This document shows, piece after piece, positions 1 through 63,233 of a stretch of DNA of 63,233 bases (the first letter of the stretch is position 1; each line of letters starts with the position of its first letter). The stretch is from Candidatus Hydrogenedentota bacterium (GTDB taxonomy: Bacteria; Hydrogenedentota; Hydrogenedentia; Hydrogenedentales; SLHB01). The stretch covers positions 1 through 63,233 of the forward strand of contig BTVY01000044.1 in assembly GCA_045863335.1 (NCBI GenBank), read 5' to 3'. Position numbers and translations under genes: made by a program. The notes under the pieces were generated by a model that worked only from the letters and a program-made list of their open reading frames with translations, did no database searches and was not told the DNA's origin.

Positions 1-36
1 GAAAACGCCGCATGAAGCGGTACTCACAGAACTGCA

Positions 37-165
37 CCCCTTCAAAGGGGGAATTGTGAGCAACGCAAAGCGTTGCGCTGCGGGGATGCGCATGATCTCG
101 CCCGAAGGTCCGCGAATCAACCGAACCAGTGATCTCAGCGCAACGTAATTCCCCCTTTGAAGGGG
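37..165. repeat. REP-like inverted repeat pair
   Basis: CCCCTTCAAAGGGGGAATT (37-55) and its exact reverse complement AATTCCCCCTTTGAAGGGG (147-165); each arm is itself a small palindrome; intergenic. Confidence 0.75.
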
Positions 166-240
166 GATCAAGGGGGTGTTCCTCATCTCCCTACCGAAAT
201 TGAGACAGGGGCAATCCGCCGATCTCCGGCGACGCGCGCA

Positions 241-2088
241 CTACTCTCCAGCGGCTTTCGGTATACGAAACGTGTCCTCGGAATCTTCGATCAGCTTCGC
301 GGCGGCATCCAACTCGCCTCTGCCGTAGAGAATGTCGATCCGCGACAGCAACCGGCGCAAATCCCACGCGGTCTGCGAGGTCCGTTCCGACGCGCGCGCT
401 TCGGAATCCAGTTGCCTTAAGTCGTCCATTGGCTGATCCGCGATAGCCCGATCCACGATGCCGGACCAGTAGGTGTAGAAATCCGCGTACTGCAATTCGC
501 GCAGGATGTCTTGCGCGTAGCGCTGGAAGTTCCCGGGCTGGGCGTTGGCTGCTTCGACCAGCTTCGGATCGCCGCTGTACTCGCGTCGCGAAGCCATGGC
601 TTCCATGAAACGTCGGTTCGCAGCGTTCGCCTCGGGCACGATCTCGTTCACATACCGGTCGCTTAACGCATCGAAGTCCCACGCGAGATCTTCCGCGCGT
701 TCATCGATTACTTGCGCCACGCGATGCCAGTCGCCGAAGTCGTACTCCCACCGGTCGACATAGCCGTCGCCGTCGGTGTCAAAAGTCCGGATCTCGCCGA
801 GCGCGCCGAGCCCCGCGAAATGCCCCACCTGCATCCAGCCTTCCTGCCCATGCTTGAGATGGATGCGGCGGTCGATGGGACTGTAATAAAGCTCGCGCGC
901 GTTCGCGGGCGTCGTGCTGTATTCGCGGCGCACGTTCCACTTCTGACCCGGCCCGCCGGTGTTCTCCATGAAGCGCCGTTCCCAGGTCCAGAAGACGCCC
1001 TCCCACCGGCGATCCTCGTCGCTGTTCTCGCCGTAGCCGATGTCGATGGTGTCGTCGCTCTCCTCATGCCAACTGAAGCCCGTCTCCTTCGCATCGTAGG
1101 CGTCGCAAATGGCACGAAGATCGGCCCACGGCGTGACGACGGTCGCCTGGGGCGGACGGCGCTTCGCGTTCACGTGTTCCATGCCGGGATACTCGTAGGG
1201 CGCGGCACCGACGAGATTGAAACCGAAGTCGTAGTGCAACGGCGACTCGCCGGAACTGCCCTTGTCGATATCGAACCCGTATCGCACGTTCACGATGCCC
1301 ATATGCCGCAGCGCCGGATTCCACGGCGCGGCGAAATGGCTGTAATCGTTCGCGTAATCCGGGTCCACGTCCGTGTCGTAGCTGATCGGCACCGCGCTGC
1401 ACCGTACCACCGTCTCGCTCTGGCCGTCGCCGTCCGTATCGTAGAACGCGAAGGGGCATTCCGAAATGGGCAACCAGCCGCCGGTCTCCGTGTTGAGCTT
1501 GTTCATGTAGATCATGCTGTCACCGTAAGGGTCGCTTTCGAAGAAGCTCGGCCCGCCGTACTCGTAGCCGCTCAGGCTCCACATGCTGCTGTCGTCGTCG
1601 AGATCCATGCCGAACCAGCTGTAACGTAGCTCGCTGTCGACGAAGTAGCGGATATCCATCTCGTCGGGATCGTTGTCGCCGTCCGCGTCGATGTAGTCGA
1701 CCATGCGATCCACCGTCCCGTCCCGGCCGTAGTCCGCGACGTAACAATCCGAATCGCGATCGCCGCCCTCCGACACGCTGCCGTCCTCGTCGTCATCGAT
1801 GACCCAGACGATGGCGTCTTGCGGTTTGCCGCCGCGATCCTCGAACGTCTCGCGCCGGACCATACCCTTGCCCTCATCGACCTCGAACGATTCGCCCACC
1901 TCCAGCTTGGTTGCCTTTTCCCACCACGGCTTTGCGTCGAGGCGAAGCTCGCCGGTTTCGGTTAACGCCGTCTCCTGCATCCACCAGGGACCCTGCCCGC
2001 CTTGGCCGAGTTTAAGCGCGTCCGTCTGGCCGTACGCGAACGAAGCGACAAGGAAGCTCAAGGTCAGTGCATTCAACATTCGGTTCAT
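241..2088 (-). CDS. Secreted acidic hypothetical protein with multiple DxDxDG (Ca-binding-like) motifs
   Basis: Start reassigned to ATG 2088 (AGGAG upstream, signal peptide MNRMLNALTLSFLVASFAYG); motifs DADGDND, DTDGDG x2, DLDDD; the ORF-track extension to 2409 overlaps the upstream gene. Confidence 0.75.
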   Translation of the reverse strand: MNRMLNALTLSFLVASFAYGQTDALKLGQGGQGPWWMQETALTETGELRLDAKPWWEKATKLEVGESFEVDEGKGMVRRETFEDRGGKPQDAIVWVIDDDEDGSVSEGGDRDSDCYVADYGRDGTVDRMVDYIDADGDNDPDEMDIRYFVDSELRYSWFGMDLDDDSSMWSLSGYEYGGPSFFESDPYGDSMIYMNKLNTETGGWLPISECPFAFYDTDGDGQSETVVRCSAVPISYDTDVDPDYANDYSHFAAPWNPALRHMGIVNVRYGFDIDKGSSGESPLHYDFGFNLVGAAPYEYPGMEHVNAKRRPPQATVVTPWADLRAICDAYDAKETGFSWHEESDDTIDIGYGENSDEDRRWEGVFWTWERRFMENTGGPGQKWNVRREYSTTPANARELYYSPIDRRIHLKHGQEGWMQVGHFAGLGALGEIRTFDTDGDGYVDRWEYDFGDWHRVAQVIDERAEDLAWDFDALSDRYVNEIVPEANAANRRFMEAMASRREYSGDPKLVEAANAQPGNFQRYAQDILRELQYADFYTYWSGIVDRAIADQPMDDLRQLDSEARASERTSQTAWDLRRLLSRIDILYGRGELDAAAKLIEDSEDTFRIPKAAGE

Positions 2089-2098
2089 CCATCGTCTC

Positions 2099-4198
2099 CT
2101 ACAACGCCTTCGCGTCGATCTTGTCGAACTCTTCCAGCGCGGCGCGGTGGTAGCAGTAGATGTGCCCGTCTTCCGCGCCGACGATGAGGTCGAGTTTCTC
2201 GTCGCCGTTCCAATCGTAGGCTTGCGCGGCCGTCGTGTGGCCCGCGAGTTTGCGCCCGGGGAAATCGCCACGCCACACGAAGGCCTCGCCGCCGGTGTTC
2301 TCAAACCAGCCCGTGTTTTGCGTGTTGCGGATGAGGTCCATATCGCCGTCGCCGTCCCAATCGACGAGGTGGATCTTCGCGCGGCCGCTCTTGCCGCCTT
2401 CGTTTTCATTCAGGCGCAGGGGCTGACCATCCTCGCCCTTGAAGATGCGATCGCCGGGCGCGAACTTCGGCCCGCCCAGCGACCGGAACAGCGACAGGTA
2501 TCCTTCGTGGTCCACAAGGATAAGGTCGGTATTGCCGTCCTTGTCCCAGTCCATGGCTTGCGGACGCGTCCGCCATTGCACCACGAGATCGGTCGGCCCG
2601 GGTTTCCACCAGTTCCACGCGGGATACTTCGGCTCCTCCGGCCACATCACCTCGACCCGCTGCGGCGCGGTGATGCCGCCGCGGTCGTCCGCGATTTCAA
2701 AGTATTCGATGCGGCCGATGATGGAGTTGTAAATCACATCCAGATTGCCGTCGCCCGTAATGTCCCCGAGCACCGGCACGGTGTAGCCCCACTTTTCCTC
2801 GGCTGGACCCTGAATGCTGCCGTTGTATCCCGCCGTGATGCGGAAAGGCGTGTTCATGATCGAGAGGTCGCGGCCTTCCCGGTACTCGCCGTTGGTCCAG
2901 CGGAACAGTTCGATGTACCCGGCCGTGTTGCCGCAATAGAGGTCCCGCGTTTCCGGGTGAATCCACGGCGTCACCAGTCCGCCGGACTTAATCGCCGGGT
3001 TCAACTCTTTCAAAAACCGCTCGTCGCTGAAGTGCGGCGCGCCCCGCGACATCCCGCGGTTCAGGCACACGCTCACGCGCCCGTCTTCCGGCCCGATAAC
3101 GAGGTCCGGTAGTCCGTCCATATTCCAGTCGCACTCGATAGCGACGAACATGCAGAGATCGACGTGCAACTTGCCATTCGCTGTCATGACCGGACGCGGC
3201 GCGGCGAGACGCGGCACGGTGCGCGTGCCCACGTTTTCAAAATACGTGAACTCATCGCGGAACTCGCCGCAGATCAAATCCAGATCGCCGTCGGCATCGA
3301 AGTCGGCGATGCAGGGTCCTGGCTGACCATACACGTCAATGGGCGTGTCGTCGGCTTCCAGCCGGACGCCCTCGGCGAACTTCGGTTCTTCCGCGGTGCC
3401 GATATTCTTGAAGAAATGCACGTAGCCGTGCAGGGGTCCGTTCGTCCAGTTTCCGGTTTCGTCGTAGGCCTGGTCCCAACCGTACTCTTCCCAGTCGTTC
3501 GACGCGCCGATGATGTCGAGCAACCCGTCGCCGTCCCAGTCCACCATGCGCGTCTGGAAGTTCCGAAGCTTCTCTTTGGGTTGTTTGACGGGACCTTCCA
3601 TCTTCTTGCTCATGCCGTTGGCGCGAATGTCGTCGTAGTAGTCATTGCCCGCCATCATGTCGAGCTTGCCATCACCATTGACATCGCCCAGCACGCCCAT
3701 CCACACGCCGTCGCCTAGCCGTTCGCCCCGCTCAAAGACACCGCTCCGGTTTTGCAGATACACGTAGGTGCCGCTCTGGGGCACGTCGGGGCAACTCAGC
3801 ACGAGGTCCCAGTCGCCGTCTCCATCCCAATCAACGGGGGAGACGTGGGACCAAAGTCCAAACCCGAGATCCGTCACGACGCTGCTGTGCCCATAGTCGA
3901 GCATGTCCTCCGCACCCACAAACACGGGCGGCGCCTGAGGCGCGTCAGGATTCGGCACGATGCGGTACACATGCGGTTGCGTGGCATCATCGATGCGGTT
4001 CCAATACACGTACCGCTTGTCGCGGTGCTGTTGGACCTTCGCCCGAATCTGTTCGCTGGTCGCTTCATCGAAGACTGTCGCGGTCAATACGTCAGCGCCT
4101 ACTTCGTATCGCGCCGGTGCGCTCTGCCACGCCTGGCTGAAGGCCGGGGCTTCCACGCGGATCTGTCCCATCGTCATCAACAACGCGCATAACAACAT
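2099..4198 (-). CDS. FG-GAP/VCBS repeat beta-propeller protein
   Basis: Many D-W/F-D-G-D-G-x-x-D-L repeats (DWDGDGDWDL, DVNGDGKLDM, DFDADGDLDL, DWNGDEKLDL); start probably ATG 4198. Confidence 0.85.
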   Translation of the reverse strand: MLLCALLMTMGQIRVEAPAFSQAWQSAPARYEVGADVLTATVFDEATSEQIRAKVQQHRDKRYVYWNRIDDATQPHVYRIVPNPDAPQAPPVFVGAEDMLDYGHSSVVTDLGFGLWSHVSPVDWDGDGDWDLVLSCPDVPQSGTYVYLQNRSGVFERGERLGDGVWMGVLGDVNGDGKLDMMAGNDYYDDIRANGMSKKMEGPVKQPKEKLRNFQTRMVDWDGDGLLDIIGASNDWEEYGWDQAYDETGNWTNGPLHGYVHFFKNIGTAEEPKFAEGVRLEADDTPIDVYGQPGPCIADFDADGDLDLICGEFRDEFTYFENVGTRTVPRLAAPRPVMTANGKLHVDLCMFVAIECDWNMDGLPDLVIGPEDGRVSVCLNRGMSRGAPHFSDERFLKELNPAIKSGGLVTPWIHPETRDLYCGNTAGYIELFRWTNGEYREGRDLSIMNTPFRITAGYNGSIQGPAEEKWGYTVPVLGDITGDGNLDVIYNSIIGRIEYFEIADDRGGITAPQRVEVMWPEEPKYPAWNWWKPGPTDLVVQWRTRPQAMDWDKDGNTDLILVDHEGYLSLFRSLGGPKFAPGDRIFKGEDGQPLRLNENEGGKSGRAKIHLVDWDGDGDMDLIRNTQNTGWFENTGGEAFVWRGDFPGRKLAGHTTAAQAYDWNGDEKLDLIVGAEDGHIYCYHRAALEEFDKIDAKAL

Positions 4199-4334
4199 GA
4201 GTCGGCTCCCCTCAATTCTCGCTGCGAAAAGTCCATGGTACCGCATCCGCGGCGCGAGTTAATAGTTGCATCCCGCGCGCAGAATGCCGAAGATGTCGCG
4301 CGTGGAATGCGCACGCAGGAAAGGAAAACTGGGT

Positions 4335-5066
4335 ATGATCAGAAAGTGGATGTTCCCCGTCGTCGCGATCAGTGCGATCCTCGTCACGGGATGTGCGACC
4401 ACCGGCGGAACCGGCGAAAGCCCCAAGGGGTTCATTACAAAGACGATGGATGTAGGTGGCGTCGCCCGTACCTACGTGGTCTACGTTCCCGAGGACTACA
4501 CGCCCGCGAAGGAATGGCCGTTGGTCGTATTTCTTCATGGCATGGGAGAGCGGGGGAGCGACGGCCTCATCCAGTCCGAGGTCGGCATAGGAACGTCGAT
4601 TCGGCGTCACAAAGATTGGTACCCCTGCATCGTCGTCATGCCCCAATGTCCGAAGGACAAGATCTGGACCAGTGCCTTCGACCACATCGATGCGGCGATT
4701 CAGGCCGCCAAGGCCGACTACCGGATCGACGACGCACGCATGCTGCTGACCGGGCTTTCCATGGGAGGCTTCGGCACCTGGGCCTACGGCGCGCTGCACG
4801 CAGACACCTTCGCCGGGCTCATGCCGATCTGCGGCGGCGGACAGGAAGAAGACGCGCCCACTCTCGCCAAGGTACCCATCTGGGTATTTCACGGCCCAGT
4901 CGACAGCGTTGTGTCCGCCGACGAATCGCGCTCCATGGTGGAAGCCGTGAAGGCCGCGGGCGGCGAAGTCCGGTACACGGAGTATTCGGAAGTCGACCAC
5001 AATTCCTGGGATCGCGCCTACGGTGATGCCGATGCCATCGCATGGCTACTCGCGCAGCGCAAGTAA
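4335..5066 (+). CDS. Lipoprotein alpha/beta hydrolase (predicted peptidase/phospholipase-carboxylesterase type)
   Basis: Lipobox VTGC, FLHGMGERG, nucleophile GLSMGG, late D and H residues. Confidence 0.85.
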   Translation: MIRKWMFPVVAISAILVTGCATTGGTGESPKGFITKTMDVGGVARTYVVYVPEDYTPAKEWPLVVFLHGMGERGSDGLIQSEVGIGTSIRRHKDWYPCIVVMPQCPKDKIWTSAFDHIDAAIQAAKADYRIDDARMLLTGLSMGGFGTWAYGALHADTFAGLMPICGGGQEEDAPTLAKVPIWVFHGPVDSVVSADESRSMVEAVKAAGGEVRYTEYSEVDHNSWDRAYGDADAIAWLLAQRK

Positions 5067-5081
5067 GATGATCGCATAAGA

Positions 5082-5116
5082 AAGCCGCGAGGCCGATACA
5101 CTCGGCCTCGCGGCTT
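5082..5116. terminator. Putative bidirectional intrinsic terminator
   Basis: Perfect 15-bp stem AAGCCGCGAGGCCGA-TACAC-TCGGCCTCGCGGCTT between convergent genes. Confidence 0.75.
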
Positions 5117-5140
5117 CAGGTTCTTTCGACTATCTCGCGA

Positions 5141-5572
5141 CTACACGCCTTCGACCGTCATGGTCGTGACGCGCCAGACGCCGTCGGCTTCTTTCGTCAG
5201 CGTGAAACCAAGCGTGGCGCTGCCGAAGGAGGCCATCAATTCGACGGGATAGACACTCGCTGTGTCGCCATCCACCTTTGTCTCGGCCGTTTCCAGCGCG
5301 ACCTTCGCGCTGTCCAGCGTGCCATCGTTGAAGGCGCCGCTCAGGAAACTGACCATCTGATCCTTGTTGCCGTACTCGTAGTGACTGAACTCATCGGAGA
5401 TCGCCATCTCAATCAAATCGACGTTCTTGTCCTCCATGCCGGCTTTCCAGTTGGTCAAGGTGGACGTAATGAGTTCCTCGTCAGACGGCCCCTTGGCGCC
5501 GGTGGCGCACCCGCCAACCAACACCGAAATCGCGAATGCAGCACACACCGTGAGAATTGCAGTTTTGCGCAC
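5141..5572 (-). CDS. Lipoprotein, NTF2/SnoaL-like fold
   Basis: GTG start with AGGA RBS; lipobox VGGC; C-terminal pattern FTLTKEADGVWRV. Confidence 0.7.
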   Translation of the reverse strand: MRKTAILTVCAAFAISVLVGGCATGAKGPSDEELITSTLTNWKAGMEDKNVDLIEMAISDEFSHYEYGNKDQMVSFLSGAFNDGTLDSAKVALETAETKVDGDTASVYPVELMASFGSATLGFTLTKEADGVWRVTTMTVEGV

Positions 5573-5708
5573 GTTCCTATCCTCTCTTCCTTGCACTTGC
5601 CCCAAAGTCATTCCGAATCGTTCCGCATCAAAACGGAATTTGCCTTCATACTATACGTAGAGAGTAGGACCGTTGCAACTGGTTCTTTGCAACAGGGAGT
5701 GGGTGCGC

Positions 5709-6191
5709 TCAGCCAGTGACCAGGAAGTCGGAATACCGGTCCGGCACCCGGTTGGGTTTATACACCAGCACCGTCTTGGCTTCCGATGCTTCGTAGCGGA
5801 TCCCCGTGTCGTCTTCCTCTGTGCGGACGAGGTCCTTGCCGGGTAGACCGATCGTTTCGAGCAGATCTTCGGGGCTGGCGAATCCCCGCGTAAAGCCCGC
5901 AACCTCCCGGCAGAAACCGTCACTGGACATGACGAAGTCCAACCCCGTTATCGGTTCCGGCAAGGTCGCGGTTTCCATGCGGTACATGATGCGTCTGGGC
6001 GCCGCGGTGGCGGGGTCTTCTCCCTCTGCCGGGCCGCCGCACCAGCCCGTCGGAGAGCCGAGTATTTGAACGATCTCGTCCTCAGACTTGCCTAGGTATT
6101 GCACCATGTGATTCTTGGAATGGAACCCACATGAGGAGCACGCAAGTACCAGGCAAACGAGCGCAAACCAACCGAATAATCTCGTAACCAT
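5709..6191 (-). CDS. Hypothetical lipoprotein
   Basis: Hydrophobic N-terminus ending LACSSC; YLGKSEDEIVQILGSP (SmpA/BamE-like start). Confidence 0.6.
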   Translation of the reverse strand: MVTRLFGWFALVCLVLACSSCGFHSKNHMVQYLGKSEDEIVQILGSPTGWCGGPAEGEDPATAAPRRIMYRMETATLPEPITGLDFVMSSDGFCREVAGFTRGFASPEDLLETIGLPGKDLVRTEEDDTGIRYEASEAKTVLVYKPNRVPDRYSDFLVTG

Positions 6192-6586
6192 GGCATCAAC
6201 TCCCGGGCGTTGGGGCGGAAAACCGGGACTTGATCGTGGCGGTTAGGTCGCGGCAAGGAAACAGCGAAATAGCGTGATAATAGCGGTCGAACAAACGAAT
6301 TGTGCGACGTGTGTTACCCCGGCCTCTGTAAACCGACATGACCATACCCGGATTCCTCCGCACGGTCTCTGATTCCTGCGGTTCGATCCGAAAAAGAACA
6401 GAACGCATCGTGGGGCATAGCAACACCCCTCGAAAGTATTATAGCAGAGAAATTCCCGATAATTGCCCTGATTTTGCGGAGGTGGCACCTTATGCGTATG
6501 CATATCAATGGGTTGTGAAAGCTGGTATCCTCGGATTATTCGCATTAAATTCGCGATTCTCTACCTGCATCGAGGAGGATTGTCAG

Positions 6587-7006
6587 ATGATCGTTCGACC
6601 TTTTGAAGATGCCGATGAGGACGCCGTGATTGAACTGTGGTCGCGCTGCGGACTGCTCCGCCCGTGGAACGATCCCCGAAAAGACATCGCGCGCAAGATG
6701 AAAGTACAGCCAGAGTTGTTCCTCGTCGGTACCATCGACGGCAGAGTGGTCGCCACGGTGATGGCGGGGTATGATGGACACCGTGGGTGGGTGTATTACC
6801 TCGGCGTGGATCCGGGGTTCCGCCGGCGGGGGTATGCGCGCGGAATCATGAAAGAGGCGGAGCAGCGGTTGCGCGAATTGGGATGTCCAAAAGTGAACCT
6901 GCAGGTGCGGCGAGACAACCCCGACGCAGCCGCGTATTACGAACGCACTGGTTTCTCCGAAGAGGATCGAATGAGTTTCGGGAAGCGGATTGAACCGGAC
7001 AACTAG
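6587..7006 (+). CDS. GNAT family acetyltransferase (YpeA-like)
   Basis: GAGGAGG RBS; LLRPWNDPRKDI, GYDGHRGWVYYLGVDP, RRRGYA acetyl-CoA motif. Confidence 0.9.
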   Translation: MIVRPFEDADEDAVIELWSRCGLLRPWNDPRKDIARKMKVQPELFLVGTIDGRVVATVMAGYDGHRGWVYYLGVDPGFRRRGYARGIMKEAEQRLRELGCPKVNLQVRRDNPDAAAYYERTGFSEEDRMSFGKRIEPDN

Positions 7007-7026
7007 AGATTTGGAAGGAGAGGCAC

Positions 7027-8142
7027 ATGATACGAAATGGGGGAGTGAGAGCTGCAATTCTGACGACAGCTTTGTTCGCGCCGAGCATCGTTATCGCGGA
7101 CGAAGTGGAAGAGCCGTGGCGCGGGGTTCATGTCATGGCTTGGGGAATCGCGGGTGGTGAAGAGGGACTGCCCGCGCTCAAACGGGCGATCACGGAGGTC
7201 CTGGTTCCGCTCGGCGTGAATACCCTGGTCTATGAAGTCGGCTACAACTTCGAGTTTGAATCGCATCCGGACATGCAGTTCGACAAGATCGCGACGAAGG
7301 CGGCGGCGCGCGACCTGGCGGCCCACTGCCGCGCCAACGGCATCCGGCTCATCCCGCAGTTCAACTGTCTGGGCCATCAATCCTGGGCGAAACAGAATCT
7401 TGTTTTTCCCCTCGTAGCAAATCATCCGGAAATGGAAGAGGTCCCGGATGTGCCCGAATCGGAACGCCCTAAACTGCTGAAAAGCTGGTGCCCACTGCAT
7501 CCGGGCGTGAACGAGATTGTGTTCGACCTGCTCGACGAGATCGTCGAAGCCTTCGAAGCGGACGCGCTGCATGTGGGCATGGACGAAGTGCTCGTGATTG
7601 GAAGTCCGAAGTGTCCTCGCTGCGCGGGGAAGGACCCGGCCGAACTGTTTGCCAAGGCCGTGAACGATCTGCACGGCCACGTGGTCGAGCGGCGAGGCTG
7701 GACCATGCTGATGTGGGGTGACCGGCTCCTTGATGCGTCCGTGGAGAATATGGGCAACGGTTGGGAAGCCAGCGACAAGGGTACGGCCCCGGCCATTGAC
7801 CTTATCCCCACGGACATCGTAATCTGCGACTGGCACTACAGCGTCCAACCCGACTATCCGTCGGTGCGCTTGTTTCAAGAAAAGGGGTTCCGGGTCTGGT
7901 CTGCGAGCTACAAGAGTACCGAGGCGACCTTGGCATTGCTTGAATGTGCCCAACGCGACGCGACGGACCGGATGCTGGGCTATCTGGGCACTTCCTGGGT
8001 GCTGCAACCAGGATATTTTGCAGAGGCCTTGCTCGGTGAGGGTGAAGGCGATACGCAGGCGCGTAACGATCGCGCGATTCCGGCCGCCGCGGCGCTCAAG
8101 GCCGGAATGGAGCGTATGAATCAGTCCGCTATCGCGCGGTAA
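7027..8142 (+). CDS. Secreted GH20-like glycoside hydrolase (TIM barrel)
   Basis: Signal peptide; LIPQFNCLGH, catalytic-type HVGMDE, MWGD, DWHY. Confidence 0.8.
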   Translation: MIRNGGVRAAILTTALFAPSIVIADEVEEPWRGVHVMAWGIAGGEEGLPALKRAITEVLVPLGVNTLVYEVGYNFEFESHPDMQFDKIATKAAARDLAAHCRANGIRLIPQFNCLGHQSWAKQNLVFPLVANHPEMEEVPDVPESERPKLLKSWCPLHPGVNEIVFDLLDEIVEAFEADALHVGMDEVLVIGSPKCPRCAGKDPAELFAKAVNDLHGHVVERRGWTMLMWGDRLLDASVENMGNGWEASDKGTAPAIDLIPTDIVICDWHYSVQPDYPSVRLFQEKGFRVWSASYKSTEATLALLECAQRDATDRMLGYLGTSWVLQPGYFAEALLGEGEGDTQARNDRAIPAAAALKAGMERMNQSAIAR

Positions 8143-8196
8143 CCAAATCGACGCAGGAAAAACTCAATTCAAGGCTGCACGGTGGAAGGAAGATCA

Positions 8197-8931
8197 ATGG
8201 CAAACATCAATGAAATCGCGCCGGATGTGTTCCGCATCAGTGTCTACGTCAAAGACTTCGACTTGCAGTTCAACCACTTCCTTGTGCGCGACGAGGAACC
8301 GCTCCTGTATCACGCCGGCATGCGGCGCATGTTTCCCGATTTGCACGAGGCCGTCGCACAGCTCATCGATCCGAAGACGCTGCGTTGGATCAGTTGGAGC
8401 CATTTTGAAGTCGACGAGTGCGGCGCCTTGAACCATTGGCTCGAAGCCGCGCCGAATGCCGTGCCCGCGTGCAGCGTGGTCGGCGCCATGGTGAACCTCA
8501 GCGATTTCTCCGACCGGCCGCCCCAGGGCTTGGCGAAGGGGGATGTGTTGGAGACCGGCAAGTACCGGTTCCGCTTTCAGCCCACGCCGCACCTGCCCCA
8601 CGGCTGGGACGCGGGCGCGCTGTTTGAAGAGTCGCAGGGCGTCCTCTTCTGCTCGGACCTCTTTCATCAGACCGGCGAGCGCGAGGCGGTCACGAATTCG
8701 GACGACGTGCTCGGCCGCACGCGCGACGCCATGATGCACTACCAGGCCGGGCCCCTGATGGAATACCTGCCCTACACGCGCCACACCCGGCGCTTGCTCG
8801 GCGAACTCGCCGCCCTCGAACCGAAGACGTTGGCCATCATGCACGGCTCCAGCTATACCGGCGACGGCGGAAAGCTCCTTCGGGAACTCGACCCCATCCT
8901 CAGCGAGGTCTACGGCACCGAGGGAGTGTAG
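8197..8931 (+). CDS. MBL-fold metallo-hydrolase (FprA/ODP N-terminal-like, no flavodoxin domain)
   Basis: SHFEVDECG, TPHLPHGWD, CSDLF, IMHG motifs. Confidence 0.85.
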   Translation: MANINEIAPDVFRISVYVKDFDLQFNHFLVRDEEPLLYHAGMRRMFPDLHEAVAQLIDPKTLRWISWSHFEVDECGALNHWLEAAPNAVPACSVVGAMVNLSDFSDRPPQGLAKGDVLETGKYRFRFQPTPHLPHGWDAGALFEESQGVLFCSDLFHQTGEREAVTNSDDVLGRTRDAMMHYQAGPLMEYLPYTRHTRRLLGELAALEPKTLAIMHGSSYTGDGGKLLRELDPILSEVYGTEGV

Positions 8932-8941
8932 GGGACGAACA

Positions 8942-8993
8942 AAATTCGAAATCCGAAGCACGAAATCCGAAACAAATTCTAATGTTCAAAATG
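8942..8993 (+). repeat. Degenerate heptamer (AAATCCG-like) tandem repeat
   Basis: AAATTCG AAATCCG AAGCACG AAATCCG AAAC AAATTCT AATGTTC; related copy at 63050-63092. Confidence 0.7.
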
Positions 8994-9097
8994 GCGGATG
9001 CACAAAACGGCGCACCCATTTGAATTCCTTTCACCTCTCGGCGCCACGTGTTGCCCGTCCAGGTGGCTTGGGCGTCCTCGCCCAAGGTGAAATCGCC

Positions 9098-9129
9098 TTG
9101 ACAGTCTCGGGGTAAGATGGTATCTTACC
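9098..9129 (+). promoter_or_regulatory. Sigma70-type promoter with overlapping palindromic operator for vapBC
   Basis: TTGACA(9098)-17 nt-TATCTT(9121); inverted repeat GGTAAGAT-ggt-ATCTTACC (9111-9129). Confidence 0.75.
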
Positions 9130-9132
9130 TCT

Positions 9133-9384
9133 ATGAAGACTACCATCTCCAGCAAAGGGCAAATTGTGATGCCCGTCGAGTTCCGTCGTGAAGACCAAAT
9201 TGAGACCGGACAGGAATTCGAGATAGAACGTATCAAGCGGGGCGAGTATGTCCTACGACGGAAGACGCCCCCTCGAAACGAAGGACTTATGGACCTCCTG
9301 TTGGCTTGTCCGGTGAAGGACTGGTTCGTGTCCGCGGACCGAAGTGAAACGACGGATGACATCCGATCATTAGATATCGAATGA
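9133..9384 (+). CDS. vapB: AbrB/MazE/SpoVT-family antitoxin (VapB-like)
   Basis: MKTTISSKGQIVMP..R swapped-hairpin signature; ATGA overlap with the PIN gene. Confidence 0.85.
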   Translation: MKTTISSKGQIVMPVEFRREDQIETGQEFEIERIKRGEYVLRRKTPPRNEGLMDLLLACPVKDWFVSADRSETTDDIRSLDIE

Positions 9385-9788
9385 CCTATCTCGTTGACGC
9401 GAACGTGCTCAGTGAACCGACCCGGATTGATCCGAATCCACAAATCGTCGAATGGCTGTCCGCCAATGAGCGGAATTTCGCGGTAGATCCCATCATTTTG
9501 GGCGAGATTCGAATCGGAATACTTTTGCTCCCTCATGGTCGCAAGCGGACGAATTTGACGGAGTGGTTTGACGAGTTGCTGCGCACGATTGAGTGCATTC
9601 CATGGGATCACGCTGTTAGTGCCCGCTGGTCGGAACTGGTCGCCTCGCTCCGCCGCAAAGGGCAAACGCTACCCCTTTTGGACAGCATGATCGCTGCGAC
9701 GGCGTTGTCTCACGACCTTATAGTGGCAACGCGTAACGAAAGTGACTTTCGCCGGGCGGGTGTCAAGGTTCTCAATCCATTTCTGTAG
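9381..9788 (+). CDS. vapC: PIN-domain toxin (VapC)
   Basis: YLVDANVLSE, GEI, DSMIAATA, ATRNESDF, NPF. Confidence 0.9.
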   Translation: MTYLVDANVLSEPTRIDPNPQIVEWLSANERNFAVDPIILGEIRIGILLLPHGRKRTNLTEWFDELLRTIECIPWDHAVSARWSELVASLRRKGQTLPLLDSMIAATALSHDLIVATRNESDFRRAGVKVLNPFL

Positions 9789-9813
9789 CACTTACTGGCG
9801 GAATCCTTACTTT

Positions 9814-9890
9814 TATCCGCGCAAATCTGCGCCATCTGCGGACGATCCCCGTCTTCAATCGGTGAAATCGGTGCAATCGGTGGACGATCC
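9814..9890 (+). repeat. Two triplets of 9-nt repeats (AATCTGCG/AATCGGTG type)
   Basis: ATCCGCGCA AATCTGCGC CATCTGCGG ACGATCC ... AATCGGTGA AATCGGTGC AATCGGTGG ACGATCC. Confidence 0.7.
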
Positions 9891-11186
9891 TCAGATTTCA
9901 ATCTTCCACGGTTCCCGCATGGGCCTAGCTAGCATCGCGTTCGCTTCGTCGTCGTTCTCGAAGCGTTCCTCGCCAGGGTTCCACCGCAACGGCCGGTTGA
10001 GACGCAGGCAGATGTTCCCGATGTGGCAGATGGTCGTCGACCGGTGCGCGATTTCCGGCGGGGCGATGCATTGTTCCCGCGAGCGTACGCAATCCAGGAA
10101 GTTCCGGTGGTGCGGATTCCAGTGGGCGTAATCCTCCTGGGCGAAATCCGCGCCTTCCAGCAACGACGCCGGTTCCGCCTTCACGTTCCCGAAATCGTCC
10201 ACGCTGATCCAGCCTTCGGTCCCCTCGAACTTCACCGCGCGCGGATCGTGATCGTGCATGATGAGCCGCACGCCGTTCGCGTAGGTGCACGTGATGCCGT
10301 GATACACGGACGCGTTGAACAGGCTGCCCTTCTGCGGCCAGACCGCCCAGCCCTCGTAGTCGAGCGGGCCCGTCAGTTCCGAGTCGTTACCCCATTGCGC
10401 GAGGTCGTTGAAGTGCGCGCCGATATCCGTCAACTGGCCGCCGGAATAGTCGTAGATCCACCGGAACGATCCGAAACAGCGCCGCTCCGTGTAGGGCGCA
10501 GAGGGCGCCGGGCCGAGCCACATCTCGTAATCGAACCCTTCCGGCACGGGCTGTTCCGCCGGCGATTCCCAGTCTCGCCCGATGGACAGGTTCGTGTGGA
10601 TGGTGTGGATTTCGCCGAGCTTGCCACTGCGCGCGGTGTCCACCGCAAACCGGAAGCACGGGATGCTCCGCCGTTGCGTGCCGCTTTGGTAGACGACGTT
10701 GTACTTCTTCATCGCCTCCACCACCAGCCGCCCTTCGGCGACCGTCAGCGAGATGGGTTTCTCGCAATAGAGATCCTTGCCCGCCTTCGCTGCTTCGACC
10801 GAGATGAGCGCGTGCCAATGGTCCGGCGTGGCGATGAGCACCGCGTCGATATCGTCCCGCGCGATGACCTCGCGCCAGTCCTGCGACAACGTGCAATCCG
10901 TGTTGCCATAGGTATCGTCCACGTGTTTCTTCGCGCGCTCCATGCGGAACGTGCCCGCGTCGCACAACGTAATGAACTGCACATCGCTGTGGGCCGTGAA
11001 GTTCACGATGTCCAGCGTGCCCATGCCCCCCGTGCCGATGCCCGCCATCACGATGCGCTCGCTCGGCGCCGTCGTATCTCCCAACCCCAACACGCTCGAC
11101 GGCACCACCTGCGGCCCCACCCAAGCCGCCCCCGCGGCCAGGCTACTGCGTTTCATGAACTGCCTGCGTGATACCGTCTGCGTCAT
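9891..11186 (-). CDS. Tat-exported Gfo/Idh/MocA oxidoreductase
   Basis: SRRQFMK twin-arginine signal; GIGTGGMG, ATPDHWH, CEKP, DIGAH; start reassigned to 11186. Confidence 0.9.
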   Translation of the reverse strand: MTQTVSRRQFMKRSSLAAGAAWVGPQVVPSSVLGLGDTTAPSERIVMAGIGTGGMGTLDIVNFTAHSDVQFITLCDAGTFRMERAKKHVDDTYGNTDCTLSQDWREVIARDDIDAVLIATPDHWHALISVEAAKAGKDLYCEKPISLTVAEGRLVVEAMKKYNVVYQSGTQRRSIPCFRFAVDTARSGKLGEIHTIHTNLSIGRDWESPAEQPVPEGFDYEMWLGPAPSAPYTERRCFGSFRWIYDYSGGQLTDIGAHFNDLAQWGNDSELTGPLDYEGWAVWPQKGSLFNASVYHGITCTYANGVRLIMHDHDPRAVKFEGTEGWISVDDFGNVKAEPASLLEGADFAQEDYAHWNPHHRNFLDCVRSREQCIAPPEIAHRSTTICHIGNICLRLNRPLRWNPGEERFENDDEANAMLARPMREPWKIEI

Positions 11187-12145
11187 GATGAGACCCTCCC
11201 GGTATGTTTCAGGAAGAACTGTACGGCATGTTCCGGATACTTTTCGAATTCGGCGGCGTACTCCGAAGAACTCGAACCATGCGGGGTTTCCGGCCAAGCG
11301 GTCTCGACAGCGAACCCCGATTCCTGCAGGCTCTCGGCGAATGCTTGCGCGATACTGAACCGTGTATCCAGCGTGCCGCACATGACAAGAAATGGAACGG
11401 CGTTCGCCCCTTCGGCCGCGGGGAGTCCCGCGACGTCGGCTGTCCGGGCGTCGAACAGGTCGCGCAACCGTTCCGGGATCTTCGTCGCGTTCTCGGAATT
11501 GGAGAGAAAGGCTTTCGGGTCCCTTACCTCGCCGTATTCCTCGATCAACAGCCGTCCGTCCGGCGTGGTCCACGTTCCCGCCGCGAAGGGCGCGCAGGCC
11601 AGCACCATATCGGGATTGGCCAAGGCGAATCGATGGGCAAACTGTCCGCCCATGGAATACCCGTTCAACAGGATTTTCTCGTGCAGTTTGTACGCGGTCC
11701 GAACGTCCGCCAGCACCGCCTTGAGAAACGCATCTTCACCCAGCGCGGGAAAGCGGCTCACCTGCTTGTCGTCAGTGATGAACTCCGGCAGGATCAGCAG
11801 CGCGGGCAGCCCCGCGTCATCGGCGAGGCGCCGCATCGCAATCGCTTTGGGATTCTCCCGCGCGTTGCCGCCGCCCCCATGCACGACGACCAATGGCCAA
11901 TATTTCGTCTCCTGATCGAAATCTCTCGGCAAGGAAACGTAGTAGGTCCGCTCGGCGCCATTGAATTCGATGGTGCGCGTCAGCGGAGCGAACTCCTGTG
12001 GCTGCGTGACAGGCCCGAGGAAGAACGCGATGAGAATGTTGCATAGTCCGATGATGACAACTGCGCCCACACCCTGCGGAACAGCGCGTCCCGATTGCGA
12101 GAATCTCGATGGCGTGCGTCGCAAGCGATCGATGTGCCAGATCAT
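11183..12145 (-). CDS. Alpha/beta hydrolase (esterase/PHB-depolymerase-like)
   Basis: VVVHGGGG, GYSMGG nucleophile elbow, GTLD, TPH; exact start uncertain. Confidence 0.75.
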   Translation of the reverse strand: MIWHIDRLRRTPSRFSQSGRAVPQGVGAVVIIGLCNILIAFFLGPVTQPQEFAPLTRTIEFNGAERTYYVSLPRDFDQETKYWPLVVVHGGGGNARENPKAIAMRRLADDAGLPALLILPEFITDDKQVSRFPALGEDAFLKAVLADVRTAYKLHEKILLNGYSMGGQFAHRFALANPDMVLACAPFAAGTWTTPDGRLLIEEYGEVRDPKAFLSNSENATKIPERLRDLFDARTADVAGLPAAEGANAVPFLVMCGTLDTRFSIAQAFAESLQESGFAVETAWPETPHGSSSSEYAAEFEKYPEHAVQFFLKHTGRVSS

Positions 12146-12181
12146 TGATGCGTCATTTCAGCGGCTCGAGAGTTGGTCTCG

Positions 12182-12406
12182 TCAAACTCGCACGGCTTGA
12201 TAGATGACGGGCTGATACTTCGGCGGCGGAACGGGCTTCCCCTCCGCGCGAGCCGTCTGCAGCCAAAGCGCTTTGGCCATCTGGACTTCCTCCAACGCCT
12301 TCTCTGGCGTCGGTCCAAAGGCCGAACACGCCTCCAAATCCGGTATATCGGCGATGTACCCGTCGTCTTCATCCGAGTAGAAGATGTTGATGTGGTAGTC
12401 CTTCAT
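12182..12406 (-). CDS. hicB: HicB-family antitoxin (short form)
   Basis: MKDYHINIFYSDEDDGYIADIPDLEACSAFGPTPEKALEE, typical HicB partial RNase H fold. Confidence 0.85.
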   Translation of the reverse strand: MKDYHINIFYSDEDDGYIADIPDLEACSAFGPTPEKALEEVQMAKALWLQTARAEGKPVPPPKYQPVIYQAVRV

Positions 12407-12450
12407 CTGTCTTCCTTGAGTTTCAAGTTGTGTCGCTCGACCCGCTTCAA
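12403..12450 (-). pseudogene. C-terminal remnant of a HicA-family toxin
   Basis: Reads LKRVERHNLKLKEDR* with ATGA overlap onto hicB; in-frame stop just upstream, so the 5' part is missing. Confidence 0.5.
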
Positions 12451-12480
12451 ATGATCTCAATGGGCTGTCGCCGACCGCTG

Positions 12481-12885
12481 TTATCCTTCCGTGATGACCT
12501 CCAAGGAAGTGATACCCACGAAGTCCTTCGCGTTGTGCGTCACCAATGGAACACCATGCCGGACAGCGCAGGCTGCAATCCAAGCGTCATGTAGTGAAAT
12601 CGGCAGGCCATTGCGTCTTCGCTCCGAAGCGATTCGCGCGTACGTCCGAGCTATCTCGTGATCGTAGGGTACCACGATGTAGTTTCGAAGCTTCTCTTCC
12701 ATTTCTGCGTGGCGCCTCTGTCCCCAATTCGCGGTCTCTGCCCAGAGAAAAATCTCTCCGACACTGATAAAGGACAGAAAGAGAAACTTCCCGCTGAAAT
12801 GGCGCAAGTACGGAAGTGCGAAATCGCTGTTCTTGAGCAGATACGAAATAATGTTCGTATCCAACATCACTTTTTGGGAATCCAT
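12481..12885 (-). CDS. vapC: PIN-domain toxin (VapC-like)
   Basis: MLDTNIIS, SVGE, DAWIAACA, LVTHNAKDF. Confidence 0.9.
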   Translation of the reverse strand: MDSQKVMLDTNIISYLLKNSDFALPYLRHFSGKFLFLSFISVGEIFLWAETANWGQRRHAEMEEKLRNYIVVPYDHEIARTYARIASERRRNGLPISLHDAWIAACAVRHGVPLVTHNAKDFVGITSLEVITEG

Positions 12886-12890
12886 TTACA

Positions 12891-13871
12891 TCAATCCCCC
12901 ACGACCCCCGAGTGACGGATTCGGAGTATCTCTTCCTCGAAACCGTCGTCCGAATCCCCTGGCCAGCCACCGAGCAGCGTGTTAACATCAGTCACTGGCT
13001 TCACGTCTTGCGCTTGCAACAATTCGTCAAGGGTGGGTGAGTCCCAGAAACTCAGTGAGAGTGGTGTGCCCTGCGGCAAGAGTTCGGTGGCTTCCCCCTC
13101 GTACTCTTCTAAGCGCTCGATGTCGTGAATCTTGATGCTGGATATTTTCCCTGTCACCGGGTCTTCCTTTGCTTCACCCACGACGCGCACGTAGTGCAGG
13201 ATGTCTTCCAACACCTCGTCCTTTTGCTCTTCATCAAATAGACAGAGCACTGGATCGCCGACCGATGGATGCACCCGGCAGCGCGTGCCATGCACTTTGA
13301 AGTCCGCCATGAGCAATCGACCCTCGATGGTCCGGATATTTGTCTGCGGTCCTTTGATGCGTTCCTGAATGCGCGCGAAACCCGTTGACGTGTATGCGGC
13401 TGTTAACGGTCTTTCACGATGATTCAATGTGAACTCAATCCTCTCGATTCCTTGTGAAAAGAGTGTCCCAGCATCGCGCCAAGCCATCAAGACGCCCGTG
13501 TCGAAGCCTGCAGGCATTGACTCACTGGAGTCTTGAGCTGTAGCCAGCCCCGCCATTGCTTTCTCTAGAATCTCGATTCCGAAGTCAACGCCCGGCAGGG
13601 ATGCCCCAATCTGTCGTCGCTCGAAACCCAACACGGCGGATGGGCTTCCATGTGTTAAAAGCACAAGGTCGAGAGCTACTTCTTCCTTGATGCTCCGGGG
13701 TTGCGGTCCCCGTCGAACACTGTCGGTTTCCCCTGTAAGTACTCGCCCTGTTCGTTGCAGGGCTTTTCCGAGATTCTCCAGAAAACGTAGAAGGTGTGCT
13801 ACGGGTATTCTCCCGGGCCCAACCGCTTTACCTTCGAAGCGAACCGTCAGTAGAGGGTCTTTCTCATTCAT
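12891..13871 (-). CDS. Hypothetical protein in antitoxin position, with antitoxin-like acidic C-terminal tail
   Basis: GGAGG RBS; ends 5 nt before the PIN gene; tail FWDSPTLDELLQAQDVKPV..LLGGWPGDSDDGFEEEILRIR. Confidence 0.7.
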   Translation of the reverse strand: MNEKDPLLTVRFEGKAVGPGRIPVAHLLRFLENLGKALQRTGRVLTGETDSVRRGPQPRSIKEEVALDLVLLTHGSPSAVLGFERRQIGASLPGVDFGIEILEKAMAGLATAQDSSESMPAGFDTGVLMAWRDAGTLFSQGIERIEFTLNHRERPLTAAYTSTGFARIQERIKGPQTNIRTIEGRLLMADFKVHGTRCRVHPSVGDPVLCLFDEEQKDEVLEDILHYVRVVGEAKEDPVTGKISSIKIHDIERLEEYEGEATELLPQGTPLSLSFWDSPTLDELLQAQDVKPVTDVNTLLGGWPGDSDDGFEEEILRIRHSGVVGD

Positions 13872-13987
13872 GATCACGCCTCCGAATCGTCATTCCGAAA
13901 GCCGAGACGGCACAGTTTACGCAATAATAGTATACTTTTGCCCCGTCACCGGTCATTTGTGCTGCTCGCAATCCCGACCCGAAGTTC

Positions 13988-15178
13988 TTATATCCTTTCC
14001 AACGCCACCTCCACAAACCGCACTTGCCTGCGGTTGCGGTCGTAGACGAAGATGAGGGTGCCGTCGAGGACGATGCCGTTGGGGTAGGCGAGCCAGCCGC
14101 CGTGGAGGAGATCGGCTTTAATGGACCAGGTGGCGAGTTCGTCGTCGCTGATCCAGAGGGAGAGCGGGTCGCGTTGAATCATCTTGCCGCGTTCGCCGCA
14201 GGCGTTGTGGAGGAGGGCGATGCGGGAGTCGTCGAGGCGGAGCAGTTGGATGGACGAGGTCGGGTTGGGGATGTCCGTCTCCCAGGCGTCCGTCCAGGTG
14301 CGGCCGTTGTCGCTGCTTTCCGCGCGCCAGAGATAGCCCGCGTTTTCCGCCCGCATGAGCATGACGATGCGGCCGTCCTTGAGTTGCACGCAGGTGGGTT
14401 CGAGGAGACCCAGCGGACGGTTCGCGATGCGCCCGTACTCGGTCAGCCCAGTGCCATCTTCGTTGGGCGTGATGTAGACGCTCGTCCCGTGTAAGAAGCG
14501 CAGGAACTTGCTGGGCATGCCGGGGTCGCCGTTCGCGGGCGGCACGGCGAGGGCTTCGGCTTCGGTTTTCGCGTTGAGCAGATCCCACACTGAGCCCGTC
14601 AACGGGGTCTCCCGCTGGTCAAAGAACGAGCCCGCGAAGACGTACTCGCCGTTTGCGAGTTGGATGGGTCCGCCGACGGCGGCGTGGGTGTCGTGGACGA
14701 CGAAAGGGTCCGGCGGTCCCCAGGTGTGCCCGTTATCCGTGGAGACTCTGCGCGTGTAGAACCACTGCGTATATTCCTTCTCCGCGGGCCATTGGGCGGC
14801 GAAGGCAATGAGGCGCCCGTCGCTCGTCGGCCAGATGGCGGTGCAGGCCCCGGCCATCTCCCCCGCGGCGATGAAGATCTCCGGTTCACTCCACGTCTTG
14901 CCCCGGTCCGTCGACCGCGCCATCAGCACGTTGTTGTCTGTGGACGGTTCCGAATCGCCGCCCGACAGCCACCAACAGAGCAGATCGCCGTTCGGCGCTT
15001 CCCGCACCGACGCCCCGCAAGCAAGCCGGTACAGCACACCCTCGTGCTCCCAGCCGGCTTCTCCGTCGAAGATCACAATCTCGCGAACGGACGGATGGTC
15101 TACCGCGTTTGGGCTAGCGGCCAAACCGGCCATGCAGATGCCCAAACCGAAAAGAGTCCTCGACAAATTCAGAATCAT
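13988..15178 (-). CDS. Sialidase-family/BNR (Asp-box) beta-propeller protein
   Basis: Asp-boxes STDRGKTW, STDNGHTW, SSDNGRTW, SDDELATW; LEP, MR and AYP motifs; signal peptide. Confidence 0.85.
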   Translation of the reverse strand: MILNLSRTLFGLGICMAGLAASPNAVDHPSVREIVIFDGEAGWEHEGVLYRLACGASVREAPNGDLLCWWLSGGDSEPSTDNNVLMARSTDRGKTWSEPEIFIAAGEMAGACTAIWPTSDGRLIAFAAQWPAEKEYTQWFYTRRVSTDNGHTWGPPDPFVVHDTHAAVGGPIQLANGEYVFAGSFFDQRETPLTGSVWDLLNAKTEAEALAVPPANGDPGMPSKFLRFLHGTSVYITPNEDGTGLTEYGRIANRPLGLLEPTCVQLKDGRIVMLMRAENAGYLWRAESSDNGRTWTDAWETDIPNPTSSIQLLRLDDSRIALLHNACGERGKMIQRDPLSLWISDDELATWSIKADLLHGGWLAYPNGIVLDGTLIFVYDRNRRQVRFVEVALERI

Positions 15179-15335
15179 ATTCGCTCCTAAAGGGATAGCC
15201 AAGGCAAAGCTCCGTCATTGTAGCAAGGGATATTCCGTGCCACGAATCCAAAGCAGTGACGAAACCTGGTCAGATAACGGCGCTGTCCCACTTTGGAGCG
15301 CGCGTGGCAGTTTCAGCGTAGTCCCGTATAATTTC

Positions 15336-15364
15336 TTGACAGGTTCCCTGCGCATGTCTAGAAT
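15336..15364 (+). promoter_or_regulatory. Sigma70-type promoter
   Basis: TTGACA-17 nt-TAGAAT; a second TATAAT follows at ~15371. Confidence 0.65.
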
Positions 15365-15432
15365 TTGAGGTATAATGATTGGGCAAGAGTACTTGCGACA
15401 GGGCTGCGCCCTGCGGCATGGAGCGAATCGGG

Positions 15433-15600
15433 ATGCCAGGGTTTACCTATCTCGCCGTCATGCTGGGTGTTATCGCAGTGATCGCCGTCGTGGTGATCCC
15501 GTCTCTCTTGCGCAAGAAATGTCCAAGTTGCGGCACGAGGAACTCACTTGACGCAAGGGTCTGCTCCAGTTGTGGTGGCCCATTCCCGGGGGAGGGATAA
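15433..15600 (+). CDS. Small membrane-anchored zinc-ribbon protein
   Basis: TM helix followed by CPSCG..CSSCG. Confidence 0.65.
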   Translation: MPGFTYLAVMLGVIAVIAVVVIPSLLRKKCPSCGTRNSLDARVCSSCGGPFPGEG

Positions 15601-15687
15601 CCTGGGATCTTCCACGGCAGAGGGTAGAGCAGAGTCGGGTGTCTTTGGGGGCGTGCGAACGCCCGAAAACCATATGAGGTGGAAATC

Positions 15688-17262
15688 GTGGCTACGATGA
15701 TTAACTGTCCGTACTGCGGAAAGCTGACGGATCCCCAACTCGACAGTTGCGTGCACTGCGGGGGATTCCTGAAGAAGCAGGGCGGCGGACCCCAGCGGAA
15801 AACCTCGGGGGCCAGCCAGACTTGCCCCTCCTGCGGCGCCTTGGTGCGCGACGGCGACATTATCTGCGTGGCCTGCGGCACCAACCTCCTGACGGGACAG
15901 AAGATCGCCGAAGAGCGCAAGAAGGCGGTGGCCGCCGAACCGCGAAGTCCGGCCACGATGATCATCGCGGTTATCGCGGCCGTGATCATCGTCATCCTCG
16001 GCATTGTTGCGATCGTTCTGCTGACGCGCGATCCTGTGGCGCGGGCTCAGAAACTCGACGCAGCCGGCCGGAGCACAGAAGCGATTAGCCTCCTGGAAGT
16101 TCACGTTTCCAAAAACCCGGACGATGCCCGGGCGCAGTTTGCCTTGGGGCGTTTGTTCTACGGGATGGGCAACTACCAGCCTGCGGCGCAGGCCTTTGAA
16201 GCCGCGCTCGATGCGGACCCGGCCAATCGCCAGTCGGGCCTGTTCGCCGTAATGAGCTATGGCGAACTGGGGGGCGACGCGAGCCGTGGCGAACAGATCC
16301 AAGTGCTGGAAGCCATGGTGGAACATGACCCCACGGACGCAGAAGCCCTGCATCTGTTGGGCTTGGCGCGCGGCACCCAGGGAGACTATTTGGGGCAAGT
16401 GGACGCCTTGCGGCGGTCCCTTGAGTATGCGCCCACCGATACCGAAGTGGCGGCAGACCTTGGCGTGGGTCTGGCTCTGGACAAGCAGTATCCCGACGCG
16501 GAACAACAGTTGAAGTCGGCCTTGTCGGCAAATCCGGAAGGCGGGGATATTCTCGCTGCGTTGGGTCATCTCTCCGGGCTTCGCGGTAACGACTCGGAAG
16601 CCGCCGAGCAGCTTCGCACGGCCATCCAGCAGGGGACCGCGTTGGAGAACGAGTCATTGACGAGGTTAGGCCTGTTGGCGATGAAGGAAGGCAAGACGCC
16701 CGAGGCGCGTGTGTTTTTCAGCCAGGCGCGGGAAAACGGCGCCGACGATCCGGTGACCGTTTATTTTCACGCGATCTGTCTCGCGGAGCAGGGGTTGACT
16801 CCGGGCGCCAGCGAGGCCTTCGACGAATTGTCGCGTACCTCGAGCCCGTTTGCGACCAAGGCCGCGATCCAGTTGGCGCGCATTCGCCTCGAGAATCAGG
16901 AGCCGGATCGTGCGTTGGAAGCGCTGAACCGGGTGTCGGTGAATCTTGAGGGCACGGCCTGCGCCGAATTCCAGACCGTGCGTGGGCGGGTGCATGTTGC
17001 GCTTGGCGATACGGATACCGCGATGGACGCATTCCGCGCCGCGGGCAAGTGCGATCCAAATTACCCGCCGGTGCATCTGGAGAACGGGCTGCTGCAGGTT
17101 CAGCGCGGGAACATATCTGAAGGCGTGCGCGAGTTGCAGCGCTATCTCGATCTTGTTGATCCGGAAGATCCTGGCGTTGGCGCTTCCGCCGTTCAAGGGC
17201 TTATCGAGCAATTGAAGCAGTCCGGACAGTCCGAGGTGCCACCAACGAGCGCTTCCGTATAG
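15688..17262 (+). CDS. Double zinc-ribbon + TM + TPR protein
   Basis: CPYC/CVHC/CPSC/CVAC, one TM helix, then about 10 TPR-like repeats. Confidence 0.85.
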   Translation: MATMINCPYCGKLTDPQLDSCVHCGGFLKKQGGGPQRKTSGASQTCPSCGALVRDGDIICVACGTNLLTGQKIAEERKKAVAAEPRSPATMIIAVIAAVIIVILGIVAIVLLTRDPVARAQKLDAAGRSTEAISLLEVHVSKNPDDARAQFALGRLFYGMGNYQPAAQAFEAALDADPANRQSGLFAVMSYGELGGDASRGEQIQVLEAMVEHDPTDAEALHLLGLARGTQGDYLGQVDALRRSLEYAPTDTEVAADLGVGLALDKQYPDAEQQLKSALSANPEGGDILAALGHLSGLRGNDSEAAEQLRTAIQQGTALENESLTRLGLLAMKEGKTPEARVFFSQARENGADDPVTVYFHAICLAEQGLTPGASEAFDELSRTSSPFATKAAIQLARIRLENQEPDRALEALNRVSVNLEGTACAEFQTVRGRVHVALGDTDTAMDAFRAAGKCDPNYPPVHLENGLLQVQRGNISEGVRELQRYLDLVDPEDPGVGASAVQGLIEQLKQSGQSEVPPTSASV

Positions 17263-17285
17263 ACGCATATGCAGGGAGATTTCAC

Positions 17286-18719
17286 ATGAAGTGGTTTCGA
17301 TTCGTACTGCTCGTCGCAGGGCTGACTCTTTGCCTGGCACCGCTCGCAAACGCCTGGGGTCCAAAGGCCAGTGTTGCGATCGTGACCACGGCCTCTCGAC
17401 TCATCTCCAAAGAGACCGGTGTGCCCCTGGCTAATCTCGACAAAGACATTCGCCGCGGGGCCGGCGTTGCGCTTGAGAGCCGGGCGTCACTGGTTCCGGG
17501 CGCGGAGATCAACGCGCTAAACGCGATCGAGTCTCAGATGTACCTTCTCCAGGCGGTGCGGGGTTCGCGGGTGGATCCCTATTTCGCGTACCGGCTCGGC
17601 GTGCTGGGTTCACTGGTGGCAGATGTCACCGCGCCCCTGTACAATGCGAACCCGACGTATCGTGAGCGGTACCACGCGGACGTGGACGCGAACATCGAGC
17701 AAGTTCCCTTTCAGAGTAAGCCGCGCGTGCGGGTGGCGCCGTCGGCCTACTTCGGCGATATCATTGCCGCGGCCCAGGCAAGGGAAGACCTGATTATCGA
17801 AGACTACAAGGCGGGGGTGGGCTTCGCGGGCGTCGCCGGTACGGCCCTTTCCGAAGATGCGAGCCGGTCCGTGAACGCCGTGGCCGACGTGTTTCAGACT
17901 GTGCTTCGTGGGCAAGTTACCGTGGCGAATATCTCGCAAAGCGAGATTCGGGAGTACATCCTCGACGCCATCGAGTTCTACATCTCCCGTGATAACGACG
18001 CAGAAACCGACGCCGCGTACAACAAGCTCATGGATCTTGGTGTGACGACCGTCGACCTGCAAAAGCAGATCGGCGACATGTTCTACGACGCGGAGAAGTT
18101 TGAGCGGGCCATGGTCGAATACAAGGCCGTCCTCGCGGAAGCTCCGTCCCGGCGCGACGTGATCGAACGCATCGCCGACTACTATGTGCGCCGTGGCGAT
18201 GAGGCCCTCGCGGACGAGGAACTTGAGGCGGCCCTGGAAGCGTACAACGACGCGTTGGAAGCCGATATGCTTCACCCTACGGCCCAGTCGAAAAAACTCG
18301 AAGCCGAAGGGATGATTGCGGCGCGAGACGCACGGCAGGAGGAGGCCCGGCAAGCGATCGGTCAAGCCGATGATCTTCTCCGGCAGGCGGATCAACTGGT
18401 ATTCAAGAAGGAAAATACGGAAGCATTGAGACTCCTGCGGCAAGCCCGGGACACCTATAGCGGCGTCTCCGACGAGTTTGCGAACGAGGCGCGATTGGCG
18501 CGCGCCGGGTTGCTGCGCGCCACCGAGCAGATTAACGAACTGCAGCGGAACGTGGTGTCGAACGCCGGAAGCCTGAGCGGGCTTGGCGCCATGAGCGCCG
18601 TTCGTGCAGAAGCGGCTGCCGCGGCGGAAGCGGTAGATGATGCCGCGTTGCGGCATCTGGTGGAAGATCAGTTCCAGGAAGAACTCGAAGAGCTACGAGC
18701 GCTGAACATCGAGCCGTAG
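17286..18719 (+). CDS. Secreted protein: degenerate phospholipase C/P1-nuclease-like domain + TPR/coiled coil
   Basis: Signal peptide ending ANA|WG; LGVLGSLVADVTAPL; TPR-like C-terminal half. Confidence 0.65.
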   Translation: MKWFRFVLLVAGLTLCLAPLANAWGPKASVAIVTTASRLISKETGVPLANLDKDIRRGAGVALESRASLVPGAEINALNAIESQMYLLQAVRGSRVDPYFAYRLGVLGSLVADVTAPLYNANPTYRERYHADVDANIEQVPFQSKPRVRVAPSAYFGDIIAAAQAREDLIIEDYKAGVGFAGVAGTALSEDASRSVNAVADVFQTVLRGQVTVANISQSEIREYILDAIEFYISRDNDAETDAAYNKLMDLGVTTVDLQKQIGDMFYDAEKFERAMVEYKAVLAEAPSRRDVIERIADYYVRRGDEALADEELEAALEAYNDALEADMLHPTAQSKKLEAEGMIAARDARQEEARQAIGQADDLLRQADQLVFKKENTEALRLLRQARDTYSGVSDEFANEARLARAGLLRATEQINELQRNVVSNAGSLSGLGAMSAVRAEAAAAAEAVDDAALRHLVEDQFQEELEELRALNIEP

Positions 18720-18742
18720 CGTCGGAATTGGATTGCGGATTC

Positions 18743-18773
18743 AACGAGGCGGCACCGCGTGCCGCCTCGTTTT
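18743..18773 (+). terminator. Intrinsic terminator
   Basis: AACGAGGCGGCAC-CGC-GTGCCGCCTCGTT followed by TT, 24 nt after the stop. Confidence 0.7.
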
Positions 18774-18806
18774 GCATACTGGGGAACTCGATTGGAGGCT
18801 TTGCTC

Positions 18807-20435
18807 ATGGCACAGAAATACCGCAGCGCGCTCTCACTTGTCCTTGGACTCCTCGCGGTGTCCGCCTTTGGGCAGGCCCCACAACCGGAATCGGTCACGG
18901 TGGCGATGCGCGACGGCACGAAGCTCGCCACCGATATCTACCGACCCGAAGGCGATGGACCCTTCCCCGTCGTGTTGGCACGAACGTACTATCCCCGGAA
19001 GATGGGCGCGGGCTTTGGGGCCGTTCTCACGGCGAAGGGCATGGTCTTCGTCATCCAAGACAATCGCGGGCGCGGCGATAGCGAAGGCGAAGACCGCGTT
19101 TTTCAAGATGACGGCTGGGGCGAGCACGAAGACGGAGAGGATACGGTCCTGTGGATTCGCGAGCAGGATTGGTGCAACGGCGAGGTCGGCACCTTCGGCA
19201 TGTCGGCTCTCGGCGTGACCCAGTACTTGCTGAGCGGTACGGGCGTCAAGCTGGACGCTCAGGCGGTTTGGGTGGGGTCCGGCGATTTCTACGGGCAAAT
19301 GTCGTATCGCGGCGGCGTTTTCCGGAAGAATATGATTGAAGGATGGACCGCCGCTAACAATTCATCGCACATCGTGCCGGTGTGGAAGTCGCATCCGACG
19401 GACGACGCGTTCTGGAAAGGGTTCGATTCCGACGCCCGCGCGGCGCAAGCCACGGCGCCTGCCCTGCACATCGGTGGATGGTGGGACATCTTCTCCCAGG
19501 GGACCATCGACGCGTTCGTGTCGCGACTGCACCACGGTGGCGAGGACGCCAAAGGGAATCAGCGCCTGGTCATGGGCGCGTGGACACACGGCGGCGCGCC
19601 GGACAATAAGGTGGGGGAATTGCCGTTGCTCGACAACAACAAGTTTGACATGAACGGCGCGTCCCTCGAGTTTCTTGGACACTGGCTACAAGGTACCGAA
19701 TCGGATCTTGTCGAGGGCCCGGCCGTCCAGTACTACACGGTCGGCGATACCTCCGACCCCGATGCACCGGGCAACGAATGGCGCACCGCGGACGACTGGC
19801 CGCCTTTCGAAACGGCCGAGACTCCGCTGTATCTCGCGGGCGACGGCCAGCTGGCTTGGGAAGAGCAGAAGGCAAAGCCGGTTACCTTCACGTATGACCC
19901 CGCGGACCCCTGTCCGACCCGGGGCGGGACGAATCTGATCTTGCCGGCGGGTTCCTTCGATCAAAGCGACCTGGCGGAACGCCCGGATGTAATCGCATTC
20001 GCGACCGAACCGCTGGAAACGCCGATCGAGATCACGGGACGGGTGAAGGTGCGCTTGTTCGTTTCAACTGACGCTCCGGACACGGATTTCACCGCGAAGC
20101 TGCTCGACATCTATCCAGATGGCCGCGCCATGCAGATGCTGGATGGCATCCAACGTGTGAAGTTCCGGAATGGTTTTGACAAAGCGGATCCTTTGGAACC
20201 CGGAAAGGTCGGCGAACTCGAAATCGATCTCTGGTCTATCAGCCTCATCGTCAACAAAGGCCACCGCATCGGCCTTCACGTGTCCAGCAGCAATTTCCCC
20301 GCCTTCGAGATCAACCCCAACACCGGCGAGGATTTTCCTTCCGAAGGCGGCGAACTGCGGAAGGCGGTCAATACGGTGTACATGGATGCCGAGCACCCCA
20401 GCGCGGTCCTGCTGCCGGTGCGGCCGGCCGAGTAA
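18807..20435 (+). CDS. CocE/NonD family hydrolase (S15-like)
   Basis: MRDGTKLATDIYRP, RTYY, QDNRGRGDSEG, GMSALG, GGWWD, GAWTH, C-terminal PepX_C-like domain. Confidence 0.9.
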   Translation: MAQKYRSALSLVLGLLAVSAFGQAPQPESVTVAMRDGTKLATDIYRPEGDGPFPVVLARTYYPRKMGAGFGAVLTAKGMVFVIQDNRGRGDSEGEDRVFQDDGWGEHEDGEDTVLWIREQDWCNGEVGTFGMSALGVTQYLLSGTGVKLDAQAVWVGSGDFYGQMSYRGGVFRKNMIEGWTAANNSSHIVPVWKSHPTDDAFWKGFDSDARAAQATAPALHIGGWWDIFSQGTIDAFVSRLHHGGEDAKGNQRLVMGAWTHGGAPDNKVGELPLLDNNKFDMNGASLEFLGHWLQGTESDLVEGPAVQYYTVGDTSDPDAPGNEWRTADDWPPFETAETPLYLAGDGQLAWEEQKAKPVTFTYDPADPCPTRGGTNLILPAGSFDQSDLAERPDVIAFATEPLETPIEITGRVKVRLFVSTDAPDTDFTAKLLDIYPDGRAMQMLDGIQRVKFRNGFDKADPLEPGKVGELEIDLWSISLIVNKGHRIGLHVSSSNFPAFEINPNTGEDFPSEGGELRKAVNTVYMDAEHPSAVLLPVRPAE

Positions 20436-20578
20436 GCCCTGATGACTCGCCTGCCCGTACTCGCTCGGTCGATGACCGCGCGAGGTCTTCGATGAGACAG
20501 TGCAGCGGATGTTGTGAAGTCACGGGCTGCGTGGAAGGGAATGCCGCGCTCGTCGAGCGCGGCACTACGATTCGGCTT

Positions 20579-21376
20579 CTACAGATGCTCCCGCGCGTAG
20601 GCGACGGCGTTCCGGAAGACCGGCAGGCCGGCGCCTTCTTCGGGGAGGTTTTCGCGGTACCAGCGGGGGTGATGCTGGCGGACAATGTTGGCTTCGGGGT
20701 GGGGCATGAGGCCGAAGATGCGGCCGGTAGCGTCGCAGATGCCCGCGATATCGTCTTGGGATCCGTTGGGATTGCCGGGGAATTCGCCGTGGGCAGGGGA
20801 GCCGTCGCGGCGGCAATAGCGCAGCGCGATGTGGCCGCCGGTTTTCAAGGCGTCCAGCACGGCAGCGTCGCGCGCGATGAACTTCCCTTCGCCGTGTCGG
20901 ATCGGCAGTTCCAGGCGCGTGACGCCGTTTAGCCACACGCATTTCGTGTTCGGGTCGGTCTTCAGCGAGACCCAGCGGTCCTCGAAGCGGCCGGAATCGT
21001 TGTGGGTGAGCGTCACGTCCTGCCGGAAATCGCCGTCGAACATGGGCAGCATTCCCATCTTGACCAGCACCTGGAATCCATTGCAGATGCCGATGACGAG
21101 TTTGCCGTCCGCGACAAATTGCCGCAGATGTTCGCCCAACGCATAGCGCAACCGGTTCGCAAGGATCTTTCCCGAGGCCACATCGTCGCCAAAGGAGAAA
21201 CCTCCCGGCACCGCGAGGATCTGATAGCGCTCGAGGCGCTTGGGATCTTCGCGCACGTCATTGAGATGAACGCGCTCCGCAGTCGCGCCCGCAATATTCA
21301 AGGCATGGGCGGTCTCGTTGTCGCAGTTGATGCCGAATCCCGTCAGGACCAGCGCATGAATGGTTTTGCTTGACAC
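20579..21376 (-). CDS. purQ: Phosphoribosylformylglycinamidine synthase glutaminase subunit
   Basis: GINC, PGGFSFGD, GICNGFQ, HGEG, MPHPE. Confidence 0.95.
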   Translation of the reverse strand: MSSKTIHALVLTGFGINCDNETAHALNIAGATAERVHLNDVREDPKRLERYQILAVPGGFSFGDDVASGKILANRLRYALGEHLRQFVADGKLVIGICNGFQVLVKMGMLPMFDGDFRQDVTLTHNDSGRFEDRWVSLKTDPNTKCVWLNGVTRLELPIRHGEGKFIARDAAVLDALKTGGHIALRYCRRDGSPAHGEFPGNPNGSQDDIAGICDATGRIFGLMPHPEANIVRQHHPRWYRENLPEEGAGLPVFRNAVAYAREHL

Positions 21377-21394
21377 CGTAGGATCACTTTCCGA

Positions 21395-24388
21395 TTACCA
21401 GCGGAGTGGCCGCTGCCATGCTTCTTTGAGATCGACCAGGGATGCCTCGTCCTCGAATCCGTCTTGACCTTTGATTCGGAAGAGCGTTTCCGGGATGACA
21501 ACACCGAGGCGCGTGTGCGGAAGACCGCTCATGGTCGATTCGAATGCGGGGGCGTGCTTCTTTGGGACCGTCACCACAAAGCGGCTCTGGGATTCGCTGA
21601 ACAACGCAACCACGTTGCTTTCGAGTCCCAGGGGCTTGAGATCGAGCTGCATGCCGAAGCCGCCTGCGAAGGCCGATTCGGCCAAGGCCACACCCAAACC
21701 GCCGTCGGAACAGTCGTGGCAGGAGGCCACGAAACCTTCTACGATGGCGGAAGAGAGCGCCGCGTAGAGTTTCCGCGCCGCCTTGGGATCGACAGTGGGC
21801 ACGTTCGTGCCAAGTTGGCCGCGCAAGGCAAGATACTCGCTGCCGCCCAACTCGTTTTTGGTCTCGCCCACCACGTACACGAGATCGCCGGGCGTCTTGA
21901 CGTCCATGGAGATGACCTTGTTGACGTCCTTCAAGACGGCAGCGGCCGTGAAGAGAACCGTCGGCGGGATCGAGATCTTGGTGTCGCCGATCTTGTAGTC
22001 GTTCTTCATGCTGTCTTTGCCGCTGATCAAAGGGATGTCATAGGCGGTACACACGTCGTAAAGGGCCTGGCAACAGCGCACCAACTGCGCGAGTTTATAT
22101 TCGCCGTCAGGTGTCTTTTCGCTCTGCACGGGGTCGGGCCAACAGAAGTTGTCGAGTCCCGCGATGGTGCCCAGCTCCGCGCCAACGGCGATCAGATTGC
22201 GTACAGCCTCGTCGATGGCACAGGCCATCATGGCGTAGGTGTCGATGTCGCTGTACTTGGGCACGATGCCGCAGGCCACTGCGATGCCGCGGTTGGATTC
22301 CGGAACGGGCCGAATGACGCCCGCATCGCCAGGTCCGTCGTGACCGATGCCCTGGAACTGTTTCAATACGCTCTGCGCCAGCACTTCGTGGTCGTACATG
22401 CGCACGAAGGTTTCTTTGCTGCACACGTTGAGCGAGCCGAGCACCGCTTTGAGATCGGAGATGAGATCGCTGTCCTTAACGACCACCTCCGGCTTCAACG
22501 CGGGCGGATTCCAGACCGCCTTCAACTGCATCTTGGGCACGCCATTGTGGAGGAAGTCCATGTCGAGCGCGCCGATGAGCTTGCCTTCGTAGTGGCACTC
22601 GAGGCGTCCCGTCGCCGTGAACGTGCCCACGACTGTGGCCTCGACCTCGCGCCGACGCGCGAGATCCATGAAGGATTCGACCTTCTCCGGCGGCACCGAA
22701 AGCGTCATGCGCTCCTGCGCTTCGGACAGGAAGATCTCCCAGGGTGCCAGGCCGGGGTACTTGAGCGGAGCCAAATCCAGATGAACCTCCGCGCCGCCCG
22801 GTTCCTTTGCCATTTCGCCGATGCTGGACGACAAACCGCCCGCGCCGTTGTCGGTGATGCAATTGAACAGTCCGAGGTCCCGCGCCTCCATGAGGAAGTC
22901 TGCCATCTTCTTCTGCGTAATGGCGTCGCCGATCTGCACCGCCGTGGCGGGCGAACCTTCGTGCAGTTCCTCCGACGAGAACGTCGCGCCGTGAATGCCG
23001 TCTTTCCCGATGCGGCCGCCGCACATGACGATGCGGTCGCCGGGTCGCGCGGCTTTTTCGTGACTGGGTCTGCCGGCCACCTCGGCAGGAATGATGCCGC
23101 CCGTGCCGCAAAACACGAGGGGTTTGCCAAGGAATCGCTCGTGAAAGACAATGGCGCCGTTGATGTCGGGGATGCCGCTTTGGTTGCCGCCGTCCTTGAC
23201 GCCTTGGTGCACGCCCCGCAGGACGCGCCGCGGATGCATCAGCCGCGGCGGTATCTCGCCGTCGTGATAAGGCGAAGCGAAGCAGAATACGTCGGTATTA
23301 AAGATACAACGGCACCCAAGGCCCGCGCCGAGCACGTCGCGATTGACGCCGACGATGCCCGTAATCGCGCCGCCGTACGGATCGAGCGCGGACGGGCTGT
23401 TGTGGGTTTCCGCTTTCAGGGCAAAGTTCCAGTTCTCGTCGAATTTGATGATACCGGCGTTGTCGTGAAACACACTGACCAGCCAATCGACGCGCTTGGC
23501 CACATCGTCGGTGGTCGCTTTCACGTATGTCTTAAACAGACTGTCGATCGTCTTGACCGATCCGTCGCTGTCGACAAACTCAATGGCGGCATTGAAGATC
23601 TTGTGTTTGCAGTGTTCGGACCACGTCTGCGCCAGGATTTCCAGTTCGATGTCGGTGGGCCGCTCCGGCAGACCCTGCGCCTCTCGCGCCTTCCGCACCT
23701 CCGGATTCGCGTAATAGGCCTGAATCGCCTTCAACTCCGGCAGATCGAGCGCGAGCATGCGGTCGCGGCTCAACGCGAGCAATTGATCGTCGGCGAGATC
23801 GAGATGGACGGTCGCGACTTCCACCGAGCTTCGGTCTGTAACGATCGGGAGACCGAGAAGCGATTGGCCGGAAAGCCCAGCGAGTTCGTCCTTCGACTTT
23901 ACGACCCAGCGTTGAATGAGTTCGTTGGCAAGTAGATCGCGCGCCATGCGCTCGCACGTTTCCCGGGAAACGTCTCCGGAGACGGCGTACAGTGTGGATT
24001 TGTAGACCGCTTCTCCCGGTTCCAGCGCCCGGCCCAGGGTATCTGCGATGCCTTCCGCGGAACTCTTGCCCACGTTGTCCGTCACGCCGGGCCGGAATCC
24101 AACCTCGATGACAAAATCGCATTCATTCACGAGAGAACCGTTCAAGACCGATTCCTGGATTACGGGATCGGTGAATAGCTCAGTTCGAACCTTGTCGAGT
24201 TCGTGCTCGGCGAGGCCGGCGTGAATCGTGTAAACGTCAATTACGCGGACGCGATCCACGTGGATATCCAAATCCTCGGCCAATTGCGAGCGCACGGCAG
24301 CGCCCGCGGGATCGGCGAGGTCTTTCCGCATGCCGACTTCGATGCGGTGGGATGTCTCCAATGCGGGAGTGCTACTCGCCAGCGGCAT
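21395..24388 (-). CDS. purL: Phosphoribosylformylglycinamidine synthase PurL with N-terminal PurS-like domains
   Basis: QTWSEHCKHK, ETHNSPS, DGIHGATFSS, DNGAGG, SEAQERM, SGKDS; start ATG 24388. Confidence 0.95.
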   Translation of the reverse strand: MPLASSTPALETSHRIEVGMRKDLADPAGAAVRSQLAEDLDIHVDRVRVIDVYTIHAGLAEHELDKVRTELFTDPVIQESVLNGSLVNECDFVIEVGFRPGVTDNVGKSSAEGIADTLGRALEPGEAVYKSTLYAVSGDVSRETCERMARDLLANELIQRWVVKSKDELAGLSGQSLLGLPIVTDRSSVEVATVHLDLADDQLLALSRDRMLALDLPELKAIQAYYANPEVRKAREAQGLPERPTDIELEILAQTWSEHCKHKIFNAAIEFVDSDGSVKTIDSLFKTYVKATTDDVAKRVDWLVSVFHDNAGIIKFDENWNFALKAETHNSPSALDPYGGAITGIVGVNRDVLGAGLGCRCIFNTDVFCFASPYHDGEIPPRLMHPRRVLRGVHQGVKDGGNQSGIPDINGAIVFHERFLGKPLVFCGTGGIIPAEVAGRPSHEKAARPGDRIVMCGGRIGKDGIHGATFSSEELHEGSPATAVQIGDAITQKKMADFLMEARDLGLFNCITDNGAGGLSSSIGEMAKEPGGAEVHLDLAPLKYPGLAPWEIFLSEAQERMTLSVPPEKVESFMDLARRREVEATVVGTFTATGRLECHYEGKLIGALDMDFLHNGVPKMQLKAVWNPPALKPEVVVKDSDLISDLKAVLGSLNVCSKETFVRMYDHEVLAQSVLKQFQGIGHDGPGDAGVIRPVPESNRGIAVACGIVPKYSDIDTYAMMACAIDEAVRNLIAVGAELGTIAGLDNFCWPDPVQSEKTPDGEYKLAQLVRCCQALYDVCTAYDIPLISGKDSMKNDYKIGDTKISIPPTVLFTAAAVLKDVNKVISMDVKTPGDLVYVVGETKNELGGSEYLALRGQLGTNVPTVDPKAARKLYAALSSAIVEGFVASCHDCSDGGLGVALAESAFAGGFGMQLDLKPLGLESNVVALFSESQSRFVVTVPKKHAPAFESTMSGLPHTRLGVVIPETLFRIKGQDGFEDEASLVDLKEAWQRPLRW

Positions 24389-25442
24389 AGCGCACGCTCC
24401 CCGTGTAATGCACGCCCGTCTTGCCTTCGACCACGCGCCCGATGACGGTCCCATCGCTGCCGGCCTGGCTGAGCGCGCGGAGTGCCTTTTCTTCGTCCTC
24501 TTTGCCGACCACAATCAGGTAGCCCATGCCCATGTTGAAGGTGCGTAGCATCTCACGTTCTTCGACGCCGCCCTGCTCCTGAAGAAAACGAAACACGGGA
24601 AGCGCCTCCCAGGTATCAAGATTGATCTCCGCGCCCAAGTTCTTGGGTAGCGCTCGTGGCAAGTTGTCGGTAATCCCGCCGCCGGTGATATGAGCCATGC
24701 CTTTCACGTCGACGATCTTCATGAGAATACGAACCAGCGTCGCGTAACTCTTGTGGGGTTCCAGCAAGGCTTCGCCCACCGTACGGCCCACGCCCGGCAT
24801 GGCGTCGTCGCAGGTAAGCCCCGCGACTTCGAAGCAAATCTTGCGGGCCAAACTGTATCCGTTCGTGTGGAGCCCGGTGGACTTCAGTCCGATGATGACG
24901 TCGCCGGGGATGATCCGCGTGCCGTCGATAATCTTCTTGCGATCGACGATCCCGACAATCGTCCCCGAGATGTCGTATTCGCCCGCGTAGTACATCCCCG
25001 GCATCTCGGCCGTTTCGCCGCCGATGAGCGCGCAACCCGCGTAGCGGCACCCCGCCGTCAACCCGCGAATGACCGCGACGACGACGTCGGGTTCGAGGGC
25101 GCCGAAGGCAAGGTAGTCGAGGAAGAAAAGTGGGCGGGCGCCCTGAACGAGAATATCGTTGACGCAATGGGACACCAGGTCGATGCCGATGGTGTCATGC
25201 TTGCCGGTCATGAACGCGATCTTCAGCTTGGTGCCGACGCCGTCGACGCTGGATACCATTACTGGATCTTCCAGGCCTTTCAGGTCGAGGCTGTACATGG
25301 CCCCAAAGGTCCCGATGTCACAAAGGACCCGGTCGTCGAAGGTCTTATTAACGAGGTCCTTGATTTGCCGCACGGCTTCGTCCGCGGCATCAATATTGAC
25401 GCCGGCGTCCCGATAGCTGAGGCCCTTCTTTTCGGTAGTCAT
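24372..25442 (-). CDS. purM: Phosphoribosylformylglycinamidine cyclo-ligase (AIR synthetase)
   Basis: SYRDAGV, DGVGTK, PLFFLDY, GGETAEMP, HTNGYSL, AHITGGG, TFNMG. Confidence 0.97.
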   Translation of the reverse strand: MTTEKKGLSYRDAGVNIDAADEAVRQIKDLVNKTFDDRVLCDIGTFGAMYSLDLKGLEDPVMVSSVDGVGTKLKIAFMTGKHDTIGIDLVSHCVNDILVQGARPLFFLDYLAFGALEPDVVVAVIRGLTAGCRYAGCALIGGETAEMPGMYYAGEYDISGTIVGIVDRKKIIDGTRIIPGDVIIGLKSTGLHTNGYSLARKICFEVAGLTCDDAMPGVGRTVGEALLEPHKSYATLVRILMKIVDVKGMAHITGGGITDNLPRALPKNLGAEINLDTWEALPVFRFLQEQGGVEEREMLRTFNMGMGYLIVVGKEDEEKALRALSQAGSDGTVIGRVVEGKTGVHYTGSVRYAAGE

Positions 25443-25551
25443 GGCACACTCCACAAACGCAGGTTGGATACGCCCCCACGATACGGCATGCCGTAGGCAT
25501 TAGACAAATGAAATGTTATGATAAGATTGATTCAAAAAATGAATGGAGCTG

Positions 25552-26412
25552 ATGATGACACTGGAAGCATTGCGGCAGTTTCGGGCTTTGGTCGAATCCG
25601 GAAGTTTCCGGGTGGCGGCGGAACGGGTGAATCGCTCGCAACCCGCTGTGAGCCATCAGCTTAAGGCTTTGGAGCGCGAGCTGGGACACCCGCTGCTGGA
25701 CCGCCGGACCTGCCAACCTACGCCTGCGGGTAAACGATTATACGAGCGAGCCTGCGCCCTGCTGGGCGACATGGAGTCGCTTCAGCGGGAAATGAGCGAG
25801 TTTGACGAGACCCGCGTGCGCGAACTTCGTTTGGGCACCAGCGACACGACGGCCCTGTATGTCCTGCCTCCCGTGATCCGGCGCTTTGCTGAAGCGATGC
25901 CGTATACCCGGCTGACCATCGTGAACCGGTCCACGTCGGCAATCGCCGACCAAGTGGCCCGCGCCGAGCTGGATTTGGGAATTGTCACGCTACCCACCGG
26001 CAAGGCGAACCTGGAAGAGCGCGAACTGTTCCGGCAGCAACTCGTGCTCGTATTGCCGCCGGGGCACGCGCTTCGACGGCGCCGCCGGGTCGAATTGGCT
26101 GATCTGCGCGATGAGCAATTCTTGTTGCTGGACGCCCAAACCCGCACTGGGACGCTCCTGCGGGACCACTTCCGGGCAACAGGATTCGAACCCCAAGTCG
26201 TTCTGGACACCGGAAGTTTTGAGGTTATCAAGCGATACGTTGCGGAGGGCGTGGGCGTCTCCTTCCTGCCAAAAACCGTAATCACACCTCAGGACCAGGC
26301 TCTGGATACCGTCGCCGTGCCGGGCCTTCCCGAAGTGTCGATCGGGGTAATCCGTAGAAAGGGCGTGTACCGGACCGTTGCCGAAGAAGCGTTCCTAAAG
26401 TGCCTGGCGTGA
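25552..26412 (+). CDS. LysR-family transcriptional regulator
   Basis: GSFRVAAERVNRSQPAVSHQLKALERELG HTH plus LysR substrate-binding domain; start 25543-25555. Confidence 0.93.
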   Translation: MMTLEALRQFRALVESGSFRVAAERVNRSQPAVSHQLKALERELGHPLLDRRTCQPTPAGKRLYERACALLGDMESLQREMSEFDETRVRELRLGTSDTTALYVLPPVIRRFAEAMPYTRLTIVNRSTSAIADQVARAELDLGIVTLPTGKANLEERELFRQQLVLVLPPGHALRRRRRVELADLRDEQFLLLDAQTRTGTLLRDHFRATGFEPQVVLDTGSFEVIKRYVAEGVGVSFLPKTVITPQDQALDTVAVPGLPEVSIGVIRRKGVYRTVAEEAFLKCLA

Positions 26413-26568
26413 AGTGCCAGGAATCCGCCGTGGCGAAATGGTGTTCCCCTTCATCGGGCGCACGGACGCCGCTGTGAACCGGCAATTCTCATCTGTTACC
26501 ATGCGCCCGCATATTTGGCCCGTTTTTAGCTGCGGGACGAGCTGTTTCCCAGAAGCCGATGGAGTACG

Positions 26569-27621
26569 TTGTACCGTATGAGAGCAATCGCGGGGTTTTG
26601 GTTTTTTTATGTAGTGCTATGTCTGAGCGTGGTGGCGCAGGGTCCCCCCCCGGCCAAAGTCACCGTTGCTGACGTGGAGGAGGGACTGCTGACACCGACC
26701 GCGGTCCACAAGGGCACGGTGTTTTTCAAGGAAGTCTCCAATCTGGCGACCGAAGTCGACGGCATCGTGGAGGAAGTCCGTTTCGAGGAAGGGCAGCACA
26801 TCGATGCCGGCAAGCCCCTGGTGCAACTGGACCACGTATTGCTCGATGCGGAGCTGGATGCCGCCAAGGCGCTCGTGCAGCAATACGGCGCGCAACTGGA
26901 TCAGGAAGAGGCTCGCCTGGAACGCGCCAAGACCCTGCTCGCGGATGAAGTCACCACGCCACAGGAGTATGACGACATCCGGTTTACCGTCGAATCCATT
27001 GCCCATCGCGTGGACGCCGCGAAAGCGGAAGTGGCGCGGCTCGAGCGCACGATAGCGAAGAAGACGATTCACGCCCCGTTCAACGGCGTGATCGTCGACC
27101 GCATGGCGGAACTGGGCGAGTGGAAACGTGAAGGTGACGCTATTGCCGTCTTTGCCCGCGATGATTTATTCGACGTAATCGTCAACGCGCCGGAAGAAGA
27201 TCTTCAGTGGGTTCGCGACGGTATGACCGTGGACATGAACGTGGCAGGCCGGTCCTTGACGGGCACGGTCGCAAGCATAATCCCCCGCGGCGACAGCACA
27301 ATGCGCACGTTTCCGATCAAGATCCGCGTGACGGACGTGGAAGGGCTCCTGGAGTTCATGTCGGCGGACGTGCGGCTTCCGAGTGGGGAAGAAACTACGT
27401 GCACCATGGTGCCCCGCGACGCGGTGATCCTGAACGGGAACGAGTACGTTTTGTTTGTGGTCCAGGATAATGCTGCCATGCGGATGTCCGTAAAGATCCT
27501 CGGATACACCGGGTCGCAAGTTGGCGTTGCCGCCGAAGGTCTTACTCCGGGAATGCAGGTCGTTACCAAAGGCAACGAGCGGCTTCGCGACAGTCAACCC
27601 GTAACGATCATTCAGCCGTAA
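26569..27621 (+). CDS. RND efflux periplasmic adaptor (MFP)
   Basis: EVDGIVEEVRFEEGQ lipoyl half, helical hairpin, IHAPFNG, VPRDAV. Confidence 0.92.
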   Translation: MYRMRAIAGFWFFYVVLCLSVVAQGPPPAKVTVADVEEGLLTPTAVHKGTVFFKEVSNLATEVDGIVEEVRFEEGQHIDAGKPLVQLDHVLLDAELDAAKALVQQYGAQLDQEEARLERAKTLLADEVTTPQEYDDIRFTVESIAHRVDAAKAEVARLERTIAKKTIHAPFNGVIVDRMAELGEWKREGDAIAVFARDDLFDVIVNAPEEDLQWVRDGMTVDMNVAGRSLTGTVASIIPRGDSTMRTFPIKIRVTDVEGLLEFMSADVRLPSGEETTCTMVPRDAVILNGNEYVLFVVQDNAAMRMSVKILGYTGSQVGVAAEGLTPGMQVVTKGNERLRDSQPVTIIQP

Positions 27622-27643
27622 GCTACCGTGAGTTTTTGAATCC

Positions 27644-30600
27644 ATGGATATCATTCGATTCTCCATCCGAAATCCAGTGACCGTTCTGGTGGGCGTCATT
27701 CTTATCGCCCTCTTCGGGCTGATATCGCTGCAGTCCATCCCAATACAACTGAGTCCCAATGTGGAGCGCCCGGTGATCACCGTATCGACGGTGTGGCCGG
27801 GTTCAACTCCGTACGAGATCGAACGCGACGTCGTAGAGGAGCAGGAGAAGGTCCTCAAGGGCATCCCCAATCTGTACGAAATGGAGAGCGAATCGTCGAA
27901 CGGCCGCAGCGAAGTGACGTTGCGCTTCGACATCGGGACCGATATCGACAACGCCCTGCTCCGCGTTTCCAATAAGCTCGCGGAGGTGCCTGAGTATCCC
28001 GAGAACGTGGACAAGCCCATCTTGAACGCCTCCGGCGCGCAGACTTCGCCCGTCATGTGGATCGTGTTGAAAACCCGGGAAGACAATCCTCGCGATCCCT
28101 ATTCGTACCGCACGTATCTCGAGAACGACGTGCGCCAGTATCTGGAGCGCGTGGATGGCGTGGCGGACCTCTTCATCGGCGGCGGCATCGAGTCCGAAAT
28201 GCATGTCAAGGTGGATCCCCGGAAGCTCGCGGCCCACGGTTTGACTATTGACGCGGTGGTCAACGCCCTGCGCAACGAGAACGCCAATATCTCCGCCGGT
28301 AACCTCGAAGTGGGCCGGCGCGACTACCGCGTGCGCACGGTGGCGGAGTACCGTTCCACCGAGGACATCGAGAATGTGATCGTGTTGTCGGACGGGCAGC
28401 GCGACGTGCGCGTGGGCGACCTGGCCACCGTCGAGTTCGGGTTTCAGAAGCTCGAAACGCCTATGATCAGCAATGGCAGGAAGGGGATCTCCATTGGCGT
28501 GCGGCCCGAACCCAACGCCAATGTGCTCGAATTGACCGACGCCATCGAGGTGGTCATCAATCAACTGAATGAGGGGAAGCTGAAAAACGAGAACGTCTAC
28601 CTCGACCTCGTCAACGAGCAGCGGCCGTACATCCGCGGTGCGATAGATCTTCTCAAACAGAATATTGCCATCGGCGGCGTGCTCGCGGTGATTGTGCTGC
28701 TCATCTTCCTGCGCAGCATCACGCCGACGATCGTCGTGTCCACGTCCATTCCCATCAGCATCATCGGCACCTTCATCCTCATGCGCGCCGCGGGCAGTAC
28801 TTTAAATGTTGTGAGCCTTGCGGGCATTGCTTTCGCCGTCGGCATGCTCGTGGACAACGCCATCGTGGTGCTTGAGAACATCGACCGCCACCGCAGGATG
28901 GGCAAGAACCCCGGGGATGCCGCGTACGACGGCGCGCGGGAGGTCTGGGGCGCCGTGCTGGCGTCGTCGCTGACAACTGTTGCGGTTTTTTTGCCCGTGG
29001 TATTTCTGGAAGACGAAGCGGGGCAGTTGTTCAAAGACATCGCCATCGCCGTGTCGTGCGCGGTGACCTTGAGCTTGATCGTCTCCGTAACGGTTATCCC
29101 GATGTTTTCCAAGAAGCTCTACGCGCTCAACATCGGCAAGGGCAACGAGGGCGCAACCAAAGCAGCGCGAAGGATCTTGCGCCGTATTGGCGCTGCATCG
29201 AGCGCGGCATTCATGGGCACGCTGGGCCTGATCATGCGAAACGTGGTGACCCGTCTCGCGACCATCGTGATTCTATCCCTGGGCGCCGTGATTGCCGCCT
29301 ACTACATGACGCCCAAGATGGAGTATCTGCCCCAAGGCAACCGCGACTTGATCATCAATGTCTTAATCCCCCCGCCGGGGCTTTCTTTCGAAGAGCGGCA
29401 GAAAATCGGCGAAGATCTGTTTGCCTTCTTCGAACCGTACTACGAGCCGGGCTATGAAGGGTATCCCGGCATACGCAATGGATTCTACGTCGGCCGCCAG
29501 CAGGCGTTGATTCTCGGAATCGTCAGCGCGAACCAGGCGCGGACCAAAGAACTCATTCCGCTGTGCCAGAGGGCGCTCGCGGACATTCCGGGCGTATTCG
29601 CCATCACGAATCAGGCGAGCATCTTCCAGACCGGCTTGGGTGAAGGGCGCACGATCACGGTCGACATCAGCGGAGGCAGCATTGAAGAACTGGTCGGCGT
29701 GGGCGGGGCCATGTTCGGCATGATCCGCGAGAGCATACCCGAGGTGCAGGTGCGCCCCGTGCCGTCATTGGACTTGCTGTTTCCGGAAGCGAATTTCATC
29801 CCCGACCGCGAACGGCTGCGCACGGTCGGTATGAATGCGCGGCAGTTCGGCGTGGGGATCGACGTGCTCATGGATGGCCGGGACATCGGCGACTTCAAGC
29901 AAGAAGGCGAGAAGAAGATCGACCTTATCGTGAAGACTGCCGAGTCAGAGATACAAACGCCTGAAGAACTCTATAGCGCGCTCATGGCGACGCCGACCGG
30001 AGAGTCCGTGCCGGTGTCGTCTCTCGCGACGATGGAGAAGACGACGGGTCTCACGCAGATACGCCATCTCGAACGGAACCGGACAGTCTCGCTTCAGGTG
30101 ACGCCGCCATACTCGATCACCATTCAAGAGGCCATGGAAATTATCGATACCGAGATCGTACCCGCGCTGCGGGAGAAGGGCCTTTTGGACAATGTAGACA
30201 TCGGCATGAGCGGGACCGCCGACCGGCTCACCGAAACGCGGAGGGCTCTGCAGATGAATTTCGTCCTAGCCGCGGCCATCATTTACTTGCTTATGTCGGC
30301 CTTGTTCGGGAACTTCGTTTACCCCTTCGTTATCATGTTCACAATCCCGCTGGCCAGCGCGGGGGGGCTGATCGGACTGAAACTCGTCAATACCTTCGTC
30401 GCGCCGCAACAGCTCGATATCCTCACGATGCTGGGATTCGTTATCCTCATCGGCGTCGTTGTGAACAACGCCATCCTCATCGTGTACCAGTCTCTCAACA
30501 ATGTTCGCGTGGACGGGATGGACTACAAAGAGGCGATCATGGACGCGACCAAGACGCGCCTCCGGCCCATCTACATGAGCGCGTCTACGTCTGTGTTCGG

Positions 30601-30814
30601 CATGCTGCCACTGGTCTTGTGGCCGGGGCCGGGTTCGGAACTTTACCGTGGCCTGGGAAGTGTCGTCTTGGGCGGCTTGGCGTTGTCGACCATTTTCACG
30701 GTGTTTCTCATTCCCCCGCTGTTGATGTTTTTCATCGGATGGGAGAAGCGGCCGGAATCCGTGCAACAGGAGTTACCGCTGAAGCCGGAACCTGCAACCA
30801 GCGCGGCCAAGTGA
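27644..30814 (+). CDS. RND efflux permease (AcrB/AcrD/AcrF family)
   Basis: 1056 aa, multiple TM helices, GMLVDNAIVVLENI, GVVVNNAIL, RLRPI. Confidence 0.95.
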   Translation: MDIIRFSIRNPVTVLVGVILIALFGLISLQSIPIQLSPNVERPVITVSTVWPGSTPYEIERDVVEEQEKVLKGIPNLYEMESESSNGRSEVTLRFDIGTDIDNALLRVSNKLAEVPEYPENVDKPILNASGAQTSPVMWIVLKTREDNPRDPYSYRTYLENDVRQYLERVDGVADLFIGGGIESEMHVKVDPRKLAAHGLTIDAVVNALRNENANISAGNLEVGRRDYRVRTVAEYRSTEDIENVIVLSDGQRDVRVGDLATVEFGFQKLETPMISNGRKGISIGVRPEPNANVLELTDAIEVVINQLNEGKLKNENVYLDLVNEQRPYIRGAIDLLKQNIAIGGVLAVIVLLIFLRSITPTIVVSTSIPISIIGTFILMRAAGSTLNVVSLAGIAFAVGMLVDNAIVVLENIDRHRRMGKNPGDAAYDGAREVWGAVLASSLTTVAVFLPVVFLEDEAGQLFKDIAIAVSCAVTLSLIVSVTVIPMFSKKLYALNIGKGNEGATKAARRILRRIGAASSAAFMGTLGLIMRNVVTRLATIVILSLGAVIAAYYMTPKMEYLPQGNRDLIINVLIPPPGLSFEERQKIGEDLFAFFEPYYEPGYEGYPGIRNGFYVGRQQALILGIVSANQARTKELIPLCQRALADIPGVFAITNQASIFQTGLGEGRTITVDISGGSIEELVGVGGAMFGMIRESIPEVQVRPVPSLDLLFPEANFIPDRERLRTVGMNARQFGVGIDVLMDGRDIGDFKQEGEKKIDLIVKTAESEIQTPEELYSALMATPTGESVPVSSLATMEKTTGLTQIRHLERNRTVSLQVTPPYSITIQEAMEIIDTEIVPALREKGLLDNVDIGMSGTADRLTETRRALQMNFVLAAAIIYLLMSALFGNFVYPFVIMFTIPLASAGGLIGLKLVNTFVAPQQLDILTMLGFVILIGVVVNNAILIVYQSLNNVRVDGMDYKEAIMDATKTRLRPIYMSASTSVFGMLPLVLWPGPGSELYRGLGSVVLGGLALSTIFTVFLIPPLLMFFIGWEKRPESVQQELPLKPEPATSAAK

Positions 30815-30827
30815 CTCGCGATACGAT

Positions 30828-31643
30828 TCAGTTCTTCTCTGCGGCCGTAGCGTTGCGCGTCTTGAGAAACGCGATCAACTCTTCGGGATGATCCGTCTGG
30901 ATGCCGTCGCTGCCCCAGGCAATCGCGTCTTCCCAGCAGGAAGGGTCGCTTTCATCCACCATCACGATGGCGCCGGCGTCATGACAGGCCTTGACGAACG
31001 ACGGCGAGTAGAAACGCCATACGGAAGCGACGACACGAGGTTCGGCTTCCTTCAGCAGCGCCGCCAAGTTCTCTTCCGGGCCTGGGTCCGGCATCTCGAT
31101 GCATTCCGGACAGACTTCCTTTAGTTCGCGTAGCTCCTCCGGGCTCGCGTACCAGAGAACATCGTGCGCCATTCCCCGCGCCATGATGGCCTCCGCCAGC
31201 GGCTTCACGGGCGCGTCCTTCAGGTCGAGATAGATGCCGATCTTGCCTTTACACAAGTCGAGGATATCTTCGAACGTCGGGATCTTTTCTCCCGCCCACT
31301 CCGGACCGACGCGACTGCCGATATCCAGTGTGCGCAGCTCTTCAAGCGTCATCTCCGCGACCTTGCCCGTCTGGCCCGGCGCGTAGGCATCGATGGTGCT
31401 GTTGTGAACAGAAACGAACTTGCCATCCTTTGTCGTGCGCACGTCAATCTCGACGAAATCCGCGCCCAAATCGATGGCCCGCTGATATGCGGCCAGTGTG
31501 TTTTCCGGAATGCCCTGATGGGCGCCGCGGTGGGCGGCCACATACACGTCTCCGTTCTTGGGCGGCGGAAGGGGAAGCTCTCCGGCGGCGGACAATATAG
31601 CGGCAACGCAGAGAAAAAAGGCGATACTCACGACTTTTCGCAT
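30828..31643 (-). CDS. Glycerophosphodiester phosphodiesterase family protein
   Basis: AHRG, PENTLAA, EIDVRTTKDG, DGIQTDHP; signal peptide. Confidence 0.92.
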   Translation of the reverse strand: MRKVVSIAFFLCVAAILSAAGELPLPPPKNGDVYVAAHRGAHQGIPENTLAAYQRAIDLGADFVEIDVRTTKDGKFVSVHNSTIDAYAPGQTGKVAEMTLEELRTLDIGSRVGPEWAGEKIPTFEDILDLCKGKIGIYLDLKDAPVKPLAEAIMARGMAHDVLWYASPEELRELKEVCPECIEMPDPGPEENLAALLKEAEPRVVASVWRFYSPSFVKACHDAGAIVMVDESDPSCWEDAIAWGSDGIQTDHPEELIAFLKTRNATAAEKN

Positions 31644-31731
31644 GGTCTATTCCAATCTGCGATATGCGGTTTGTACGATGCCCCATATCATAGGGCGCCG
31701 TTCGCGAGCCGCCATTTCCGGGATCGGATGC

Positions 31732-33888
31732 TTAAGGTTGCTCGGTGATAAGCCCATGATAACGGCCCATCCAGTACGGCAACAGGTAGGCGGCTCCGTC
31801 ATCCTCATACAATCCCTCCCCCTCTCTGTCCGGCTCGTAGGGGTCCTTGTTCCACTTCTCGAACACCCGTTCGTCCACCGGGAGCACGCTATCCAGCACG
31901 GGCCGGCCGAACCGGTTAGGCCGGGCCGCGAAGTGGACGTCGTCCCGGATGCTGTTCTTCACTCCCCAAACCCGCCGGTCCGTCGGGATCCGTTTGAGCT
32001 GTTCGATGGCGGATTCCAAATCCGTTTCGTTGGGCGCGATGGTTGCATGGACGAACGCGTAGAAACTCGGCCGCTTCGGGGCCACCACGAAGTAGTGCCG
32101 GCGCTGGCCCAGATGGAGCGCTTCGGCGAGAACCGGGTCCTTCTCCAATTGGAGGATGGGATACCACGCCACATAACCCAGTTGATCGTCGGAATGGTTG
32201 TAGGAGTCGGGGAAGAGTTTCTTGGAGAGCAGCACGTTATCGAGATAGCGGTGCTCGTAGATGAGTTTGCGGTAGTGGGTGTCGTACTTCTCATCACCCG
32301 TCACATAGTGAGCAACCTTCAGAAACGATAGAATCTGCAAGGCATTCAGGCCGTGTTCCAGATAGTTGTCCCGCGTTTCGTTCAGCGCTTCCGGATTCCA
32401 GAAGCCCCAGCGCGTGCGTTCACCGTCCCAGTCGATCAACTGGTAATTGTTGTCCACGATGTAGTCGGTGACTTCCCGGACTTGTTCGACAATACGTGCT
32501 TTCTCTTCCGGATCGTGTTGGGCAATGTGCTCGTAGTACGTGTAAAAGGCGAGATAGTGCCCGTCGATTTCGTCGCTCGACGTGTCACTCTTCCAATACA
32601 TCGTGCCGTCCGGCGTGGGACGCCACTGGCGCTTGTCTTCGGGCTTATCCGTGTCTTTTTCCTTCCCAAGTTCGGGCGGCAGCACGCTACGCGCGACGAG
32701 GCCGGGGATGCCGGACGCATCCTGCAACATATACAGGGCGTGCATCCCGGTTCGTGCCGATTCCTTGGCTGCGGGATCACCGGTTGCGCCGAAGCAAAGG
32801 GACATGGCGGCAACGTGGTAGGCGGTCCACAGGCCGTCATTGTCGATGTCGCTGATGGTGTGGCTTGTCGGATTGATCGCGTCGTTGAGCGTACATTCCG
32901 CGACCAGACCCAGTCGACGGTGCCGTTCGTTAACGAGGCGCTCGATGGTCTGCGCGCGTTCCAGCAGCGTTGTCGTCACCGCATCGAGGCGCCCCAGACC
33001 CGCATTCGTCCACGTGAATACCGTCTTGCCGTCCGCCGAACAGACGACGTCGCTTACCTGGTCGCCAGGCAGATATCGTCCTCCCGCGCGGTAGAACCAT
33101 TGGCGTCCCGGCTCGTAAGGCCGGTAGTGGACAAGGCCATGTTCCGTGCCAATCCAGAGCCGATCGCTGCCGTCGACGGCGATCGCAGTGATTTCTTCAA
33201 TGGGCAATCCATCCTTGCCGCGCAGCGTGGTCCACGACCCGTCGTGACGGCGCAGGCTCAGGCCGCTCGCGGTGCCGGCCCACAGCGTGCCTTGTGAATC
33301 AAATGCGAGGCCGGTGATGTGCGTGGACGCTGGACCGTCAATTCCGTAGCGGGGGTGCCGCTCGGGTTTGGAGTCTCGCTCCGCCCGGTAAAGGCCAAGG
33401 GAATCGGCGAACCAGAGCGTATCGCCCTGAAACGCATAGGCGGTGATGTCCCGCTTCCTCAGGAGGGCGCGCAGCCGCTTCCAATCGGCGCGTGGTATTT
33501 GACCGAGTTCGTGTTGAAGTTGGGCTCGCGCCTCGATTGCGCTGGAGGGTGAGGGAGCCTCGCGGGTTGTCGACCAAGCGCCATCGATACCCTGCACGAA
33601 CTGTGCCGAAGGCGAGATCGCGTGCAGAGTGCCGTCCGCCTCCAGACCAAGTGCCAACACTCCATCGCCGGGACCGGCCGCGTGAAAATCGCGCACGTGT
33701 TCCTCGAAGGGCGGTACCACGATAGGCAGGTTGTGCGCACCGTCCTTTTCCGGGTTGCGGACAAGGTGTTCCGTGCTTTCAATTGGGGGGACGACGTTGG
33801 AGAGCGGGGGCGGCGGCGTCGCGCCATTAACGCCAAACACTCCGAGGACGACGGCGAAAACGGACACGGACAAATAGGGCTTCGTCAT
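31732..33888 (-). CDS. Secreted protein: two-component-regulator-type propeller repeats + (alpha/alpha) barrel-like domain
   Basis: LWAGTASGL, LWIGTEHGL propeller repeats; DNDGLWT, DTSSDE, NHSDD, YLLPYW in the C-terminal domain. Confidence 0.75.
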   Translation of the reverse strand: MTKPYLSVSVFAVVLGVFGVNGATPPPPLSNVVPPIESTEHLVRNPEKDGAHNLPIVVPPFEEHVRDFHAAGPGDGVLALGLEADGTLHAISPSAQFVQGIDGAWSTTREAPSPSSAIEARAQLQHELGQIPRADWKRLRALLRKRDITAYAFQGDTLWFADSLGLYRAERDSKPERHPRYGIDGPASTHITGLAFDSQGTLWAGTASGLSLRRHDGSWTTLRGKDGLPIEEITAIAVDGSDRLWIGTEHGLVHYRPYEPGRQWFYRAGGRYLPGDQVSDVVCSADGKTVFTWTNAGLGRLDAVTTTLLERAQTIERLVNERHRRLGLVAECTLNDAINPTSHTISDIDNDGLWTAYHVAAMSLCFGATGDPAAKESARTGMHALYMLQDASGIPGLVARSVLPPELGKEKDTDKPEDKRQWRPTPDGTMYWKSDTSSDEIDGHYLAFYTYYEHIAQHDPEEKARIVEQVREVTDYIVDNNYQLIDWDGERTRWGFWNPEALNETRDNYLEHGLNALQILSFLKVAHYVTGDEKYDTHYRKLIYEHRYLDNVLLSKKLFPDSYNHSDDQLGYVAWYPILQLEKDPVLAEALHLGQRRHYFVVAPKRPSFYAFVHATIAPNETDLESAIEQLKRIPTDRRVWGVKNSIRDDVHFAARPNRFGRPVLDSVLPVDERVFEKWNKDPYEPDREGEGLYEDDGAAYLLPYWMGRYHGLITEQP

Positions 33889-33971
33889 GGAGTCCTCCAG
33901 ATGGTAGCCATTCAAGACACCCCCTTCATCTCCCGCAATGCTCCATCTGGAGCGAACGCGGAAACGTCGAA

Positions 33972-34874
33972 TTAGGGGGTCTCCGCCGGCGCCTCAGGAA
34001 GCACTTCCGATGCCGGCGCTTCGGAGGGATGTTCCATCGCTTCCTCCGTCGAGTCGGAAGATGGCGCGTCCAATTTCAGTTCGAGGGCGGGCGCGTTCTC
34101 TGCCGGGGGAGCGGTTTCCAACGCGGGCTGACTATCGAGGGCCGGGATGTCGACCTCCACCATTTCCGAGGGTTCCACTTCGGCCGGAGTGAACAGTTCG
34201 GGATTCGACTTACCCAGACGATCCAACGCGGCCTGGGCTTCACGCGCGACGTTGGACTCGGGAAAGACGGTCGTCTGCTCCCGGTAGGATTGGATGGCCG
34301 CCTCGAGATCTCCCAGTTTCTCCTGCACGCGGGCCACATTGAGGGGTTGGCGTCGTGCGGTGAAGCTCGTGGGCCACAACTGTTCGATTTCCTTGTACGC
34401 GTTCAACGCAGCGTCGAAATCACTATTATCTTCCGCTATGTATCCCAACCCCTCCGCCGCGTCCGGTACATACGGCGACTCTGGGTATTCGGTCTTTACG
34501 CGCTCAAAAAGCGCTTTCGCTTTTTCCGAGTCCTGCGCCCAGTAGGCGGTTTCGGCAGTGACGTAGGCCAGTTCCGCCATAACATCCTCTGGGCCATTCG
34601 ACTCGAGGAGCGGTTCGAGCGCGGCAAGGCGTTCGGCCGGGTCCTGCTCTCGCAGGGCTTGCGCGTAGGAGGTGTACAAGTCGCGCTCAACCGAGTTCCT
34701 ATGGGCGCGGTACAGCAAACCCGCTACGAGGCATAGGGCAATGAAGGCCGCGGCGCCAATGTAAAGCGCAGGATTCTCTTTGAACTGCTCCACCAGTGCC
34801 GACAAATCGCCCTGGGACTTGGGTTGGTCGTCAAACAGGGACTTGCCCTTCTTCTGGGTCTTCACCGCTGCCAT
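33972..34874 (-). CDS. Membrane-anchored TPR protein (YfgM/CpoB-like)
   Basis: One TM helix, TPRs ending YPES/WPTS/FPES, Pro/Glu-rich tail. Confidence 0.8.
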   Translation of the reverse strand: MAAVKTQKKGKSLFDDQPKSQGDLSALVEQFKENPALYIGAAAFIALCLVAGLLYRAHRNSVERDLYTSYAQALREQDPAERLAALEPLLESNGPEDVMAELAYVTAETAYWAQDSEKAKALFERVKTEYPESPYVPDAAEGLGYIAEDNSDFDAALNAYKEIEQLWPTSFTARRQPLNVARVQEKLGDLEAAIQSYREQTTVFPESNVAREAQAALDRLGKSNPELFTPAEVEPSEMVEVDIPALDSQPALETAPPAENAPALELKLDAPSSDSTEEAMEHPSEAPASEVLPEAPAETP

Positions 34875-35010
34875 GAAATGCACACACTCCAGATGGTTCA
34901 ACTCATTAACACTTGAGATTACCCGGTCCACAAGGGTCTGGGAATAGCGAATATTGCCAGAAAAGTACGGTGCGTGGCAAGCTTCCAACACAGGCCGGTT
35001 GGTGGCGGAA

Positions 35011-35520
35011 CTACAGCATCCGCCCCCATTCGACGATTTGCCACGTATTCCCAATCTTCTCCAGATAGACGTTCATCTGGCCTTGGAGGATGATGGGCGG
35101 GTTTTCATTGGTGTTGAAGGGTTCGGCCCGGGTTCCGAAGGTCTCTACTGCGCGCGCCTGATTCCCTTCGACGTAGACCTGCGGCTGGACCCGAGTGATC
35201 GTGATCTCTTTGTAGTCTCTGAACAAGTCGTTCAGATATCGTTGCATCGCGTTGTAATCCCGCCCTTCCGCATCGGCATAGGAGCGGGACACGTGGGCAA
35301 GCACCTTGTAGATCTTCCGCGATTGCATCCCCCGATGGACGTCGTTAAGCACTTCGACGACTTGCTCCTCGTCGCTCATCCGGGGACCGGTCAAGCCGGG
35401 TATCTCCGGGATCTCGACCGGAAGCTCCCGTCCACACCCCGCGCCCCCGAGGCCCGTCAACGCGAGTACTGCAAGTGCGACGCCCGCCAACCAGGGGGCG
35501 CGCTTTCGCCCAGCGGTCAT
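35011..35520 (-). CDS. Lipoprotein, NTF2-like
   Basis: Lipobox GAGC; C-terminal LEKIGNTWQI. Confidence 0.7.
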   Translation of the reverse strand: MTAGRKRAPWLAGVALAVLALTGLGGAGCGRELPVEIPEIPGLTGPRMSDEEQVVEVLNDVHRGMQSRKIYKVLAHVSRSYADAEGRDYNAMQRYLNDLFRDYKEITITRVQPQVYVEGNQARAVETFGTRAEPFNTNENPPIILQGQMNVYLEKIGNTWQIVEWGRML

Positions 35521-36044
35521 AGACTACCTTCTGGCGTAACCGTCAAAATGAGTTGACGTCCCTTCGTGATCCCCAAATCCCGCACCGTGACTTTCAGGCG
35601 TTTGTTCGCTTTGAGAAAGAGCAGATCGGCCCCATCCGCCTGGATAACGTTCTGCAGCTTCCAGTCCGCCGTCGGGCATTCCCGAATGTAGAATTGTGCC
35701 AGTTCGCTTACGGAAGCTTTAGTCGTGTATACCATGCGGCCAATCTGAATGCTCGCGTCTTCGTATACGAATGTCTTCTCGAAATCTTCCGTCACCCCCT
35801 GGGGCAGCGGGACATCCGCAAACCGTTGCGACGCCGACAAGGGAAGCCCCGGCTCTGGCGGCGGTACGTCGGACGCTGTCGGCGGGGCGGTGGCGCTGTC
35901 TTCCATCAATTCCGCGGGCGGCGGGGTGGAAGATTTCGCGAAGGGATTGCTCGTCTGACATCCGCAAACGAGCATCGTGGAAGCGAGGGACAAGCCCACG
36001 GCAAGAAGTTTGCCCCGAATCGGAAAACCAGCGCGTCGCTGCAT
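35517..36044 (-). CDS. Hypothetical lipoprotein
   Basis: Lipobox VCGC, Pro-rich linker, RFADVPLP; ATGA-coupled to the next gene. Confidence 0.7.
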   Translation of the reverse strand: MQRRAGFPIRGKLLAVGLSLASTMLVCGCQTSNPFAKSSTPPPAELMEDSATAPPTASDVPPPEPGLPLSASQRFADVPLPQGVTEDFEKTFVYEDASIQIGRMVYTTKASVSELAQFYIRECPTADWKLQNVIQADGADLLFLKANKRLKVTVRDLGITKGRQLILTVTPEGSL

Positions 36045-36214
36045 TTGGAGTCCCCTTTCAAAACCCGACCCCCGAAAGTTGGGACGCGGGGTGCTTTGCA
36101 TCATACTTTATCTGCAATTCTCTGGAAAAGTTCCTGAGGGCAGCGTCAACAATAGCGTGCCCTCCGCCCGCAATCAAGACAGGCCCCTCCCCAACGCGAC
36201 GGCAACTGTGGAAC

Positions 36215-37090
36215 TCAGGCCGGCACGGCGGCGATGTGCTCGACGTTCGCGTCAACCTCTTTCGGGTCGAGCACGCCAATAGTCATTGCGTCGACACACC
36301 CAAGGCCCAGTACGAACTTCAGCGATTCCGGGATGCGGTCCGCGGTCTCGCCCTCGCCGGCGATCTTCATGCCCAGAATGCCCTTGCCATTGTCGTGAGC
36401 CGTCTGCAACACGGCCGCCACTTCTTCCGGCGTGCCGTCCATCTTCACGCCAAAGGGGTTGATTCGCGCGAGCATCACGTCCACCCACTCCGACTCCGCC
36501 GCGACCTTCATCGCATCCAGATTGTGGCAGGAAACGCCGTGGGCGCGGATGTAGCCCTTCGCCTTGGCTTCCGCCATTTCGTCCATGCAGGCCTTCATCG
36601 TTTCCGTCCACCCGCCGTCCGTCATGCAATGGAGGAGGCAGATGTCCATATACGGGGTATCAAGTTCCTGGCGGAAACGCTCCAGGTCTGCCCGGATGAG
36701 GCTGGGCTCCCGGGCGACCGTCTTGGTCAGCAGCATGACCTCTTCCCGCTGCACGGTGTTCTTCATCGCCTCTTTCATGTAGTCATGCGCGCCGTACATA
36801 TCGGCGAGATCAAAATAGCGAACTCCCGAGGCATACGCGTGTTCAATCAGCGATACAAACGCCTCGCGGCCTTGTCGGTTCTGCGCCGAACTCCCGTTCC
36901 ACGCCTTCGTGCCCGTGCCCATGCCTAGCAAGGAACACTGGATGCCGGTCTTGCCTAGCGTTCGCTTGCCGGTGGCCGTAAACGGACCCGCCGCCCGTGC
37001 GGGCATGGACGTAAGCCCCGCCATCGCAAGGCCCGTCGCCACACAGCCCGCGGACCGCTTCATAAAGTCACGCCGATTTATCCATCGCAT
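36215..37090 (-). CDS. Tat-exported aldo/keto reductase
   Basis: NRRDFMK; LGKTG, DLADMYG, LLHC, GVSCH. Confidence 0.9.
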   Translation of the reverse strand: MRWINRRDFMKRSAGCVATGLAMAGLTSMPARAAGPFTATGKRTLGKTGIQCSLLGMGTGTKAWNGSSAQNRQGREAFVSLIEHAYASGVRYFDLADMYGAHDYMKEAMKNTVQREEVMLLTKTVAREPSLIRADLERFRQELDTPYMDICLLHCMTDGGWTETMKACMDEMAEAKAKGYIRAHGVSCHNLDAMKVAAESEWVDVMLARINPFGVKMDGTPEEVAAVLQTAHDNGKGILGMKIAGEGETADRIPESLKFVLGLGCVDAMTIGVLDPKEVDANVEHIAAVPA

Positions 37091-37185
37091 AACCAAGACC
37101 TCCGATTTTTCGCCGGAGTCATTGTACACCACGGCCGCGCGAAGGCAAAGGACCGGCAAATTCAGCCCGCGTAACCAAAGTTCTA

Positions 37186-37299
37186 TGGAGTGCGAGGGCT
37201 TGCCCTCGCCGATTATAAAGTGTCACTGGTCCGCAACGCAGAAGGATTGGCAATGGCGTGCGATCGAACCAAATAGCGAGGGCAAGCCCTCGCACTCCA
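37186..37299. repeat. REPIN-like element (24-bp perfect inverted repeats)
   Basis: TGGAGTGCGAGGGCTTGCCCTCGC (37186-37209) and its exact reverse complement (37276-37299); each arm contains an internal hairpin. Confidence 0.8.
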
Positions 37300-37343
37300 A
37301 AGGCGCCAAACCGGCCTCGTGAATGCCATAAATAACACACCCA

Positions 37344-37373
37344 TTGACAGAATGTGTGATGCCGTGGTAGTGT
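37344..37373 (+). promoter_or_regulatory. Candidate sigma70 promoter for the peptidase/peptide locus
   Basis: TTGACA (37344), 18-nt spacer with TG extension, TAGTGT. Confidence 0.45.
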
Positions 37374-37518
37374 TCCCCTGTCACTTGAATCGGGAGTCCG
37401 CATGCAGTAGGGTTGTAAGTCAAATGACCAAACTGGGAAAAAGGGGAAATCGAAATGAGAATAATGGCGTTCAAGGGGGGGGCATGGCAATTATCTAGTC
37501 CGGTGCGCCCTCGCTGGA

Positions 37519-39228
37519 ATGGGCGTGCTCACGCTCCTGTCGCCGGTTTCGGCTGGTGAATTGGAGCCCGCAGACGCGATGATCGCGTCATCACTTATCG
37601 AAAGCATGGGCGGGCTCCCCGCGGACGAGTCGCCACGGGTATCGGTGGACGAGCGAGGCGTGGTAACCCACGTGGCCGCTCCGCGAGGCCGGTCCATGGC
37701 CGTCGCGGGCGTGTCGCCGGAGGACGGAAAAGAGCAGCGGGCCCTGGCCTTCGTCGAAACCCACGCCCAAGCGCTGGGCATCGCCAGCGGCCGCGTTGGA
37801 CTCAAGGTCCACGCCATCTCCACTACGCCGGAACGGTCCTATGTCCGCGTCCGGCAGCAGTATGACGGAATCCCCGTCCACGGCGCGGAGATCGTCATGC
37901 AACTCCAGCCCGAAGGAACCGTCAAATCCTTCCTGTCCGACATCATGACCGATACCGCCGCGTTCGACAGCGACCCGTCCGCCACGGTGCCCGGTCTGGA
38001 CCGGCCCGCCGCGTCCGAATTTGCACGTGCTGCGGCAAACCGGCTCCTGGAAAAGGCCCGGGAAGACTACGAAGCCGACATCGCCGACGCCCTCGAATCC
38101 GGCGAGATCGACGCCGAAACCGCGCAAGAACACCTCGCCCGCGCCAACGCGTCGGTGGTCGAGTTCTCCGACGAGGGGCAAGTTCTCATTTACGCGCCCC
38201 ACGTGATCGGCGCCCCCGGAGAAAACGCGTTGGTATGGGCCTTCAAAGTCCGCGACACGGAAGGGATTATGAGCCCAGTCCAGGTGTTCGTAGCCGCCGA
38301 TACTGGCGAACTTACTCACGTCAACCCGCTGGCCGCGCATGCCATCAACCGGCGCTTGTACGACAACAAGTTGGACGGCGATCCGGGCATACCTTACGCA
38401 ACGCTGCGCCGCACGGAAGCCAGCGGTCCTGTGACCATTTTTCAGACAATCCATTTCGTCGATTTCAATGCCCATTGGGACATCCTGGGATATACATACG
38501 ACTACTTCAATGACAATCACGCCTGGGATGCCATGGATGGTGTCGGAGGTACGATTTACTCGTACATGCGATGGCAACTCGAACCTAATGCGTTCTATTC
38601 GTTCGACGATGATCTTATGAAGTTCGGGACCAACGGGTTCGCAGTTTCGGATGATTTGGTTGGTCACGAATTTACTCATGGTGTTCTTTGGCATATCGCG
38701 GAACTCAGCTACGTATTGGAATCTGGGACTCTGCACGAAACCCTTGCCGATATGTGGGGTGAATTCGTGGATTGGTCGTGCCCTGTATTGGGGAATGACC
38801 AAGCTGCCAAGAAGTGGAAGGTGGGTGAGACGACCGCCACGGGTGTCTTCCGGAATATGAAGAATCCGCCAGCCAAGGATCATCCTGACAGATATCAGGG
38901 GACATATTGGTATTTCTTCCCGTCTGGACCGTTAACCGACGAGGAGTGGTGGGAAGCCAATGACATCTTTGTGCACACGAATAGCGGCGTAGGCAACAAG
39001 CTCGCCTACTTGCTAACCGATGGCGATACTTTCAACGGAGAAACGATCAACGGTATGGGTGAAACAGTAGTTCGAAACCTCTACTGGGAAGCCGTTCAGT
39101 TGATGCCGACTAATCTTGGGTACCACGACTTTTTCCAATTGCTTCTGGATGCGGCAGACAATCTCGGCATGACCACAGCTCAAATCAACAATATCCAGAG
39201 CGCAGGTGCGGCAGTTGCAATTGACTAG
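37519..39228 (+). CDS. M4 (thermolysin-family) zinc metallopeptidase with FTP/PepSY-type propeptide
   Basis: VRVRQQYDGIPVHGA (FTP), VFVAADTG (PepSY), NAFY, HEFTH, ESGTLHE..AD, VHTNSG..NK; the true start is probably 37455, across a G8 frameshift. Confidence 0.92.
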   Translation: MGVLTLLSPVSAGELEPADAMIASSLIESMGGLPADESPRVSVDERGVVTHVAAPRGRSMAVAGVSPEDGKEQRALAFVETHAQALGIASGRVGLKVHAISTTPERSYVRVRQQYDGIPVHGAEIVMQLQPEGTVKSFLSDIMTDTAAFDSDPSATVPGLDRPAASEFARAAANRLLEKAREDYEADIADALESGEIDAETAQEHLARANASVVEFSDEGQVLIYAPHVIGAPGENALVWAFKVRDTEGIMSPVQVFVAADTGELTHVNPLAAHAINRRLYDNKLDGDPGIPYATLRRTEASGPVTIFQTIHFVDFNAHWDILGYTYDYFNDNHAWDAMDGVGGTIYSYMRWQLEPNAFYSFDDDLMKFGTNGFAVSDDLVGHEFTHGVLWHIAELSYVLESGTLHETLADMWGEFVDWSCPVLGNDQAAKKWKVGETTATGVFRNMKNPPAKDHPDRYQGTYWYFFPSGPLTDEEWWEANDIFVHTNSGVGNKLAYLLTDGDTFNGETINGMGETVVRNLYWEAVQLMPTNLGYHDFFQLLLDAADNLGMTTAQINNIQSAGAAVAID

Positions 39229-39307
39229 GTAAACGTTGTTGCCACTAGACTAGACTTCTTAAACATGCAAGCCGGATTGTAGATTGGCTTCGCAAGGGAG
39301 TGAATCC

Positions 39308-39493
39308 ATGAACAGAATCAGTGCTGTAACTCGTGAACCAGTAGCATCACACCCCATCTTGGCTGCATCGGCGCTGCCACGATCGGACTGGGGCCGCTAC
39401 AAGGATTGCGTAAACGCGCAGAGTACGCTGAGCGGCAAGAAGGGATGCCTGAACGAATACCTCGACGATTTGGCCGAGGACAAGAATCCGTAG
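39308..39493 (+). CDS. Array peptide 1 (61 aa, leader + C-x12-C core)
   Basis: MNRISAVTREPVASHPILAASALPRSDWGRYKDCVNAQSTLSGKKGCLNEYLDDLAEDKNP; GGGAG RBS. Confidence 0.85.
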   Translation: MNRISAVTREPVASHPILAASALPRSDWGRYKDCVNAQSTLSGKKGCLNEYLDDLAEDKNP

Positions 39494-39580
39494 TGGGCCA
39501 TTCCGCCAAAACGGTTGACTTGGATTTGTATTGTTGAGGTAAATCGCTTTCCGGGCAGTTTGGGACCAAAGGGGAGAAAT

Positions 39581-39754
39581 ATGCCTAAGATTCACGCGAT
39601 GACCCGAGAGCCACGTTTGAGATGCTCCGCGCCGGCGAGCGCCTTGCTTCCACAGTCAGACCATGAGCGCTTCAAACTGTGTCTCACGGAGCAAACGTCG
39701 CTGGCCGGAAAGAAGGAATGCTTCGATGAATACCAGATGACGAAGGAGGAATAG
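39581..39754 (+). CDS. Array peptide 2 (57 aa)
   Basis: MPKIHAMTREPRLRCSAPASALLPQSDHERFKLCLTEQTSLAGKKECFDEYQMTKEE; GGGGAG RBS. Confidence 0.85.
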   Translation: MPKIHAMTREPRLRCSAPASALLPQSDHERFKLCLTEQTSLAGKKECFDEYQMTKEE

Positions 39755-39820
39755 AGCGCGCTACTTTCTTCGCTTTGAGGACGAGGATGGCAATCACGGT
39801 CGAAAGTGGGAGTATCAGAA

Positions 39821-40003
39821 ATGCGGAGATTCAATCGAGTGAATCATTTCTCGTTAGTGACCCTTCCGAGGCCCGCTGAAGTGATCTGGCTAGGGAATGC
39901 CGTCACCCATTTCAAGGAATGTCACTCGCATCAAACCACGGTCAGCGGGAAGAAGGAATGCTACGAGACCTATCAGTCAGAGAAATCCGAGAAACAACAA
40001 TAG
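39821..40003 (+). CDS. Array peptide 3 (60 aa)
   Basis: MRRFNRVNHFSLVTLPRPAEVIWLGNAVTHFKECHSHQTTVSGKKECYETYQSEKSEKQQ; GGGAG RBS. Confidence 0.85.
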   Translation: MRRFNRVNHFSLVTLPRPAEVIWLGNAVTHFKECHSHQTTVSGKKECYETYQSEKSEKQQ

Positions 40004-40078
40004 TGCCTTGTGCGCCCGTTTTTCCAAAGCTGAATTCACAGAGCGGACACCGGCGGCAAATTTCGAGAGGTACCCTGA

Positions 40079-40267
40079 ATGTGTAGAATCCGGACGATTG
40101 GCAGACAACGGAAGATGGCGACGCGCGCGTTTCCCCGAGCTGCATTTCGGGTGACTGCGCCGTGGGAGGAGTACAAGGCCTGCGTGGTCCAGGAGAAAGG
40201 TTCACCTGAGGGTAAGAAGGCTTGTTACGAGGCCTTTCGGGAGTCGGCCGCCAGCGAGGAAGAGTAA
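40079..40267 (+). CDS. Array peptide 4 (62 aa, C-x13-C)
   Basis: MCRIRTIGRQRKMATRAFPRAAFRVTAPWEEYKACVVQEKGSPEGKKACYEAFRESAASEEE; GAGG RBS. Confidence 0.8.
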   Translation: MCRIRTIGRQRKMATRAFPRAAFRVTAPWEEYKACVVQEKGSPEGKKACYEAFRESAASEEE

Positions 40268-40370
40268 GCCGCACGCCCGGTGAATCAGTGGCGCAGAATT
40301 CGCGGTGACTCCAATCGACGCCAAGTGCCTTGGCGCTGATTACAGGCCGTGAGTACTAAGGCGTCCGTGA

Positions 40371-40404
40371 TGCCGCCTCTCCGTTATCCGGCGGGGAGGC
40401 GGCA
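40371..40404 (+). promoter_or_regulatory. Conserved 5' hairpin, copy 1
   Basis: TGCCGCCTCTCCGT-tatccg-GCGGGGAGGCGGCA upstream of peptide 5. Confidence 0.75.
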
Positions 40405-40433
40405 ATCGGGCGAAACGTTGGGAGGGTATCATC

Positions 40434-40613
40434 GTGTCTGCTATCAAATGCGTGAGCCGGCGTCGCGACGGGAGGCGCCTCATTCCCGCGCGCGCTTTTC
40501 AAGCGGAGACGCCGAAGGAGCGTTACAAGGACTGCGAAAGCGAGCAGACGACCTTGGGCGGTCTCGCCTCGTGTTACCGCACGTTCTTGCAGGAGAAGGC
40601 CCAAGACAAGTAG
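40434..40613 (+). CDS. Array peptide 5 (59 aa; absent from the ORF track)
   Basis: Hand-translated from GTG: MSAIKCVSRRRDGRRLIPARAFQAETPKERYKDCESEQTTLGGLASCYRTFLQEKAQDK; GGAGG RBS. Confidence 0.85.
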   Translation: MSAIKCVSRRRDGRRLIPARAFQAETPKERYKDCESEQTTLGGLASCYRTFLQEKAQDK

Positions 40614-40692
40614 GACCGCGGATTGTGGGGGGTGTCGAGATTGGTTGAATCCACGGGTTGCGCGCATGGCGCAACGCGAAAGGGGTGTTTAC

Positions 40693-40878
40693 ATGTCGAG
40701 AATCCGATCCATAAGCCGAGTTCCCTTCAATGAAGAACGCATACCCGCCAGGGCTTATCTCCCGGAAACTGATTCGGAACGGTACAAGGCGTGTCTCGAA
40801 GAGCAGACCACGCTCGGCGGAAAAGTGGGTTGCTTCGTCGACTATATGGTTGCGCTTTCGGATAAGAGCCAACTGTAG
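40693..40878 (+). CDS. Array peptide 6 (61 aa)
   Basis: MSRIRSISRVPFNEERIPARAYLPETDSERYKACLEEQTTLGGKVGCFVDYMVALSDKSQL; AGGGG RBS. Confidence 0.85.
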   Translation: MSRIRSISRVPFNEERIPARAYLPETDSERYKACLEEQTTLGGKVGCFVDYMVALSDKSQL

Positions 40879-40915
40879 CCCTGCGGTCGCGAGATTCTGG
40901 AACAGATTCGCCGAG

Positions 40916-40947
40916 TGCCGCCTCTTCATCATAGGGGGGAGGTGGAA
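40916..40947 (+). promoter_or_regulatory. Conserved 5' hairpin, copy 2 (degenerate)
   Basis: TGCCGCCTCTTC-atcata-GGGGGGAGGTGGAA; pairing kept through G-U pairs. Confidence 0.65.
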
Positions 40948-40976
40948 ATCGGGCGAAACGGTGGAAGGGTATCATT

Positions 40977-41162
40977 GTGCCTGCTATCAGATGCGTGAGT
41001 CGTCGCCGTGACGGGAGACGCCACATCCCTGCCTCGGCGTTTACTGCTGAGACACCCCGTTTCCGCTATAAGATGTGTCTCACCGAGCAGAGTACGTTGA
41101 CCGGCAAGAAGGGATGTCTTAGTGACTATATTGATGAGTTGGCGGACGAAAAGAACCCGTAG
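40977..41162 (+). CDS. Array peptide 7 (61 aa)
   Basis: MPAIRCVSRRRDGRRHIPASAFTAETPRFRYKMCLTEQSTLTGKKGCLSDYIDELADEKNP. Confidence 0.85.
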   Translation: MPAIRCVSRRRDGRRHIPASAFTAETPRFRYKMCLTEQSTLTGKKGCLSDYIDELADEKNP

Positions 41163-41242
41163 CGGAGACCGTCCGTGATCGATTTCGTCGAGCAGGACCC
41201 ACGTTTCGGACAAGATAGCGTGTTAGGAGAAGGAGGGGGACC

Positions 41243-41425
41243 ATGCAACGAATCAAACGTATTAGCCGAGTGTCATTTCTGTCGACTTCGATACCAATGC
41301 CAGCGGTACGCGTAGTGGAACCGTGGGAATACTGGATAGCGTGCCTTCTCAAGCCGTCGGCATGGGTGACTGGCAAGAAGCAGTGCTACTGCGACTATCT
41401 TGAGAACCCTCCGTTGGAGGGATAG
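41243..41425 (+). CDS. Array peptide 8 (60 aa, C-x13-C)
   Basis: MQRIKRISRVSFLSTSIPMPAVRVVEPWEYWIACLLKPSAWVTGKKQCYCDYLENPPLEG; AGGAGG RBS. Confidence 0.8.
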   Translation: MQRIKRISRVSFLSTSIPMPAVRVVEPWEYWIACLLKPSAWVTGKKQCYCDYLENPPLEG

Positions 41426-41481
41426 TCACGCGAAGTTCCACATGAAAGCCGTTCCATTGCTTGCGGCATTGGGTTCCCGCG

Positions 41482-41519
41482 ATTGCTGCCTTTTCGTCAT
41501 CCGGCCGAGAGGCGGCAAT
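41482..41519 (+). promoter_or_regulatory. Conserved 5' hairpin, copy 3
   Basis: ATTGCTGCCTTTTCG...CGAGAGGCGGCAAT upstream of peptide 9. Confidence 0.7.
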
Positions 41520-41543
41520 GGCTAACTTTGGGAGGGTATCCTC

Positions 41544-41729
41544 GTGCCTACTATCAAATGCGTGAGTCGGCGTTGCGACGGGAGACGCCGCATCCCTGCC
41601 TCGGCCGTCTTGCCCGAGTCGCCGCAGAATCGTTACAAATCCTGTCTGAACGCACAGACGACGCTGAGCGGCAAGAAGGGTTGCCAGAGCGAATACCTCG
41701 ACGAACTATCCGAGGACAAGAATTCTTAG
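41544..41729 (+). CDS. Array peptide 9 (61 aa)
   Basis: MPTIKCVSRRCDGRRRIPASAVLPESPQNRYKSCLNAQTTLSGKKGCQSEYLDELSEDKNS. Confidence 0.85.
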   Translation: MPTIKCVSRRCDGRRRIPASAVLPESPQNRYKSCLNAQTTLSGKKGCQSEYLDELSEDKNS

Positions 41730-41808
41730 TGGAGACTGACCGCGATCGATCTAGTTGAGCGAGACCCGCGTTTCGGTCGAGAAATTCCGTTAGGAGACGG
41801 TGGGGACC

Positions 41809-41991
41809 ATGCAAAGAATGAAGCGTATTACCCGGGTTCCGTATTCGACAAATCGAATTCCCGCGATCGCTTCCTGGGAAGGAAACGCGCTCTCACACTT
41901 CCAGACTTGCCACTTCTATGCGACGACGAAGAGCGAGAAGAAAGACTGTTACGAGACTTTTCAGTCGGAAAAGGCCGCTGAAAAGCAATAG
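41809..41991 (+). CDS. Array peptide 10 (60 aa)
   Basis: MQRMKRITRVPYSTNRIPAIASWEGNALSHFQTCHFYATTKSEKKDCYETFQSEKAAEKQ. Confidence 0.85.
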   Translation: MQRMKRITRVPYSTNRIPAIASWEGNALSHFQTCHFYATTKSEKKDCYETFQSEKAAEKQ

Positions 41992-42144
41992 AGGATAGAC
42001 GATTGATGGGTTCGCATCTAACCGGCCGTTGCGGGGAGGACTAAGAGGCCGGCTACTACGGCAGCCTTAGCCCAATTGCGGAGAACGCGCTGAGGAATGG
42101 GTCCCCACACGGCAACTGGTCACGACGCGTCATTAAATCTCCGT

Positions 42145-42182
42145 ATTGCCGCCTCTCCGCCATCCGGCGGAGAGGCGGCAAT
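42145..42182 (+). promoter_or_regulatory. Conserved 5' hairpin, copy 4 (perfect 17-bp stem)
   Basis: ATTGCCGCCTCTCCGCC-ATCC-GGCGGAGAGGCGGCAAT. Confidence 0.8.
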
Positions 42183-42209
42183 CGGGCTAAAGCTTGGGAG
42201 GGTATCATC

Positions 42210-42395
42210 GTGCCTGCTATCAAATGTGTGAGCCGACGTAGCGACGGGAGACGCAGCATCCCTGCCTCGGCCGTCTTGCCCGAGTCGCCGCAGAATCGTT
42301 ACAAATCCTGTCTGAACGAGCAGACGACACTGAGCGGCAAGAAGGGATGCCTGAACGAATACCTCGACGAATTGGCCGAGGACAAGAATCCGTAG
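42210..42395 (+). CDS. Array peptide 11 (61 aa)
   Basis: MPAIKCVSRRSDGRRSIPASAVLPESPQNRYKSCLNEQTTLSGKKGCLNEYLDELAEDKNP. Confidence 0.85.
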   Translation: MPAIKCVSRRSDGRRSIPASAVLPESPQNRYKSCLNEQTTLSGKKGCLNEYLDELAEDKNP

Positions 42396-42478
42396 CGAAG
42401 GCTCTGCCTGAAGTGATTTCGTTGAGAGGAAATGCACGTTAGCCGAACCGGGGATTGTGAGATGAAAAGGAGGGGACC

Positions 42479-42661
42479 ATGCAGAGAATCAAACGCATTA
42501 GCCGGGTTCCGTATTCGACAAATCGAGTTCCCGCGATAGCTTTCTGGGAAGGAGACGCGCTCACGCGTTTTCAGACATGTCATTTCCATGCGACGACGAA
42601 GCGTGAGAAGAAAGACTGTTACGAAACTTTTCAGTCGGAAAAGACGGCAGAGAAGCAATAG
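42479..42661 (+). CDS. Array peptide 12 (60 aa)
   Basis: MQRIKRISRVPYSTNRVPAIAFWEGDALTRFQTCHFHATTKREKKDCYETFQSEKTAEKQ; AGGAGG RBS. Confidence 0.85.
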   Translation: MQRIKRISRVPYSTNRVPAIAFWEGDALTRFQTCHFHATTKREKKDCYETFQSEKTAEKQ

Positions 42662-42776
42662 TGGAAAGTGGAAAGAGTTTAGCCGATTGGCGCAGAGTGT
42701 TCTTCAAGCACAATCCGGCATCCCCATGCCAATCGGCTGAGTTGTTGCGAATGTCTACGATTGCTGAGTATCTCAA

Positions 42777-43244
42777 GTGAATAAGCACATGCGAATCTAT
42801 GTGGACACATCAGTCGTCGGGGGATGTCTTGACGATGAATTCCGCGACGGTTCTGTTCAACTTTTTGACCGTTTTCGGCGTGGCGATGCAGTTGCCGTCT
42901 TATCCGATATTACGTTAGCGGAACTGGCTGGAGCCCCTCCTTCAGTGCAGGCGATAGTCGAGGGCTTGCCGGATTTTTCTGTGGAATACGTACGTCAGAG
43001 CAATGAGGCCGAAGAACTGGCGGACGCGTACATACTCGGAAAAGCCGTTCCTCGTCGCATGCGGTTAGATGCCCAACATATTGCAATAGCAACGGTTGCC
43101 CGTGTGGATGTGCTGGTCAGTTGGAACTTCAAGCATATCGTCAACTTGGATCGCATTCGGGCTTTCAATGCGGTCAATTCGGAATTGGGGTAGAATCAAT
43201 TGGAGATTCGGGCGCCGTTGGAGATCTGGAAAGATGAAGACTAA
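42777..43244 (+). pseudogene. PIN-domain protein with a premature TAG at 43191
   Basis: RIYVDTSVVGG, DAQHIAIAT, VSWNFKHIVN; after the TAG the frame continues NQLEIRAPLEIWKDED*, resembling the usual G-Y-x-x-LEIR-x-P-x-E ending. Confidence 0.7.
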
Positions 43245-43407
43245 GACATTCGATTCGGTAAAGCTGATGCGCAAGCTGCGTGAGGAGCTGAGCCGGGAGA
43301 TGTCGGCTATGGCATCTGAGGAGAAGATCCGCTTCATTCAAGAGAAAGCCTCTGCAATGCGCATTCCCGCGTCGCGCAACCGAGCGGGCGAACCTTCCCC
43401 AGATTAA
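43234..43407 (+). CDS. Small putative antitoxin partner of the PIN gene
   Basis: MKTKTFDSVKLMRKLREELSREMSAM..EEKIRFI; overlaps the read-through end of the PIN gene. Confidence 0.65.
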   Translation: MKTKTFDSVKLMRKLREELSREMSAMASEEKIRFIQEKASAMRIPASRNRAGEPSPD

Positions 43408-43450
43408 CTTCTCGATTCGTCGGTCCCGGCCACCAGCGTTTGGTTGTCGG

Positions 43451-44947
43451 CTATCGAGTGCCATTCCCCGCCCAGAACGCATATAACCGCGCGTTCTTGA
43501 GGGTGAACCGGATCCTTACGGGACGGTCCGGCAGGGTCGTGCCGTCTTCCCATTGGACGGCCGCGTCGAGCGAATCTTCCGTGACCGGCCCGGAGCGCGC
43601 GAGCGTCTCGCCGGTGTCCGGGTCGATCAGTTCGACTAGGACCTCGCCGAAACGGCTTTCGAGGTTCAGGCGAAGGTCGCTGCTTGCCAAGCGAACGGGC
43701 TGCGTCTCCACGACGCCGCCGGAAGATGGGGCGTCCAAGGACACAAACCGGTCCAACGCGATCGTTCCAAAACCGATACCGCCTCCGGGTTCGCCCTTGT
43801 CGTCGCCTTGGTAGGGGCTGTGGCGATACGTGCGTCCACCGAAGTAGAAGCGGAGATCGTCTCCGACGCGAATGGGAGGATTGTTCGCCACGGAGGTGTT
43901 GAAGCGATCCCATTCGCCCACGGGACCCACCGGAATGAAGGGCGTCCGGTCGCCGACGCGCGTGAAGGATGCGCCGTCCCGGCTCACGGCAAGCTGGATG
44001 TCAAGGTAGCAGGCGTCCTCGCGGTTGTAGAACATCTGGACGAGGCCGATGTACAGTCCCTCGTAGGGGAACACGTTCATTGAATAGATTTCCGTGCCGG
44101 GCGGATCGTTCGCATCGGCCGTCATGACGACGGGCGCCGTTGCCGGTGCGGTGAAACTCCAGTCCAGAAAATCGGGCGACTCGACCCGCGCTGCGGCCCG
44201 GCCCCAGTAGTATTGCTCCACCCAGGGATCGCTTCCCCACGCGGCCAGCAGGTCCGGCGGCGTGAATTTGGTGCGACCAAAGAGGACGTAATTGTTGGTC
44301 GCCGGGTCCACCATCCAATAGGTGCCGCCGTCGCAGATGGCCTCGGTGGCCCAACTATTGGCCAGGGTCCAATGGATGCCGTCCGGACTCGTCTTTACTC
44401 CGAGCCCACGCCGCTGCCCGCCGTGGAACGGGTCTTCGCTGGGTCCCGAATAATCGCGTTCGATGCTGAGATAGCCCATGACGTAGCGGGCGTTGGGATC
44501 GTCCGCGTTCTCGTCCTTGTGCACGCCGAAGAGTTCGTAGAAATAGGGGAGGTAGTTCGGCGCGCCCTCTGCGGCGTTGCGGTCGATGAGGACGTTCGTG
44601 TCGTTCCCATCGATTTCGTGCAAGCCCTGGGCCGGCTTGGTCCAGGCGATGCCGTCCTCGCTCTCGGCATAACTCACGCCCGAACCGCCGTGATACCACA
44701 TGCGATAGCGATCGCCGTCGCGCAAGACCGAGCCGTACACGATAGCCACCTTGCCTTCCCACGCTTCGGTCGGCCACAGGATCGGGTTGTGTTCGCTCTT
44801 CGTGACCGGCTGGATCGTCCACGTGACGTTGTCCATGCGCGCGATGAGGTGGTCGTCGAGAAAGAGCTGCTTCGTGGAATCCACGACGATGGGATCTTGA
44901 GCCGACGCGGCGAGCGTCGCGAGGATGAGTAGGGGCAGGAAGCGCAT
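43451..44947 (-). CDS. Secreted five-bladed beta-propeller glycosidase-like protein (GH32/GH43/GH130-like fold)
   Basis: KQLFLDD, NPIL, YRMWY, AESEDGIAW, SPDGIHW, SPDFLDW, SRDG repeats. Confidence 0.75.
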   Translation of the reverse strand: MRFLPLLILATLAASAQDPIVVDSTKQLFLDDHLIARMDNVTWTIQPVTKSEHNPILWPTEAWEGKVAIVYGSVLRDGDRYRMWYHGGSGVSYAESEDGIAWTKPAQGLHEIDGNDTNVLIDRNAAEGAPNYLPYFYELFGVHKDENADDPNARYVMGYLSIERDYSGPSEDPFHGGQRRGLGVKTSPDGIHWTLANSWATEAICDGGTYWMVDPATNNYVLFGRTKFTPPDLLAAWGSDPWVEQYYWGRAAARVESPDFLDWSFTAPATAPVVMTADANDPPGTEIYSMNVFPYEGLYIGLVQMFYNREDACYLDIQLAVSRDGASFTRVGDRTPFIPVGPVGEWDRFNTSVANNPPIRVGDDLRFYFGGRTYRHSPYQGDDKGEPGGGIGFGTIALDRFVSLDAPSSGGVVETQPVRLASSDLRLNLESRFGEVLVELIDPDTGETLARSGPVTEDSLDAAVQWEDGTTLPDRPVRIRFTLKNARLYAFWAGNGTR

Positions 44948-44975
44948 ACGTTTCTCCATAAGTTCTATCAAGGGG

Positions 44976-45020
44976 CACGGGCGTCTCGCCCGTGAACCAT
45001 GAACAGGCGGGACGCCTGTT
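44976..45020. repeat. Pair of short REP-like palindromes
   Basis: CACGGGCG-TCT-CGCCCGTG and AACAGGCG-GGA-CGCCTGTT; a related GGGCG-TCCT-CGCCC lies at ~9070. Confidence 0.6.
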
Positions 45021-45026
45021 CTCCTT

Positions 45027-47012
45027 TTAACCGTGACCCGGTCTGCACCAAAGTGAAGCTCCGCTTCGACCGACCTGCCATGTTGCGTTCGGCAGGCTCA
45101 CTTCGAACGCGGAATCCGCTTCCGCAATGTCCAACTCGTGCGCGCTCAATCCCTCGGGAACAGCTTCTCCGCTAAACGGAACGAGCGCAGTCACGAACCG
45201 CGCGGGACCTTCGCCAGTGAAGGCGTAACGCACGGAAGTACGCGGTTCGCGCTTGCCGTAGTACCAGCCCATCCAGCCGTCGCTGGAATCGAGTGTGACC
45301 GGAGCGTTTTCGTCCATCCAGATGAGGATGTTTGCATCGTCGAATTTGGTGCGCACACGTTTTCGTGCCCTGTCGACTTCCACATCTCCGGGCGCCAATT
45401 GATAGTGCACCTCGACTGTTCCGTCTACGTCGCCCAACGCCTCGTCGTACAAGACGAGGAAACGGTGATCAACGAACCACACCGTCCGCCGGTGGGTAAT
45501 ACCCTCGTAGGAGTTGTTCTCCACGCATACGGCATCGAATTCAGGTTCGTCGGCCCACGCGACAAGTCGCCCATCGACGGCCGTGACTTTTCCGTCGACC
45601 GTGAGCGTGTTGTGGACGCGGGTCTGCCGATGCCAGTCGCGGGCTTCCGGGTCATGGCCGTAGGTGTAATACCCGCTGTCGGTGATGAACCAGCGGCCGT
45701 TGGCATAGAGCTCGAAGGTCCCGTTGTCCGGATGATCGTGACCGCTGATCGCCGGCGGCGAACAGTGCAACGCGAAATAGGTTTGCTCCGTCCCCCATTG
45801 GTTGCGCAGGAAATACATGCCCGCTTCGGGGAACGCGTAGCTCGTCTGTTGCGGCAGCTTGTCGCGATCCAGCGTCGCCCGCGCCGCGTACTTGGGATCG
45901 TCCAGCGTCTCCGACGCGTTGATGAGTGTCGAGTACAGGTCCATCGATGCGCGCCGGTCCGGGGTGGGATAGGTGCGGCTCGTGTCGCCAAACATGGTGA
46001 AGCCAAGATCCGGCGTGGCCATGGCGAAGAGGTATTCGTGCATGAGCCGCACCCGTTCGCGATAGTCCTCGGGAATCGGAATGCCGAAGGGCTCCATCTT
46101 CTCCATAATCTCGACCGCGTCGCGCATGACCCCGCGATGGTATCCGCCGGACCATTCCCGCTGGACGCCGTCCGCGGTGGTTTGGGCCAGCAGATTCTCG
46201 CGCGCCCGTTCGAGCGCAAGCCCCATCCAACCGCGCGATTCCTTGAACTCGGGGAAGGTCGACGCAATATTCACAAATCCGCGCTGCTCGAAGATCGCCT
46301 TGTTGTGGATTTTCCCCATGGGCTCCAACTCAGTCTTCTTCTGATGGTCGTACATGCTGGCGAGAAAGACGCCGAGGAATTCCGGCGTGAACGCCTCGGC
46401 ATGAACCATGACGGGAAAGGCCATGCAGAGCCGCGACGCCCGGATGCCCGTCTGAATGTCCAGCCAGGGATAGCCCTGCCAGTTCGTGTATACGGGGTGG
46501 GCGACGTTTCGTTCTTCAAGGGGATGCTTGGCAATCCAATCTGTCGTCAGTTCTACGAAGGCTTGCGCGTATTTCTCGTCGCGCGTCGCGAGATAGGCGG
46601 AAACCAGGGCATCCGCCCAGTGAAACCGGTACACCGCGGCAACCCACTCGATATCCCCGCGCGGGTCCCAGGCCCAGTCCATGTCGTCGCCATAGTCCGC
46701 CTTCTCGTAGGGACCCCATTGGAAGATGTGGTTGACGACGTCGTCCGCTTCCTGTTTCGTGCTTTCCTTAAGCCCCGACTCGTCGACGGGCAACGGGTAT
46801 TTCTCCCGGTAGTGTTCGCGAAGGGCCGTCAGCGCAGCATCCTCGCCGCCGTCAGCCAGGGCCGTCGCCACGGGGCGCATGGCGTCGTCACTCAGGTCGA
46901 GTTTGTCGAAGACTCCTTCCGGATCGAGCGAGGACAACTCATCAGCGAACGCCGCACCAGGGGTCAGGAAGCCCAGTAGCGCAAGACCGTAGACGACAAA
47001 ATGACATCGCAT
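45027..47012 (-). CDS. Heparinase II/III-family polysaccharide lyase
   Basis: DGVQREWSGGYH, FGD, FPEAGMYFLR, GHDHPD, DSG.Y.Y, HNTLTVDG. Confidence 0.88.
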   Translation of the reverse strand: MRCHFVVYGLALLGFLTPGAAFADELSSLDPEGVFDKLDLSDDAMRPVATALADGGEDAALTALREHYREKYPLPVDESGLKESTKQEADDVVNHIFQWGPYEKADYGDDMDWAWDPRGDIEWVAAVYRFHWADALVSAYLATRDEKYAQAFVELTTDWIAKHPLEERNVAHPVYTNWQGYPWLDIQTGIRASRLCMAFPVMVHAEAFTPEFLGVFLASMYDHQKKTELEPMGKIHNKAIFEQRGFVNIASTFPEFKESRGWMGLALERARENLLAQTTADGVQREWSGGYHRGVMRDAVEIMEKMEPFGIPIPEDYRERVRLMHEYLFAMATPDLGFTMFGDTSRTYPTPDRRASMDLYSTLINASETLDDPKYAARATLDRDKLPQQTSYAFPEAGMYFLRNQWGTEQTYFALHCSPPAISGHDHPDNGTFELYANGRWFITDSGYYTYGHDPEARDWHRQTRVHNTLTVDGKVTAVDGRLVAWADEPEFDAVCVENNSYEGITHRRTVWFVDHRFLVLYDEALGDVDGTVEVHYQLAPGDVEVDRARKRVRTKFDDANILIWMDENAPVTLDSSDGWMGWYYGKREPRTSVRYAFTGEGPARFVTALVPFSGEAVPEGLSAHELDIAEADSAFEVSLPNATWQVGRSGASLWCRPGHG

Positions 47013-47142
47013 ATTTCGTATGCACCTTCGTTTTGAGGTTAGTGTACCTTCCTAAAACCGACGGAATAAGGCAAGTATACTGACCTTATTCGGTTCAATT
47101 AAGACAGCTAGCTGCTATTCAAGGTCTGGCGGCCCAGGAAAT

Positions 47143-50100
47143 TCACGGTTTTATTGTTTTTGAAACCGCCTCGATGGCACCGGCTAGTTCCGCCCGTGCA
47201 TCGAAGAGCGCGGCCGGATCGTCTGTGAAGGTCTTGTTGTCCACGACGACGGTGGGATCGACCGCGAGAATCTTCTCAACCCGCGACCGCAAATCCTCGT
47301 CTAACGCGTCTCCCGCACTCTCAACCAGATCGCGCAGCATCCAGAAGTACTCGTAATCTTCGATGCCGTCCCGCACGATTTCAAAGCGGAGCGAGCCCAG
47401 CGGTTCGCTGTCGGGTCCCGGATACAGGAGGTAGCCGCAGCCGTTGTGGCCGGGCTGCGAGTTCCAAGGCTTCCACGGGATCTCCGGCCACCGTTGGTCG
47501 GTGGTCATGTTGAGAGCCCAGTGCGTCGTGCCCCAGTAGAGGAAGCCTTCCGCGCCGTACTTCCAGCATTGCCAGAACATGATGCGGTAATCCGTCGCCG
47601 GGAATTCGATCATGATTCCGGGCCGGCCCCAAACCGTGTAGAACCAGAGCCGGTCGCCTTGCGCCATGCGGTCCTTCAGCATGGCGGGATCGAAGTGGTC
47701 GATGAGCGGACACCACACATCCGCGACCCCGAGCAGGGCGTGCTCTGGGGGGCTGGTTTGAAGGCGCGGAATCTCGGGGACGATCGTGTGAACCCATTGG
47801 CTGAACTCGACCGCGTCCGGAATTTCCGGGCGGCCCATGACCGACAACTCGTCTCGGGTGTAGAGGTAGGCGAGGTCTTTCCACCCCTTCGACTCGAGGA
47901 TGGCTTCGGTCTCCAGCAGCCGCTCGGCAAATCGAGGCCTCTTCTCTTCCGGCAGGTGGCCCGGCAGCGGCAGGAAGAAGGCGTTCATGCCATGGTCGAT
48001 CATGTACTCGAAGTCCTCAATCCGATCGCCACCACCGAGCGGGAAATCTTTGATGGGACTGATACGACGCTCGAGGTGATAGTCGTACCAGCGCTTGCGC
48101 AGGTCGAAGGGGAGGCCATCCGGGAGTTTGTAGAACGACGCAATCTGTCCTTCGTTCATCCACAGCGACGTCTTCAGGTGGGTCTCATCGCTGAGGGCAA
48201 AATCCCACACGCGAACCCGCAACGGTACCTCGAGCGGCGCAGCGCCATCCGCGGTTATACGAATCGTGCCGGCATACTCCCCGGTTGCCGTCTCCGCCGT
48301 GGCATGCACCGTGATTAAGTAAGGCTGCGCATCTTGGCTTGCGGGGATATCGAAGGGCTCGTTGGAGAAGAGCACGTCCGGGTAGTCGCCCTGCTTTTCC
48401 ACATACCACGAGTATTCGCTGGGGCCGATCGTCACATACCCGACCCGGTTCACGGCAAGATGGGTTGCCGGAATCGTGGCATTCGAATCGGTATTCGCCA
48501 AATCGCTCACGCTTACGTGAACGTTGCCGAGGTCCATCCACAGCGGGACGATGGCGAGTTGGATGCCCTCATATTCGTTCCGCGCGAGCGAAACAACGGC
48601 TTCCGGGGCCGGGGAATCCGTCAACAACGGTTCGTCGCGGAAGATCTTCCGCAGCGAAGTCTGCGGAATCGCGGCGAATTCAGCGGCATTCGCGGTGCCG
48701 GTAGCGGCGCGGAGCCGCGCGATTTCGTGCTCCAAGTTTTGAAGGGAGTCCCTTACCGCTGACAGCGCCGCGTCTTGTTCGGGGCCGGAACTTCCCTTTA
48801 CAACACCTGCGGCATGAGTAATGGATTCCGCCGCCGACCGCAGCGCAGTCTCCAAAGCGGACTGCGCTCGCGAACGCAGGGGACCATCGGCGAGCCGCTG
48901 CAAGAGGCTCCTGGTCTCTTCGTCCAGACGCTTCAACTGAGTCTGTTCCGCTTCGAGTGGCGTCAACATTGCGTCCTGCTGGGTCTCCGCGAGCACGGTT
49001 CCCGTCCCCAGATCCGTGAGCCGGGCGCGCACGGCGTATACCCCGCCACGATCGGCGGGCCATTCGAAACGGCCGGCGGTGGACTCGTAAGGCTCCCTTC
49101 GGCCGGTGACCGTGTGCGTGAGCAGTGAGCCGTCGGGCCGTCCCACTTCGACCACGGCCAGTAGACGCCGTGGCTGCGCACTCGCGTTCGCGAATGAGAA
49201 CTCGGTGATGTTGACACCGAGATGCAAGGGGCCGGCGTCCTCAACAGTCAACACTTCCGGCAGAGCCGCGGGTGATGAAGCGGCGGTGCCGCGGAATGGC
49301 GCCCCAGCCGCGTTGCCTGAAAGTTGCGGATCGTGATTCATCATAGGCCACGGTAATAGCGCGTCGTCGGCCGCTCCGCCCAAGGTGAAACAATAGACCG
49401 ACCGGTCCTTGCTGGACACGACGATCTCCACGGTCCCATCACCATCGAGATCGCCGATTGCAGGCGTCGTGATAATCTCCGTGGAGAAGGGCACGGTCCA
49501 TTCGATCTGTCCATCCGCTGACAGGCAGAGGAGCCGCTGCGACCGCGAACAGACGAGGATCTCCAGTTCGCCGTCGCCATCCACATCGCCCACGCTCGGC
49601 CCCTGTACGACGCTTCCGCCCACGTCGGCCGTCCAGATCGGTTGCCCGTCGCGCAGGCGATAGACGAAACCGGGCCCGCCTTGGCCGCTGCCGTCGGCGC
49701 ACACGACATCGAGCCTGCCTGTGCCGTCGAAATCAACGAGGGCGACGCTCGTGGTTTGGTCGATGCGATGTTCACCCTTCCAGCGCCACGTTTCAGCGCC
49801 CGAGAACGCGTCGCGCGCGATGATTTGAAAGTCGTGGGTGGTCGTCACAACTTCGAGAACTCCATCGCCGTTCAAGTCGCCGACCGCGGGGTTACTCCAT
49901 CGCTCCTTTTTCGGGTTGGGCGCATCGAAGTACCAGGCCACATCACCGTCGCTGGTGAGGCACGCTTCGCGGCCACCTCCAAAGGTGGCGAACACACGCA
50001 TCGTGCCGGACGGAGGATGGTGCGCGATAGCCGGAATCCCGCGGACCGCGCCCTCGCTTTGGTACCGCCACAAGATCGCTCCCGCATCGTCCAGGCAGTA

Positions 50101-50577
50101 CAACGTGCCGCTTTCGGAACCAAAGACAATCTCCATGCGACCGTCACCGTTTATGTCCGCGACGACAGGGCCCGTATAGTCCATGCGGTCACCCAGATCC
50201 TGCATCCAGATGATTCGGCCTTCGGATGAGATGCAGAGAATGATACCGTCTCGGGAAACGGCGAATACTTCGAGTTTGCCGTCTCCGTCGAAGTCGGCCG
50301 CGGAAGGAGTGGACTGCAGCCCACCTGGCGTCTTCCCGTGAACGTCTACAGCCCAACGAACGCGGCCATCGTGATCCAGACAATAGAGGCGGCGTTCCTG
50401 CGACGCGGCGATGATGACTTCGAGCGGGCCGTCCCCGTTGAGGTCCACCAACACCGGCGCCGCGTAGATCTTGCCTTTGGTCGCAAATTCCCAGACCCGC
50501 GCAGGAGCCGGTTCCGCATGGGCGGTGTTGACGGTTGCGAGAAGGAAAACTGAAAGGAAACTCACAGAAACGCGCAC
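47143..50577 (-). CDS. PQQ/FG-GAP beta-propeller fused to a GH123-like (DUF4091) domain
   Basis: N-terminal repeats DLNGDG/DFDGDG/DVDGDG with W-x-F; C-terminal ARNEYE, RVRVWDF, RDE, GFLYW, SLRFEIVRDGIEDYEY. Confidence 0.8.
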   Translation of the reverse strand: MRVSVSFLSVFLLATVNTAHAEPAPARVWEFATKGKIYAAPVLVDLNGDGPLEVIIAASQERRLYCLDHDGRVRWAVDVHGKTPGGLQSTPSAADFDGDGKLEVFAVSRDGIILCISSEGRIIWMQDLGDRMDYTGPVVADINGDGRMEIVFGSESGTLYCLDDAGAILWRYQSEGAVRGIPAIAHHPPSGTMRVFATFGGGREACLTSDGDVAWYFDAPNPKKERWSNPAVGDLNGDGVLEVVTTTHDFQIIARDAFSGAETWRWKGEHRIDQTTSVALVDFDGTGRLDVVCADGSGQGGPGFVYRLRDGQPIWTADVGGSVVQGPSVGDVDGDGELEILVCSRSQRLLCLSADGQIEWTVPFSTEIITTPAIGDLDGDGTVEIVVSSKDRSVYCFTLGGAADDALLPWPMMNHDPQLSGNAAGAPFRGTAASSPAALPEVLTVEDAGPLHLGVNITEFSFANASAQPRRLLAVVEVGRPDGSLLTHTVTGRREPYESTAGRFEWPADRGGVYAVRARLTDLGTGTVLAETQQDAMLTPLEAEQTQLKRLDEETRSLLQRLADGPLRSRAQSALETALRSAAESITHAAGVVKGSSGPEQDAALSAVRDSLQNLEHEIARLRAATGTANAAEFAAIPQTSLRKIFRDEPLLTDSPAPEAVVSLARNEYEGIQLAIVPLWMDLGNVHVSVSDLANTDSNATIPATHLAVNRVGYVTIGPSEYSWYVEKQGDYPDVLFSNEPFDIPASQDAQPYLITVHATAETATGEYAGTIRITADGAAPLEVPLRVRVWDFALSDETHLKTSLWMNEGQIASFYKLPDGLPFDLRKRWYDYHLERRISPIKDFPLGGGDRIEDFEYMIDHGMNAFFLPLPGHLPEEKRPRFAERLLETEAILESKGWKDLAYLYTRDELSVMGRPEIPDAVEFSQWVHTIVPEIPRLQTSPPEHALLGVADVWCPLIDHFDPAMLKDRMAQGDRLWFYTVWGRPGIMIEFPATDYRIMFWQCWKYGAEGFLYWGTTHWALNMTTDQRWPEIPWKPWNSQPGHNGCGYLLYPGPDSEPLGSLRFEIVRDGIEDYEYFWMLRDLVESAGDALDEDLRSRVEKILAVDPTVVVDNKTFTDDPAALFDARAELAGAIEAVSKTIKP

Positions 50578-50808
50578 GTGCGACCCCCCGAAGTGAATGC
50601 GGAATCAAGTATCCGCGTCACATGTTGTTACCTGGAGTCATGCTAGTGGTACGTATAGAGGAAATCAACGGACCACAGCTTCCCGGCTTGATGTCAAATG
50701 GTAGCCCTTGCGACAATGGAACCGGCTTGGTGAAACTCTAAAAACCCGTTTCGGCCCCGTGAAATGGAACGAAGTCGCGCGGGATGATATACTTAAGAAG
50801 AGGTCAAA

Positions 50809-51351
50809 ATGCTCTGCCAACGCTGTCACAAAAGCCTCGCGACCATGCGTTACGCTGAAGTCGTCGACGGAAAGGTATCCGAACAACACCTTTGCGCCGA
50901 CTGCATGGCCAAACAGCAAGCGGAGGGCGCGTCAGGATTCGAGCTTTCCGGAGCGGCGCCTACGCCAACCCTGCGCCACATCCCCGCCGGAGCAGCCCCG
51001 TCACCGGTGGCCCAGCGAACCTGCCGGGCTTGCGGGATCGAGTGGCAGGACGTGGTCGAATCCGGCCGCGTGGGCTGCTGCGCCTGCTACATTTCGTTCG
51101 AGGATCAACTCGAGCCCCTGCTGCGGGGCATGCACGTCGCGCTGCGGCACCGGGGAAAAGTGCCTCACCGGGACGACGTCCGGGAGCAGAAGCGCGCCCA
51201 TCTCCAAACCAAACGAGCCTTGTTGCGCAGCGCACTCAAGACCGAGGATTACGAACAAGCCGCAAGCCTGCGCGACGAGATTCGTTCCCTGGAAGAGTCG
51301 CTCCGTGCCGACGACGCCGTAAAGCGAGGATCGCAGACGAGTCATGCTTAA
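50809..51351 (+). CDS. mcsA: McsA-like protein (CxxC zinc motifs + UVR domain)
   Basis: CQRC, HLCADC, CRAC, GCCACY, HRGKVP, EDYEQAASLRDEI. Confidence 0.9.
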   Translation: MLCQRCHKSLATMRYAEVVDGKVSEQHLCADCMAKQQAEGASGFELSGAAPTPTLRHIPAGAAPSPVAQRTCRACGIEWQDVVESGRVGCCACYISFEDQLEPLLRGMHVALRHRGKVPHRDDVREQKRAHLQTKRALLRSALKTEDYEQAASLRDEIRSLEESLRADDAVKRGSQTSHA

Positions 51352-52390
51352 GACGTTCTTGAACAGGCCGGCAGGCTGGGTAGGCCAGAGTGGACCGGAA
51401 GAAGACTGCGTCATCCACACCCGCGCCTCGCTGGTCCGCAATCTGGCGGATTTCCCGTTCCCCGAACGCTGCTCGGAAGATGAAAAGGCGGCGGTCGAGG
51501 AGCGCATGCTTTCGGCGTTCGATCAATCTGACGTGTTTTCGAACGGTCAGTATTACCCCTTGTCGGAATTGAGCCTCCAAGAGACGCGTTTGCTCACGGA
51601 ACGGCACCTCATGACGCCGTGGATGGCGGAGGGCCAAGGTCCTCGAGGCGTCTTCATCAGCGACGATCAGTGCCTGAGCGTCATGGTCAACGAGCGGGAC
51701 CACGTCCGAATCACCGTCCTGGCGCCAGGCCTGAAACCGCAAGATGTGTGGACACGCGCGTCCGAAGCGGATGATGCGCTCGCGTTGACGCTGGATTTCT
51801 CATTCGATGAAAAGCGCGGGTACCTATCGTCCTCACTTGACGAATTAGGCACTGGGCTGCGTGTCGCGAGCCTCATCCATTTGCCAGGTCTGACATCGGC
51901 GGGCCGAATCATGCCGCTGGAGCAAAGCGTTCGCGGCAATCACCATTCGTTAACGGGCGCGTTCGGCGAGATTGGCGGGGCGCCCGGATATCTCTATGTC
52001 GTTGCGAATCGTGGGGCCCTGGGCCGTTCCGAAGAGGAAATTGTTTACCATTTCCGCACGACCATTGGCGATGCCGTCGCGCAGGAACGGAGCGCTCGCG
52101 CTACCATCATGAAGGAGGAATCCTTGCCGGCCTTGGCCGATCGTGTCGGCCGGGCGCTGGGCATCGCGCGGGGGGCACGGGTGCTCGAGTTCCAAGAGGC
52201 ACTGGACCTGTTGTCGGCGCTTCGGCTCGGTTTGGCGACCGGGCAAGTCGAGAGCTTTTCGGTCCAACAGTTGAACGAACTCCTCGTACTTGCGCAGACG
52301 GCGCACCTCGAATCCCGGCTCGGTGAAGCATCGGACCACTTTGCGCTGAGCACCGCCCGGGCCAATCTGTTCCGGCAGCGGTTTTCGTAG
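51344..52390 (+). CDS. mcsB: McsB-like ATP:guanido phosphotransferase (divergent active site)
   Basis: RNLADFPFP, LTERHL, MVNERDHVRI, LGTGLRVASLIHLPGL; lies between mcsA and clpC. Confidence 0.85.
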   Translation: MLKTFLNRPAGWVGQSGPEEDCVIHTRASLVRNLADFPFPERCSEDEKAAVEERMLSAFDQSDVFSNGQYYPLSELSLQETRLLTERHLMTPWMAEGQGPRGVFISDDQCLSVMVNERDHVRITVLAPGLKPQDVWTRASEADDALALTLDFSFDEKRGYLSSSLDELGTGLRVASLIHLPGLTSAGRIMPLEQSVRGNHHSLTGAFGEIGGAPGYLYVVANRGALGRSEEEIVYHFRTTIGDAVAQERSARATIMKEESLPALADRVGRALGIARGARVLEFQEALDLLSALRLGLATGQVESFSVQQLNELLVLAQTAHLESRLGEASDHFALSTARANLFRQRFS

Positions 52391-52637
52391 GGCCGCTCGA
52401 GGACTCGCAGTGGAGCGTGTGGAAGCTGGCCCTATCCAGGCACAGTCGGATCCGGGCCAATTTGCGAACCCTGCAAAGGTGGACTTCGGAAAGCCGTTCA
52501 AGCACAATACTAAGTGCAGTGACCGAATCGGCTGTGCCGTCCACGAGATGGTCGGCAATCAGGCAAACTGGCAAATCCCGCCGTGCAGCGGGCGCACCCT
52601 TATACGAATCATAGCGCATTGAAGGTGGAATCATATT

Positions 52638-55094
52638 ATGTGGGAACGATTTACGGAACGAGCGAAACATGTAGTCAGCGCGGCGCGCGAGGAGGCGACT
52701 CGCCTCGGCAGTGAATACGTCCGTACCGAGCACATCCTGCTGGGACTATGCCGGGAGCCGGACGGTATCGCAGCCCGGGCGCTCGAAAACTTGGGCGTTG
52801 ATATAGAGTCGTTATCGCTGGAAATCGAGCAGCAAGTTCAAAAAGGCAGCGCCGTTGTGTCCGGCGAGGAGATCGCATTCACGCCGCGCGCCAAGAAAGT
52901 CTTGGAACTCGCGGTGGAAGAAGCGCGCCGCTTCAACCATAGCTACATCGGCACCGAACATATCCTCTTGGGCCTCGTGAAAGAAGGCGAAGGAATCGCC
53001 GCAAAGGTCCTGCAGGACATGAAGGTCGATCTGGAACGTATCCAAGCGGAGGTAATCCGATTGTTGGGCGATCAAGGAAAACCAGGACCTCAAGCAAGCT
53101 CGGGCAAGAAGAGTCAGACTCCGGCGTTGGACACCTTCGGCCGTGACCTGACGGCCCTTGCGCAGGAAGACAAGCTGGACCCCGTCATCGGCCGCGAGGC
53201 CGAGATCGAACGGGTGATTCAGGTCTTGAGCCGCCGCACGAAGAATAACCCCGTTCTCATTGGCGAGGCAGGCGTCGGCAAGACCGCTATCGTCGAGGGT
53301 CTAGCCCAGGCCATCGTCAATGGCGATGTGCCCGACCTCCTGCTGAATCGCCGCGTGTTGACGCTGGACCTGGCCGGTGTCGTCGCGGGAACCAAGTATC
53401 GCGGCCAGTTCGAGGAACGGCTCAAGTCGGTGATGAAAGAAATCCGCCGTGCCGACAACATCATCCTGTTCATTGACGAATTGCACACCATCGTCGGCGC
53501 GGGCGCCGCGGAAGGCGCGGTAGACGCGGCCAACATGCTGAAACCGTCCCTTGCGCGCGGCGAGTTGCAGTGCATCGGCGCGACAACGCTGGACGAATAC
53601 CGCAAACACATCGAGAAAGACGCCGCCTTGGCGCGCCGCTTCCAGACCATCATGGTCGATGCTCCGTCGGTTGACCAGACCGTCGAGATTATTCAAGGGC
53701 TGCGGGACAAATACGAGGCGCACCACCGCGTGAAATTCTCGGATGAAGCAATTGTCGCCGCGGCCAAGCTGTCGAATCAGTACATCACCGACCGTTATCT
53801 GCCGGACAAGGCAGTCGACGTTATCGACGAGGCGGGCAGCCGCGCGCGCCTTCAGATTACGACCCGTCCGCTGGAATTGAAGGATATCGAGCAGCAGATC
53901 GAGAAAGTCACCCATGAGAAAGAAGCCGCAATCCGGCGGCAGGAATACGAGCGCGCGGCGAGCCTGCGCGACAAAGAGCGCAATCTCATCGCCGAACTCG
54001 AAGAGAAAAAGCGGGACTGGGAGAAGAAGCGCGATTCCGCCGAGACGGTCGTCGGCGAAGAGGAGATTGCCTATATCGTGTCCAAGTGGACCGGCGTTCC
54101 GCTGACGAAGCTGGAAGAATCGGAATCCACCCGACTGCTCCGCATGCGCGACGAGTTGCACAAGTCCGTCATCGGCCAGGAATCGGCCATCGACGCCATC
54201 ACGCGGGCCATCCAGCGGTCCCGCGCCGGGCTTCGCAATACGGGCCGGCCCGTGGGGTCGTTCCTGTTCCTCGGTCCGACGGGCGTCGGTAAGACGCTCC
54301 TAGCGAAGTCGCTGGCTTCCTTCCTGTTCGGCAACGAAGACGCGCTCATCACCATCGACATGTCCGAATACATGGAGAAGTTCGCCGTGTCCCGTCTGGC
54401 GGGCGCGCCTCCCGGATACGTGGGCTACAACGAGGGCGGGCAACTGACCGAACAGGTCCGGCGTCGGCCCTACTCAGTCGTGCTCTTCGACGAGATCGAG
54501 AAAGCCCATCCGGACGTGTTCAACGTGCTGCTCCAGGTGCTGGAAGATGGTCACATGACGGACTCGACCGGACGCAAGGTCGATTTCCGGAACACGGTCA
54601 TCGTCATGACGAGCAATATCGGCGCCCGCCGTATCGGGCGTTCGGTTCAGGTCGGCTTCCAGCGCGATTCCCGGGAAGACGAGTACCGGGAGATGAAGTC
54701 GCGGGTCATGGACGAAGTGAAGAAAGTGTTCAACCCCGAATTCTTGAACCGCGTGGACGAAGTCGTCGTATTCCACCGCCTTACCCACGAGGAACTGGTG
54801 CGGATTGTTGACATTCACGTGGCCGAAGTGATAGAACGCGTCGGGGAAAAGGGCTACAATCTGACCCTGAGCGATGAGGCCAAGGAGTTCATCGTTCGGA
54901 TCGGTAGCGACGAGCAGTATGGGGCTCGGCCCTTGCGACGGGCTGTGCAGCAGCACATCGAGGATCCCTTGTCCGAATCGCTTCTGAAGGGGCTCTTCGC
55001 GCCTGGTATGCAGATAAACGTCCGGCCGTCGGACGAGGAAGAAAAACTCGTTTTTGAACCGGTTATGCCCGTAGCGGAAGGTGTGACTAATTGA
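52638..55094 (+). CDS. clpC: ATP-dependent Clp protease ATP-binding subunit ClpC
   Basis: Two Clp-N repeats, [11 protein letters not shown] middle domain, [20 protein letters not shown] ClpP-binding loop. Confidence 0.96.
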
Positions 55095-57394
55095 TCACTC
55101 ACAAGAACCTCCTGATGGCGCTGCTCGTTCTGGTGATGGCAGTGCCCGTATTCGCCCAGCAATTCGAGGGGAAGACAATCCGGGAGGTCCGGATTGACGG
55201 CCTGGAGCGGGTTAGCGAACAGCTTATCCGCTCGCAGCTCGAGGTCCAACCGGGTCAAACCTACAACCAGGTGGCGATTTCGCGCGACATTCGCCGCCTC
55301 TACGACACCACCTTCTTTTCTTCTATCAAGGCAGACGCCGCCCTCAGCGGTGACGAAGTCGTCCTGACCTACATCGTGGAAGAGAAACGGGTCATTTCCG
55401 AGATCAAGATTATCGGGAATGACAAGGTGCGCGACCGCGCCATCCGCGGCGTCCTGGAGTGGCGCGAAGGCGACACCTTCCTGGAGGATGGATACAACGA
55501 GGAGCGCGACGCCGTCCTCAATCTCTATCAATCCAAGGGCATCGCGAACACCACCGTCGATATCGTGGTAGAAGAAGTCGGGCCTTCGCGGGTCCGTATC
55601 ACGTACGTGATTGATGAAGGCAAGAAGGCCCGCATCCGCTCCATCGCCTTTGAAGGCAACGATGCCTTGTCCGATCGTCAGCTTCGTAAGGGAATGCAGA
55701 CGAAACGCCGTTGGTGGTTTATCGGCGGGAAGTACGATGAAGACAAGTTGGAGGCGGATTTGGAAGGCGTGCTCGACAAGTACGGCAATCATGGGCGGCT
55801 TGAAGCCGCCGTCGCCGGCACCGAACTCGCCTACTCGGAGAGCGGAAAAGGCCTCGATATCACGATTCAGGTCCAGGAAGGGCCCGAGTACACGGTCGGC
55901 ACGCTCGAAACCGCTAATAACGAGGTATTTGACGACGACGAAATCGTGGGATTGCTTGAAGTCCAGGCCGGCGACGTCCACAACAAAGGCCAGGTGGAAG
56001 CAGACGCCCAGCTGGTATCCAAGGGCTATGCCGACAGCGGTTACATCAATGCCGCGGTTACTCCTCAAGTCACCCTGGATCGCGATTCGAAAACCACCCA
56101 CATCGTCCACCGCGTTGAGGAAGGCGACCTCAAGTACGTTCGCGAGATCAAGATTACCGGCAATGACGTCACACGCGATGAGGTGGTCCGGCGCGAGATT
56201 TTCGTGGTACCGGGTGAGCGGTTTGACGGCGCGTTGCTCGAAGCCAGCAAGCGGCGTCTCGAGAGCACCGAATACTATGATGCCATCCGCATGTCCATGG
56301 AAGAAGTCGAGGATGACGACCGTTTCGCGAACCTTCTGATTGACGTGGAAGAGGGCCGCACCGGGTTCTGGAACTTCGGCGCCGGCTATAGCACGGACGA
56401 CGGGTTCGGCGGATATACCGAACTGCGCTTCGATAACTTCGACATCACGAACTGGCCGTCCTTCAGCGGCGGCGGCCAGCAGTTCCGCATCCGCTTGAAC
56501 ATTGGGCAGCGCCGCACCGAGTACAACTTGAGCTTTACCGACCCCGAGTTCCTGGGGTATCCCATCGTATTCGGCGTCGACCTGTTCGATGAATCGTACG
56601 AATACGAAGGCGGTTCCGACTATACGCAAGAATCCCAGGGCGCACAGATTCGCTTGGGTAAGGTCCTTTCACCTTACGTCACAGCCCGCACGGCGCTCAG
56701 TTACCGGAGCATCAACTACAGCGATCTGGGCACCGGGCCCTTCAGCGCCTACCACCCGTACATCGGCGGGGACGTCACGATCAGCACCATCTGGGGCATC
56801 AACCGCAACACGACCGACTCGCGCCGCGACCCGTCCTCCGGCTCGAGCCACGACCTTCAGTTGGAATTGGCGGGCATCGGCGGTGACAACAACTTCTGGA
56901 AGCTGGATCACGATTCCACGTGGTTCTGGTCGCTCGACGAAGAGTCAAAGTGGGTGCTTTCCTATCGTTCGCGGCAGGGCGTCGGATTCCCCTTCGGAGA
57001 CTCGGACGTGATTCCGCTGTCTGACCGATACTTCGCCGGCGGCACGTCCACGGTCCGCGGTTATGATTCCCGCGACATCGGCCCCAAGCGCCCGCGCTAC
57101 GGCTTCATCGGCGACGACGAATCCGTGGGTGGCGAATTGCGGCTCGTGAACAACATCGAGGTCAAGTACAAAGCAAGCAAGTTCTTCCGCTTGTACGGCT
57201 TCATCGATGCCGGCGGTGTCTGGCTCGAGCCGAGCGACTTCGGGTTTGGAGACATGCGCTACTCCGCCGGTATCGGTATAGGATTCGATATCCCCCGAAT
57301 GGGACCGATTCGTCTGGACTACGGCGTACCGCTCAACGCGGATGAGGACCAGGGTTCCGGTCGATTCCACTTGCAAGGTGGATTCCGGTTCTAA
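55091..57394 (+). CDS. bamA: Outer membrane protein assembly factor BamA
   Basis: Signal peptide, 5 POTRA domains, GGTSTVRGY, GPIRLDYG, C-terminal F. Confidence 0.95.
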   Translation: MITHKNLLMALLVLVMAVPVFAQQFEGKTIREVRIDGLERVSEQLIRSQLEVQPGQTYNQVAISRDIRRLYDTTFFSSIKADAALSGDEVVLTYIVEEKRVISEIKIIGNDKVRDRAIRGVLEWREGDTFLEDGYNEERDAVLNLYQSKGIANTTVDIVVEEVGPSRVRITYVIDEGKKARIRSIAFEGNDALSDRQLRKGMQTKRRWWFIGGKYDEDKLEADLEGVLDKYGNHGRLEAAVAGTELAYSESGKGLDITIQVQEGPEYTVGTLETANNEVFDDDEIVGLLEVQAGDVHNKGQVEADAQLVSKGYADSGYINAAVTPQVTLDRDSKTTHIVHRVEEGDLKYVREIKITGNDVTRDEVVRREIFVVPGERFDGALLEASKRRLESTEYYDAIRMSMEEVEDDDRFANLLIDVEEGRTGFWNFGAGYSTDDGFGGYTELRFDNFDITNWPSFSGGGQQFRIRLNIGQRRTEYNLSFTDPEFLGYPIVFGVDLFDESYEYEGGSDYTQESQGAQIRLGKVLSPYVTARTALSYRSINYSDLGTGPFSAYHPYIGGDVTISTIWGINRNTTDSRRDPSSGSSHDLQLELAGIGGDNNFWKLDHDSTWFWSLDEESKWVLSYRSRQGVGFPFGDSDVIPLSDRYFAGGTSTVRGYDSRDIGPKRPRYGFIGDDESVGGELRLVNNIEVKYKASKFFRLYGFIDAGGVWLEPSDFGFGDMRYSAGIGIGFDIPRMGPIRLDYGVPLNADEDQGSGRFHLQGGFRF

Positions 57395-57426
57395 ACGAAT
57401 CAGCGTATGAGCGGTAATCCGGCATC

Positions 57427-57455
57427 TTGCACCGGCATTTCACTGGTGGTATACT
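57427..57455 (+). promoter_or_regulatory. Internal sigma70-type promoter upstream of skp
   Basis: TTGCAC-17 nt-TATACT with TG extension. Confidence 0.55.
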
Positions 57456-57558
57456 CCGTCCTTGTCCCGCCGGAAACCATTTCATTCAGGAAACGAGGCG
57501 GTAACGCACACATCTGGCGCGGGTTCAAACCGAACGAAACTTTAGGGGAATAGGGAAC

Positions 57559-58119
57559 GTGAATATGGCGGTCAAGTCTTTGAAAATGATGCTCTTGCTT
57601 TCCTTAATCGTGCCCGTGTGGGCTGTCGCTCAAGAGAGCGGGAGCGGCGCCAGTACCACCCAATACAAGATCGCGGTGGTCGACCGGAAAGAGGTTTTCG
57701 ACAACTACGAGAAGCAGAAGCGCGAGTGGGCCGAACTCGAATCCGAGAAGAAGCAACTCCAGGATCAGATCGATTCGCTTTCCAATACCATTACCGCGGA
57801 CAAGGATCGCCTGGAAAGCCAGGCCTCCAGCATGTCCGAGGAACAGCAGCAGCAGCTTCGCGACAAGATTGAAAGCGACTATCGCAAGTACCAAACCGAG
57901 TTCAAGCGGCTCCAAGGCGAGATCGACAGTAAGTCCCGCAAGTTCTTTGCGCGCATGATGGAAGATATCGACGCGGCGGTGAACCAAATCGGCGCGAACG
58001 AGAACTACCACCTGATTTTTGAGGCCGATTCCAAGAGCCCCACGTCCGTGCTATACTATAGCGAAACGATTGACATTACGTCTCGCGTGATTGCCCGGCT
58101 GAACGGTCAGAGCCAGTAG
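57559..58119 (+). CDS. skp: OmpH/Skp periplasmic chaperone
   Basis: KIAVVD, long coiled coil, VLY..ETIDIT; follows bamA. Confidence 0.9.
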   Translation: MNMAVKSLKMMLLLSLIVPVWAVAQESGSGASTTQYKIAVVDRKEVFDNYEKQKREWAELESEKKQLQDQIDSLSNTITADKDRLESQASSMSEEQQQQLRDKIESDYRKYQTEFKRLQGEIDSKSRKFFARMMEDIDAAVNQIGANENYHLIFEADSKSPTSVLYYSETIDITSRVIARLNGQSQ

Positions 58120-58183
58120 TCAGCAAAACGTGCAGTTCGATAGGTTTCGCCGGCTTCCCCAATCACCACCGGAGCAGCAGTGA

Positions 58184-59236
58184 ATGAACGCTACCCTCGG
58201 TGAGATCGCGGCCCTCGTTAAAGGCACCGTGGTCGGGGACAGTTCCGTTCGTATCACAGGCCTGAACGGGATTCGGGAGGCCGTGAGCGGCGAGTTAACC
58301 TTCGTTTCGGACCGGAAGTACCTTCCCTACCTGGAAACGACGTCCGCAACCGCGGTCGTGGTCTCCCGCGATGTTTCTGTCGCAGGCAAACCGCTGATCC
58401 AGGTCGACGATCCGCGCCAGGCGATGCTCGCCATCCTCCTGGAGGTGCAGTCGGAACAGCAAGCCGTATTGGCCGGAACGGATCCGACCGCGTGGATCGC
58501 GCCGACGGCGAAAATTGGCGTCGGCGCGGCCATCGGACCCAACGTGGTCATCGAGGACGGTGCAACGATAGGCGATTCCGTGAGCTTGCATTCTGGCTGT
58601 TTCATTGGGAGGGGTTCCCGTATCGGTCCGGGTTCGGTGCTGTATCCCAATGTAACGGTGCGCGAAAGGGTTACCGTGGGTGCCCGGTGCGTGATCCACA
58701 GCGGGGCTGTAATCGGTTCTGACGGGTTCGGCTTTGCCCAACATGGGAAACGGCAGATTAAGATCCCCCAAGTGGGTACCGTGAACGTCGGAGATGACGT
58801 GGAGATTGGCGCCAATACCGCTATCGACCGGGCGACCTTCGGCGTTACGGTCATTGGGGATGGTACGAAAATTGACAACCTCGTACAGATCGGACACAAT
58901 GTACGAATCGGTACGAATTGCATTATATGCGGAAATGCGGGGATCGCAGGAAGCACCGTACTCGGCAACAATGTTACGATTGGGGCTGGGTCCGGCGTTG
59001 CCGGTCACATCGAACTCGCCGACGGGGTAGTCGTTGCCGCATATAGCGGGGTTACGAAGTCGATGCCGGCAGGCGCGGTTGTATTTGGATACCCCGCGTT
59101 GGAAATTGAACGAGGGCGCCGCATGCAAGGTGCCCTGCGCCAGCTTCCCGAGGCGCTTCGCCGCCTCAAGTCTCTCGAGGAGCGCTGCGCGCAATTGGAA
59201 GGCCTTTTGAATGGAAAACCAGAAGACGATCGCTAA
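58184..59236 (+). CDS. lpxD: UDP-3-O-(3-hydroxyacyl)glucosamine N-acyltransferase
   Basis: Hexapeptide repeats, [25 protein letters not shown]. Confidence 0.95.
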
Positions 59237-60554
59237 AGAAGCGTCTTTTTCCGGAATCGGACTACACACCGGAAACCTTACGACGATCACGTTCAAACCG
59301 GCGCCGCCCAACAGCGGCATCACCTTTCACCGGATCGACCTTCCGGATAAGCCCGCCATTAAGGCGGACGTGGACAACGTCGTCGATGTCACCTATGGCA
59401 CCACGATCGGCATCAACGGGGTGAAGGTCCACACGGTGGAACACGTTCTCGCCGCCATCGCCGGGCTGGGCGTGGATAACCTCAACATCGAGGTCGACGC
59501 GAGCGAAACACCGGTCGGCGACGGTAGCTCTGTGCCCTTCATGAACACGCTCCAGAAGGCGGGCGTGGTCGAACAGGATGCGGAGCGCAAGTTCATCCAG
59601 ATCAAGCAGCCCGTCTACTACAAGAACGACGACGTGACGCTCAGCGTTCTGCCGTCGGATGAACTTCGCATTACCATGACGATCGCCTTCGACCACGTCG
59701 CCATCGGCACGCAGTACGCTTCCTTCGTCATCACGCCGGAGACCTTTGCGAAGGACATCGCGCCCGCCCGTACCTTCGGGTTCTTGCGCGACGCCAAGAT
59801 GCTCCAGGAACAGGGCCTCATCAAGGGCGTCAGCCTGGAGAATGCGGTCGCCATCGGCGATGAGTCCATCCTCAACGAAGACCTGCGATTCCCCGACGAA
59901 TTCGTCCGCCACAAGATCCTCGACCTCCTGGGGGACATGTATCTGTTGGGCCGCCCCGTCAAGGGCCACGTGATCGGTGTCAAGTCGGGCCACGCATCGC
60001 ACGTGAAGTTCGGGCAGGAAGTAAAGAAGAGCTTGCTCAACGGCCGCGCCAAACGCGACGACTCGGCTTCCGTCACCAGGATGCCGTCTGTGCTGGACGT
60101 GAACATGATCATGAAGGTGCTCCCGCACCGCTTCCCCTTCCTCCTCGTCGACCGAATCCTCTCCTATGTGCCCTTCGAGCGGGTCGTCGGAATCAAGAAC
60201 GTCACCGTTAACGAGCCGTTCTTTCAGGGCCACTGGCCCTCCATGCCGGTGATGCCCGGCGTGCTCATTATCGAAAGCATGGCGCAGGTAAGTTCGGTGC
60301 TGATTTTTCACGACAACGCCTTGCCCGGTAAGGTTGCCATTTTCCTCGGCATCGACCGCGCCAAGTTCCGGCGCACCGTCGTGCCCGGCGATCAACTCAT
60401 TCTCGAAGCCGAAATGACCCAGATGCGGCGCAATGCGTGCAAGGTCCGCGCCTGCGCCAAGATAGGCGACTCCATCGTTGCCGAAGCGGATATGCTTTTC
60501 GGACTGATGGATGCGCCACTCCTTCAGGGAAATCGCGCGGCCGAAACCGCGTAA
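59211..60554 (+). CDS. lpxC/fabZ: Bifunctional LpxC deacetylase / FabZ dehydratase
   Basis: [29 protein letters not shown]; then [26 protein letters not shown]. Confidence 0.95.
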
Positions 60555-60675
60555 GTCCGCGTTCTGCCCGAGCCCGGATTGACCGCCCGCTCCCGGCTAT
60601 CCCATACTGATCGTGCCAGTCCTTTGGAAAGCCGTGGTCCTACCGTCTCGTGACGTTCGAGAAAGGAGTGCACCT

Positions 60676-61680
60676 ATGCCTAGAGATAGTCGACGCAGCA
60701 CCCGCCGCGAGTTCATCCAGCAAACCGCAGCCGGCGTTACTATTGCCAGTCTCGCGCCTTCCGCATGGACCGCCGTTGCCAATGGTGAGATGCCCATGCG
60801 CGACTTTGGAAACACGGGGGAGAAAGTCTCCGCGCTCGGCGTGGGCGGCCATGCCATCGGCCAGATCAAAGACGATCAGGAATCCGTCGATTTCATTCGC
60901 GAAGCGATTGACCTGGGTGCCACGTTTCTCGACAACGCCTGGGAGTACCACGGGGGCCGCGCGGAAGAACTCATGGGCCGCGCCCTTCGCGACGGCTATC
61001 GCAACAAGGCCTTCCTGATGACGAAGCATCATGGCCGCAGTGAGAAAGCCATGGCCATGGAGCACCTGGAAGACAGTCTGCGCCGGCTCGAGACGGATGT
61101 GATTGACCTGTGGCAGTTTCACGAGGTCGTGTATGACGACGACCCGGACATGATCTTCAGCAAAGGCGGCGCCATCGAGGCCGCCGACGAAGCGAAGCAG
61201 CAGGGCAAGGTGCGCTACATCGGATTCACGGGGCACAAGGATCCCGCTATCTTCAAGAAGATGCTCGACCACGACTACAAGTGGGACGCGGTGCAGATGC
61301 CGGTGAACGTAATGGACCCCCATTACCGGAGCTTCATCAACGAAATCCTGCCCATCTTGAACGAAAGGGGAATCGCTCCCATCGCGATGAAAACCATGGG
61401 CGGGGGCCACATCCTGCGCGCGAACGTCGTCGAACCGAAGGAAGCCTTGCGATTCGCGTGGAGCCAGCCCATTGCGACGCTCGTATCTGGCATGAGTTCA
61501 CGGGACATCCTGCACCAGAACGTTGAGTTGGCGCAGTCATTCGAGCCCATGAACGAGGAAGAGCAAGTCGCGCTACTGGAGCGGACCAAGTCCTTCGCAG
61601 TGGCAGGCGAGTTTGAACCCTTCAAGTCGACCAACGGGTACGATGGACCGGTCGGCCGGAAAATCCATGGAATCGCCTAG
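60676..61680 (+). CDS. Tat-exported aldo/keto reductase
   Basis: TRREFI; FLDNAWEY, MTK, QFHE, GFTGH; AAAGGAG RBS. Confidence 0.9.
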   Translation: MPRDSRRSTRREFIQQTAAGVTIASLAPSAWTAVANGEMPMRDFGNTGEKVSALGVGGHAIGQIKDDQESVDFIREAIDLGATFLDNAWEYHGGRAEELMGRALRDGYRNKAFLMTKHHGRSEKAMAMEHLEDSLRRLETDVIDLWQFHEVVYDDDPDMIFSKGGAIEAADEAKQQGKVRYIGFTGHKDPAIFKKMLDHDYKWDAVQMPVNVMDPHYRSFINEILPILNERGIAPIAMKTMGGGHILRANVVEPKEALRFAWSQPIATLVSGMSSRDILHQNVELAQSFEPMNEEEQVALLERTKSFAVAGEFEPFKSTNGYDGPVGRKIHGIA

Positions 61681-61707
61681 TCCGGAGGACAAACTGCGCG
61701 CGTGGGG

Positions 61708-62814
61708 CTACCGGCGCCGGAACCGGAAGGGCCGTCTGCGCCGTTCCCCGGAGAACCGCGCGACGGGCACCGAAGCTTCCTCACCCCTTGCCGACGAAGG
61801 CAGCAACTCCCGATCGCGATGCCCAAGCGGATCACCGTTGCTTTCCAAATATGCCGGCTCCGGCGAGTTCCGCACGAACTCCGGCCCCTCGGAAAGGTGC
61901 GCGGGCGACGTAGCCCACGCAGGCCGCGCAACGGAGCGGGGCGCCTTGTTGGGGATCAGGCTGTATCCGATGATGTCCCCCAAGTCCAGCAGGAACGCCA
62001 GGAAGAGAATCAGCACCTCCATGGGGCCGACGTTCCGAAAGTCGAAAAGCTTTTCGAACACCATCATGAACGGCATATCCTGCTTCACCACAGGAGGAAG
62101 CGCCACGCCGGCCTGCGCACCCAGATCCTTCACCTTTACGCGCAATTGCTCCTGCAAGTGGTGGATATCGGCGAGATCGGTGATCTGGGTCGAAGCGAGA
62201 AGCGCGTCTGCTTCCTTTTTGGTGGCAAGGGCTTCGTTGATGGACTCAATCTCGACTTCCGCCTCCTTGGTCAGCAGCGTCAGCTCGTAGTCTTCCTTGC
62301 GCGCCTCAGAGCCGTACCCCGCCGGCCGCTCACGCAAACCGCGAATCTCCGACTCCAGCTCGCCCTCCTGTTTGGCGACCAGCTTGAGAAGCTCCTCTCT
62401 GCGCGTGCCCAGTTTCGCCTGCACGTCCGCCAGATAGGTCTCGTAGACGCTCCGCATGTTCTGGTCGGACTGCCGCAGGAAGAACTCCTTGTCAGCAGTG
62501 CGATACAGCACGTCCATGTTAAAGCAGATCGAAATAAAGGCAATGATGGTAAGGCCGAGGATGCCCATGACACTCAGGCGCTTTTGGCCGTCGATAATGG
62601 CCAACTTCAGGCCGAACAGCATCAAACCGATGGCCACGGAGAGGAGCAGGGCCATGGTGGCGCAGTCCTCCCAGACCATGCCGCCGCCCAGGGGAATGTC
62701 AAACGCGGGGCCCGGAAGGATGGAGTCGCTCAGACTCTTGTAGGTGGTCCACATGGATACGATGGTGAACAGGACCATCGCGCAATAGAGTGCTGCTCGT
62801 GTTGAACCCTTCAT
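61708..62814 (-). CDS. Hypothetical membrane protein (3 TM + coiled coil + TM)
   Basis: Start reassigned to MKGSTR at 62814; three N-terminal hydrophobic helices, long coiled coil, one C-terminal TM helix. Confidence 0.75.
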   Translation of the reverse strand: MKGSTRAALYCAMVLFTIVSMWTTYKSLSDSILPGPAFDIPLGGGMVWEDCATMALLLSVAIGLMLFGLKLAIIDGQKRLSVMGILGLTIIAFISICFNMDVLYRTADKEFFLRQSDQNMRSVYETYLADVQAKLGTRREELLKLVAKQEGELESEIRGLRERPAGYGSEARKEDYELTLLTKEAEVEIESINEALATKKEADALLASTQITDLADIHHLQEQLRVKVKDLGAQAGVALPPVVKQDMPFMMVFEKLFDFRNVGPMEVLILFLAFLLDLGDIIGYSLIPNKAPRSVARPAWATSPAHLSEGPEFVRNSPEPAYLESNGDPLGHRDRELLPSSARGEEASVPVARFSGERRRRPFRFRRR

Positions 62815-63049
62815 GAACGTCTCCCAAGGCGCCTCGTTGGCAGAATCGGAATGGCGGGGTATGGAAATGTCCCTGCATCGGCTCAAGTGGCAGAACCCAC
62901 ACCCACGATTTTCACGCCGTAAACGGTCCGCATCCCGTTTTCTGGCGGTCCTTATGTTATACACCGAGTGGCGATGAAGTTCCAAGGAAGGCAAATGGGG
63001 CTCGGGGGTTAGGATGCCGTAGGACCCACGTTGGGCGTCGGCGGAAGCC

Positions 63050-63092
63050 AAATCCGAAATCCGAAGCAAATTCGAATGACCGAAATTCAAAA
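63050..63092 (+). repeat. Degenerate heptamer (AAATCCG-like) tandem repeat
   Basis: AAATCCG AAATCCG AAGC AAATTCG AATGACCG AAATTCA; same family as 8942-8993. Confidence 0.7.
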
Positions 63093-63199
63093 GGGGGGAT
63101 TGCCGTCCTTGCGCGAGGTTTGCCGGGAGATTTAATTGCTCCGGACGCTGGGTTCTCCGTAACTCATTGTGCATCAATAGCGGCGGTATTGCCACTGTA

Positions 63200-63233
63200 A
63201 TCGCTATCGCTATCGGTATCGGTATCGGTATCG
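63200..63233 (+). repeat. Hexamer tandem repeat (ATCGST)n, cut by the window end
   Basis: ATCGCT ATCGCT ATCGGT ATCGGT ATCGGT ATCG. Confidence 0.8.

Follow-up and report, generated by a model that had tools for sequence, protein, structure and literature searches.

An M4 peptidase gene followed by twelve small paralogous genes

The window analysed here, a 63,233-nt stretch of DNA, comes from the 6.75-Mb, 99.4%-complete genome assembly of an uncultured wastewater bacterium, Candidatus Hydrogenedentota. In it, the gene of an M4 (thermolysin-family) pre-pro-peptidase is followed on the plus strand by 12 co-oriented paralogues identified in the ORF list, each encoding 57–62 aa (Table 1). The peptidase stop codon (TAG, 39226–39228) is separated by 79 nt from the first peptide ATG (39308), and the sequence reads a purine-rich Shine-Dalgarno-like stretch 5–10 nt before each of the 12 peptide starts, four of which are GTG (peptides 5, 7, 9 and 11). 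G+C is 0.51–0.585 in 1-kb bins over the array (39001–43000) versus ~0.60 on both flanks. The original prediction of an M4 gene with 12 tandem two-Cys peptide genes is confirmed by the ORFs, their alignment, a genome-wide profile search and frame-specific substitutions; peptide 5, which it listed although the gene was missing from the ORF track, does exist.

Table 1. Positions of the features of the M4–peptide locus within the window
Feature	Position	Strand	Remarks
Promoter-like TTGACA-N18-TAGTGT	37344–37373	+	upstream of M4 gene
M4 gene 5′ end	37455–37518	+	ATG with Shine-Dalgarno site, signal-peptide coding part, 8-G run
M4 pro-peptidase body	37519–39228	+	569 aa as assembled
Peptide 1	39308–39493	+	61 aa; profile E 6.6e-25
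Peptide 2	39581–39754	+	57 aa; profile E 3.5e-24
Peptide 3	39821–40003	+	60 aa from profile-fitting ATG; GTG at 39806 upstream also open
Peptide 4	40079–40267	+	62 aa; C-x13-C; profile E 2e-22
RNA-type hairpin	40369–40406	+	~30 nt upstream of peptide 5
Peptide 5	40434–40613	+	59 aa; GTG start; G026 orthologue 93% identical
Peptide 6	40693–40878	+	61 aa; ORF list, alignment, profile
RNA-type hairpin, degenerate copy	40914–40949	+	upstream of peptide 7
Peptide 7	40977–41162	+	61 aa; GTG start; ORF list, alignment, profile
Peptide 8	41243–41425	+	60 aa; C-x13-C; Trp-rich core
RNA-type hairpin	41482–41519	+	upstream of peptide 9
Peptide 9	41544–41729	+	61 aa; GTG start; ORF list, alignment, profile
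Peptide 10	41809–41991	+	60 aa; G026 orthologue 93% identical
RNA-type hairpin	42145–42182	+	upstream of peptide 11
Peptide 11	42210–42395	+	61 aa; GTG start; AlphaFold2 model
Peptide 12	42479–42661	+	60 aa; AlphaFold2 model

The promoter-like sequence occurs once in the 63-kb window, where 0.04 occurrences would be expected, and TTGACA-N18-TAG[TA]GT also precedes the M4 gene in three other M4 loci. The start originally assigned to the M4 gene, ATG 37455, lies in a different reading frame from the assembled M4 body, owing to an 8-G run at 37475–37482. In orthologous M4 genes, the corresponding ATG is an in-frame start, and the products begin with Sec-type signal peptides; the run has one G fewer in one RNA-library contig and is full-length in contigs of a DNA run. 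The body scores above the Pfam cut-offs (in brackets) for Peptidase_M4_C at 82.6 bits (24.4), Peptidase_M4 at 35.8 (22.4) and the FTP propeptide at 32.2 (21), and is alignable to thermolysin residues 71–314 with its zinc-site motifs intact (HEFTH for thermolysin HELTH, the E of HETLAD for that of NEAISD, and VHTNSG for VHINSG). The structure of the protealysin precursor (2vqx) is a further match of the catalytic domain (E 2.5e-9). In all four M4 orthologues, an A-x-A-I directly past the end of the PepSY-like propeptide is a possible candidate for a self-processing site.

In two studies, contigs from RNA libraries extend over the 5′ half of the M4 gene and peptides 1–6, and single contigs span peptides 1–4, a weak hint of expression, as such contigs may reflect DNA carry-over. 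Copies of one and the same RNA-type hairpin precede the four GTG-start peptides (5, 7, 9 and 11). The hairpin before peptide 11 comprises 14 G-C-rich and three A-U pairs with a 4-nt loop. Among 19 predicted hairpin pairs, 10 show one-sided changes that keep the pairing (all to G-U), and one shows a two-sided change.

Sequence, selection and predicted fold of the peptide family

Each peptide consists of a basic N-terminal segment of ~21 aa, M-x-R-I-K-x-V-S-R-x-P ... P-A-x-A, followed by a core of ~40 aa that is about neutral to acidic and contains two Cys. M1 and both Cys are the only invariant alignment columns among the 12 peptides, the Cys being spaced C-x12-C in ten and C-x13-C in two (peptides 4 and 8). 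Alignments reveal no hydrophobic signal segment in the peptides, and no double-glycine leader is present. A 12-peptide profile searched against the whole genome recovers exactly these 12 (E 5e-29 to 2e-22; next match E 0.39), which, together with the frame-specific substitutions, sets the array beyond chance. Pooled over 18 orthologous or close pairs, which are not independent, dN/dS is 0.19 in frame versus 1.43 and 1.53 in the two shifted frames. The peptide ORFs are real genes under purifying selection, the absence of which had been named beforehand as a refuter. The earlier description of a conserved leader and a variable core is reversed by the data: the core is the more conserved half, both by dN/dS (0.13, versus 0.35 for the leader) and in separate profiles (47–71 bits over 37 positions versus 19–35 bits over 22 positions).

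Across the whole family, conservation peaks in the stretch bounded by the two invariant Cys, where Q occurs in 40, T in 37, T in 39, L in 33, G in 48, K in 46 and K in 38 of 53 members. The residue directly after P-A-x-A, counted in 53 distinct members, is F in 17, V in 10, I in 7, L in 2, Y in 2 and M in 1, i.e., bulky and hydrophobic in 39, with Ala in 6 more; 30 of the 53 have L or W as the second residue past the motif.

Profile searches of Pfam, NCBIfam, PDB, PADLOC and PHROG return no match, in agreement with the original view that the family is undescribed, and the leader profile matches nothing further in the genome. A search of 1.84 billion representative proteins yielded 19 clusters of the family, which is confined to one Hydrogenedentota genus (5 of 135 genomes of the phylum), so that all evidence stems from this genus and the loci are not independent. 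Copy number and order within the array vary between species. Orthologues of peptides 3, 5, 6 and 10 in G026 are 83–93% identical, versus 47–83% for the best in-genome paralogue; peptide 3 orthologues are 83% (G026) and 73% (G025) identical versus 47% for its best paralogue, and those of peptide 6 in three species 93%, 77% and 70% versus 48%. Judged from sequence, the subtypes appear to be older than the species split and to have been kept across species.

AlphaFold2 models peptide 11 with residues 1–26 devoid of regular secondary structure and helices at 27–37 and 41–59 (mean pLDDT 74), and peptide 12 with identical helix boundaries (mean pLDDT 73); in both models, pLDDT is ~85 in the core, and block means are 62–76 in residues 1–26. 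The helical hairpin bearing both Cys that had been proposed, behind a disordered N-terminal segment, is thus predicted in both subtypes modelled. The inter-helix turn has only three residues (38–40) in these models and would set Cys34 opposite residue 44, not Cys47. Searches of the genome for DsbA, Thioredoxin_4, DsbB and VKOR gave no match, while positive controls did match, making enzyme-made disulfides doubtful; a disulfide between the two Cys is postulated here. All Foldseek matches to the peptide model have E-values >1. Over the whole chain, the most similar structures are Jug r 2 (Z 3.8, rmsd 1.8 Å) and Luffin P1 (Z 3.5, rmsd 1.9 Å), aligned over 37 residues each, with scores within the range of any helical hairpin.

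Genomic context and comparison with known systems

In four of the five loci with a visible upstream side (G000, G026:C154, G025:C9 and G025:C18), an intact short M4 gene lies 55–87 nt upstream on the same strand; two further peptide loci, cut by contig ends, are left out of the five. The fifth locus, G023:C243, has two M4 3′ fragments within the array and no intact linked M4; this genome retains nine peptide genes and has a long M4 paralogue. The genus-specific short M4 is the only neighbour common to the four genomic contexts. At ≥65% identity it is found in no other genus, and the family's remaining M4 genes share no more than 43% identity, with open frames of ~540–1390 aa, mostly >1000 aa. 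The peptide genes are physically tied to an M4 paralogue of this genus, and the proposed co-occurrence with an M4 peptidase holds. Neighbourhood annotation also bears out that the window has no modifying enzyme or ABC exporter, and neither appears in the other contexts (four compared). No report of such a peptide array paired with a member of the M4 family was found in the literature searched.

Protealysin/emfourin resembles the locus in having a small gene directly downstream of an M4 gene. Emfourin is a single larger protein, a co-transcribed protealysin inhibitor; the peptides have no Pfam match of any kind, which excludes them as emfourin relatives at the sequence level. Protealysin has a short propeptide and no signal peptide, whereas the present M4 is encoded with both a signal peptide and an FTP propeptide. 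SMPI, a standard-mechanism inhibitor of the thermolysin family, is small with a Cys-bracketed loop and a hydrophobic P1′. IMPI is likewise small, with such a loop and P1′, in the excerpted account of PMC9002140, but has five disulfides, a mainly beta fold and no sequence similarity to the peptides, for which only one disulfide is possible and an all-helical structure is predicted. Plant alpha-hairpinins and vicilin-buried peptides (Luffin P1, VBP-8, Jug r 2 leader) are, in excerpted descriptions, ~40-residue Cys-held helix-loop-helix peptides freed by proteolysis of larger precursors, some of them trypsin inhibitors or antimicrobials; unlike the present peptides, they are eukaryotic and have four Cys (two per helix rather than one), and there is no sequence kinship.

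Like RiPP, class II bacteriocin and microcin arrays, the locus has tandem small genes by a protease, with a shared N-terminal motif and a distinct C-terminal part; unlike in those arrays, modifying enzyme, double-glycine motif and peptidase-ABC exporter are lacking, and conservation is higher in the C-terminal half than in the N-terminal one. For leader peptidases, a 2023 review gives the metalloprotease families M1, M16, M61, M103, M50 and M79 and nowhere contains the word “thermolysin” (PMC10885120). In the Bacillus cereus group, the M4 neutral protease NprB trims the exported pro-peptide PapR to its active form, according to an excerpt of PMC4701985, citing Pomerantsev 2009. Both systems pair an M4 enzyme with a small pro-peptide, if cutting occurs here. 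However, PapR carries a standard signal peptide, is encoded by one gene that is paired with its receptor PlcR, and gives a short linear product, whereas the array has 12 genes, no signal peptide, no nearby receptor gene and a predicted folded product of 40 residues.

Possible roles of the peptide array

The M4 enzyme probably cuts the peptides or is regulated by them. In the reading we prefer, with a probability of roughly 0.4, the peptides are pro-peptides cut by the linked M4 between A-x-A and a hydrophobic residue. The locus would then form a module complete in itself, with two parts: a dedicated M4 pro-peptidase exported by Sec, and an operon-like pro-peptide array downstream of it. Each peptide would be made with a basic, unstructured pro-segment of ~21 residues ending in P-A-x-A, and M4 would cut between the final Ala and the next hydrophobic residue, freeing a ~40-residue helix-turn-helix peptide whose two invariant Cys would hold the hairpin, forming a disulfide once outside the cell. 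The approximately eight conserved subtypes may act together outside the cell as a mixture of effectors, whether as signals, antagonists or protease inhibitors. We infer the cleavage, its site, export, the disulfide and the extracellular role; the site fits M4 cutting because protealysin-like and thermolysin-type M4 enzymes favour a small P1 and hydrophobic P1′ and P2′, as stated in an excerpt of PMC6778150. Against this reading, the peptides have neither a signal segment nor a nearby exporter, yet M4 is Sec-exported; G023 keeps nine peptide genes with the linked M4 in fragments only; the M4 5′ end is frameshifted in the assembled genome; and the core is better conserved than the pro-segment, unlike in classic leader-guided systems. 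The lack of DsbA, Thioredoxin_4, DsbB and VKOR matches, the modelled turn, which would not set the two Cys opposite each other, and the restriction of the evidence to one genus also count against it.

As the main alternative, it is possible, if rather doubtful, that the peptides inhibit or regulate the linked M4 or several peptidases, either inside the cell as guards against prematurely active enzyme, in the manner of staphostatin/staphopain or emfourin/protealysin, or outside as tight-binding pseudo-substrates inserting the Cys-bracketed loop Q-T-T-L-x-G-K-K into the active-site cleft. In the known staphopain/staphostatin and protealysin/emfourin pairs, the inhibitor gene lies just downstream on the same strand, and so do the peptide genes here; the absent signal peptide suits a cytoplasmic guard. 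The inter-Cys stretch is the best conserved, with a would-be M4 P1′ that is hydrophobic and subtype-variable (L, V, K, W, P), and insect IMPI provides a precedent, blocking thermolysins via a disulfide-bracketed loop cut at Asn-Ile (excerpt of PMC9002140). The closest look-alikes, with non-significant scores, are plant hairpin peptides, among whose described family are trypsin inhibitors. However, 8–12 diverged paralogues per enzyme would be unusual for inhibitors, M4 already has its own inhibitory FTP/PepSY-type propeptide, and sequence kinship with emfourin, IMPI or any solved inhibitor is lacking. Moreover, the AlphaFold models show a three-residue turn, not an extended loop, and the conserved N-terminal segment would be left without a role. 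An unlikely alternative would make the peptides cytoplasmic proteins whose Cys pair binds metal or senses redox, perhaps as dimers with four thiolates, coupled to M4 through, e.g., zinc supply or secretion assistance. Lack of both signal peptide and exporter would suit this; since no periplasmic disulfide-forming genes were found, the invariant Cys pair is easier to explain by metal binding, and two subtypes have C-H-x-H at the first Cys, with Glu at +3 in most others. Yet Cys 12–13 residues apart on a hairpin form no known metal-site motif by profile search, His is not conserved across subtypes, and neither a diversified 12-gene array nor the motif of P-A-x-A plus hydrophobic residue is accounted for.

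The original prediction drew on RiPP and bacteriocin clusters; its new family, tie to M4 and predicted fold stand, but the RiPP layout is not supported, given the missing modifying enzyme, exporter and double-glycine motif and the more conserved core. We regard as quite improbable that the peptides are true RiPP precursors with modifying enzymes and exporter elsewhere in the genome and M4 as leader peptidase. The leader-plus-core look, the many copies and the adjoining protease would be in keeping with it, and there is precedent for proteases and other RiPP genes lying outside clusters, as noted in part of PMC10885120; however, a modifying enzyme is absent beside the module in 4/4 contexts, the leader profile finds no further match in the genome, conservation resides in the core instead of the leader, and the core is predicted to fold as a mini-domain and not to be a flexible substrate. 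Least probable is that the array is a tandem repeat, decaying or selfish, with no current function. Copy number and order that differ between species, M4 3′ fragments inside some arrays and G+C below the surroundings point that way, but frame-specific purifying selection brings this explanation close to refutation; all 12 frames are open with ribosome-binding sites, and subtypes are 70–93% identical across three other species.

A peptide array with its own M4 peptidase

The small ORFs downstream of the M4 peptidase gene encode a real, undescribed and narrowly distributed peptide family that, together with a dedicated M4 peptidase, makes up a module. Twelve ORFs of 57-62 codons, each with a purine-rich ribosome-binding stretch, follow the peptidase ORF on the + strand (peptides 1-12; see table). 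The ORF listing bears out the original observation of 12 co-oriented 57-62 aa frames beginning 79 nt past the M4 stop, and the alignment bears out its two invariant Cys, spaced C-x12-C in 10 peptides and C-x13-C in two. Met1 and these two Cys are the only invariant columns, the copies being 22-59% identical to the first. Each peptide has a basic N-terminal leader of ~21 aa ending in P-A-x-A and a core of ~40 aa that carries both Cys. At the DNA level, a 210-nt unit occurs four times, as peptides 5, 7, 9 and 11, and a 205-nt unit twice at 85% identity, as peptides 10 and 12; these stretches of the array thus duplicated recently, and the remainder is old. The array has a G+C content of 0.51-0.585 (1-kb bins), compared with ~0.60 in its surroundings.

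Features in and around the peptide array and elsewhere in the window
Feature	Coordinates	Strand	Remark
Two small ORFs	11961-12454		adjoin PIN-domain gene
PIN-domain gene	12481-12885		E 8e-14
G-C-rich palindrome, two copies	37180-37300		opposite order
TTGACA-N18-TAGTGT, promoter-like	37344-37373		~80 nt upstream of ATG 37455
8-G run	37475-37482		
M4 peptidase ORF	37519-39228	+	79 nt before first peptide ORF
Peptide array (peptides 1-12)	39308-42661	+	
RNA-type hairpin	40369-40406	+	~30 nt upstream of GTG-start peptide 5
RNA-type hairpin	40914-40949	+	~30 nt upstream of GTG-start peptide 7
RNA-type hairpin	41482-41519	+	~30 nt upstream of GTG-start peptide 9
RNA-type hairpin	42145-42182	+	~30 nt upstream of GTG-start peptide 11
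138-aa ORF	42777-43193		immediately after array
103-aa ORF	43096-43407		overlaps 138-aa ORF

A profile of the 12 peptides retrieved exactly these 12 from the 6.75-Mb genome (99.4% complete; E 5e-29 to 2e-22), the next match lying at E 0.39. The genus has five other species, four of which carry related arrays, with 9 copies in G023, 8 at two loci in G025, 10 in G026 and a single copy at a contig end in G024; the profile search found no copy in G022, whose genome is 81% complete. In the proposed frame, 18 orthologous or close pairs give a pooled Nei-Gojobori dN/dS of 0.19, versus 1.43 and 1.53 when the same nucleotides are shifted by one or two bases, a large contrast even though the pairs share members and so are not independent. 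The ORFs are thus under purifying selection. Over the same pairs, dN/dS is 0.13 for the core and 0.35 for the N-terminal segment, which does not fit the original description "conserved leader, variable core", the core being the more conserved part. Peptide 6 shares 93%, 77% and 70% identity with its orthologues in three species and only 48% with its best paralogue, and peptides 3, 5 and 10 are likewise closer to orthologues than to paralogues; the peptide subtypes therefore predate the species. Array content and gene order vary among strains and species. One copy in G025:C18 (L028, 8756-8914) stops early at a TAG, giving 52 aa versus 59 and losing the charged tail.

A 54-sequence profile run across the phylum detects the family in five genomes of 135, all from one genus of 66. 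Outside the genus there were four weak matches (E 0.002-0.008), three of them in long open frames of 209-361 aa and the fourth in a frame of 85 aa; none survived when the larger profile was applied at E 1e-4, and all were rejected as chance. Among 1.84 billion representative proteins the profile gave 22 matches, 19 of which proved on reading to be relatives of 43-97 residues; the other three (P0014, P0021 and P0022) were set aside as long, internally repetitive proteins. Among 5.8 billion clusters it gave 25 matches, labelled "hypothetical protein" or unnamed, and some members occur on JGI contigs. Metagenome contigs queried with two sub-alignments of the peptides yielded no match, and viral contigs, scanned once per alignment, yielded neither the peptides nor the M4 peptidase. 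None of the 12 peptides matches a characterised family: none is above threshold in Pfam or NCBIfam, no Pfam family passes its cut-off in a scan at E up to 1, PADLOC and PHROGs return 0 families for seven of the 12 peptides, the M4 enzyme and two neighbouring ORFs, and a PDB sequence profile search gives only chance-level rows (best E 0.23). Structure searches agree, with no Foldseek match in the PDB at E <=0.001, a best VIA-align Z of 3.9 among 48,161 chains, which is generic for helical hairpins, and no usable match for the peptides in the ESM Atlas. A literature search on Hydrogenedentes and metalloproteases found no report. The general logic of a protease with small leader-bearing peptides, or with an inhibitor, is already known; the peptide family, its M4 partner, the leader without a hydrophobic core and the lack of modifying or export genes are not.

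The co-occurrence with M4 genes extends to other species. Five array loci have a visible upstream side, and in four (the window, G026:C154, G025:C9 and G025:C18) an intact, co-oriented short M4 precedes the array at a distance of 55-87 nt; two further loci, cut by contig ends, are outside this count. The locus in G023:C243 (L029) has no intact linked M4 and carries two M4 3' fragments inside its array (5479-5778 and 6842-7123), and G025:C9 (L027) holds an extra one at 9334-9699. These fragments between peptide genes are 50-74% identical to M4 residues ~444-569, showing that duplication units took in the end of the peptidase gene. Altogether the array loci occupy four genomic contexts whose other genes differ (polysaccharide degradation and housekeeping, pyruvate:ferredoxin oxidoreductase, a microcompartment shell protein, alaS), none of the four has a modifying enzyme or an ABC exporter among its scanned ORFs, and no regulator is common to them. 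The short M4 (569-587 aa) is found at >=65% identity in this genus only. Other M4 matches in the 54 genomes of the taxonomic family reach at most 43% identity, in open frames of ~540-1390 aa, mostly >1000 aa; one such long paralogue in the same genome (G000:C5:154259-155788, frame of 1141 codons) is ~41% identical in the catalytic part. Long M4 frames like it are present in many of the family's genomes, and their long C-terminal extension is absent from the array-linked enzyme. Because the same M4 recurs across differing contexts and is confined to the genus, the short M4 and the array are a genus-level invention travelling as a unit.

The peptidase and the predicted peptide fold

The M4 gene product exceeds the Pfam gathering cut-offs for Peptidase_M4 (35.8 versus 22.4 bits), Peptidase_M4_C (82.6 versus 24.4) and the FTP propeptide (32.2 versus 21). 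Aligned with thermolysin, its HEFTH falls on HELTH, ...HETLAD... on ...NEAISD... and VHTNSG on VHINSG; judged by sequence, the enzyme belongs to peptidase family M4, with HExxH, the downstream Glu ligand and the catalytic His all in place. Three orthologues keep these motifs and start with Sec-type signal peptides, and A-x-A-I stands just past the end of the enzyme's own propeptide region in all four orthologues. In the window, the equivalent start is ATG 37455, which has a good ribosome-binding site; the 8-G run shifts it by one base relative to the reading frame of the body. One RNA-library contig reads 7 G there, restoring the frame, and contigs of an independent DNA run read 8 G, a difference that could be phase variation, transcriptional slippage, a strain difference or an assembly error. 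The promoter-like site upstream of this ATG is the sole match in the window; a site of this type is kept upstream of all four M4 genes and may reflect the consensus promoter that this uncultured lineage uses.

AlphaFold2 models of two peptide subtypes, made with the 54-sequence alignment, agree on helices at residues 27-37 and 41-59 (core pLDDT ~85) and show no regular structure in residues 1-26 (block-mean pLDDT 62-76). This predicted helix-turn-helix core fits the helical hairpin proposed originally. Taken literally, the modelled turn at 38-40 would place Cys34 opposite residue 44, not Cys47. A complex prediction for the M4 catalytic domain (265-569, with zinc) and peptide 11, made without control runs, scored 0.01 versus a mark of 0.32, a value that speaks neither for binding nor against it. 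Across 53 distinct members, net charge averages +3.9 (+1 to +7) in the N-terminal segment and -0.9 (-4 to +3) in the rest. The best-kept columns are I4, S8, R9, P11 and P-A-x-A in the leader, and Y-K-x-C, Q-T-T-L-x-G-K-K-x-C-Y and a later Y and E in the core. P-A-x-A is followed by a bulky hydrophobic residue in 39 of the 53 (F 17, V 10, I 7, L 2, Y 2, M 1) and by Ala in six more, and the second residue past it is L or W in 30.

The leader resembles a signal peptide in its basic start and its P-A-x-A end, with nothing hydrophobic between; read by eye, all 53 are polar or charged from S-R-x-P to P-A-x-A, lacking the hydrophobic core of at least ~10 residues that marks Sec and Tat signal peptides. 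Separate leader and core profiles each match the twelve array genes and nothing else in this genome, arguing that the leader is not a general targeting signal of the organism. The genome (99.4% complete) has no match to DsbA (PF01323), Thioredoxin_4 (PF13462), DsbB (PF02600) or VKOR (PF07884), searches that found matches in 3-9 of 14 control genomes.

Maturation, inhibition and other roles

We tentatively propose, at a probability of roughly 0.4, that the M4 enzyme removes the N-terminal segment proteolytically. P-A-x-A with its following hydrophobic residues matches what thermolysin- and protealysin-type enzymes favour, namely a small residue at P1 and hydrophobic ones at P1' and P2' (PMC6778150). 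The A-x-A-I motif past the propeptide region of all four orthologues and the dedicated protease gene preceding the array, intact at four of the five visible loci, point the same way. In Bacillus, the M4 enzyme NprB matures the signalling pro-peptide PapR (PMC4701985); a 2023 review of RiPP leader peptidases lists metalloproteases of families M1, M16, M61, M103, M50 and M79 and never mentions thermolysin (PMC10885120). Serious objections stand against maturation by M4. The enzyme is exported, yet the peptides carry no recognisable export signal and have no exporter; one species (G023) keeps an array without a linked intact enzyme; the genome has no DsbA, Thioredoxin_4, DsbB or VKOR match; and the leader is less conserved than the core.

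A fuller version, which we consider unlikely when all its parts are taken together, would make M4 the dedicated maturase of a library of unmodified, folded hairpins that reach the outside by an undescribed export or release route and act as extracellular effectors. The pro-segment, whose N- and C-regions are those of a signal peptide but which has no hydrophobic core, would imply such a route; the released hairpins would be diversified, for example as inhibitors of other organisms' proteases; and the candidate phylum would then possess a peptide system of a kind not known before. If M4 matures the peptides, thermolysin-family peptidases would join the makers of bioactive peptides, and one protease with interchangeable 60-residue precursors would offer a compact two-gene-type module for folded mini-proteins. 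The signal-peptide-like leader without a hydrophobic core raises the question of how the peptides exit the cell.

The strongest rival, that the peptides inhibit or regulate the M4 peptidase, also seems to us on the unlikely side. The array lies downstream of the protease gene, as inhibitor genes do in the staphopain-staphostatin and protealysin-emfourin pairs, and conservation peaks between the two Cys, in a segment with a hydrophobic residue varying by subtype. Membership of the emfourin family is not seen, as the 12 peptides match neither Pfam, which presumably includes an emfourin model, nor any PDB profile. Standard-mechanism metallopeptidase inhibitors (IMPI/SMPI type) bind tightly through a reactive-site bond that is cleaved slowly and sits in a disulfide-bracketed loop, and the PDB profile search shows no sequence similarity between them and the peptides. 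The thermolysin inhibitor IMPI acts via such a disulfide-bracketed loop (PMC9002140). Plant hairpin peptides, which as a family include trypsin inhibitors, are the nearest whole-chain structural look-alikes, at scores short of significance. Alpha-hairpinins, however, have the pattern C-x3-C ... C-x3-C with two disulfides across the helical hairpin, whereas the present peptides have two conserved Cys only, one per predicted helix. Should the peptides inhibit M4, they would form a new class of small helical M4 peptidase inhibitors; to our knowledge few protein inhibitors of M4 peptidases exist, and the family includes many bacterial virulence proteases.

Other roles appear less probable still. 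That the peptides act in the cytoplasm by binding metal or in redox chemistry is an improbable reading. A true RiPP whose enzymes are encoded elsewhere in the genome is more doubtful again: RiPPs are recognised by a modification enzyme with the precursor, and there is none among the 42 ORFs scanned in the window or among 19 ORFs that flank three other loci. The scan of the 42 ORFs upholds the original statement that the window has no modifying enzyme or ABC exporter; the RiPP/bacteriocin layout inferred alongside it is not supported, for want of both a modifying enzyme and a double-glycine leader. Class II bacteriocins and class IIa microcins combine a double-glycine leader with a C39 peptidase-ABC exporter, whereas the leaders here end in P-A-x-A, not G-G or G-A, and the window encodes no ABC exporter. 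A functionless repeat is nearly excluded by the frame-specific dN/dS. Whether the peptides are matured by M4 or inhibit it, the module offers a first trait open to experiment in the uncultured wastewater lineage Hydrogenedentota.

Transcript features and array borders

In RNA libraries of two studies, contigs extend over peptides 1-6 and the 5' half of M4, and single contigs span peptides 1-4, a hint that the array is expressed, DNA carry-over being possible with contigs. A strong G-C-rich hairpin (up to 17-19 pairs) precedes every GTG-start copy, and in G026 (L030) such hairpins lie upstream of two copies. Their pairing is kept through one-sided changes of the G-U type, valid on the + strand transcript only, and no T-run follows them. 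Rfam, searched over 36900-43500, returned one sub-threshold microRNA match and nothing else, placing the hairpin in no Rfam family. The hairpins may be processing or stabilising sites inside one long transcript. A scan for consensus promoters and terminators did no better than on shuffles.

At the 3' border, the 138-aa ORF shows weak PIN-domain similarity (E 0.07-0.14), and with the overlapping 103-aa ORF it may form a toxin-antitoxin-like pair at the edge of the inserted module. On the 5' side, a G-C-rich palindrome (GCGAGGGC..GCCCTCGC) occurs twice between an aldo-keto reductase gene and the M4 promoter, and the two copies look like REP elements. Elsewhere in the window, the PIN-domain gene and its adjoining small ORFs are probably a VapBC-type pair.

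Follow-up and report, generated by a model that had tools for sequence, protein, structure and literature searches.

A thermolysin-family peptidase gene and a tandem array of precursor-like peptide genes form an undescribed two-component cassette in Candidatus Hydrogenedentota

The window analysed here is a stretch of 63,233 nucleotides from a Candidatus Hydrogenedentota bacterium, in which the gene for an M4 peptidase is adjoined by 12 small plus-strand ORFs (39308-42661) encoding peptides of 57-62 amino acids (Table 1). Each ORF is preceded by a Shine-Dalgarno-like purine run. The peptides are composed of a basic leader of about 21 residues (range 14-24; median charge +4) that ends in P-A-x-A, followed by a core of about 39 residues. 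Conserved blocks are found near the start of the leader (M-x-R-I-K/R-x-V/I-S-R-V/I-P) and at its end (I/R/L-P-A-x-A). Scans of the peptides against Pfam and NCBIfam returned no family, the sole rows being noise (E ≥0.028), and a search of the ESM Atlas gave no usable match. The family is without annotation, and it is very narrow: about 19 sequence clusters are found among 1.84 billion proteins (representatives), all within a single genus of uncultured bacteria from sludge and wastewater.

Table 1. Features of the peptidase gene and the peptide gene array. An arrow marks the leader-core junction.
Feature	Coordinates	Strand	Remarks
M4 (thermolysin-family) prepro-peptidase gene	37455..39228	+	Pfam profiles, active site
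Peptide gene 1	39308..39493	+	61 aa; leader ...ILAASA, core LPRSDWGRYKDC...; E 6.6e-25
Peptide gene 2	39581..39754	+	57 aa; ...APASA↓LLPQSD
Peptide gene 3	39821..40003	+	60 aa; ...RPAEV↓IWLGNA; C-H-S-H in core; spanned by RNA-library contigs
Peptide gene 4	40079..40267	+	62 aa; ...FPRAA↓FRVTAP
Peptide gene 5	40434..40613	+	59 aa; GTG start; ...IPARA↓FQAETP
Peptide gene 6	40693..40878	+	61 aa; ...IPARA↓YLPETD
Peptide gene 7	40977..41162	+	61 aa; GTG start; ...IPASA↓FTAETP
Peptide gene 8	41243..41425	+	60 aa; ...IPMPA↓VRVVEP
Peptide gene 9	41544..41729	+	61 aa; GTG start; ...IPASA↓VLPESP
Peptide gene 10	41809..41991	+	60 aa; ...IPAIA↓SWEGNA
Peptide gene 11	42210..42395	+	61 aa; GTG start; ...IPASA↓VLPESP; copy used for folding
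Peptide gene 12	42479..42661	+	60 aa; ...VPAIA↓FWEGDA
G+C-rich palindrome, 38 nt	42145..42182	+	about 30 nt 5' of GTG-start copies
Further palindrome copies	40369-40406; 41482-41519; 40916-40941		last copy degenerate

The adjoining gene encodes an intact M4 peptidase; an adjacent M4 enzyme is also what the earlier note on this DNA speaks of. Pfam matches are obtained for the FTP propeptide (9.6e-8; 32.2 bits, cut-off 21), Peptidase_M4 (1.3e-8; 35.8 bits, cut-off 22.4) and Peptidase_M4_C (3.7e-23; 82.6 bits, cut-off 24.4), and the best matches among solved structures are bacillolysin (2.9e-18) and thermolysin (9e-15), within an E range of 3e-18 to 1e-14. The residues H383, E384, H387, E407, D482 and H486 are invariant across four orthologues and 35 M4 sequences from the phylum; at the level of sequence, the HExxH motif, the downstream glutamate zinc ligand and the C-terminal His/Asp of the M4 family are all present. 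The ORF as assembled begins at 37519, and the ATG at 37455 lies one base out of frame as a consequence of a G8 run at 37475-37482. Contigs from X12 and X3 have one base fewer at 37475, which places this ATG in frame. The M4 orthologues have Sec signal peptides, ending in SPVSA, LPAAA and LSAAA, and the enzyme is predicted to be a thermolysin-family (M4) zinc endopeptidase, secreted via Sec as a zymogen. Every genome of the genus also harbours a second M4 paralogue (about 1150 amino acids), which could process the peptides in place of the linked enzyme.

Two cysteines, spaced 12-13 residues apart, are invariant in every core, and the loop between them is strongly conserved (T-T-L-x-G-K-K-x-C). 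In an AlphaFold2 model of peptide 11 (mean pLDDT 75), residues 1-26 form a coil and residues 27-37 and 41-59 form helices, which suggests a helix-loop-helix core behind a disordered leader. The most conserved parts are these helices and the cysteine loop, not a short tail. Outside the cytoplasm, the cysteine pair would probably staple the hairpin by a disulfide. A Foldseek search of the PDB with the peptide model returned nothing at E ≤0.001, and the top rows were plant alpha-hairpinins (vicilin-buried peptides and Luffin P1, E 1.6-9). Like these, the present peptides are predicted to form a helix-loop-helix of about 40 residues derived from a larger precursor; the plant peptides, however, have two disulfides with paired CX3C motifs (CX3C...CX3C), whereas a single cysteine pair is found here and the Foldseek matches have E >1.

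In its DNA the array is repeat-rich, and ORFs are also present on the reverse strand, as might be expected of chance frames within a repeat that are not genes. This explanation, to which we assign next to no probability, is refuted by the alignment of the copies, by homologues elsewhere and by the substitution pattern. The 12 copies share 25-59% protein identity, with cysteines and motifs invariant throughout, homologues are present in four other species, and the Shine-Dalgarno-like runs also speak against it. In close orthologue pairs pN is far below pS in leader and core alike (for the copy 6 leader and its orthologue in genome G026, pS is 0.38 and pN 0.04), and dN/dS, when 51 pairs are pooled, comes to 0.47 in the leader and 0.40 in the core. 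Leader and core are both under purifying selection. Metatranscriptome contigs (libraries X10 and X12) cover 37459-38229 and 39418-40891, bridging several peptide genes; they are absent from the flank at 35500-37300, to which a DNA run from that study does extend. This coverage is a weak hint of transcription. A promoter and terminator scan gave nothing on the plus strand, with sites no more numerous than in shuffles.

The peptides are modular in leader and core: one and the same core is found behind differing leader types. The leader type AIKCVSRRxDGRR, which starts with GTG and is preceded by a palindrome, is carried by three different cores, and the core tails are variable. The palindrome corresponds to repeat families D6 and D9 and to inverted pairs I1, I2 and I4, and strain deletions end at its positions. 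Its identification as a genome-wide REP element was rejected, as the 12-mer core has four matches in the genome, three within the array (at two sites) and one elsewhere. On the palindrome, Rfam returned a sub-threshold miRNA match alone (22 bits, where the gathering score is 66).

In four of the six loci with known upstream sequence, the array is directly preceded by an intact orthologous M4 gene (65-84% identity), namely in the window, G026:C154, G025:C9 and G025:C18. This M4 subfamily (≥65% identity) is seen only in peptide-bearing genomes, and no other M4 in 135 genomes of the phylum exceeds 44% identity to it; genome G022 has neither an M4 orthologue nor peptides. The M4s picked up by a metagenome scan with the M4 alignment were all distant (31-34% identity) and had no adjoining peptide genes, and the 27 distant M4 loci fetched from the phylum had no family peptide within about 1.5 kb (best E 0.29). 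No gene besides M4 and the peptides is common to the scanned loci. The linkage is conserved, and the protease and peptide array constitute a real, undescribed two-component cassette. Peptide genes also occur apart from an intact M4 gene: G023 (93% complete) has nine of them and merely two M4 3' remnants, and at G026:C334 the M4 upstream region is joined directly to two peptide genes, without M4.

The leaders were compared with known export signals, using where stated a family set of 55 unique members drawn from the window, four related genomes and two protein databases. Like type I Sec signal peptides, they have a basic n-region and a Pro...A-x-A c-region ahead of the mature part; unlike them, they have no hydrophobic h-region, which in Sec signals spans roughly 7-15 residues; this agrees with the earlier note. 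Over the first 30 residues, the median of the best 9-residue Kyte-Doolittle mean is 0.96 (0.28-1.74, n=45), versus 2.1-2.5 when the signal peptides from three M4 orthologues are scored in the same way, and the longest run free of charged and amide residues has a median of 7, versus 18-23 in the M4 orthologue signal peptides. For Tat (S/T-R-R-x-F-L-K ahead of an h-region), SRRR or GRR is present in some copies, never in an F-L-K context or with an h-region. A double-glycine leader (Gly-Gly, Gly-Ala or Gly-Ser at -2/-1, with a C39-ABC transporter in the locus), likewise discounted beforehand, does not fit the sequences: P1 is Gly in 1/55 and has Gln at -2, so that no leader ends in Gly-Gly, and the eight commonest -2/-1 pairs (44/55 members) have no Gly at -2. 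No transporter was found among 24 neighbouring proteins scanned at the loci. The suggestion that the leader might be a general signal on unrelated cores found no support in this genome of 6.75 Mb, where a leader-only HMM matches just the 12 genes (next E 0.39) and a loose regular expression for the leader picked up no other cargo. Since the M4 enzyme has a Sec signal peptide and the peptide leaders have no h-region, the peptides would need export by some other route; as judged from these signals, enzyme and peptides are not obviously in the same compartment.

The missing export signal and transporter would also suit peptides that stay unprocessed and serve as cytoplasmic inhibitors, chaperones or safety catches of the M4 precursor, which we consider quite unlikely. 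Staphostatins and Spi are cytoplasmic inhibitors without a signal peptide, encoded beside secreted proteases, and the present peptides resemble them as signal-less small proteins encoded directly 3' of a secreted protease gene; the strongly conserved inter-cysteine loop would fit such a role. Staphostatins and Spi are single genes, however, with unrelated folds and cysteine protease targets, in contrast to the diversifying array of 12 genes seen here. So many diverged paralogues for a single enzyme are hard to account for as inhibitors, as are arrays without M4 and the shuffling of leaders and cores. Moreover, two invariant cysteines suit a disulfide, and the likeness to plant alpha-hairpinin inhibitors is not significant (E >1).

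The leader-core junction is defined here as the point where leader conservation stops, and the putative P1' position is counted from there. The 12 junctions of the earlier note were all recovered by alignment: AASA↓L, PASA↓L, PAEV↓I, PRAA↓F, PARA↓F and PARA↓Y for the first six copies, followed by PASA↓F, PMPA↓V, PASA↓V, PAIA↓S, PASA↓V and PAIA↓F. The putative P1' residue is L, I, F, Y or V in 11 of these 12, matching the count given there. A second MAFFT run aligns copy 1 as LAAS↓ALPR, and its junction is therefore ambiguous by one residue. Across the family (n=55), P4 is Pro in 52/55, P3 is Ala in 47/55 and P1 is Ala in 48/55. The putative P1' is one of LIVFMYW in 39/55 members (F17, V10, I7, L2, Y2, M1), these residues having a background fraction of 0.258 within the peptides, and is not a bulky hydrophobic in the other 16 (A8, S4, H2, E1, C1); the copy 6 orthologue in G026 has Glu. 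When each core cluster is given a single vote, most members have a hydrophobic P1' in 16/22 clusters at 70% identity (binomial, 5e-6), in 8/12 at 60% (0.0035) and in 3/5 at 50% (0.11). The enrichment is genuine, though not absolute, in a set whose members are related to one another.

Signal peptidase I too has P-A-x-A as its classical -3/-1 motif, and the sequence is compatible equally with that enzyme and with M4. It is conceivable, if fairly improbable in our estimate, that a housekeeping protease, whether type I signal peptidase or some other, removes the leader, with M4 trimming, activating or destroying the peptides or merely being co-regulated. The frequent alanines at P3 and P1 and the proline at -4 form a textbook c-region, the M4 orthologues' own signal peptides have the endings described above, and arrays persist without intact M4 in cis. 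Signal peptidase I, however, needs a membrane-spanning h-region, which these leaders do not possess; its involvement would leave unexplained both the hydrophobic bias at P1' and the restriction of the M4 subfamily to peptide-bearing genomes. Processing of a non-Sec, amphipathic leader, that of AgrD, was attributed to the signal peptidase SpsB. For the AgrD leader step, the accessible part of a review names the membrane metalloprotease MroQ (PMC10885120).

The co-encoded M4 enzyme appears to be the best candidate protease for the leader cut, since M4 enzymes favour bulky hydrophobic residues at P1'; that it is the leader peptidase is plausible, at somewhat less than an even chance. M4 enzymes cut N-terminal to Leu, Phe, Ile or Val (MEROPS). 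In the working that we favour, the first component is the Sec-secreted M4 zymogen and the second the tandem, diversifying array of precursor-like peptide genes. The peptides would exit the cytoplasm via a route encoded outside the cassette, the leader would be cut off at or beside P-A-x-A↓hydrophobic, and the freed hairpin peptides might act extracellularly, in a bacteriocin-like manner or as signals. We put forward this whole course, from export through cleavage by M4 to extracellular hairpin peptides, tentatively and as a little more doubtful than an evenly balanced proposition. A bolder version appears unlikely, in which the basic leader is a new export and maturation tag distinct from Sec, Tat and double-glycine signals, M4 is a dedicated leader peptidase cutting at P-A-x-A↓hydrophobic, and the products are a new class of secreted, disulfide-stapled hairpin antimicrobial or signalling peptides in Hydrogenedentota. 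Complex prediction for peptide 11 and the catalytic domain of M4 gave a score of 0.00, which was counted neither for nor against.

The cassette resembles bacteriocin and RiPP arrays with a leader peptidase in having several precursors, a conserved leader, a variable core and an adjoining protease gene, but differs from them in the absence of a modifying enzyme, a transporter or a Gly-Gly site. No known RiPP maturase is found among the neighbours at loci with scanned flanks, where the neighbours differ between loci, and the co-localised core-modifying enzyme that marks a RiPP precursor is absent from the scanned loci; a maturase may be encoded elsewhere. The peptidases of bacteriocin and RiPP clusters include LanP subtilisins, PCAT C39 domains and metalloproteases of families M1, M16, M61, M103, M50 and M79. 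In the accessible part of a 2023 review of leader-removing proteases, other metalloprotease families are named and the word 'thermolysin' is absent (PMC10885120).

The peptides might instead be signalling propeptides of the PapR/Phr type, from which M4 would free a short fragment away from P-A-x-A, such as a variable core tail (N- or C-terminal); we judge this highly unlikely. Many paralogues are a feature of Rap-Phr cassettes, as they are of the arrays here, and the core tails do vary. No receptor or regulator gene is linked at the scanned loci, however, the peptides have no Sec signal, and conservation peaks in the helices and the cysteine loop rather than in a short tail. Dependence on an M4 enzyme has a precedent in the Bacillus cereus group, where, according to the accessible part of the source, the PapR propeptide requires the M4 protease NprB for its maturation (PMC4147580). 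Under the favoured reading of M4 as leader peptidase, the cassette would share with PapR/NprB, as far as that text describes it, a small exported peptide matured by a secreted thermolysin-family protease. PapR is there a single gene with a putative Sec signal, a paired regulator (PlcR) and a C-terminal heptapeptide product, whereas the present system has no h-region, no regulator, 12 paralogues, a P-A-x-A junction and a two-cysteine core of 39 residues.

If the M4 enzyme is the leader peptidase, the thermolysin family would join the proteases that mature ribosomal peptides, and one protease with one short leader would make up a compact, portable two-part system for peptide release. It would also pose the question of how a peptide without a hydrophobic signal exits the cell. 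The immediate reach is modest, owing to the narrowness of the family (about 19 clusters) and its uncultured sludge and wastewater hosts. As a separate observation, the M4 orthologues contain the sequence N-P-L-A-A-x-A↓I-N-R-R around residue 270-278, which resembles the I-P-A-x-A↓hydrophobic of the peptides and is only a lead to a possible maturation site of the enzyme itself.

The open reading frame directly upstream of the twelve-gene peptide array encodes a protein that scores above the curated cut-offs of the FTP propeptide, Peptidase_M4 and Peptidase_M4_C profiles, and the solved structures closest to it are those of bacillolysin and thermolysin (E 3e-18 to 1e-14). The residues that bind zinc or act in catalysis (H383, E384, H387, E407, D482 and H486) are all kept and are invariant in four M4 orthologues and across 35 M4 sequences of the phylum, in agreement with the earlier note, which had called this gene an M4 peptidase. 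The orthologues from G025 and G026, two other genomes of the genus, carry classical Sec signal peptides at the N-terminus. In the window, the ATG at 37455 that matches the orthologue start is out of frame, and with it the n-region of the M4 signal peptide, because the G run at 37475-37482 is eight bases long; in contigs of related strains, taken from an RNA library and a DNA run (one each), a single base is missing at 37475, which places this ATG in frame. Together, the orthologue signals and the frame restored in related strains imply that the enzyme is a secreted zymogen. The G8 run may reflect a mistake in assembly or be a natural (slipped-strand) on/off switch for M4 export.

Coordinates of the M4 gene, peptide genes, palindromes and M4 gene fragments (window positions unless a contig is named; L021 is a locus in genome G023)
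Feature	Position	Strand	Description
M4 prepro-peptidase ORF	37519-39228	+	569 codons; FTP, Peptidase_M4, Peptidase_M4_C profile matches
Peptide gene 1	39308-39493	+	small ORF, Shine-Dalgarno-like run
Peptide gene 2	39581-39754	+	small ORF, Shine-Dalgarno-like run
Peptide gene 3	39821-40003	+	small ORF, Shine-Dalgarno-like run
Peptide gene 4	40079-40267	+	small ORF, Shine-Dalgarno-like run
Peptide gene 5	40434-40613	+	small ORF, Shine-Dalgarno-like run
Peptide gene 6	40693-40878	+	small ORF, Shine-Dalgarno-like run
Peptide gene 7	40977-41162	+	small ORF, Shine-Dalgarno-like run
Peptide gene 8	41243-41425	+	small ORF, Shine-Dalgarno-like run
Peptide gene 9	41544-41729	+	small ORF, Shine-Dalgarno-like run
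Peptide gene 10	41809-41991	+	small ORF, Shine-Dalgarno-like run
Peptide gene 11	42210-42395	+	small ORF, Shine-Dalgarno-like run
Peptide gene 12	42479-42661	+	small ORF, Shine-Dalgarno-like run
Palindrome	40369-40406, 41482-41519, 42145-42182		38 nt, G+C-rich, perfect or near-perfect
Palindrome, degenerate	40916-40941		
M4 3' fragments	L021 (G023:C243) 5479-5778, 6842-7123; G025:C9:115336-115698		last 90-125 codons, between peptide genes

The start codon is ATG in eight of the twelve small ORFs that follow M4 and GTG in the other four. In a pooled estimate from 51 moderately diverged pairs, dN/dS amounts to 0.47 for the leader and 0.40 for the core, and close orthologue pairs are under strong purifying selection in both parts; between gene 6 and its G026 orthologue, pS and pN are 0.38 and 0.04 in the leader and 0.41 and 0.03 in the core. 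These low values show that the ORFs are genuine genes. In two wastewater metatranscriptome libraries, assembled contigs extend over the 5' half of M4 and over peptide genes 1-6, spanning intergenic gaps, and stop short of the upstream flank, which is covered by a DNA run of the same study. Because these data are contigs and not reads, they give a weak hint only that M4 and the array are transcribed.

In an alignment of the twelve peptides, M1 and two Cys are invariant, and the core follows a leader with the consensus MxRIKxVSRxxxxxxxIPAxA. The junctions listed in the earlier note were reproduced exactly, with a bulky hydrophobic residue (L, I, F, Y or V) at P1' in 11 of 12; for copy 1, a one-residue shift is possible in an alternative alignment. 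A family set of 55 unique members combines the window's peptides with those of four related genomes and two protein databases; in it, Pro occupies P4 in 52, and Ala occupies P3 in 47 and P1 in 48. The P1' residue is bulky and hydrophobic in 39 (the remainder being A8, S4, H2, E1 and C1), against a background frequency of 0.258 for such residues. With one vote per core cluster, the hydrophobic majority holds at 16/22, 8/12 and 3/5 for clusters at 70, 60 and 50% identity. The bias at P1' is real, yet it is not a rule; where P1' is Ala, Phe or Leu is usually next.

We rank first, though tentatively, a reading in which the peptides are precursors cut between P-A-x-A and the hydrophobic residue, with the linked M4, acting after export, as the most likely enzyme. 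Pro at -4 and Ala at -3 and -1 would suit signal peptidase I or another general protease as well as M4, and removal of the leader at P-A-x-A by such an enzyme comes second, as an unlikely alternative given that the h-region is missing. For the best 9-residue hydropathy, the leaders have a median of 0.96 and the M4 orthologues' own signal peptides 2.1-2.5; the longest uncharged run has a median of 7 versus 18-23, as expected from the earlier description of leaders lacking a hydrophobic h-region. The double-glycine motif is likewise absent, a Gly-Gly leader end being found in none of the 55 members.

The peptides carry no known export signal, yet M4 is secreted and can meet them only outside the cytoplasm. 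This is the main gap in the original proposal of a dedicated leader peptidase: cleavage by M4 would have to follow export of the peptides, by a route that is probably not encoded in the cassette. The leader comprises 14-24 residues (21 in most members), with a median net charge of +4, versus -1 for the core. An AlphaFold2 model (43-sequence alignment, mean pLDDT 75) has coil at residues 1-26 and helices at 27-37 and 41-59. The two Cys, 12-13 residues apart, lie one in each helix, and within the core, conservation is strongest in the loop that separates them (T-T-L-x-G-K-K-x-C). It may reasonably be supposed that a disulfide staples the two Cys, which would suggest that the peptides end up outside the cytoplasm. 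In three core types (peptide genes 3, 10 and 12), C-H-x-H/Y right after the first Cys could form a metal site with the second Cys; the other types are without it.

Intact M4 orthologues lie directly upstream of arrays at G026:C154 and at two separate G025 loci (84, 72 and 66% identity), and the neighbours other than M4 differ among the linked loci. No transporter or known peptide-modifying enzyme is present among the 24 neighbouring proteins scanned. Across 135 genomes of the phylum, identity falls to 44% or less for the next-best M4s, most of which are ~1100-1400 residues long, and no family peptide stands beside these distant M4s at the 27 loci examined. G022, a genome of the genus that is 81% complete, has neither the peptides nor an M4 orthologue. 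These patterns of shared presence and absence show that the M4 subfamily and the peptides travel together.

Strict dependence of the peptides on M4 is argued against by three observations. In G023 (93% complete), nine peptide genes have only two 3' M4 remnants between them, and no full-length orthologue was found. A second G026 locus (G026:C334) has two peptide genes directly after the sequence that normally leads up to the M4 start codon. Finally, a large M4 paralogue occurs in every genome of the genus; in the window's genome (G000:C5:153836-156775) it has an open frame of ~1140 aa and a catalytic domain 41% identical to that of the window M4, and M4 matches at this level or lower occur in 85 of the 135 phylum genomes. 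Arrays without M4, and twelve diverged copies, are also hard to reconcile with uncleaved cytoplasmic partners or inhibitors of the M4 pro-enzyme. This third-ranked alternative has a precedent in staphostatins, which are cytoplasmic inhibitors of staphopains, and we consider it improbable.

The two-gene mini-array at G026:C334 adjoins a flagellin gene; positions 1-133 of this locus (L023) are 81% identical to window 37320-37452, and the common region appears to be a promoter or 5' region that both loci share. Window 42661-43193 contains a 138-aa ORF with weak PIN-domain matches (E 0.07-0.14, below cut-offs), its start overlapped by a 39-codon ORF; the pair, which may be VapBC-like, is also next to the array in G024. 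The G026 contig L067 has the public label 'uncultured Nitrospiraceae bacterium', which is probably wrong in view of the placement of G026 in one genus with the Hydrogenedentes genomes.

M4 proteases are known to mature at least one exported peptide, PapR, which is processed by NprB (PMC4147580). The peptides could similarly be signalling propeptides cut elsewhere than at P-A-x-A, which we rank last and regard as more doubtful than the other alternatives. Titles and abstracts among the literature matches listed pair no M4 or thermolysin-like enzyme with leader or precursor peptides, and a 2023 review of proteases that remove leaders lists metalloproteases of other families, with no mention of thermolysin (PMC10885120). 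Like a bacteriocin/RiPP locus, the M4 cassette combines a linked protease with precursors whose leader is conserved and whose core varies; tests for membership placed it in none of the Sec, Tat, double-glycine and RiPP systems.

A profile search run exhaustively over 1.84 billion representative proteins returned 19 small relatives, none of them named, and two spurious repeat proteins; Pfam, NCBIfam, ESM Atlas and Foldseek gave no significant match to the peptides. Among 54 genomes of the GTDB family, real matches are confined to the window's genus (its own genome and four of five other species), four weak matches outside it (E ~0.002-0.008) lying in long or interrupted frames. Array DNA was found in sludge, wastewater and bioreactor metagenome runs. 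The window's genome holds no family members beyond the twelve. A search for this leader on unrelated cores, as the earlier note had suggested, gave none: a genome-wide leader-only HMM, a 21-residue profile of limited power, ranked the twelve genes top (E 2e-7 to 0.12), ahead of a next frame at E 0.39. The leader appears private to the family, like a bacteriocin/RiPP leader, and not a shared secretion tag.

The combinations in which leaders and cores occur are modular. Three different leader types precede the core IQAETPKERYK..., and leader type AIKCVSRRxDGRR is found on three core types in this genome, each time with a GTG start and, ~30 nt upstream, a 38-nt palindrome. The palindromes precede exactly the four GTG-start genes; they lack a T tract, match nothing in Rfam, and their 12-mer core has one genomic occurrence outside the array (C28:23906). 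They may be mRNA processing/stability sites or recombination hotspots, and strain deletions end beside them. Related-strain contigs join 40891 to 42160 and 41248 to 42485, skipping 1268 and 1236 bases between homologous points, so peptide gene number varies between strains. The array grows and shrinks as its repeated modules, leaders and upstream stretches, recombine with one another. Genes 9-10 and 11-12 stem from the recent duplication of a gene pair (DNA 85-90% identical), and in G023 and G025 peptide genes have been copied together with fragments of the 3' end of M4.
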